Below are positions 1 through 32,000 of a stretch of 32,000 nt of DNA, in pieces. A program made the position numbers and the translations under genes. Every line of letters starts with the position of its first letter. The stretch's first letter is position 1. The DNA comes from Candidatus Lokiarchaeum ossiferum (GTDB lineage Archaea > Asgardarchaeota > Lokiarchaeia > Sigyniarchaeales > Promethearchaeaceae): NCBI GenBank assembly GCA_025839675.1, contig CP104013.1, positions 570,001 through 602,000 of the forward strand. The letters are read 5' to 3'. Under the pieces are notes generated by a model, which searched no databases, had not been told where the DNA came from, and saw nothing but the letters and a program-made list of their open reading frames with translations.

Positions 1-1
1 A

Positions 2-109
2 GAAAGTCATGGTAAAATCGTGATTGAAATGGATTTTTGTGATGGGCTATATAAACACCAGCCAGAATTAATTAAAAAAGAAGTGCAAAAGTTGAAACAA
101 TATTTATAA
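2..109 (+). CDS. 3' end of a gene that runs off the left edge (35 codons, ...KKEVQKLKQYL*). Function unknown.
   Basis: The frame is open from the window edge to TAA at 107-109. The next same-strand ATG (134) is only 24 nt downstream, so it may be an operon partner. No domain is recognisable. Confidence 0.35.
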   Translation, partial: ESHGKIVIEMDFCDGLYKHQPELIKKEVQKLKQYL

Positions 110-133
110 TTAATCAAAATAAATGAACGGAAT

Positions 134-1249
134 ATGACTGATGAACGAATAATTTGGCAAGAATCTGCTTGAGATAAAGATCGAAATTATATTAATATCT
201 GTTTAAAATATAATGTAATTTTAAATGGTCCGGGTCGATTTGGTCCTTGGCCAAAGTGTGAACCAGAACTTCGAGAATATGGAAGAGAAATAGGAATAGA
301 TAAGGGTCGAAAGGTAGAAGATTTACGCAGATTCGCAGAACAGATGAAGGAAGGAGATATTGTTTTATTACGTTTAGGCACCGATCAAATTCATGCGGTA
401 GGAATTGTTGTAGGAGATTATCGTTATAATGAGTTGTTCGCTGATGTAGATGGATGGGATATTCAACATGTTCGTCGAGTAAAATGGATCTGGCCAAATT
501 CAATATATGGTGAGAAAGTTAAAAAGTTTCCAACTTATTCTGCAAAAAGTGGAGATACAACTCAGTTGCTTGGAGAAAATAGCAAAAGAAAACCCATTTT
601 AGATTGGTTTAATGAATTGGAAATTAGTTTTGATGAAATAAATTTAAGTTTACCCCCTCTTCCAGAAATAGAAATCGATAATCGAAATATAACTTTAGAT
701 TTAATTGGAGAATTTCTTTTCGATAAAGGGGTATCTTATCAATCAATTGAAAATCTAAAACAAGTTATTGATGATCTTCAAATGATTGCTAAATGGTATG
801 ATGGAGATGCGAAACTAAAACCATCGGAATATGAAACAGAATGCTATCTAATCATACCTTTACTAAGAGCATTAGGTTGGACTCCCCAAAAAATGAAATT
901 AGAATATAGTCCTCCCAAACATCGAAAACGAATTGATATTGCTTTATTTACATATTTACCAAGAAATGAAGAAAACATTACTACAATTGTCGAAGCTAAA
1001 AAAAAAGGGAGATCTATATTCAGAGCATTTAATCAAGCAAAAAATTATGCAGATACGAATGTTAATATAAAAAAAATCATCGTTTCGGATGGAATACGAT
1101 ATGCTGTTTATTTCAAGAAAGAGAATAAATGGAAATTACATGCTTATTTAAATCTAATTCGATTTCAGATTGATTATCCTATTTATAATTGTTCAGGTAC
1201 ATTAGAAGCGTTATGGACTATGACACCAGAATGGAAAGAAGGTTTTTAA
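134..1249 (+). CDS. Putative Type IV (modification-dependent) restriction nuclease. An N-terminal PUA/EVE-like beta-barrel candidate is fused to a C-terminal HsdR_N-type PD-(D/E)xK nuclease domain. The gene is interrupted by an in-frame TGA at 170-172; the uninterrupted ATG ORF is 344-1249.
   Basis: The C-terminal region YETECYLIIPLLRALGWTPQ...RIDIALF...TIVEAKKKG...QAKNYA...IVSDGIRYAVY matches the D...(E/Q)xK core and overall pattern of the Type I R-subunit N-terminal (HSDR_N) fold. The N-terminal motif MKEGDIVLLRLG..IHAVGIVVGDYRY...HVRRVKW resembles PUA/EVE-like reader domains; this comes from memory of the pattern. The frame is open from 173 to 343 with protein-like sequence and no alternative start codon. 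Confidence 0.7.
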
Positions 1250-1255
1250 TTCAAT

Positions 1256-2215
1256 CTAATTGTCACTTTCACGCGCAGCGAGATATAGCTTCCATTTACT
1301 TTTTTTCTTATCAAATTTAGGATTAAAGATCGCCATCCCAGGGGTAAACTCAATTATGAGTGAATTGCTATTAGTTTTTTCATTTTCAATAGATTTTAGA
1401 TTTTTCTCGCATACTATTGATAAAACTTCAAATATTTCTTGAAGTTCGGATAACGAAAAGTAGGATGCATATTTTTCCTTTAATTTTTTTAATTTATTGG
1501 ATAAGGCGGAAGAATCGTTATTCTTTATGAAAACACATCCACCCAAGTCATTTTCCATAAATATTAAATTTTCATGGAGAGTTCGGTACGAATTCCCCCA
1601 AGATCTAGGTTTTATTACGGGATTTACATGTATATTGGAATTTTCTCGAATTTGTTTTTTATATCTTAATTTTCCATGAGGATCAATGATAACAGAGAAT
1701 TGTTCATCAATTGGTGAGAGAATTACTACCGAATGAGTATACACTTGAAGGAAAACATCATCAAATTCTCCTTGTTGTGTAATCTGATTCAATGTTTTAA
1801 TTGTATCATTTATCAGTCCAAAATTGAGTTTAATTTGTGAAACTTTACTTGAAATTTGGATAGGAGATTTATTCGTGCCGATTCCTATGGTATGCATGGC
1901 ATTCATGGCAAAATGAGGATTTATTACCGCCGGGAAATAGTTTTTCCAAAATTGTATAAAATTCGGAATATTCTGATTGATGTTCAAGTATTCAGGATTA
2001 ACCTCTATTAATTTAGTTTGAATTGTTTGTGAAAATTCTCGACGATTGAGACTTTTTGCTAAATTTTGAGAACTTTGACTTTTAAGAATTACAGATTTTG
2101 AACCATCCGCTTCTGAATTTGATCGATTTGTGATAATTATCGACTTTTTATTTGAGTCGGCAAGTTCTGGGTTAGAATCTTGCTGTAAATCTTCAGAGAT
2201 TTTCAATTCTTTCAC
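1256..2215 (-). CDS. Hypothetical protein, 319 aa, with a low-complexity Ser/Asn-rich N-terminus and no recognisable domain.
   Basis: This is a long ORF ending in TAG, convergent with the nuclease gene at 134-1249 with a 6 nt gap. It lies between restriction-type genes. Confidence 0.6.
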   Translation of the reverse strand: MKELKISEDLQQDSNPELADSNKKSIIITNRSNSEADGSKSVILKSQSSQNLAKSLNRREFSQTIQTKLIEVNPEYLNINQNIPNFIQFWKNYFPAVINPHFAMNAMHTIGIGTNKSPIQISSKVSQIKLNFGLINDTIKTLNQITQQGEFDDVFLQVYTHSVVILSPIDEQFSVIIDPHGKLRYKKQIRENSNIHVNPVIKPRSWGNSYRTLHENLIFMENDLGGCVFIKNNDSSALSNKLKKLKEKYASYFSLSELQEIFEVLSIVCEKNLKSIENEKTNSNSLIIEFTPGMAIFNPKFDKKKSKWKLYLAARESDN

Positions 2216-2806
2216 AATACTGATATTCTTTTTGATATTATATAAAAACCCATATTAATCTCTTCATAAACACAAAAAATTCATTTTTTCTAAAAGTGTG
2301 TTACAAGTGTAATACTTTTAGATGCACTCCCCCTCAAAGCCGCCCTTTGAATATCCAAGTAACATTGATTGTTAAATCAAGTAAAAAAGATTCAGGAATA
2401 AAAACTTATTGTCAATTGCATCCTTGTAAATGTACCAGATCATCAAAAAATCTAAATATATGTAGAATAATTCTATAGAAAATAAAGCATAATAATATGG
2501 ATATGATTGAATGCACAACAAATAGATTTTTTCATAGAAATATCATGTTAATGACAAAATTTAGTTTTAAAAAATTAAAAAGAGAATATTGTGAAGCTTT
2601 TTATGGAATCCCAATAAAATGTTAAAAGATGAAGGCAAAAATCTGGCATGCATGTATGATAGAAGGAAAATTCAGCCCCATTCTGCCTTTCACTGACAAA
2701 AAATTTTTCAACAAACAAGGAGCGCTTTACAATTTCTGCAAAAAATAACCCTAATTCAAATATAAGGATCGAAACACAATTCAGCCGGTTTTTCCAACAA
2801 ACTAGC

Positions 2807-3787
2807 ATGACATCTTCCTACAAACCGATCATCCTCAAAGCACTACTTCATAATGTGAAGAACAGCAAGGGGATTCATAAAAATAACATTATCCTAATCC
2901 CAATAGAGAACATTGTTGAATATTTTTTCAAGTTTAATTATGCTCTAATGAAACGTTATCGCTTGCAACAACTGAATAATCGGAAAAGCAATGTGGTAAT
3001 TTACAAAATAATTGACAAATTCTACGGGAATGAATCAGGATTAAAGACTCCCAAAAAGATAGCTTCTAAAGCTTTGAAGAAAACGCGAAACTTACTTTTT
3101 CGACATGTCTTATTTCTCTTAAGAGCCGATGCCCACATCTATGATTTTTTCACAGAAGATCAGAATAAAATGGATTTACCATCCCAAATAAAAAATGAAA
3201 GAGAATTTCAAGAACTTTTAAGGAAAACAAATTCAGAAATAAAAGATATTACCTACTTAGGGATAAATCGAGACATCCATAATTTTATGCTTCGGCAAGC
3301 ACCCATCCTCGAAAGTGCTCTACTCGCTTTACTGGTGCAATTTTTAGAAAAAGTGAATACGGTGCCGAATTTAAGCCAAAAATTGTTAGTAGCAACTGAA
3401 GAATATCACTTCCAACGGAATATTCCCGAAGGGGAAAAACAGCGTCTCTTTGAATATCAACAGGATATTTGTTTCTATTGTGGAAAAAAGGTTGACCCTC
3501 AGCAAGAAAAGATGCAAGCAGATCATTTCATCCCCTATACATATATTTTTGAATCTCAGATCTGGAATATTGTAGGAGCATGTCCTCAATGCAATTTGAA
3601 GAAATCCAATAGAATCACTCAAGAAACATACTTAGATAAAATAGTTTCTAGAAATCGAGATCCTGCATTTTCAGCTCAATTTTTTAAGCCGTATGATCAA
3701 TCCGAATCATCGATAAAAGCCCTAAATATCTTATTAGAAAATCTATACATGAGTTGTAGGATCTATTTCAAATCAATTGATCTCTAA
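2807..3787 (+). CDS. HNH endonuclease with an unassigned N-terminal domain of about 200 aa, possibly a DNA or modification reader.
   Basis: The C-terminal HNH motif is CFYCGKKV...ADHFIPYTYIFESQIWNIVGACPQCNLKKSNR (Cys pairs plus DH...N...N). The N-terminus starts with SYKPIILKALL, a motif I recall from N-domains of McrA-like HNH restriction proteins. That recollection is unverified. Confidence 0.8.
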   Translation: MTSSYKPIILKALLHNVKNSKGIHKNNIILIPIENIVEYFFKFNYALMKRYRLQQLNNRKSNVVIYKIIDKFYGNESGLKTPKKIASKALKKTRNLLFRHVLFLLRADAHIYDFFTEDQNKMDLPSQIKNEREFQELLRKTNSEIKDITYLGINRDIHNFMLRQAPILESALLALLVQFLEKVNTVPNLSQKLLVATEEYHFQRNIPEGEKQRLFEYQQDICFYCGKKVDPQQEKMQADHFIPYTYIFESQIWNIVGACPQCNLKKSNRITQETYLDKIVSRNRDPAFSAQFFKPYDQSESSIKALNILLENLYMSCRIYFKSIDL

Positions 3788-3918
3788 TATTTCTACAAAA
3801 TTGCTATTTATGATACACGCAAAAAATAAATATCTGAAGAAGACTGCAAGCGATTGATTTTGAATTTATTTCTCTTCTTACTCCTATCTGCCCAATTTTT
3901 TTGAAAAAAATTTATTTT

Positions 3919-4794
3919 CTACAATTCCAACTCAAAAGCTATTTCATTTTTATGATAATTGAGAAATTCTATCTTCAATTTATGATCATCTAAAACTGTA
4001 AGTAATTTTGGCTTAGTTATTCCCATTATCTTAAGATTTGAATCTATCCAAATCGCACCATTATCAAGTAAAACATGATGATTGGGACATAAACACAACA
4101 TATTATTTACTTCATCAGGACCATTATGAGGTTTCCCAAGAGGTTTAATATGAGCCGCTTCTGCATAAAATAAATTATCTCCCTTTAATTTTAATTGAAT
4201 ATTACAAATTTGACATTTGAAATCATATAATTCCTTAATTTCTCGAATATTCTTTAGTTTTCGTTTTATCCTTGAGGTTGTAACTATAGTTCTCCCTGGT
4301 ATGGAGATAGAAATATCTGATTCTTGAACAGGAGTATCATCTATTATTTCAAGATTATCCATTGCCTTATGTAATTCAAATCTCCAAATTATATAACCCG
4401 CTTTTCCTCTTTCATTCCAATAATTTTTGACATAATATAAACCATCATATCTATATCCTTTTCCTTTACCCAATGACCGAGTAACTCTTACCGGGAGCTC
4501 AAAGATCATAGATTTTGCAAGGGCAAGATTCTGTCGCTTTAATAATTGGTCCGCAATCTGTTTACCGGTATTTTCATCCCTACCACCATGTCCGGTATAG
4601 ATAATGATATCCCCATAATCTTCGTCATCCTCATATCCTCCAGAAATAACAATGGAATCTGCACCTTCAGATTGGGCACCGGTAATGCCAGCTCTTTTAT
4701 TCATGTGGATTTTTTTGTCATATAGAGCATCTCTACTTGAAAATTTAGTACCAACATCTATTCCAGGGATATGTCCAAATATTCTTTGAGTCAT
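3919..4794 (-). CDS. SRA(YDG)-HNH Type IV restriction endonuclease, expected to depend on 5-methylcytosine or 5-hydroxymethylcytosine.
   Basis: The N-terminal SRA/SAD pattern is FGHIPGIDVGTKF..R..L....IH......GI.G....GADSIVISGGYEDDEDYGD.IIYTGHGG...YRYDGLYYV. The C-terminal HNH is CQIC....AEAAHIKPLG..HNGPD...NMLCLCPNHHVLLDNG. Confidence 0.9.
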   Translation of the reverse strand: MTQRIFGHIPGIDVGTKFSSRDALYDKKIHMNKRAGITGAQSEGADSIVISGGYEDDEDYGDIIIYTGHGGRDENTGKQIADQLLKRQNLALAKSMIFELPVRVTRSLGKGKGYRYDGLYYVKNYWNERGKAGYIIWRFELHKAMDNLEIIDDTPVQESDISISIPGRTIVTTSRIKRKLKNIREIKELYDFKCQICNIQLKLKGDNLFYAEAAHIKPLGKPHNGPDEVNNMLCLCPNHHVLLDNGAIWIDSNLKIMGITKPKLLTVLDDHKLKIEFLNYHKNEIAFELEL

Positions 4795-5332
4795 TTTCTT
4801 TCAAAATTTTATTTTTCTTATCAGATAAATTATTATTATTCTTAATAAAATAAAAACTCCATTTTTACAAATAGATTGAAAAAAAAGTTTGAAAAAAGAT
4901 ATTCTTTTCCAGTGGTGATCATTCTTGCACTTATTGAGAATAGTAAAGAAGCACCTTCACAAATATTTGAGTAGTGATACAAACTTTCTTTTCTCTTTTT
5001 GAATTATGGTTTGTTTTGGAAAATTTATCAATTGTTTATTAATATTGAAATGGATAGAAGTTTCCTCGTTCCACCTATACTTGAATGGTTTCTAGTCAAT
5101 GAGGGGAAATAATAATCCACCAATAGATTCCAACAGTAAAAGAAGGTTCTTCTTCGAGATTCATATTTATATATTTATCTAAAGTGTCTGCTTCCCGAGA
5201 GAATCACTACCCTTATACTTAAGGAATGTATAATTTTAGAAAAATTCAACCTAATTAAGTTAAGCAAATGGAGATATTCCCATAGAAAAAGTAAGTTCAA
5301 CTTTAATTAATATACAGTTTCTTATTGATTAT

Positions 5333-5977
5333 ATGATAAAGATAGAAAACAAGAATAATGGAATTAAAGGATTTATTAGTTATCCAGAGAAAAAGAAGGG
5401 ATCTGGGATATTACTTTTGCATGCATGATGGGGATTGAATGATTTCATTAAAGATTTATCTCAAAGATTATCTGAAAAAGGATACTTGGTTTTTGCACCT
5501 GATCTATACAAGGGAAAAATCGCAGAGAGTATTGAAGAAGCAGAAAAATGCATAAATAGCATGGAAGAAGATGAAACCAAGCACATTTTGGCAGAATCAG
5601 TCGATTATCTCTTGAATATAACTAATCGATCCATAAGAGTCATAGGATTTTCTATGGGTGCAGGATGGGCGACTTGGATAGCAAATAATAAACCTGAAAG
5701 CATAGAAAAAGTTGTTTTATTTTACGGTACAGGAGAAATTGATTTTTCTAAAACTCATGCTTCCTTTTTATGCCATTTTGCAGAAAATGATCCTTATGAA
5801 GATCCTATGTATATAGATCAATTTAAAGAAGCGCTCAAGAAAGCAAATATTCAAGCTACACATTATCATTATCAAGGGACATATCACTGGTTTTTTGAAA
5901 CAAATCAGGTTGATTATTATAATAAGCAAGCTTCGGAATTAGCATGGAAAAGAACTCTGAAATTTTTAAATGACTAA
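5333..5977 (+). pseudogene. Dienelactone hydrolase (carboxymethylenebutenolidase) family alpha/beta hydrolase. It is interrupted by an in-frame TGA at 5426-5428. The uninterrupted part is 5435-5977.
   Basis: Reading from ATG 5333 gives MIKIENKNNGIKGFISYPEKKKGSGILLLHA[TGA]WGLNDFIKDLSQRLSEKGYLVFAPDLY. This matches the DLH N-terminal motif (vvvlHe/aWWGLn...la..GY.a.aPDLY), with the TGA at the first Trp. Downstream are the GFSMGAG nucleophile elbow and a C-terminal HWF motif. Confidence 0.8.
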
Positions 5978-6127
5978 AAAGTTCATTCAAAGAGAAGATA
6001 TATTTCATGCACATCCTTATGATTTATAACCAATTTTCTTCGAGAACTACCATTTTCGTATTAAAAAATATCTGAGACCCCGTTTTTGTGTCTTCATTTT
6101 GATGAAGTGATAAAAATGTGCACTTTT

Positions 6128-6301
6128 TTAAAGACCGGCGATTATTTGTATAAATACCATCTGGGAAGGATCTTCTTCAAAGTAAATCGGCGGTAATACA
6201 TCGACCCCGTAGAGTAAATGAAGGGTAAATGCTTCTTCCACCAAGAAAACAACCCCCTTTTCATTTATAGAGCCAAAAATGTGTGGAAAGATCCGAGTCA
6301 T
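6128..6301 (-). CDS. Small hypothetical ORF of 57 aa (MTRIFPHIFGSINEKGVVFLVEEAF...).
   Basis: An ATG-to-TAA ORF just under the track cutoff. Its 5' end lies inside the left direct repeat. A decayed copy of its first codons (..IFPHISGA..) lies at about 9740-9800 with the ATG lost. Confidence 0.3.
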   Translation of the reverse strand: MTRIFPHIFGSINEKGVVFLVEEAFTLHLLYGVDVLPPIYFEEDPSQMVFIQIIAGL

Positions 6302-6568
6302 TTTTTTAATTACATATTGGAAGACTCTTAATGAAAAAATTTAGTGGACTCCTCTGGGATTTTATCAAGATTTAGAGGAGGGCACTAAATTTTTTCATTT
6401 GTTCCACAAATTGAATTTTGTAGTTATCTGGGTCTAGCACATTGGAAAATTTTGTGTTGGGATTCGGCTGAAATGGTCTACTTTCAATGTTAGATCCATG
6501 TTTTTTAACAAATTCAAGCATTCGGTTTAGAGAATCTACCTCAAACCCTAAGGAGAAATGATCTTGGT
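6272..6568. repeat. Left copy of a diverged direct repeat of about 300 bp. Its partner is at 9783-10077.
   Basis: Aligned by eye. The block ttccacaaattgaattttgtagttatctgggtc.agcaca....aaaattttgtgttgggattcggctgaaatggtc.actttcaatgtt is near-identical in both copies, and the intergenic part is more diverged. Confidence 0.85.
6340..6389 (-). terminator. Imperfect hairpin at the 3' end of the VOC remnant, with arms tttagtggactcctct and agaggagggcactaaa.
   Basis: A 16 nt inverted repeat with 2 central mismatches and a 17-18 nt loop. The equivalent hairpin is present in the second repeat copy, followed by an oligo-T run on the transcribed strand. Confidence 0.3.
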
Positions 6569-6605
6569 ATAATTTTGGCAAATTTTTGGATTTCAACTCA
6601 TTCTG
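6372..6605 (-). pseudogene. Truncated glyoxalase/VOC-family gene remnant (C-terminal two-thirds only).
   Basis: The translation ..QNELKSKNLPKLYQDHFSLGFEVDSLNRMLEFVKKHGSNIESRPFQPNPNTKFSNVLDPDNYKIQFVE aligns with residues of about 50-118 of the intact 122 aa paralog at 9896-10264. The N-terminal beta-alpha-beta-beta-beta module is missing, and there is a stop immediately upstream at 6606-6608. Confidence 0.8.
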
Positions 6606-6693
6606 TTACTAATTTTGTATTGTGGGACATTTTTTGGTATAAGGATAGATTCTGAAAACACAGAAAGTATAAATAAAATAATAATTTATTTAC

Positions 6694-6728
6694 AATGACT
6701 GATAGTCATTAAATGAATCTTAGTCATA
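6694..6728. promoter_or_regulatory. Two tandem 17 bp palindromic sites, candidate TetR operators.
   Basis: AATGACT-gat-AGTCATT (6694-6710, perfect 7 bp arms) is followed after 1 nt by AATGAAT-ctt-AGTCATA (6712-28, imperfect). They lie 66-100 nt upstream of the TetR start at 6794. Confidence 0.5.
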
Positions 6729-6793
6729 AAATAACTATGAGTACTAAAAATCAAACTAATATCTATCGGTAATTTAGCAAGCATTCAATGTGA

Positions 6794-7444
6794 TTGGATA
6801 TGAAAAAAAACCTTACCAGAAGAGAACGTGAAAAAATCCAGCGTACTAATGAGATCCTCACTAGTGCGGAAAAATTATTTTTTAAGAAAGGATATGATGA
6901 TGTTTCCGTTGAAGAAATTGCGAAAGATGTGGAATTATCCAAAGGAACGATATATTTATACTTCAAAAATAAACAGTCCCTATATTTTGCAATAATCAAC
7001 AAAGGATTAGTTAAGTTACTTGAGGTATTTCAATCGGTAAGGAATCATGAAAAAACAGGTTATCTGCGCATTATGGGAATTGTGAAAGGATTTGCAGAAT
7101 ACATGCATGATTATGGAAAGTATTATAATCTAAACTATGCTCTTAAAGGGCAACAAATACTAGAAATGCTTGATAATAATATAATTGATAATGCAGATGA
7201 ATATAATTCATTAACTAGTGAATTATTTCAAATTTTGCAAGAATCAGTTGAATTAGGAATAAACGATGGAACATTGAGGCAAGATTTAGATCCAGTACAA
7301 ACTACAATACTTCTGGGATCGATAATCGAAGCGATTGTTCATATTCCTTATGAAAAACAAGTCCTTCTTAGTCATTTAAATGTAACTAAGGAAACATACA
7401 TCAAGCATTCAATTGATGTAATGATGCATGGTATAGCAAATTAA
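6794..7444 (+). CDS. TetR/AcrR family transcriptional regulator.
   Basis: The N-terminal HTH signature is ILTSAEKLFFKKGYDDVSVEEIAKDVELSKGTIYLYFKNKQSLYFAI, followed by a helical C-terminal ligand domain. Confidence 0.9.
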   Translation: MDMKKNLTRREREKIQRTNEILTSAEKLFFKKGYDDVSVEEIAKDVELSKGTIYLYFKNKQSLYFAIINKGLVKLLEVFQSVRNHEKTGYLRIMGIVKGFAEYMHDYGKYYNLNYALKGQQILEMLDNNIIDNADEYNSLTSELFQILQESVELGINDGTLRQDLDPVQTTILLGSIIEAIVHIPYEKQVLLSHLNVTKETYIKHSIDVMMHGIAN

Positions 7445-7525
7445 CGTAAAAATCGACAAATAACAATAGATGAGTCAATTACATAATGATTATTAAGTCA
7501 AATTAAAGACAGAAGTAGAACTAAC

Positions 7526-8095
7526 ATGAATCAACCAAAAATTCTTATTGTTTATGGATCTCGATATGGAGCAACAGCGGATAGTGCTAGCAGATTAGCC
7601 CACACATTCCGAAAGCATGATAAAGAGGTGACAATAGTCAATTTAGAAAAGGAAAAAGTTCCAATGATAACTAATTATAGATTAGTTGTATTAGGAACTG
7701 GAATAAAAATGGACAAGTGGAATCGAATGGCTGAAAAATTCCTTAAATTGCATCACAATGAATTAAAAAAGACCAAATTCGCTCTCTTCGTATCTTCTGG
7801 GTATTCAAGGATACTTATTCATAAAAATGATCAAGTAACTCTGGAAAAAAAAAGGAAGAAATACATCACAGATAAAATTCACAAATACAAGGTCGATCCA
7901 ATTGCTATGAATGTATTTGGAGGAATTTGGGATTATAATAAAATGTCTTCTTGGTTTCGAATGGTTATGACGCCTTTTAAAGAAGAATTAATCTGTGCAG
8001 GGATCACAGAAAATCCTCAAGGAACCTTTGATACTAGAGATTTTAATCGAATAGATCAGTGGAGTAAAGATTTACTCCAATTGGTCGATAAATAG
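7526..8095 (+). CDS. Flavodoxin-domain protein (HemG/flavodoxin_5-like).
   Basis: The N-terminus KILIVYGSRYGATADSASRLA is a typical flavodoxin FMN phosphate-binding loop context. The size is about 190 aa. Confidence 0.7.
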   Translation: MNQPKILIVYGSRYGATADSASRLAHTFRKHDKEVTIVNLEKEKVPMITNYRLVVLGTGIKMDKWNRMAEKFLKLHHNELKKTKFALFVSSGYSRILIHKNDQVTLEKKRKKYITDKIHKYKVDPIAMNVFGGIWDYNKMSSWFRMVMTPFKEELICAGITENPQGTFDTRDFNRIDQWSKDLLQLVDK

Positions 8096-8155
8096 AAAGC
8101 AAGTTGAACTTTTTTCAAAGTTATAAGAAATAATAAAAATGGAATATGGATTAAA

Positions 8156-8836
8156 ATGGAACAAGATTTAATAAGTGAAATAAAACCAACAATACTTAAT
8201 AAAACGACTAAGCTTATTACTCAAGTTGTAGGTATTTTTCTTGCATTCTCGAGTTTTGAGCATGGATTATTTGAGAGCTTGCAAGGTAATAAAAAAACCG
8301 AAGGGTTTATCATTCAATCAATTTCACAAGATATGCGATTTTGGGAAGGGGGGTCTGAAGAAGCATTTACAATAATTCCGAATTACCTTGTTACGGGGAT
8401 TTTGGTTATGATTTTGAGTCTTACGATCATAATTTGGCTGCTTTTCTTTTTAAATAACATCTATGGAACCAAGATTCTTGGGTTACTTTTTCTTCTCATA
8501 ACTTTAGTTGGTGGGGGAATAGGCTATATTCCAATAGTGATTTCATTATTAATTCACTCTTCTAAGATTAATAAACCCATAAAAGAGCAAAATATTAAAA
8601 TAAATTCAAAAATATGGCCTTTTACAATAGGTTTTGCAACCATAACATGGATAATTTTAATTGAAATTGCGATTTGGGGATATTTTCCAGGAGTGACTGG
8701 GCATGACGATCTAATGAATATCGTTTGGATATGCCTCTTATCGACATTCATTTTTGTGAATATCAGTTTCTTATCAGGATATTCTAAAGATAGAGAGAAT
8801 AATTTAGAATATACGAAATCCAATAGTAATAATTAG
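8156..8836 (+). CDS. Integral membrane protein of unknown function, with about 5 predicted TM helices.
   Basis: It has hydrophobic stretches such as LVTGILVMILSLTIIIWLLFF, ILGLLFLLITLVGGGIGYIPIVISLLI, FTIGFATITWIILIEIAIWGYF and IVWICLLSTFIFVNISFL. Confidence 0.65.
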   Translation: MEQDLISEIKPTILNKTTKLITQVVGIFLAFSSFEHGLFESLQGNKKTEGFIIQSISQDMRFWEGGSEEAFTIIPNYLVTGILVMILSLTIIIWLLFFLNNIYGTKILGLLFLLITLVGGGIGYIPIVISLLIHSSKINKPIKEQNIKINSKIWPFTIGFATITWIILIEIAIWGYFPGVTGHDDLMNIVWICLLSTFIFVNISFLSGYSKDRENNLEYTKSNSNN

Positions 8837-8914
8837 TTTTCTCCAAAATAGTATCTGATTTCTTTATGAATTTTTTTTTTTCTACAGAGATGAATTTGTC
8901 AGATTACGATAAAA

Positions 8915-9703
8915 CTATTTCTTTTTTAACGTTTTAACCACCCGAAATTCTTCTAATATAATTTTACTCTGCATATTGAAGGAAAGATTGGAAATCTCTG
9001 CTTCTTCTGTAAAGAATTCTATATGCACTCGCCGCCAATACTCCAACGATTTATCACCTTCTCCCTCAATTGCAGCAAATTCTGGAGACACTTTATCAAA
9101 CGGGGTGATAGTCACATTAACTGTTTCAATAATACATCGGGGAAATCCAGCAAAATCTGTGATAATCGATCTTGCACCGAGTTTTGGAAAAGGTTCGTTT
9201 TCAGCCAAATATGCATCAACAAGACTAGCGGTTCCACGTTTCGTGCCAGACAAGACCAATTCTGCTAATTTATCAGCATCATGTTCATTCATACAAAAAT
9301 GCCAAACTGAGAATGGAGCATCCCTTATAGAAAATCCTTCTAAAACCCCGATTTCATAAATTTCAAGGAATTTCTCAGGGGGAATTTTTTCTGGAGTTCC
9401 ATCGTGAGTAGGAATGAGCAATGGGTGTGATAAAAATGCAATTGATAACCATGAATACCCGGGTATCTTTAATTCGGGTTCAGAAGGAATAAGATAAAAT
9501 GTAAAATCATATAGATCTTCGGAAGAACTAAATATTTTAAAATCGGTTATGGAACCTATTGATGTTAGGGGTAATTGGTGATCATTCAACCATTCTTTTG
9601 CAGAATTTATCTTTGATGGAATGATATACTCACTATTTGTTCCATTTACATTATGTTGCACTAAAAATTGGTGATTTTTGCTAAAAATTAATTCAATATG
9701 CAC
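8915..9703 (-). CDS. ASCH-domain protein with an unassigned N-terminal extension of about 120 aa.
   Basis: The C-terminal half, FSVWHFCMNEHDADKLAELVLSGTKRGTASL.......FPKLGARSIITDFAGFPRCIIETVNVTITPFDKVSPEFAAIEGEGDKSLEYWRRVH..FF, matches the ASCH (YqfB-like) pattern. Confidence 0.75.
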   Translation of the reverse strand: MHIELIFSKNHQFLVQHNVNGTNSEYIIPSKINSAKEWLNDHQLPLTSIGSITDFKIFSSSEDLYDFTFYLIPSEPELKIPGYSWLSIAFLSHPLLIPTHDGTPEKIPPEKFLEIYEIGVLEGFSIRDAPFSVWHFCMNEHDADKLAELVLSGTKRGTASLVDAYLAENEPFPKLGARSIITDFAGFPRCIIETVNVTITPFDKVSPEFAAIEGEGDKSLEYWRRVHIEFFTEEAEISNLSFNMQSKIILEEFRVVKTLKKK

Positions 9704-9782
9704 TAGTATTACCTCTTGAAGGTGGTAAAGGCAGAATATAACTTAAATTTTTGTATTACATATACTTTCTGTCTTTTTTAGC

Positions 9783-10077
9783 GCCAGAAATGTGTGGAAA
9801 TATCAGATTTTTTTCAGTTACATATTGGAAGACACTTAATCAAAAAAATTTTGTGTACTCTTCTAAATCTTGATAGAAATGCCAGAGGAGTCCACTTAAT
9901 GATTTTTTCGTTCCACAAATTGAATTTTGTAGTTATCTGGGTCCAGCACATAGAAAAATTTTGTGTTGGGATTCGGCTGAAATGGTCCACTTTCAATGTT
10001 TATCCCCTGTTTTTGAACAAATTCAAGCATTCGATCGAGGCAATCTACCTCAAACCCTAAGGAGAAATGATCTTGGT
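9783..10077. repeat. Right copy of the roughly 300 bp direct repeat. Its partner is at 6272-6568.
   Basis: See the left copy. This copy covers the decayed 5' end of the small ORF, the intergenic hairpin, and the 3' two-thirds of the intact VOC gene. Confidence 0.85.
9849..9899 (-). terminator. Hairpin downstream of the intact VOC gene, with arms ttttgtgtactcttct and agaggagtccacttaa. An oligo-T run follows on the transcribed strand.
   Basis: An inverted repeat with 2-3 mismatches. The right arm here is the exact complement of the left arm of the other copy (agtggactcctct), which implies an originally perfect 13 bp stem. Confidence 0.35.
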
Positions 10078-10264
10078 TCTTTGGTATGATGATATGTTTA
10101 TCCTCAATGAGTTCCACTTGTGTTTCGCCTTCTCCCAAAAAACAAATATTGATTCCTGGGCGAGCTTCAAACCTTCGATTTATGGTAAGACCCACAATCT
10201 CTTGATAAAATTTTAAAGATCTTTCCAAATCCTTGACATGTAATGTACACCAACAAAATTTCAT
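9896..10264 (-). CDS. Glyoxalase / bleomycin-resistance / dioxygenase (VOC) family protein, intact, 122 aa.
   Basis: The sequence reads HVKDLERSLKFYQEIVGL......ICFLGEGETQVELIED.....DHFSLGFEVD.LDRMLEFVQKQGINIESGP......TKFFYVLDPDNYKIQFVE, which is a typical paired beta-alpha-beta-beta-beta VOC fold. Confidence 0.85.
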   Translation of the reverse strand: MKFCWCTLHVKDLERSLKFYQEIVGLTINRRFEARPGINICFLGEGETQVELIEDKHIIIPKNQDHFSLGFEVDCLDRMLEFVQKQGINIESGPFQPNPNTKFFYVLDPDNYKIQFVERKNH

Positions 10265-10808
10265 AATTTAAACTTCCTTTTTGAGCCATTTTTGTGTATT
10301 AATCAATCCTATTTTTGACTTAGGGCAAGAGCATTTAGATAATGTCCGAAAATAGAAAATTTTAAGCATGGTTTAATCTTGTTGTAATTCTTCATGGTAT
10401 TAGAATCTATCCAACCACTTCCGCCTAAAAGATATCATGAACTGTCCATGAAATAGTCACTCACATCATGGACTTCGGAAGAATTTTCGTCAAAATTTTA
10501 CCCTTAAAAATATGGAGGATAATACCTTAACCATTTATTTTTTGATGAAATTACCTATTTCTTACAAAAAACCGATTTTTATTCTTCTATGGTTATAATT
10601 GAGTTAAAACAAGGAGTTTTGAATTTTTTAAGAATGTTTCTTTCACTTGTTAGTAGTGAAGCATTGATACAAACCACTGCAAAAAACCAACAACATGAAA
10701 GCGTTGACATGGAATAATAGTACACAAACGAACCGAAAGCACAATAGGAAAAATATAGAATGTAAAAAAAGAAAAAATTGAATTTAGTAGTATATTTTAC
10801 ATCAACGA

Positions 10809-12950
10809 TTAAATAAATTGTACATTTGTAAACGAAAATGTTGATAACCCATATATCGATTCTGGATTATTCCCTTTCCAAAGGTCACAATTTACCTGTC
10901 CAGCAGAAGGAAAACTCACCCTAGCCCCAACCTTCAAAATAAGCGCAGTATATACTGTGATAGAGAGGCCTATCTCAATATTTTTGAAGAATGGAAGCGA
11001 TAATCCAAATTCTAAGGAATCAGATGAGATATCCGAATAAGTTTCTAAAGAGTAATCTTTTTCCAAGCTTGAAGTAGATGTCCAAGGAAAAGAATCAGGA
11101 TAATCATCTTGATCCGCAACGGAAAATGCAACAGAATCAGGTGTTTCTTCACCCCACGTATTCCAAGTATTAAAATTAGTTGCATCAAAAACCCATTTTA
11201 TGTTTTGTATTCCAATTGGAACCCGAAATAGTATATCTGAAGAACCGGGAATTTTTAGATCATAAAAATATAAATCCATTTCTAATGCTTGATAAACTAT
11301 TAAATCTTCATTCACAGGAGAAATACGATCTACTCCTCCTCCAAATTCAATATCTTCAGAACCTATTGTACCTTCAAATGCACTAGTTCCACCCTCAATA
11401 CCAAATCCTGAATTAAATATATTTTCAGCAGAGACTTTCAAACCGACAGAAACATCAACATCTGTGTCAGTAAATTCATCATAAGACATGAATGGTTGTA
11501 CATAACTGGAACCAGAATTATATAAAGTATTTAAGTAGATTCGATTAGTTTGTACTGTAGTTGCTACCCCACTATTACTACCTTCTAAGTAGTCAGAAAA
11601 ATAATTATCAAAGTAGAAATTTCCTGTACCTCCTCCATAAAAGCGAAATAGCATGGAATTTAGCGGAGAAGTGATGAAATATGCAACTCCAAAACGATAA
11701 ATCATATCATTTATTAGAATTAAATATTCAGTTGAGTAAGTTGCATCATCATATTTTCTCATCACTAATTTGAAATTATAGAGAACATCTGCCTCAAAAT
11801 TGAAATCAGGGTAGAAATCTATATATTCATTCATTGAATCACAAACTTTCATATTATTTTTAGTAATCTCAATGAAAAATTCTGCAGAGGAACTTCTATC
11901 TTGAAGATCTAAGTATATGAGTGGATCTGTAACACTTCCCAATATTCCAAAATCAAATTGAATCAAAACTGGAGTTGATTCATACCATTGATAAGAATCT
12001 ACACCAAGATCTTGATCTTGAAAATAAGAACCGGGACTTATTTCTAAACAATTACCGGGATTTCTTTCTAAAAATTCGGTTTCTTTATTTACTAAAGAAA
12101 AATCGTTTTGATCTCCATATGTAAAGTCGGAGGGCAAAGTTCCAACAGCTATATCTTCATAATGGTGTCCTAATGGTGAATACTCATTGTTTTCATCAGT
12201 TTTAAGAATATTTATTTCCCGATCATCTGAAATTCCATCTCCATCAGCATCATTAAGTACATTTATTGTTACATAATCGTTTTTCGTATTCCAACCATCT
12301 GAAACAGAACATCTCATAGTAAATACACCAGATGAAGAAGAACTGAATTGATATGTCAATGCTTCATTATTTTCCCATGCAAAAATTGATTTCACAACTG
12401 AACTCCCTTTATAGATTTGTGTCATTCGATAATTATAGGAAATTACTGGGGATGAAGTTGCCTTCCATGTCAAGCTCAGACTTTCACCGGTAGAAATAGA
12501 ATAACTATTTGTAGGGATTAATGTAAAACTTAAGCTTGGAGCAGTTACTGAAACAGTCACATAATCTGTTTTTGATCCAAATGAATCATAGATCAAGCAA
12601 TAAAATGATGATGAACCTGTTGAACTAGGATTATATGTATAGGACAAACTCGCACCGTTGGCCCAATCATCAATCTGTTTAACCTTAGTTGTACCCTTAA
12701 ATATTTTTGCAACACGATTGGCTTGATTATCTGTAGAACTAGCTTTCCATGTCAAAGTTCGGGTTTGTCGAATATCTATAGAAGAATCACTAGGTATTGT
12801 AGTAAAAATTGGAGCCTCTTCAACTGGAACTGGAGGATCTGGCATAATAATACGACCTAGAGCAAATGTACCACTGTTTAAAATGCTCATTAAAAATATT
12901 GAAGTCAATATTTTCATTACAGTTTTTTTTTTTATTTTCATCTTTATCAC
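10809..12950 (-). CDS. Secreted or surface protein. It has a signal peptide, two tandem Ig-like repeats of about 90 aa, a DADGDGISDD calcium-binding-type motif, and a large unassigned C-terminal domain.
   Basis: The track start is GTG at 12950; ATG at 12941 is more likely (MKIKKKTVMKILTSIFLMSILNSGTFALG, a hydrophobic signal). The internal duplication is ..LTWKASS...IFKGTTKVK..SLSYTY..SSFYCLIYDSFGSKTDYVTVSV against ..LTWKATS...IYKGSSVVK..ALTYQF..VFTMRCSVSDGWNTKNDYVTINV. Confidence 0.75.
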   Translation of the reverse strand: MIKMKIKKKTVMKILTSIFLMSILNSGTFALGRIIMPDPPVPVEEAPIFTTIPSDSSIDIRQTRTLTWKASSTDNQANRVAKIFKGTTKVKQIDDWANGASLSYTYNPSSTGSSSFYCLIYDSFGSKTDYVTVSVTAPSLSFTLIPTNSYSISTGESLSLTWKATSSPVISYNYRMTQIYKGSSVVKSIFAWENNEALTYQFSSSSSGVFTMRCSVSDGWNTKNDYVTINVLNDADGDGISDDREINILKTDENNEYSPLGHHYEDIAVGTLPSDFTYGDQNDFSLVNKETEFLERNPGNCLEISPGSYFQDQDLGVDSYQWYESTPVLIQFDFGILGSVTDPLIYLDLQDRSSSAEFFIEITKNNMKVCDSMNEYIDFYPDFNFEADVLYNFKLVMRKYDDATYSTEYLILINDMIYRFGVAYFITSPLNSMLFRFYGGGTGNFYFDNYFSDYLEGSNSGVATTVQTNRIYLNTLYNSGSSYVQPFMSYDEFTDTDVDVSVGLKVSAENIFNSGFGIEGGTSAFEGTIGSEDIEFGGGVDRISPVNEDLIVYQALEMDLYFYDLKIPGSSDILFRVPIGIQNIKWVFDATNFNTWNTWGEETPDSVAFSVADQDDYPDSFPWTSTSSLEKDYSLETYSDISSDSLEFGLSLPFFKNIEIGLSITVYTALILKVGARVSFPSAGQVNCDLWKGNNPESIYGLSTFSFTNVQFI

Positions 12951-12961
12951 AATTTAATATT

Positions 12962-12987
12962 TCACTATAATTTTTATGTTATAGTGA
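12962..12987. promoter_or_regulatory. Inverted repeat TCACTATAA-n8-TTATAGTGA in a divergent promoter region.
   Basis: Perfect 9 bp arms lie between the secreted-protein gene (minus strand) and the wHTH gene (plus strand, start 13058). Confidence 0.3.
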
Positions 12988-13057
12988 TAACATAATTCTC
13001 GTACAAATATATAAATTTATCTAGATAACAATGAAATAGTTATGGATAAATTTAAAT

Positions 13058-13528
13058 ATGCCAACTTGTTTCCAATGCATAAGAGTTATGACAGCTTCTG
13101 CAAACGAAACAAACACTAGTTCTTCAATTTTTGATATCTCCCTCCTAAAAACATTCAAATTAATTGAGTACTTACAAATTCTAGCAGAAAATCCAAAGGG
13201 TCTTTCTAGAATTGAAATTCGAAATATGGTCCCAATCTCTTCTTCCCCCGAAATTAAGTGCACAGAGACTCTTTTTGAAGGAGGTTTTATTGTTAATGTA
13301 AAGATCTTGAAAGGAAAAAAATTCAAGTTAACACAAAAAGGGTTAAGCCTTTGGAAGTTAATTCAGGTTGTAGATTTATTTATTAAAAAAACTTCAAAAA
13401 AAACTTTAACGACAACCAATGAATTACAATTAATAACAGATGCAATTGAAGAACTGCAAAATTTTAAAGAAGATCTAAGTCGAAATAAAGGGCAAATTGA
13501 TAGATTAAGTACTTTATATTTCAAATAA
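13058..13528 (+). CDS. Putative winged-helix DNA-binding protein. The start is uncertain.
   Basis: The central segment LLKTFKLIEYLQILAENPKGLSRIEIRNMV....LFEGGFIVNVKILKGKKFKLTQKGLSLWKLI looks like an ArsR/MarR-type wHTH, and the tail is coiled-coil-like. Confidence 0.45.
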   Translation: MPTCFQCIRVMTASANETNTSSSIFDISLLKTFKLIEYLQILAENPKGLSRIEIRNMVPISSSPEIKCTETLFEGGFIVNVKILKGKKFKLTQKGLSLWKLIQVVDLFIKKTSKKTLTTTNELQLITDAIEELQNFKEDLSRNKGQIDRLSTLYFK

Positions 13529-13596
13529 TCTTTGGAAAGTTTACTTTATTGATATTTGCATGCAACAACAATATCCTTTTCCTATATTAAAAATCT

Positions 13597-14403
13597 CTAG
13601 TCAACACTTATAGGATTTAGTTCTATTTTTTCAATTTTCTCTTTTGGTTTCCTTAAAGATGAATAAATAAAAATGGGAGACATTAAAATGAAAAACTGCC
13701 CAATTAATGATGTTAACCATGTATAATTCGGAAAACATAAACCCCGTATCACAAAATAGAACATCCCTATAGGATTTAAATCAATACCTATTATCAGCAT
13801 TAGGATACGTTTTTTAGTTGTTTCATCATCAGTACTTTTAAGTATTTTAACTAAATGGAACGAGGCAATTATAAAATAGATAAATGGAATTATTGCGGCA
13901 AAACCTCCTATACCGTTAAATTTTTCAGCAACGTGAAAATCTCCTGAAGGTGGTAAACTCGATGGTTCAATCACATTATTGAATTCATCCATAATTTTTA
14001 TAGGAACAAACAATATTAAGCAGGATAAGCTAAAAATCAATATAGATATTTCCAAAAAATGATTTTTTAAGTCGTTAATTTTATTTTCACCATAGACAAT
14101 TACCTTAACCGCATTAAAAACAAGCAATGCGTAAGTTATAAGGAGGAATTTCTGAATATTCCAAAAAATGGAACAAATTTGAAAGGCTAAAAAGCTATCG
14201 GCAGCAAATGTGAACGAAAAACAATCGATGAAGTTATAAATTGCCCAAGTAAGAAATGCCCAAAAAAAGATTTCATTAAGTAAAAACTTTTTCTGGTGTT
14301 TAATTTTAAAACCAAAGAAAATAAACACAAATGTCGATATCATTTTGGGTATAATTAGCCATAATCTCAGTTCATCTACAAGCATTTTCATTTTTCCTTT
14401 CAA
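13597..14403 (-). CDS. Polytopic membrane protein of unknown function, with about 7 TM segments.
   Basis: Hydrophobic helices recur along the full 268 aa (for example ISTFVFIFFGF, IFFWAFLTWAIYNFIDCFSF, LLITYALLVFNAVKVIV, ISILIFSLSCLILFV, GGFAAIIPFIYFIIASF, LMLIIGIDLNPIGMFYFVI, LIGQFFILMSPIFIY). Confidence 0.65.
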   Translation of the reverse strand: MKGKMKMLVDELRLWLIIPKMISTFVFIFFGFKIKHQKKFLLNEIFFWAFLTWAIYNFIDCFSFTFAADSFLAFQICSIFWNIQKFLLITYALLVFNAVKVIVYGENKINDLKNHFLEISILIFSLSCLILFVPIKIMDEFNNVIEPSSLPPSGDFHVAEKFNGIGGFAAIIPFIYFIIASFHLVKILKSTDDETTKKRILMLIIGIDLNPIGMFYFVIRGLCFPNYTWLTSLIGQFFILMSPIFIYSSLRKPKEKIEKIELNPISVD

Positions 14404-14770
14404 TAATAATTTAGTAACTTTAGAAATCTTTCATTTTTATATTTAAAAATCAACCTTTCCAAGATTGGGTGGTGCGTTACTCTTCTATTGATATGAATTT
14501 CTGAACTTTTGCAAAATGCGCATGATACACACGATGCACAAGATGCATGTACATCGATCGTTTAAAAAAATATAAATCTTTTGATATAAAATTCATGATA
14601 TTTTAAATAATTGTGAAAATATTCCCGAAATATTGACAAAAATTGCTCTTTTTTTTTATCAAATTACGGTTGGTCAAGAGAACGAACAATGAAACACCCT
14701 TAATAGATGAAATGATCCTTAATAATTATAAAAAAAATAATGAATAATTTAATTTGAAAAATAGTTCCTA

Positions 14771-16903
14771 TTAACCATTTTCGAGTTCATGGACATAAGG
14801 ACTCGAAGATAGAATATCTAGATTAGAACAAAAACTTTTGATAATATCATCTCGTATTGCCTTCAACCAAGTTTGAGATATATTAACTGCATTTTGGATT
14901 TGATTGACATGTGTTGCAAAGATTGCCTTTAACTTTACGCGATTATTGAAAAGTTGTAGAAACTTTTCTGGAAAGATGAGTGTGAGCAAAATATAACTTT
15001 CATTATTGGACCGAGACGAAAGCTGACTTGAATCATGGGCAATTGTAGTATAAATAAAAGCACGCAAATCACGATTTCCAAATGGTAAGACCCCAAATAA
15101 ACCAGTATGATATGATCCACCTTGTCCCAATGTAGTTGCGTAGATGCTACCACAAAGCACTAGTTCAGCATGCGTCGTGGGATCGTCCCCAGCAATATTC
15201 ACAGAATTTAGAATCACAGGGCCCATTTTTTCATCCACTTTATAAGCGACCAAAGAAATTTCCTTCACATCCCCATTTTCAATTCGATTATATGATAAAC
15301 CAGGAGAATTTAAGGATAAATGATCTTGAACAATGGTTAATAGCATCTGCTGATTGGGTGATACAGCAGTCTTTGAGGTAAGTTCTGCACCATCAGTTAA
15401 TTTTAAGAATCCCTCAACTAATTCTCGTAGATTATCCAAGTTTTTTTGAATAGTTATAGATCGTAACTCTAAATAAATCTCTTTTGCTTCTTTTTTCTCA
15501 TTTTTCAATAATTTCAATAATCCAAAGATGATTTGGACAGAAATAAACTTAGGTATTAGACCCTTTTCTTTAGTAAACATACTCAATTCATTAATGATTT
15601 CAAGGGCTTCGGTGAAGTAATCTTCTTTTTGAGTTTTTTGAAACTGTGAAAGGAGGTTCTGAGCAAGAAGAATTTTAGCATTAAATTGGATTTCTATATG
15701 ATTACTTTTAATTCCATGATGTAAAGCTCGTTGAAGACCTAATTCTACTTCATGGTAAAGACCTCGAGTTAGATCCATCTTTGCTTTTACAATCAATATC
15801 TGTGCAAAAGATACCCTCGATTCACATTCAAGAGCCATTTTATCAGCCTTTTTTAGATAAAAATATGTTTCCTCAGAATATCCAAGAGTATTCCATATTT
15901 CTGCAGAAAGAATACAAAGATCAATAACACTATTATCAATTTGATATTGATTTGCCAAGGCATTACTTTTTTCTATCATACCAAGGGCTTTCTGATAATT
16001 TCCTTTAAATATCCATATTTTAGCATAGATATAGTAACTTTTGATTATTTGATCAGTATATTGTGTTTCAAGAAACATTTCCAACGCTTTTTCAATTAAT
16101 TCTTGAGCATTATCAACGTTTCCAATTTCTAAGGAAAATTTTGCATAACTTTTGTTCAACAAACCAATAGTCATTTTATCCGAAATTTGGTTTGCAATTA
16201 AAATTCCCTCTTCATATGCTTGTTTAGCCTTTTCAAATTCACCAAAAAGGTACCAAATATCACCAAGATTATTTAGAGAAATGCTAGTTCCACGATTATA
16301 ACTATTTTCTTTGCTGATCGTGTAGCATTGATTATAACAGTTTTCTGCCTGTTTCAAATCTCCTAAAAGTTCATAATTTAAAGCGACATTATTATAATAT
16401 CGAGCAGCCATGTATTTCTTTTCAGGATAAGATTCTACTTGGGATATTAAATCATTACCCAATTCAATTGCATCGTGATATTTACCTAATCGATGCAAAG
16501 CCACAATTTTTGTATTCATTAATTCCAAATATGCATCAAATTGCGGAGTAATGGAAATCAATTTCTCTGCTTTGTCAATTATTTTTAGGGCTTCTAAATT
16601 GTATCCTAATGTTTGTTTAAAATCTGCCATAACAGCGAGAGCTTTGATTTCTACTTCTGGAAAATTTAAGGTTGACAAAATTCTGAGAATGGCATCTAAT
16701 TCATCAATTGCTTGATTGACTTTGCCATCGCGAGCTCTTAAAGAACACTGTAAAATTTCAGCGCGATATTTGTATTCTTTTGAGATATTTTGCGAGAGTA
16801 ATCCATTCAGTAGAATTTCTGCTTCATTTGGGGATGTATCAATTTTAATTTTTATTTTTTTTATCTGAGATTCAATTTGATTACAATCCATGATGAGCAC
16901 CAT
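14771..16903 (-). CDS. TPR-repeat protein (about 500 aa of TPR-like helical repeats) with an unassigned C-terminal alpha/beta domain of about 190 aa.
   Basis: 34-residue-type repeats with A/Y/G/L signatures recur, such as YYNNVALNYELLGDLKQAENCYNQC, LNNLGDIWYLFGEFEKAKQAYEEG and YIYAKIWIFKGNYQKALGMIEKS. The C-terminus is non-repetitive: ISLVAYKVDEKMGPVILNS...GSIYATTLGQGGSYHTGLFGVLPFGN...SYILLTLIFPEKF. Confidence 0.8.
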   Translation of the reverse strand: MVLIMDCNQIESQIKKIKIKIDTSPNEAEILLNGLLSQNISKEYKYRAEILQCSLRARDGKVNQAIDELDAILRILSTLNFPEVEIKALAVMADFKQTLGYNLEALKIIDKAEKLISITPQFDAYLELMNTKIVALHRLGKYHDAIELGNDLISQVESYPEKKYMAARYYNNVALNYELLGDLKQAENCYNQCYTISKENSYNRGTSISLNNLGDIWYLFGEFEKAKQAYEEGILIANQISDKMTIGLLNKSYAKFSLEIGNVDNAQELIEKALEMFLETQYTDQIIKSYYIYAKIWIFKGNYQKALGMIEKSNALANQYQIDNSVIDLCILSAEIWNTLGYSEETYFYLKKADKMALECESRVSFAQILIVKAKMDLTRGLYHEVELGLQRALHHGIKSNHIEIQFNAKILLAQNLLSQFQKTQKEDYFTEALEIINELSMFTKEKGLIPKFISVQIIFGLLKLLKNEKKEAKEIYLELRSITIQKNLDNLRELVEGFLKLTDGAELTSKTAVSPNQQMLLTIVQDHLSLNSPGLSYNRIENGDVKEISLVAYKVDEKMGPVILNSVNIAGDDPTTHAELVLCGSIYATTLGQGGSYHTGLFGVLPFGNRDLRAFIYTTIAHDSSQLSSRSNNESYILLTLIFPEKFLQLFNNRVKLKAIFATHVNQIQNAVNISQTWLKAIRDDIIKSFCSNLDILSSSPYVHELENG

Positions 16904-17269
16904 TATATTATGTGGTTAAATTAAACTCAAGTTAAAATTTTAAAAATCTAACTGATTGATAATTGAATTTGAATTATTTTTTTTTGATTCTCCTACCACT
17001 TCTGTCTTATGGTAAGTTTACAGGAAATGGATGGTAATCAACCAAAAAATTCACTCTATAGATTGGTTTACTCAAATGAAAATGAGTTTAATCTCTGAAA
17101 AGGGAGAAAATCAAGCTATGCGAGAAAATATGTTCTTTCATTAAAAAATCGAAATGTACACTTCATGAAATTTTATCGAATTATTAATGATAGAAGTTTT
17201 TCTTGTATATCATAGGTTTTTAGATGAACCTATGGGGGAAAGCAAGGAAATATAGAGTTCAAAAAAGGA

Positions 17270-17692
17270 TTAGAAGATAGATTTGAAATTAGCCACCATT
17301 TTTTCATTTTTATTGAAGAAATACTCAACCAATTTTTCAAAACCTTCAAATTGAGCAAGATTTCCATTCCATGCCAAAATATCACTCGGGGCAAATTGAG
17401 TTTTAAAAATTTCAGAGATCTCATGGAGCATTTTGTTCATGTTTTTCCGTTTCCGAGTATGAGTGCTTCGAGCTACAATCGTAGTCTTATAAGGAGCAAG
17501 ATAGAGACTCATTAAAAAATTCTCACCCATTGTAATGTCATCTATCGCAGTATCGGAACATTGTCGTCCAAATTGATTGATGGCGGTGAAAAAACTTCCG
17601 AAGAGCAAGGGATTCATCTTGCTATCCACGGCATAGTTAAACATACACGATCCTGCTTCATTTAAAATCCAAAGTTCATCTAATTCATTCAT
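17270..17692 (-). CDS. Small longin/roadblock-like alpha/beta domain protein, 140 aa. The family assignment is tentative.
   Basis: The pattern is LWILNEAGSCMFNY......NPLLFGSFFTAINQFGRQ.....IDDITMGENFLMSLY.....IVARS....... then a helical tail with W.G....F. It resembles small regulatory domains associated with GTPases in archaea. This is recognised from memory, not from a search. Confidence 0.45.
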   Translation of the reverse strand: MNELDELWILNEAGSCMFNYAVDSKMNPLLFGSFFTAINQFGRQCSDTAIDDITMGENFLMSLYLAPYKTTIVARSTHTRKRKNMNKMLHEISEIFKTQFAPSDILAWNGNLAQFEGFEKLVEYFFNKNEKMVANFKSIF

Positions 17693-18323
17693 AGTGGGAA
17701 CCTAAAAAATTATTTTTTTTTAGAAAGTCTTAATGAGATATTCGAGCATGGTTATTTATTTGTCATTTCTCGGAAACATTGCAATACAGTTTTGATCAAT
17801 TTTTTAGACAAAAGAGTATTTTTTAATGCTTTCTGAGGGTTATTTATATTGTGTTATGTAAAAATATAAATCTAAGCAAAAAAACTGAAGTAGGGAAAAC
17901 AGATGGCCCATTTTGCAGATTTGACGGATTCAACTATACAGTGTATTGGAATTTACAAATTTGAAAATAATAGTTCAGTTTTGCAAAAAAAAATTTCCTT
18001 TAAATAAGTACAACCAAATCCAACAAACATGCTTATCGTTCCTTTGAGTTAATTTACCACAAATTTTCCAAGTCCAACGCCAGCATAAAAAACAAATATA
18101 ACGAATAAATTATGCAGAATTGACAACCAAAATAATATAGATGTGGTATCTTAGGATTAATGGTTAATAGCACCGATCCACTTACCACAAACTATAAGAA
18201 AAATTCATTTAAAGTCAATAAATAACTTCAATTTCCTATTCCTTAGGAAAAGCGAGATAATAACAACCTTTTTTAAGATAATTCCCCAGATAATGTTATT
18301 AATGATAAAGGAATGAAAAAAAA

Positions 18324-19895
18324 ATGACAAGTTGTATTAGATGTAAAGGTACGGGAAAGTGTAAATTTTGCCTTGGTACGGGAAAAAAAGGAAGGCTCGA
18401 TTGCATGCATTGCAATGGAACTGGAAAATGTAATTTCTGCGGAGGGATAATCGGTAATAACTCCCAAGGATCATTCAATATCCCACAAGAAAATTTTGGA
18501 GGAAGACAACAAAGTGCTTCACCATTTGAAACAGCAAAATCAATAGTAGGGATGGCAATTGATAAACTATATTCCAATAATCCAATGGATCGAAGAGACG
18601 GAATTAAAATGCTTAATAGTCATGATGCATTTCATGAAAGATCTGCAGCTCTTGGTCCTGCGATTCAGATATATCCAAATGAAACAGATCTAGAAGTTAA
18701 ACGAGGGTTGTTGCAAGTAATTTCTTTCGGATGTGTACGTTCAAAGGATTCCAATGCATATGCAATTTTATCATCGGCTCTAAATGATGAGGATATGATT
18801 GTTCAGTTTACTGCAATCCAAGGATTGGTAAATTTTGGTGAACAAGGAGCGATTGCCCTTCCAAAAATTCGTGAATTATATTCCAACCCTTCAACCCCAA
18901 GTGCGATTAAGCGATCCTTAATGCGAAGTATTTCTGAAATGGGAACTGTTGCTGAACCAGTTTACAGTATTATTACAGGAGAATTAGCAAGTACTTCATA
19001 TTTAATGCGAAAAGCAACTAAAAATGCCGTGAAGCGTTTACGAAAGAAGGGTGTAAACATGGTTGGATATTTGATTAAACAACTTGAAGTTGGAGATTCT
19101 GACCAAAAAATTTCAGCTTGTGAAGGTTTAGGTAGTATGGCAAAGGATGCAGCGGCAAGTGCAAGTAGTTTAGGAGAACTTCTAAACGATGAATCCCCTG
19201 GTGTGCGTGCAAAAGCAGCTTGGGCATTATATAAGTTAGAAAAAAAAGCAGCACCTGCGGAAAAAGCACTAAAACAAGCTCTAAATGATGAGTCTTCTGC
19301 TGTTCAGAAATATTCTCTTAAGTGTCTTAAAAAATTGAAAAAGCTAACGAAAGAACTAAAAGAAGAAATCAAGATGTTGGAATCTCTTGATAAGGAAATG
19401 AAACTCTGGAGAAATAAATTCATTTCGATCTATCCTGAACCTTCAACAAAGGATCAAGAAGAAAATAATACTTCTGGAACTAATGAACAACAAATAAAAA
19501 ATGTGTTTTTTATGAGCCATGCCCTACCCGATTTTCCATGGGTGAAAAAGTGTATGGATGTAATTGAATCATGGCCTGGTTGTCGCGTATGGACTTGTGA
19601 ACGCGATATTCCTGTTGGAGGAGATTGGTTAGAATCCATTTACAACGGTCTCGAAATCTGTTCGTGGTATCTACTGTTTTGGAGTGACCATGCTGAAAAA
19701 TCAAAATGGACAAATGAAGAAATTCGAGAAGCAAAGACACGACAAGTCGCCAATGAAAAACCTCATATCAGCGTCATTAATTTAGGGAAAGAAGATTGGC
19801 CAATTCTGTTGTCTCGATATCAGGGAACTGTGATGAAATCAGATGAGGATGTTGCTACATATTTGGCAAATTTAAAAACCCAAGTAGAATTCTGA
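18324..19895 (+). CDS. Multidomain TIR protein. It combines an N-terminal DnaJ-type zinc finger (4x CxxCxGxG), HEAT/PBS-lyase-like repeats, a coiled coil and a C-terminal TIR domain.
   Basis: The zinc finger is CIRCKGTGKCKFCLGTGKKGRLDCMHCNGTGKCNFCGG. The HEAT repeats include LNDEDMIVQFTAIQGLVNFG, LNDESPGVRAKAAWALYKL and LNDESSAVQKYSLKCL. The TIR is VFFMSHALPDF.W......IES.....VWTCERDIPVGGDWLESIYNGLEICSWYLLFWSDHAEKSKWTNEEIREA, with S460-x-W462-x-x-E465 (the E codon is at 19716-19718). Confidence 0.85.
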   Translation: MTSCIRCKGTGKCKFCLGTGKKGRLDCMHCNGTGKCNFCGGIIGNNSQGSFNIPQENFGGRQQSASPFETAKSIVGMAIDKLYSNNPMDRRDGIKMLNSHDAFHERSAALGPAIQIYPNETDLEVKRGLLQVISFGCVRSKDSNAYAILSSALNDEDMIVQFTAIQGLVNFGEQGAIALPKIRELYSNPSTPSAIKRSLMRSISEMGTVAEPVYSIITGELASTSYLMRKATKNAVKRLRKKGVNMVGYLIKQLEVGDSDQKISACEGLGSMAKDAAASASSLGELLNDESPGVRAKAAWALYKLEKKAAPAEKALKQALNDESSAVQKYSLKCLKKLKKLTKELKEEIKMLESLDKEMKLWRNKFISIYPEPSTKDQEENNTSGTNEQQIKNVFFMSHALPDFPWVKKCMDVIESWPGCRVWTCERDIPVGGDWLESIYNGLEICSWYLLFWSDHAEKSKWTNEEIREAKTRQVANEKPHISVINLGKEDWPILLSRYQGTVMKSDEDVATYLANLKTQVEF

Positions 19896-19976
19896 TTTAT
19901 TTTTCTTATAAAATTTTTTCACTATTTGCTTAATGTAAACCTCAAGCTTTTTTTTCTTTAAAGGAAATCTCTAGTT

Positions 19977-21515
19977 ATGAGTCGAATTTCCATCATAGGG
20001 GGAGGTTTAGCAGGATTAACCGGTGGAGCATTTTTAGCCAAACATGGACATCACGTTCAGATCTTTGAACAATTTACCGAATTAGGCGGAGTTGCAGCCA
20101 CAATAACTCAAGATGGATACAAATGGGATATTGGCCCACTGCTTTTAGAGGGGTTTGGCCCCAATGAGCTGGTTCGTAATATATTAGAAGAACTAGATTT
20201 AATGCAACAACTCCGAATTGTGAAAGAGGATCGCGGGTTGAGTACACCTGACTTTACCTTCTGGCGCCCGAAAGAATATCAAGGATTGTATTGGCGTCGA
20301 GAAATGTTACGTAAACAGTTCCCAGACCAAAGCACCAATTTAGATCGCTATTATCGATTCTATGTGCGAATGATTCGAATTGTGACCTTATTCAAGCAAT
20401 CAGAAGAAAGTCAAGGCCTAAAAAAATATTGGTTGAAATTGCGCCTACTACTTACAGCCTTACCCATAAAAAAAATGCAAGAATGGAACGCCACGCAGTT
20501 ATTAGATCACTTTTTTTCTAATGAAAAAATCAAAGGAATGCTTGCGGGGATATTAGCCGATTTTGTTACCCGTCCCAGTGAATTTCAGGGAGTGGGAATT
20601 CCAATGGTGAATATTGAGACTGCCTTTGATAAACGTATTCCTCTTGCAATAGATAAGCATACGATTCAACCCCAATACAATTATATCATTGGAGGCTGTG
20701 GGGAGATGGTACAATTGTTGGTAAAATTTATCGAAAATCATGGAGGATCATTCCATACAAATTCAAAAGTTCAGAAAATCCTAATAAATCAAGATATAGC
20801 TGAAGGAATTCGATTAGAAAATGGTGAGGAAATTGAAAGCGATATTGTTCTAGCAACCAGTGATATTTTTTCAACTTGTAATTCCTTAATTGGAAAAGAA
20901 TTGTTACCAAATTCAACACGACAATATTTGACGGAAATAAAATACATGGAATCAGTATTTATGGTTCATATTGGTGTAGACTTTGATCCCACCCCTTACC
21001 AACCAGCTGCATTATGTTATTACTATGGAACCTATGATATTGAAAATGCAGTGGAAAAAATTAACAACGGGATTTATCATGAAGGCGCTGATGGATTTCT
21101 GATCTATATCCCATCGATGCACTCCTCAGAGATGGCCCCACCTCATCATCATGCGATTACGATCTACACAGTGGCCCCAAACCACATTAAAGGTGGAGAT
21201 TGGGAAACTCAAAAAGAAGTTCTTGCCGATAAATTACTTGAATATGCAGAAAAAACCATTCCTGGATTACGGAAACATACGAAAACGCGCATAATCATGA
21301 CGCCTATTGATTTTCGAAAACGAATAAACGTCCACCACCATAGTTTTGGAGGTCTACCTCCCATTATGGGTCAAAAAGGATTTGCACATCAAACTCCTAT
21401 TGGAAATTTATTCTATGCGGGATGTCAAAGTGAAAGCACAGGAGGAATTGCTAATACAATGAATGGTGGAAAGAAAGTAGCCCGGATTATTGATAGGTAT
21501 TTGAAATCGAAATAG
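19977..21515 (+). CDS. FAD/NAD(P)-dependent oxidoreductase of the phytoene desaturase (CrtI/CrtD) / amine oxidase superfamily.
   Basis: The N-terminal Rossmann motif is ISIIGGGLAGLTGGAFLAKHGHHVQIFEQFTELGGVAAT. The length is 512 aa, and the C-terminal motif LFYAGCQSESTGGIANTMNGG is typical of the family. Confidence 0.85.
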   Translation: MSRISIIGGGLAGLTGGAFLAKHGHHVQIFEQFTELGGVAATITQDGYKWDIGPLLLEGFGPNELVRNILEELDLMQQLRIVKEDRGLSTPDFTFWRPKEYQGLYWRREMLRKQFPDQSTNLDRYYRFYVRMIRIVTLFKQSEESQGLKKYWLKLRLLLTALPIKKMQEWNATQLLDHFFSNEKIKGMLAGILADFVTRPSEFQGVGIPMVNIETAFDKRIPLAIDKHTIQPQYNYIIGGCGEMVQLLVKFIENHGGSFHTNSKVQKILINQDIAEGIRLENGEEIESDIVLATSDIFSTCNSLIGKELLPNSTRQYLTEIKYMESVFMVHIGVDFDPTPYQPAALCYYYGTYDIENAVEKINNGIYHEGADGFLIYIPSMHSSEMAPPHHHAITIYTVAPNHIKGGDWETQKEVLADKLLEYAEKTIPGLRKHTKTRIIMTPIDFRKRINVHHHSFGGLPPIMGQKGFAHQTPIGNLFYAGCQSESTGGIANTMNGGKKVARIIDRYLKSK

Positions 21516-21569
21516 AAATTGAAAAAAAGTAGAAACTCCGAAATCTAAGTCCTATTTTTAGAACTTTTT

Positions 21570-24161
21570 TTAAGATTGTATAGCATTTATTACACTTGAA
21601 TACCCTAGAGATTTGGCCAGAGCTTCTGCAAATTTGGCACCCAATTTTCGTGATGGCATGTTAATTGAAGCAGCATTTCCTTTATAGGCAGGATGATATT
21701 GATATAAAATATTTAAGGCTGATTTGGGATTTCCAGATTCATTCATCAGTTTTGCAGCACGATAGATAATTGTATCTGCCCATAAAGGTTGAACTGTTAA
21801 TTTTATTGCATCCAAACAAATTAAATAAAAAGAAAGCGCTTTTTTTGGATCACCAGATCGTTCATAGAAAGCAGCTAAGGAACTGGGAATACCATCAGAG
21901 GTGGCTTCAGTTACAACCCCATTACTTAATTCCAAACTTTTTAGAGTAGCTTTTTCACAAAGTGTTATGTCATTCCCCATTTCACTTAAATTTACTAAGA
22001 ACCCACAAAATTTCTGAACAAACCGATCTGATAAATGTTTAAATGCTTTTTTTTGCCAAATATCACAATTTTTCTTCAAATATTTAAAAATCGATGGATG
22101 ACTGGAATATTTTGGTAATTCTCCTCCATCCCACATGCGTTGATATTCCTTCAATCCTGTAGGATCTAACCATTTTGTTCCCAAAATCCATAATGCTAAA
22201 ATCAACATTTCCATCAATATTTCATTGTTTCCCGAATTGTAATAAGAATGATGAAATATTGCATAAAATGGTTCACGTAAAAGATTATCAAATCCCTCTA
22301 ATACTATTGGAGAAAGTTCTTTTTCCTTATCTACACTAATTGCAGATACTAGAGCAAGATATTCTTGTCGCTGGTAAAATCGTTGATACCAAAGAGGTCC
22401 CATTCTCATTAAAGTGATCACTAGTGCTTCCATCTGCTCTTCAAATTTCTTTGGGTTTGAAGATCGAACGACTGCGTTTATTTGTTTTTCAATCAATTTT
22501 TCAATATCAATGGTCATCCCCATTCTAAAATTTTGAGCTGCGGTTGTAATTGTCATCATTTCTTTTTGAAAATCATCCTTAGTTATTTTTCCTGCCAGTA
22601 ATTGATCCTTCAAATCCCGCATCTGCTGTTCATAAGGACGCCAATATTTTTCCTCTGGATGGAGCATATTGGCTAAACTACCTTGAATTTGCATCTCAAT
22701 TGCAGCATCCTCAGAATTTTGAGAGCTAAGCTCTTTATATTTTTGAATAAATTCATAGGATTTTTTTAACGATTCTTCAACCGAGAAAAATCGAGTGAAG
22801 GATCTAAGGTACGAAATAAATGTTGGAAGGTATGACATGTTATCTGTAATTCCAGGATATTTATTTTGAGCAATGGTTTCTTTAATCGCAGGCTTAAATT
22901 TATTCCTAATCCCAGCCAACTGCATATCGATCTGAATCTGCATCAATTTTTGTTGATAATCTTCTAAGCTTATTTCTTTTTGAGCATATTTCTGGCCTAA
23001 TACTGTCATTTGATCAGTAAAATTGTAGGTAATTGCATCAGTATCCTCACTTTCTTCTTTAGATTGTTGAACTACTGCTTGATATCGTTCCGAAAAGATC
23101 ATACTTTGAGTGATGGACAGTCCAATAAGGTGTGATTCAGGAAATTTTTGGACCCAACTTTGAAAATATGAAAACCTATCCTGTTTAATTTTTTGTAATT
23201 GGTCTTTTCCAGCACTTTTAGAAAATATTTTCATAGTAGATCTCCCAATTTTGATGAGTTTATTAGAATTAACCGCTTCTAGAAATCCACTTGGTAGATC
23301 TGTTTCAAGAAATTGTAATTTGGAATAAAATTCCCCAAAAATTTCTTGAAAATCAGGAGTTTTTTCGTCTTTTGATCGGAGATTCCAATATATTTTTTGA
23401 ATTTTTGGCCCAACACGCTTCCAAAATCGACGATAATTGAGATGAAGAAAATCCCATCCTGAATAACCTAAGAAAAGGCAGGGAAAATGCGACAAGAATG
23501 TTTCAAATACATTTGCTTTGGGAGCAGAAAAACCTTTTGCACTTTTATAGGCAGAAGCGACGCTGATAATAGTATTGGGTTGATCAATAGTCCCATGTAA
23601 TTTACAGAGATAAAATGTATTCTTGGATTTTTGCATACCCGATGGAGAAAGATTTTTAATTTGATCAAATACAGTATCATATTCTTTATTGTCAAGAACT
23701 ATTTTGTATTTGACCCCTTCGGCTTTTAGAGCCCGTTCTAAAAAGATATCGAAGTTAGTTGTAAAACAAGCTTTTAAAATACCTTTTTTGGCGAGTTTTG
23801 CAATCATTATATGATTTCCATTTGCGCTCCCTACATCCAAGGCTTTGAACGCGGGATACAATTCATCATCAAGAATTTCAGCAAAGGTTTCAAAAACTTC
23901 TTCAGGATGTCGTTCAGAAGAATTTAAAAGTAAATCAGAAGGAATATCATAGTCTTCGGGAATCGCTTGAAAGAAAGCTTCTAAAATTTCTTCGGTTAAG
24001 GTCCACCAACTTGGAGAACAGCTTGGTTGAGGTATGGAAATTCCGGCTCCACAAAAAGCAATAAAACCATGGTCAATTAAAGGTTCAATTACATCCTTTA
24101 ACGAAGGAAGAGGGGCATGAAGGGAATTATCTTTTTTTTTTTTTATACTCATAAAACTCAT
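21570..24161 (-). CDS. SIR2-like (SIR2_2/DSR-type) NADase-domain protein with a helical, partly TPR-like C-terminal region of about 590 aa.
   Basis: The N-terminal 250 aa carry IAFCGAGISIPQPS, ACFTTNFDIFLERAL (N136, codon 23754-23756), LCKLHGTID (H189) and LFLGYSGWDF, which are the conserved blocks of the defence-type SIR2 domain. The rest is alpha-helical and ends with TPR-like repeats (GDPKKALSFYLICLDAIK..., GNPKSALNILYQY). Confidence 0.85.
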   Translation of the reverse strand: MSFMSIKKKKDNSLHAPLPSLKDVIEPLIDHGFIAFCGAGISIPQPSCSPSWWTLTEEILEAFFQAIPEDYDIPSDLLLNSSERHPEEVFETFAEILDDELYPAFKALDVGSANGNHIMIAKLAKKGILKACFTTNFDIFLERALKAEGVKYKIVLDNKEYDTVFDQIKNLSPSGMQKSKNTFYLCKLHGTIDQPNTIISVASAYKSAKGFSAPKANVFETFLSHFPCLFLGYSGWDFLHLNYRRFWKRVGPKIQKIYWNLRSKDEKTPDFQEIFGEFYSKLQFLETDLPSGFLEAVNSNKLIKIGRSTMKIFSKSAGKDQLQKIKQDRFSYFQSWVQKFPESHLIGLSITQSMIFSERYQAVVQQSKEESEDTDAITYNFTDQMTVLGQKYAQKEISLEDYQQKLMQIQIDMQLAGIRNKFKPAIKETIAQNKYPGITDNMSYLPTFISYLRSFTRFFSVEESLKKSYEFIQKYKELSSQNSEDAAIEMQIQGSLANMLHPEEKYWRPYEQQMRDLKDQLLAGKITKDDFQKEMMTITTAAQNFRMGMTIDIEKLIEKQINAVVRSSNPKKFEEQMEALVITLMRMGPLWYQRFYQRQEYLALVSAISVDKEKELSPIVLEGFDNLLREPFYAIFHHSYYNSGNNEILMEMLILALWILGTKWLDPTGLKEYQRMWDGGELPKYSSHPSIFKYLKKNCDIWQKKAFKHLSDRFVQKFCGFLVNLSEMGNDITLCEKATLKSLELSNGVVTEATSDGIPSSLAAFYERSGDPKKALSFYLICLDAIKLTVQPLWADTIIYRAAKLMNESGNPKSALNILYQYHPAYKGNAASINMPSRKLGAKFAEALAKSLGYSSVINAIQS

Positions 24162-24327
24162 ATCTTGGGAAAAAATGTTTATGACCTAATGATCTCATTC
24201 TATTATTTAATAATTTTGTTTGGATTCCCAAATCAGACCTAAAACCAGAAAAATAGATAGGACTGTTTCATTCCATTTAAGCTGAAAAAATTAAGAATTC
24301 CGCCATTAAGCAAGAAGAAGATTGATT

Positions 24328-24996
24328 TCAATCTAGTGAAAATGGGGATAATTTTACAGCAAACTTATAGAATTTGCGAGAAACATGGCGCATATCATAT
24401 TTCTTCAGATTTTTCCCCGCAATGGATGGATTTTGTCTATCGCTTTGTACTTCATATCCAGTTTGGGCAAAATAAAGATTAATAAGATGAATTAGAAAAA
24501 TATGAAATTTGGGACCGAGGTTGTGACTTCCTACAATGTAGATAAATTTTCCTCTCTTATGGGATTTACATTCATCAAACCACCCATGACCCTTAGGAGA
24601 AAGAATATACTTAACAAAATATTCCGCCAGAATTTCAGGAAATTTGGGATCAAGAAAATTCTCCTTTGGATCCATTTTGGCGATCTCACTCATAGATAAA
24701 TCATAAGATATTTGGGCTAATTCCAACAAATCCTCATCATTGCACCTATCGAATAGGAAATGGAGCATACTTTGAGAAAAAATAGATTTAGGATTATGAT
24801 ACTTTGGGTTCCCGAGATTAAGAAACATAATACTTGAAACAGAATCCCGAATCAATTGAGTTTTAGTAGTTGATACTATTTTTGAATATGTATCTAACAT
24901 TTTATTTGTTTCAGAGTCTAACCGTAAGGATATACGATGATTTGCCTCTGGTTGACTTTCAAATGTTTTTTTTTTTTTAATCTCTGTTTTTTTCAT
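24328..24996 (-). CDS. Ribbon-helix-helix (CopG/Arc-like) domain protein with an unassigned C-terminal domain of about 160 aa.
   Basis: HRISLRLDSETNKMLDTYSKIVSTTKTQLIRDSVSSIM fits the beta-alpha-alpha RHH pattern. The gene lies 166 nt upstream of the SIR2 gene on the same strand. Confidence 0.6.
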   Translation of the reverse strand: MKKTEIKKKKTFESQPEANHRISLRLDSETNKMLDTYSKIVSTTKTQLIRDSVSSIMFLNLGNPKYHNPKSIFSQSMLHFLFDRCNDEDLLELAQISYDLSMSEIAKMDPKENFLDPKFPEILAEYFVKYILSPKGHGWFDECKSHKRGKFIYIVGSHNLGPKFHIFLIHLINLYFAQTGYEVQSDRQNPSIAGKNLKKYDMRHVSRKFYKFAVKLSPFSLD

Positions 24997-25018
24997 TTGA
25001 ATTCACAGGGTTTCTAAA

Positions 25019-25030
25019 CTTGCATGCAAG
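25019..25030. promoter_or_regulatory. Perfect 12 bp palindrome CTTGCATGCAAG, flanked by AA/TT, upstream of the RHH gene. It is a candidate operator.
   Basis: It lies 23-34 nt upstream of the RHH start codon (24996). It is GC-richer than its surroundings, and RHH proteins commonly autoregulate through inverted repeats. Confidence 0.3.
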
Positions 25031-25191
25031 GTTTAAATTAAAGGATCTTAATTAGAAGATTTATTTATATATAATTTGGCATATAATTCTATTTAAATAA
25101 CGATCATCTTTAAATTATATTCTATCCCTAAAAAATTAAACTAATATTTTTACAGCATTAATTTTAAGATGTAGAATAATGAGTGATGTAA

Positions 25192-27246
25192 ATGGATACA
25201 TATTTAGATAACAATAAAGAAATCGAGGAAAGAGCGTCAGATTTACTACTTAGAATGACAATAGAAGAAAAAATTCTCCTTTTGCGAGGTAAAGACTTCT
25301 GGACAACGAATTCCATCGAACGTTTAAAAATTCCCTCCTTTGGGATGACGGACGGACCCTTGGGTGTAGCAGCTCATTCAAGTTTCAAGGGAAAACGTAC
25401 TCGTTTCCCAGCGACAATTGGGTTGGCTGCCACGTGGAACAAAGAATTAGCCTATCAGATGGGAAAGGCTATTGGTAAGGAAACGAAATTGGCAGGCAGA
25501 CATCAAATTCTAGGACCTGGGGTTAATCTAATTCGATCTCCTTTATGTGGAAGAAATTTCGAATATTTGAGTGAAGATCCAATCCTTTCCTCAGAACTTG
25601 GGGCAGAATTGGTCAAGGGAATCCAATCAGAAAAAACCGCCTCATGTATTAAACACTATATTACTAATAATAGTGAAACTAAACGGATGAAAATTAGTAC
25701 CGAAATCAGTGAAAGGGCTCTGCAAGAAGTCTATGTGAAAAATTACAAAAGAATTATTGAAAAAGCTGATCCGTGGGGTTTGATGGTTTGCTATAATAAA
25801 ATTAACGGCACTTACGGTGCAGAAAATAAATATATTCTTCGAGATATTCTTCGAGATCAACTACATTTTACTGGTCATGTAGTAACTGACTGGGGAGCGT
25901 CTCGTGGAGCAGTGGAAGGAGCAGCAGGATGCATTAAAGCAGGATTAAATTTGGAGATGCCTGGTCTTTTCTTGGCCAAAACTTTGAAACCCAAAAAAGT
26001 AATGAAGGCAATAAATGAAGGAAAAATCATAGAAGCTGATATTGATTATGTTGTAAAACCTTTACTCCGTACATTCTTCAGGGTAGGTTTATTTGATCAT
26101 CCAACGCCTAAAACCCAGAAAATTATAGATATTCAAGAACATCAAGCAATCGCTCAAGCAGTTGCGGAAGAGAGCATGGTATTATTGAAAAACGATGGTC
26201 ATATTCTTCCTGTTAACCTTGAGAAAACTAAAAAATTCGCTATTATGGGACCAAATGCAAAAAAAATTTTTGGAAAATATCTACAAGGAGGAAGTTCTGC
26301 CGCAGTTCCCCCTCGATTTGTGACGCCATATGATGGAATTACAAAATTTATTGGAGAGAAGGGAGAAATCGTAGAAGAACCCGAGGATGCAGATATAGTA
26401 TTTTTAATACTTGGATTGGATCATGGAAGTAATATGCTTAAAGCAATGCTCACTAAAATGGAAGGTGATACAGAAGGAAAAGATCGCACTAAATATAATT
26501 TACCTGATGACCAAATGCAACTATTTTATGATACTATCCAACGAAATTCAAATACTGTGGTTATCTTAATTGCTGGAAGTCCGATTGATTGTGCTCCATT
26601 TTTGGAAAAATCCCCAGCCCTTCTCAATGCATGGTATCCTGGAATGATGGGAGGTAATGCACTGGCGAGAATTCTTTTTGGAGAAATTTCACCTTCGGGG
26701 AAACTCCCAGTAACCTTTCCTAAAAAATTGAAGGATCATCCTGCTCATCTCTCGAAAGATCGATTCCCTGGCGATTTAAAGAACTTAAAAATTCATTTTG
26801 ATGAAGGGATTTATATTGGATATCGTTATTTTGATAAAGAGAATGTTGTTCCACAATTTCCATTTGGATATGGGCTCTCTTACACCACATTTGAACTTTC
26901 TAATCTAAGATTAGTTAAAGCACAAATTGCCAGTTCTGGAACGTTCAATGTGTCTGTGGATGTGAAAAATACGGGTTCAATTGCAGGATCGGAAGTAATC
27001 CAGATTTATCTCGCAGATGATGAAGCGACCGTTGAACGTCCTTTGAGAGAACTCCAAGGTTTTGGCAAAGTACATTTGGTTCCAGGTGAAACAAAGACAG
27101 TAATTATCACTTTGGAGAAATCTGCTTTCGAATTTTATTCTGTCAAGGATCATAAATTTATTGCGGAATCAGGAGGTTTTACCATATATGCAGGGACCTC
27201 CTCCCGAGATCTACCCCTAAATATAAATTTGCAATATCAAACCTAA
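25192..27246 (+). CDS. Glycoside hydrolase family 3 beta-glucosidase (BglX-like) with a C-terminal Fn3-like domain.
   Basis: Motifs include MTIEEKILLLRG, GMTDGPLGV, LGPGVNLIRSPLCGRNFEYLSEDP, KHYITNN.E..R, the nucleophile region GHVVTDWGA, and the Fn3-like GSEVIQIYLADD...RPLRELQGFGKVHLVPGETKTV. Confidence 0.93.
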   Translation: MDTYLDNNKEIEERASDLLLRMTIEEKILLLRGKDFWTTNSIERLKIPSFGMTDGPLGVAAHSSFKGKRTRFPATIGLAATWNKELAYQMGKAIGKETKLAGRHQILGPGVNLIRSPLCGRNFEYLSEDPILSSELGAELVKGIQSEKTASCIKHYITNNSETKRMKISTEISERALQEVYVKNYKRIIEKADPWGLMVCYNKINGTYGAENKYILRDILRDQLHFTGHVVTDWGASRGAVEGAAGCIKAGLNLEMPGLFLAKTLKPKKVMKAINEGKIIEADIDYVVKPLLRTFFRVGLFDHPTPKTQKIIDIQEHQAIAQAVAEESMVLLKNDGHILPVNLEKTKKFAIMGPNAKKIFGKYLQGGSSAAVPPRFVTPYDGITKFIGEKGEIVEEPEDADIVFLILGLDHGSNMLKAMLTKMEGDTEGKDRTKYNLPDDQMQLFYDTIQRNSNTVVILIAGSPIDCAPFLEKSPALLNAWYPGMMGGNALARILFGEISPSGKLPVTFPKKLKDHPAHLSKDRFPGDLKNLKIHFDEGIYIGYRYFDKENVVPQFPFGYGLSYTTFELSNLRLVKAQIASSGTFNVSVDVKNTGSIAGSEVIQIYLADDEATVERPLRELQGFGKVHLVPGETKTVIITLEKSAFEFYSVKDHKFIAESGGFTIYAGTSSRDLPLNINLQYQT

Positions 27247-27385
27247 ATGAAACGATTTTTTTCCTTTTTTTGGTGACCCAATGATACTCTGATTTTGAAG
27301 TTCATATATTTCGAATTTAATTGCTAAATTATTGTTAGAGAGCTTATAAAGATGTCTACATTAATCTAAGTTCAGTGATAAATAT

Positions 27386-27853
27386 ATGGAACAATTAGAT
27401 AGCTATTGTGGAATTTACTGTGGTAGTTGTTTTATACGAAAATCTTTAAAGGAAAACGACCGAAAATATATTCCGGAGAAATGGTCATGGATCACAGACG
27501 ATATTCCTTTAGAATGTAAAGGATGTAAGAGTGATACTCTTTTTATCGGCTGTCAACAATGTAAAATTCGGCAATGCGCTAGTAGTAAGAAAATGGATTT
27601 TTGTAATCTGTGTACTGATTATGAAAGTTGTGAACTTATAAAGAATCTTGATTCTCATGCCCATCCTCATCACATCGTAGCGAAAAATAGTTTGAAATTA
27701 ATACAAGAAATCGGCAAAGAAAAATGGTTAGAAAATCAAATAATCCGATGGAAATGTCAAAACTGCCAATATCCATTTTCATGGTATGAAACTGAATGCG
27801 AAAAATGTGGAGAAAAGTTATTTAACTCAACAGAAGAAGCAAAATCATTATAG
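27386..27853 (+). CDS. Cys-rich DUF3795-type protein, a putative metal- or Fe-S-binding protein.
   Basis: The N-terminus is YCGIYCGSCFIRK, with further CxxC pairs (CKGCKS, CQQCKIRQC, CNLCTDYESC, CQNCQ, CEKCG). The arrangement matches my recollection of DUF3795. Confidence 0.6.
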   Translation: MEQLDSYCGIYCGSCFIRKSLKENDRKYIPEKWSWITDDIPLECKGCKSDTLFIGCQQCKIRQCASSKKMDFCNLCTDYESCELIKNLDSHAHPHHIVAKNSLKLIQEIGKEKWLENQIIRWKCQNCQYPFSWYETECEKCGEKLFNSTEEAKSL

Positions 27854-28009
27854 AACAAGTCTTTCATTTTTTCCTAAATTCATAATACTTTCGAATAATA
27901 TGTCGAAATTCAAATGAATAAAATCAAATGTATATTTCGAAATGTTTAAATTATTCCACTACCATATTTTTGATAACACTGTATTGTGATAAAACTGGTG
28001 ATAAAAAAA

Positions 28010-28903
28010 ATGGAAGTAAAATATCGATTCTATGAACCCAATCAAGGGTTAGAGGAAATTCAAGGCAAAATTTATAGTCAAGCGAATAATCGGATAGTAA
28101 CTGGAAAAGAAATCCAGGAACGGTTCGAACGAGAAAAAATTGACCCAAAAACCGTAAGATATGCCTTCACAAAAGACAACAAACCCCTTGCATACATTCA
28201 AGCAAGAGATTATGAAAATGTTGGTGAAGTACACATTGGTCGTGTTTGGGCAATGCCTGAGTGTCCCGAAGAGATAAAAACAACGATGTTCGATGACTTA
28301 TTAACCTATATGAAAGGACGAAAATCTGATTTACGCCTTAAATTCAATACAACGGGTGATCCAGAACAGATTAAATTTGCTGAAGAACGTGGTTTCAAGT
28401 TGGATCAGAAAGTCATTCGATTCACTATCGATAGAGAATCAATTGCTAAGTTTGATACATCAAAATTAAACTATTCCCTTCGAAGAGCTACAATGGACGA
28501 TTTTGAAGAAATTAAAAAATGCTATCTGAAAGCTTTAGGGCACGTTGGAAGAACAGTTAATGAGCAACTTGCAAATTTCTTCAAAACTCAAATTGAGACT
28601 GGGTTTATGTCATTAGCTTTTGAGGGAGAAGAAATGATTGGGGTTATAGGATGTCGAGTTCCTGATTTAACCACTGATAAAGATCGCCCTAAAAACTTAG
28701 GAATTCAACCATTATTTACACTGCTCAAGAAAGAAAATGCTCTCCCAGTTTTAATGAATGCAGCATTAGAAATTGCAGCACAAGAAAAATGGAATCAAGA
28801 TGTCATCCAAATAGGTTTTACGGATGAAAATCCCGATGAAATGGAAATAATGCATGCAATAGCAAAGGAAACAGCAGTCACAGGCATGCAATTTGTTCAA
28901 TAG
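28010..28903 (+). CDS. Putative tandem GNAT-like acetyltransferase-fold protein. The track ORF begins at GTG 27986; ATG 28010 is more likely.
   Basis: There are two halves of about 140 aa, each ending in a GNAT-like beta-strand/helix pattern (..AYIQARDY...VHIGRVWA.PE....I...MFDDLLTYM......L.F......EQIKFAEERGFKL and ..MSLAFEGEEMIGVIGCRV...). The assignment is weak. Confidence 0.45.
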   Translation: MEVKYRFYEPNQGLEEIQGKIYSQANNRIVTGKEIQERFEREKIDPKTVRYAFTKDNKPLAYIQARDYENVGEVHIGRVWAMPECPEEIKTTMFDDLLTYMKGRKSDLRLKFNTTGDPEQIKFAEERGFKLDQKVIRFTIDRESIAKFDTSKLNYSLRRATMDDFEEIKKCYLKALGHVGRTVNEQLANFFKTQIETGFMSLAFEGEEMIGVIGCRVPDLTTDKDRPKNLGIQPLFTLLKKENALPVLMNAALEIAAQEKWNQDVIQIGFTDENPDEMEIMHAIAKETAVTGMQFVQ

Positions 28904-28942
28904 TCAAAAATGTCCCTTTTTTTTGTTATTCTACTTCCGAAT

Positions 28943-29548
28943 TCATTTGTGTTTTTCATTCCATTCTTTTACTTTTTCAAAGAATTCCTGGATCAGAGGA
29001 TGATTTAGATCTACTTTACGCCTTTCAAATCGTTTCTTCCAGCCTGTTTCGACATCTCCAGGGGCAAGTAATGCTTTAAAATCTGTTTTTGTTTGAATAA
29101 AACGTAAGTATCCATCAACGATTTCTTCATTTATTACTTTATCTCCAAAAATTTTATTAACGTGACTAGTAAATCCATAATAATTTCTCATAGGGGCGAT
29201 ACAATTGGTTCGATATCGGAGAACTAAATAATTTTCTTCTAAGCCATTCTTATTGGGGATTTGGTTGGAAGTGTCTTCTGAAAATAACTTTTCAAATTCA
29301 TCGTTCCCATTGATAAAATTATCAAACAAAAAAGTATATAGTGAATATGGTTGTTCGTAAATTTTTTCAAAATCAAGCGTTGAATCAAAATCAATTCGAA
29401 CACAAAAAATTCCTCCTTGTTCTATAATGTTAGCATCTTTTTTGTACAAAACTTCGAAAGCAACTGAAATTTGAGATAAAATCTCATATATTGACATAGA
29501 TTTCTCCAAAGTATGTTCAACAGAAATTTCAAGGAAAGGAGTATCCAT
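28943..29548 (-). CDS. Hypothetical protein, 201 aa, with no recognisable domain.
   Basis: A clean ORF ending in TGA, with composition like the neighbouring genes. Confidence 0.55.
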   Translation of the reverse strand: MDTPFLEISVEHTLEKSMSIYEILSQISVAFEVLYKKDANIIEQGGIFCVRIDFDSTLDFEKIYEQPYSLYTFLFDNFINGNDEFEKLFSEDTSNQIPNKNGLEENYLVLRYRTNCIAPMRNYYGFTSHVNKIFGDKVINEEIVDGYLRFIQTKTDFKALLAPGDVETGWKKRFERRKVDLNHPLIQEFFEKVKEWNEKHK

Positions 29549-29765
29549 GATATCAGTATTAGATCCAGAGTTTAAGAATGTAATTCTTTAAATTAAAAAA
29601 TCAGATTGGAAAAGGGTTAATAGAGAATAAATGAAAAGAAAATGATTGAGGATAATTCCAAAATCACGAAAATCCCTCTTTTTTTCCAATTTACGAAAAA
29701 AATTTATTAAGATGGATTTAAAGATATTTCTAAAACTTTAAAATTCATTTGAGCAATAATGAAAT

Positions 29766-30311
29766 ATGCTAAAAGGAAGAACTATTTCACTCCATCGCTT
29801 AGAAGAAACTGAAATCCCTCTTGTGCACCGATGGCGTAATAATTTGGACATAATTGGATTTTATGCGCCATTAATTCAATGTGATCTTTCAGAAAACATG
29901 AAGAACTTTGGAGAATCTACCCCAAATTCAATATTTTTCATCATTACAATGAACGATAAGACTCCAATAGGATTTGCATCCATTAATTCTTGTGGATTTC
30001 CCGGATCGGAATTTTGGGAAATTGGATATATGATTATTCCAGAAGAGCGAGGCAACGGCTATGCTTCCGAAGCGGTATTAATTTTGAGTGATTTCATTTT
30101 TCTATCAAAAGTTTCACCACGTATTCAAGCCCATGTAGATGTTGAGAATATAGCGAGTAAGAAATTATTGGAAAAAGTGGGCTACAAATGTGAGGGAATC
30201 CTTCGAAAGAATATTTTTATGTATGGTGAGTGGCGAGATTCTGCACTATACTCACTGCTTCGAGAAGAATGGGATCATCCCCGAATATTACCAAGAAGAG
30301 TCAATTCATAA
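29766..30311 (+). CDS. GNAT family N-acetyltransferase (RimJ/RimL-like).
   Basis: The sequence reads LKGRTISLHRLEETEIPLVHRW.N.......,  IGFASIN......EIGYMIIPEERGNGYASEAVLILSDFIF.....RIQAHVDVENIASKKLLEKVGYKCEGILRKNIFMYGEWRDSALYSLLREEW. Confidence 0.88.
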   Translation: MLKGRTISLHRLEETEIPLVHRWRNNLDIIGFYAPLIQCDLSENMKNFGESTPNSIFFIITMNDKTPIGFASINSCGFPGSEFWEIGYMIIPEERGNGYASEAVLILSDFIFLSKVSPRIQAHVDVENIASKKLLEKVGYKCEGILRKNIFMYGEWRDSALYSLLREEWDHPRILPRRVNS

Positions 30312-30494
30312 TTTTTTATTTCTCATTCTATTTTATCCCTTCAGATTTTTAAAGTTCATCGCTCACTGCATAAGATTTTTTTAAATCCAAACCTACCAAG
30401 GAGCTTCAATTTTATAAATTAAGCAATTTTAAGAGTATTTGGTTGCTTAGCGGATATTTTTAAACGAGTTTGAAAAAATGCTTGCTAAATTAAA

Positions 30495-31526
30495 TTATAG
30501 AGGTTTTGATTTATACGTTGGGTTCTTATACAAAATGAGAGGATCTTCTTCATAATGCGAAATAAAGACATCTATTTTATCAATAACATGCTGTAACTGT
30601 ACCAAAATATGATGATAACCGTGGTAAATACAATAGGGTGAAGTAGGGAGATTAAATTCTTCAAGGAACCCTTTGAATTTTTTTTTACTATTTCTTAGGA
30701 ATTCGAGAACTTTTCCTTCCATTGATCCAAAACTATGGGTGAGAGAATGCATACGATAATATTTTTTTTGGGGATAGTAAGCAACGTAACGATCTTCAAC
30801 CAATTTATCAAGTCGTTTTTTAATAGTTCGTTTATCAAAAGATGTGAGTTTTTGAAGTTCTGGCAAGGATAAACACTCTCGAGTTAGGAAATAGCAGTTT
30901 AACCAGGTCATTTTTTCATCACTTTCTTGAAAATAGTCAATTTCAATTAAATACTCAATAAAACTTGATTCAAGTAATTTGAAATCTTCAGAAAAATTAT
31001 AAACTTCTTCCAGAGGCGCTTGATTGACCGTTTCAAAATTCCAATTTTTGTCCTCCTTATACAAATAATCAAAATAGTAGATATAAATAAACTGGATATC
31101 TTGAATTCTTTTTAAAAAATGAGCCCGTTCAAAAGAATCCTTGAGTTTTGACCCTTTGGAAAGATACTCCTTGAAAAATTCCTTCATATGTGTTTTTTCT
31201 ATAACTCTTGGGTCTTTCTTTGTTAAAACGAATGGGATATAATTTACATTAAATATGTACTCTTTCACTTTGTGTTGAATATTGGATATTTCAATTGCTC
31301 CAATATCTTGCAATTTAGATAGTAAAATCGAAATTGTTCCTCTTGAATAACCAGTAAGTTGAGCCAAAACGGTCTGATTCAGACGTTTATGAATTAAAAA
31401 ATATCCGAATATTGTAGCCAGATTTTTTGGTCTTCCATACATATAATTGATAGTAGCATAAAAATCAATGATTGATTTTTCAAATGGCACAATTTTATCA
31501 TGGAAGTAATGGATTTCTTCTATCAT
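30495..31526 (-). CDS. Transcriptional regulator with two winged-helix (MarR/GbsR-like) domains.
   Basis: The first wHTH is LATIFGYFLIHKRLNQTVLAQLTGYSRGTISILLSKLQDIGAIEI. The second is LTRECLSLPELQKLTSFDKRTIKKRLDKLVEDRYVAYY. Confidence 0.65.
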   Translation of the reverse strand: MIEEIHYFHDKIVPFEKSIIDFYATINYMYGRPKNLATIFGYFLIHKRLNQTVLAQLTGYSRGTISILLSKLQDIGAIEISNIQHKVKEYIFNVNYIPFVLTKKDPRVIEKTHMKEFFKEYLSKGSKLKDSFERAHFLKRIQDIQFIYIYYFDYLYKEDKNWNFETVNQAPLEEVYNFSEDFKLLESSFIEYLIEIDYFQESDEKMTWLNCYFLTRECLSLPELQKLTSFDKRTIKKRLDKLVEDRYVAYYPQKKYYRMHSLTHSFGSMEGKVLEFLRNSKKKFKGFLEEFNLPTSPYCIYHGYHHILVQLQHVIDKIDVFISHYEEDPLILYKNPTYKSKPL

Positions 31527-31789
31527 ATTATTTTAATCCCAAATTCAGATTGATTGATCATAAATTCAAAAATGAAAATCATATTTTAAAATTAACATTA
31601 TTCTAATATAGACTATTAATTCTTATAAATTTAATTAAAATCCCAATATGAAATATTTTATCCATCAAAAAATAATTCTTAACAAATTTACATCATTTAT
31701 CGAAATAGATATCTTGCATTTCAAATTATAGTTATTTTTCAAAAAATGTCAAGGTTTAAATTTCTATTTTAGCTAATATAGATTAACTA

Positions 31790-31807
31790 AATTTCATTTG
31801 AAATTTG
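31790..31807. promoter_or_regulatory. Perfect 18 bp palindrome AAATTTCA-TT-TGAAATTT.
   Basis: It sits in the 326 nt spacer between the double-wHTH regulator gene (minus strand) and the candidate ATG at 31853 (plus strand). It is built almost entirely of A and T, so the chance expectation is not negligible. Confidence 0.2.
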
Positions 31808-31852
31808 AAGCTGGAATGTCATAATTCTTCAACAGATTTGGGTAGAAAACAT

Positions 31853-32000
31853 ATGGTATTACAAAATATCGATGCGAACATCACTATGGTCAAACAAAAG
31901 CAAAAAAACTTTTTTTTCACTGACTCGATAAAGGATTCGTCTTTAGGACTTGATAATAAAGGGCTAATCGATTTGAAAGAATTTGGAATTAAGATTCATT
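31853..32000 (+). CDS. Possible 5' end of a gene that runs off the right edge (MVLQNIDANITMVKQKQKNFFFTDSIKDSSLGLDNKGLIDLKEFGIKIH...).
   Basis: The frame is open from ATG 31853 to the window end (49 codons). There is no domain information. Confidence 0.3.
   Translation, partial: MVLQNIDANITMVKQKQKNFFFTDSIKDSSLGLDNKGLIDLKEFGIKIH

Follow-up and report, generated by a model that had tools for sequence, protein, structure and literature searches.

The neighbouring TIR and SIR2 genes of Candidatus Lokiarchaeum ossiferum probably belong to two separate, conserved Asgard families

Genes for TIR and SIR2 domains, the two catalytic domain types that are combined in the Thoeris defence system, are separated by 1.7 kb in the genome of Candidatus Lokiarchaeum ossiferum, which raises the question of whether they and the genes around them form one NAD-targeting immune system or only stand side by side. 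They lie within a focal stretch of 6.7 kb (18324-24996) of the window, the 32,000 nucleotides of contig CP104013.1 that were analyzed (positions 570,001 to 602,000 of the contig; all positions given here are those of the window). A sequence-only reading of this DNA, which correctly suspected an archaeal genome, had proposed either two independent abortive-infection effectors stacked in an island or a new signal-and-effector arrangement. The analysis described here indicates that the focal stretch is probably a set of juxtaposed independent units on a conserved backbone, not one system, and that the TIR and SIR2 genes are probably two single-protein NADase-type genes from separate conserved Asgard families.

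The four open reading frames of the focal stretch correspond to NEF87_000500 to NEF87_000503, and their coordinates, strands and spacing were as first reported. A 523-aa zinc finger-HEAT-TIR protein (NEF87_000500, 18324..19895, + strand) is followed after 81 nt on the same strand by a 512-aa FAD flavoprotein of the CrtI/amine-oxidase superfamily (orthogroup FP-A, 19977..21515, + strand). The gene for the 863-aa SIR2 protein (NEF87_000502, 21570..24161, - strand) converges on the flavoprotein gene, with the two stop codons 54 nt apart. Upstream of the SIR2 gene by 166 nt is the gene for a 222-aa protein (NEF87_000503, 24328..24996, - strand), which is divergent from a GH3 glycosidase gene (25192-27246, + strand). 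The immediate neighbours of the focal stretch are TPR, 140-aa protein, GH3, DUF3795 and GNAT genes, and weak nuclease-type genes are present at 0.3-4.8 kb of the window, at least 13 kb from the focal genes.

Pfam analysis bore out the TIR domain, with a match to TIR_2 (PF13676) at E 3e-13 (50.7 bits against a cutoff of 28) over residues 395-505 (19506-19838, + strand). N-terminal to this domain are four CxxC motifs (residues 1-42; 18324-18449, + strand) and a HEAT array (about residues 138-360; 18735-19403, + strand; HEAT_2 match at 1.4e-15), both of which had been noticed as a zinc finger and a helical-repeat array and are conserved in the alignment of homologs. The catalytic residue had been placed at E465, but the equivalent glutamate is E466 (W462+4; codon 19719-19721, + strand), which aligns with the Glu of WCWDE in Cat1 and of WTNYE in AbTIR and is invariant in 16 homologs, whereas E465 is Asp in one homolog. 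From its profile match and catalytic Glu, the protein is predicted to be NADase-competent. Homologs were found in Lokiarchaeia and Helarchaeota MAGs at 43-56% identity, and the family is conserved over its full length (53-56% identity) across Lokiarchaeia and other Asgard lineages; MK-D1 proteins were absent among 30 TIR-family matches. No PADLOC or NCBIfam model matched the protein over its full length, and there were just weak local matches, one with PDC-S66 (1.9e-9) and one with the TIR portion of a retron-TIR model. Helical repeats N-terminal to a TIR domain with a catalytic Glu are shared with other repeat-fused TIR NADases (the ARM-SAM-TIR protein SARM1, bacterial TIR proteins with repeat sensors, and the PADLOC candidate PDC-S66), but the protein has no SAM domain, and its combination of a DnaJ-like CxxC zinc finger with HEAT repeats appears to be limited to Asgard archaea.

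The SIR2 protein matched SIR2_2 (PF13289) at 5.2e-15 (56.2 bits against a cutoff of 24.5), and the blocks by which its SIR2 domain had been recognized were all in place: GAGIS (residues 38-42), TTNFD (134-138), KLHG (187-190) and GYSGWD (232-237). These motifs are mostly invariant across 28 homologs, and N136 (codon 23754-23756, - strand) and H189 (codon 23595-23597, - strand) are invariant. In alignments, N136 corresponds to the Asn that was replaced in ThsA entry 8BTO (TTAYD for TTNYD) and H189 to the His that was replaced in KomC entry 9V12 (KFAGT for KFHGT). Given the above-cutoff profile, the GAGxS loop and the catalytic Asn and His, the protein belongs by sequence to the SIR2_2/SIRim family. 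The best solved-structure sequence matches of the domain (about residues 20-300; 23262-24104, - strand) were the KomBC SIR2 (2e-9), ThsA and KomC, with FAM118B matching weakly, and by both sequence and fold it is nearest to immune NADases (KomC, ThsA and DSR2) and not to deacylases of the sirtuin type. The Pfam and PADLOC matches were confined to this part (residues 24-271) and, as had been said for SLOG, included no SLOG, Macro or STALD domain. The remainder (residues 315-863; 21573-23219, - strand) is an all-alpha TPR-like solenoid in structure models that were confident both for the full-length protein (pLDDT 87.6, pTM 0.81) and for the C-terminus alone (pLDDT 90.8, pTM 0.83).

The combination of an N-terminal immune-type SIR2 domain, containing the catalytic Asn and His, with a long all-helical C-terminus is also found in DSR2 (defence-associated sirtuin 2) of Bacillus subtilis, and the DSR1/DSR2 layout suggested from the sequence holds for the SIR2 domain and the gross arrangement but not for the C-terminus. 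DSR2 chains were the top Foldseek matches of the full-length model (E 6e-8), though with a full-length TM-score of only ~0.22. The HEAT-like sensor of DSR2, which binds a phage tail-tube protein, has no counterpart match here: in a fold search with the C-terminal solenoid alone, DSR2 was not in the top 50, nothing was found at E ≤ 0.001, and the best matches were generic TPR proteins at E 0.017 or worse. None of the PADLOC DSR models matched the SIR2 protein. Bacterial defence systems are as a rule patchy and island-borne. The SIR2-solenoid family, unlike DSR2, is conserved across Asgard lineages in housekeeping contexts. An above-cutoff SIR2_2 match is shared with the SIRim family at large (KomC, SPARSA Sir2, FAM118/SIRanc), and SIRim proteins of archaea and eukaryotes with fused TPR-like or NLR modules have already been included in a survey of that family (10.1101/2024.09.18.613514); it is the particular 550-residue solenoid that sets the present proteins apart, defining a small family of ~25 clusters at 50% identity. 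This family is centred on Asgard archaea and is assigned to no named system. Identity among its members is 50-59% in the SIR2 domain and 30-42% in the solenoid, whose last 160 residues are well conserved, and the MK-D1 genome has a member (P0049).

Comparison by blastn with the closest relative, locus L004 (81% DNA identity), showed collinear blocks at 14770-16985, 17270-17902, 19939-24231 and 27292-29554. The flavoprotein is 82% identical and collinear with SIR2 in this locus, and the SIR2 protein (83% identical) has diverged at the same rate as its neighbours (81-88%). There was no match for 17903..19938, a variable segment consisting of the TIR gene and its upstream spacer, and L004 has in its place ~2 kb with DNA_alkylation, HxlR and 171-aa genes. 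The other segment with no match, 24232..27291 (3.06 kb), contains the 222-aa and GH3 genes and is missing as a single indel, with ~56 bp at the site. Conservation extends over 70 nt before the SIR2 gene and 38 nt before the flavoprotein gene regardless of what gene precedes them, a pattern that speaks for separate promoters.

Linkage in other genomes was examined by searching all window proteins with tblastn against 43 SIR2-related loci and 11 loci with TIR homologs. More than 25 Asgard loci with SIR2 homologs lacked any TIR or 222-aa homolog within 10 kb of the SIR2 gene, and the 11 TIR loci had no SIR2 gene nearby. TIR and SIR2 were never neighbours in these more than 35 other loci, although a rare conserved pairing could have escaped because the loci were retrieved through peptide patterns or word indexes and lay in several cases on short contigs. 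The homolog loci sit among shikimate, Moco, tRNA-endonuclease, CDC48, TFIIB and gelsolin genes. Viral contigs yielded no member of either family, and there was no clustering with recognised defence genes in the window or at the homolog loci, where the flanks are metabolic or housekeeping. The proposed island is therefore unsupported, and the signal-and-effector arrangement fails in the loci examined, since the sequence-only reading had itself made it dependent on the four genes being neighbours in other genomes. Its alternative of two independent effectors survives without the island.

The 222-aa protein had been read as an RHH regulator accompanying the SIR2 gene. The protein itself fell below threshold against DUF6290 (E 0.048), but its homologs matched DUF6290 in nine of 11 cases (best 7.9e-5), RHH_3 in four (best 9.2e-5) and NikA-like models in four, so an RHH identity is plausible at the family level, with a probable N-terminal RHH domain at about residues 20-55. 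No solved-structure match was found, and the C-terminal domain is conserved and uncharacterised. Because the homologs adjoin MFS sugar transporters or GH3 in all four of four loci, the protein belongs to a sugar module, with which it is absent from L004, and it lies outside any TIR or SIR2 unit and does not act as a regulator for SIR2.

The preferred explanation is thus one of juxtaposition, in which the zinc finger-HEAT-TIR gene would occupy a variable slot, the flavoprotein and SIR2-solenoid genes would be a collinear, convergently transcribed backbone pair, and the RHH-like gene with its GH3 partner would be a sugar-utilisation indel module. The TIR and SIR2 proteins would each be a self-contained sensor plus enzyme. 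In the SIR2 protein, the TPR-like solenoid may bind a protein ligand and thereby control the immune-type SIR2 domain, with NAD+ hydrolysis via N136 and H189. For the TIR protein, the zinc finger together with the HEAT repeats may provide a module for binding or scaffolding, and TIR domains would associate with one another to form the active site around E466 for NAD+ cleavage. NADase activity and ligand gating are extrapolated here from the biochemistry of ThsA, DSR2, KomC and TIR proteins, and any antiviral role is likewise putative. The replaceable slot beside the flavoprotein-SIR2 pair, together with the nuclease-type genes near the start of the window, may reflect a loose clustering of accessory or defence genes.

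It is also conceivable, though rather unlikely, that neither protein is an NAD-depleting immune effector and that both are conserved Asgard housekeeping or regulatory enzymes, for example modifying proteins in an NAD-dependent manner or generating NAD-derived signals, with the TPR or HEAT repeats as a scaffold. Full-length conservation of both families across Lokiarchaeia and other Asgard lineages favours this reading, as do the coexistence of two old SIR2 paralog clades in L. ossiferum, the housekeeping surroundings, the divergence of SIR2 at its neighbours' rate and the lack of viral copies. The affinity of the SIR2 domain to immune NADases and not to deacylases, and the position of the TIR gene in a replaceable slot, speak for an immune function, and repeat sensors fused to NADase domains are an architecture typical of immune proteins (DSR2; the SIRim and NLR-like proteins of 10.1101/2024.09.18.613514).

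The flavoprotein matched Amino_oxidase and NAD_binding_8 in Pfam, and its match to crtI_fam (TIGR02734; 1.3e-41, 142.9 bits) was under the NCBIfam cutoff of 238.1, so that the CrtI-family label it had been given stands for the superfamily but not for the subfamily. Its location gave rise to a further, improbable explanation, that the SIR2-solenoid gene and an adjoining CrtI-type flavoprotein gene are a facultative two-gene module, in which the flavoprotein might process a product derived from a nucleotide or from NAD, or else provide or detect a redox signal. The pair is kept in L004, but this relative is too close for the synteny to be informative. A second CrtI-family orthogroup, with 21% identity to the flavoprotein of the window, adjoins SIR2 in L011, L012 and L013, where the adjacency persists despite rearrangement, and in L052 a gene of this second orthogroup is 1.9 kb away from a HEAT-TIR gene. 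All six CrtI-like genes in ~577 kb of fetched Asgard DNA were within three genes of a focal SIR2 or TIR gene, and pure chance juxtaposition does not account for this recurrence. The pattern was nevertheless spotted post hoc in just two to three independent lineages, at least 18 other SIR2 loci and nine other TIR loci have no CrtI-like gene, and the two flavoprotein orthogroups are distant paralogs. Furthermore, the genes converge in the window, L004 and L012, and are therefore not co-transcribed.

A Thoeris-like two-component system, in which an ADPR-derived signal made by the TIR protein upon infection would be sensed by the SIR2 protein, which would then deplete NAD+, with the flavoprotein and RHH protein as accessory or regulatory parts, is very improbable and already contradicted by the neighbourhood data: both domains have their catalytic residues and lie close together, the SIR2 domain aligns with that of ThsA over residues 21-283 including the catalytic Asn, and PADLOC ThsA models weakly match it (residues 24-237, E 3e-7), but the SIR2 protein has a TPR-like solenoid instead of the SLOG (type I) or Macro (type II) signal-binding domain of ThsA or any other known nucleotide-sensing domain, the TIR protein matched no PADLOC ThsB model at E ≤ 0.1, the genes converge and each has its own conserved upstream region, the RHH-like gene goes with GH3 and MFS genes, and adjacent, co-conserved thsA and thsB were seen neither in the SIR2 and TIR loci examined nor in L004, which keeps SIR2 with no TIR at this position.

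Full-length homologs of the SIR2 protein, with the same SIR2 domain and solenoid, were found in scattered eukaryotes (the choanoflagellate Stephanoeca, a Paraphysomonas transcriptome and others) and branched as sister to the Asgard clades in a crude neighbor-joining tree. A wider reading, which is doubtful, is that the SIR2-solenoid proteins are an old Asgard family passed on vertically; should the eukaryotic sequences be genuine and the topology hold, one lineage of eukaryotic immune-type SIR2 proteins could have come from the Asgard ancestor rather than from bacterial defence islands, with CrtI-type flavoproteins perhaps as occasional partners of NADase-type genes.

These results correct the view of this TIR-plus-SIR2 neighbourhood in a cultured Asgard archaeon as Thoeris-like, and it should not be built on as such. 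What they describe in Asgard archaea are two conserved, uncharacterised families in which repeat scaffolds are fused to NADase-type domains with intact catalytic residues, in housekeeping contexts. Two leads come from them, the CrtI-type flavoprotein recurring beside NADase-type genes and the full-length eukaryotic homologs of the SIR2 family. They also raise the question of non-mobile, possibly regulatory roles of immune-type NADase domains in the lineage closest to eukaryotes, and L. ossiferum, being in culture, is a tractable place to address it.

The TIR protein (523 aa, 18324-19895, + strand), the SIR2 protein (863 aa, 21570-24161, - strand) and the 222-aa protein (24328-24996, - strand) were 100% identical to NEF87_000500, NEF87_000502 and NEF87_000503, respectively, of Candidatus Lokiarchaeum ossiferum in homolog searches. 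The open reading frames, strands and spacings on which the sequence-only reading had based its proposal of a joint NAD-targeting immune locus were all reproduced exactly. Pfam identified HEAT_2 (1.4e-15) and TIR_2 (3e-13, residues 395-505, over the gathering cutoff) in the 523-aa protein, and SIR2_2 (5.2e-15, over the cutoff) with no other significant match in the 863-aa protein, which bears out the TIR and SIR2 domains called from the sequence. The absence of a SLOG domain from the SIR2 protein was also confirmed, as profile searches detected no SLOG, Macro or STALD domain in it, and the ThsA models of PADLOC covered only its SIR2 part. The 512-aa protein encoded between them (19977-21515, + strand) was a flavoprotein with Amino_oxidase and NAD_binding_8 matches, which matched crtI_fam at 1.3e-41, yet under the cutoff of that model. 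PADLOC matches to PDC-S65 and PDC-S66 were rejected as signs of system membership because they were short local domain matches, and a match of the flavoprotein to C3a186 was discounted because it spanned only the FAD-binding N-terminus. No tRNA and no Rfam family was found in the window, and base composition over the locus showed no anomaly. At the start of the window, 344-4794 was a cluster of nuclease-type genes: an HSDR_N-like gene (344-1249, +), an HNH protein that weakly matched PtuB and Cas9-HNH in PADLOC (2807-3787, +), and a SAD/SRA (1.8e-47) plus HNH_2 protein whose domain layout is that of modification-dependent restriction nucleases (3919-4794, -).

The SIR2 family alignment was used to search GTDB, with each species represented by one genome, and 43 loci were obtained together with flanks no longer than 10 kb. 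None of these contained a homolog of the TIR or the 222-aa protein when all 25 window proteins were compared by tblastn, and no SIR2 gene was found at the 11 loci with HEAT-TIR homologs (L001-L003, L052-L057, L062 and L064). Some SIR2 homologs were located among GH57, GH94, adenylate kinase and genes of the shikimate pathway, others among tRNA-splicing endonuclease and Moco biosynthesis genes, and a second L. ossiferum paralog was beside CDC48, RNase III, gelsolin and TFIIB. In MK-D1 the SIR2 family was present (P0049), and none of the MK-D1 sequences was among the TIR-family matches. Because TIR and SIR2 homologs were never co-located in the loci examined, the joint immune locus is unsupported, by the very comparison of neighbors that the proposal had put forward as able to overturn it. 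Judged from gene context, the four genes are not one unit; they are independent of one another and adjoin by chance, and two of them encode further members of known repeat-fused NADase-type kinds. At two SIR2 loci an IS605 OrfB/TnpB-type gene (L060 180-1508 and L061 138-1466) was directly 5' of the SIR2-solenoid homolog, which was otherwise amid tRNA-endonuclease and Moco biosynthesis genes.

The closest available relative was an 18-kb metagenomic contig, L004, with a SIR2 protein 83% identical to that of the window. It had the same backbone: DUF3795, SIR2, the flavoprotein (82% identical and convergent with SIR2), a 140-aa gene (97% identical) and a TPR gene (81% identical). Breakpoints from blastn showed that window 17903-19938, comprising the TIR gene plus the spacer 5' of it, had no counterpart in L004, where genes for DNA_alkylation, HxlR and a 171-aa protein fill about 2 kb at this position, and that window 24232-27291, comprising the 222-aa gene and a GH3 glycosidase gene, corresponded to only about 56 bp. 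The DNA kept in both reached 70 nt 5' of SIR2 and 38 nt 5' of the flavoprotein gene and, because this conservation holds whichever gene lies upstream, it is consistent with separate promoters for these two genes. A 15-nt inverted repeat (93% complementary; 17993-18007 and 19954-19968) flanked the TIR gene near both ends of the stretch not shared with L004, and no other mobile-element signature was found around the TIR cassette. The repeat was rejected as a sign of a mobile element in such AT-rich DNA and is probably due to chance, given the 32% GC content. The 140-aa protein (17270-17692, -) had no Pfam match, and its 97% identity in L004 compares with 81-88% for neighboring genes. In L004 its gene was paired with the same 710-aa TPR protein (window 14771-16903, -), and in MK-D1 (locus L015) a homolog was found within 10 kb of the SIR2 homolog.

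The 222-aa gene was divergent from the GH3 gene (25192-27246, +), and both were jointly missing from L004. Its homologs, at 48-55% identity, were divergent from adjoining MFS sugar transporters in L048, L049 and L050, while in L051 the homolog adjoined GH3, followed by an MFS transporter. Since the family, in the window and in L048-L051, was always beside an MFS sugar transporter or GH3, its members are candidate sugar-responsive regulators. The RHH domain first assigned to the window protein is plausible at the N-terminus of the family, in which 9 of 11 members matched DUF6290 and four matched RHH_3 (up to 9e-5); the score of the window protein itself was below threshold. The C-terminal domain of the family, about 160 residues, had invariant H79, C85, H137, W139, D141 and H158. 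The simplest reading is that the 222-aa protein is a candidate regulator of the sugar module with an uncharacterized C-terminal domain; it is not a regulator of SIR2.

CrtI-superfamily flavoproteins were repeatedly encoded next to SIR2-solenoid genes and, in one case, close to a HEAT-TIR gene. The orthogroup of the window flavoprotein, FP-A, was found in the window (19977-21515) and in L004. A second group, FP-B, just 21% identical to FP-A, was beside SIR2 in L011 (1-468), L012 (2791-4311) and L013 (8191-9711), where the adjacency survives a rearrangement, and 1.9 kb from the HEAT-TIR gene in L052 (3425-4942). The Asgard DNA retrieved, about 577 kb in total, contained no other CrtI-like gene. 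This adjacency was spotted post hoc and is limited to two or three lineages, and the majority of loci had no such gene. A thioredoxin gene was near the flavoprotein in L011-L013, and the L052 flavoprotein gene was placed between two radical-SAM genes.

The AlphaFold2 model of the 863-aa protein, built on the family alignment (pLDDT 87.6, pTM 0.81), had a Rossmann-type SIR2 domain at about 20-300 followed by 26 helices. A Foldseek search of the PDB with this model placed DSR2 chains at the top (E 6e-8), with KomC and ThsA next, and the full-length TM-score to DSR2 was only about 0.22. When the C-terminal 549 residues were modeled alone (pLDDT 90.8), nothing in the PDB matched at E ≤ 0.001; the best matches were generic TPR/alpha-solenoid scaffolds (PEX5, CNOT10, Naa15 and LGN), and DSR2 was absent from the best 50. 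The DSR1/DSR2 layout seen earlier therefore stands as a gross layout, a SIR2 domain plus a helical sensor, and does not extend to the C-terminus; as modeled, the protein is not a member of the DSR2 family.

Catalytic residues were well conserved in both families. In a 28-sequence alignment of the SIR2 family, G38, A39, G40, S42, T134, T135, N136, F137, D138, K187, H189, G190, G232, Y233, G235 and D237 were invariant. N136 and H189, which had been singled out from the sequence, aligned with the Asn substituted in ThsA (mutant structure 8BTO; TTAYD vs wild-type TTNYD) and the His substituted in KomC (mutant 9V12; KFAGT vs KFHGT), respectively. The catalytic Glu of the TIR domain, previously placed at E465, is E466 (W462+4), based on alignments to Cat1 (WCWDE) and AbTIR (WTNYE); E466 was kept in all 16 TIR homologs, and E465 was Asp in one. 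A PDB profile search with the whole TIR family was swamped by designed HEAT and alphaRep proteins, and was rerun with the TIR domain alone.

Both NADase-type proteins belong to conserved families centered on Asgard archaea. The SIR2-solenoid family was conserved full-length in sequences labeled Lokiarchaeia, Hermod-, Sigyn- and Odinarchaeota (33-46% identity across about 98% of the length), and formed two clades, with one L. ossiferum member in each. The SIR2 domain was 50-59% identical vs 30-42% for the solenoid, of which the last 160 residues were better conserved. A search of 1.84 billion representative proteins found the full architecture in only about 25 clusters and the SIR2 domain alone in about 4,500, mostly with other C-termini such as TPR repeats. 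Lokiarchaeia and Helarchaeota members of the HEAT-TIR family were 53-56% identical. Variants within the family had a zinc finger and a HEAT array or just one of them, and four N-terminal CxxC motifs of the window protein were common to several homologs. Zinc finger, HEAT array and TIR domain were all united in the window protein, and one Promethearchaeota MAG (GCA_054387735.1) had two paralogs, a HEAT-TIR protein (P0094, L002 9517-10932) and a zinc-finger-linker-TIR protein (P0114, L064 8001-9233). Neither family was found in viral contigs, which contained no TIR family member and only two distant SIR2-domain matches. The literature yielded no paper on the Asgard HEAT-TIR family, and SIR2, Thoeris and DSR all go unmentioned in a survey of Asgard defense (PMC11291487).

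Full-length SIR2-solenoid homologs were also found in Planctomycetota and in eukaryotic datasets, the candidates being from Stephanoeca diplocostata, a Paraphysomonas MMETSP transcriptome and another transcriptome; a Paulinella micropora match covered the SIR2 domain only. Three of the four eukaryotic-dataset homologs (P0145, P0063, P0061 and P0070) spanned the whole solenoid. Some relatives had N-terminal extensions of 270-440 residues, and no Pfam domain was found in the extensions of these longer, partly eukaryotic homologs. In a crude neighbor-joining tree the Asgard clades had the eukaryote-containing group as their sister and Planctomycetota sequences were placed close by, and contamination or a tree artifact may account for these homologs or for the grouping. 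The general occurrence of SIR2 proteins of the immune type in both archaea and eukaryotes has been published previously (10.1101/2024.09.18.613514).

DSR2, ThsA, KomC and the TIR NADases cleave NAD+, and by analogy with them the TIR and SIR2 proteins are each putative ligand-controlled, NAD+-cleaving proteins, which would be self-contained. An immune function is not the only one that such proteins may have: because conservation of both families is vertical and their gene neighborhoods are of a housekeeping kind, a non-immune, regulatory role for both carries real weight.
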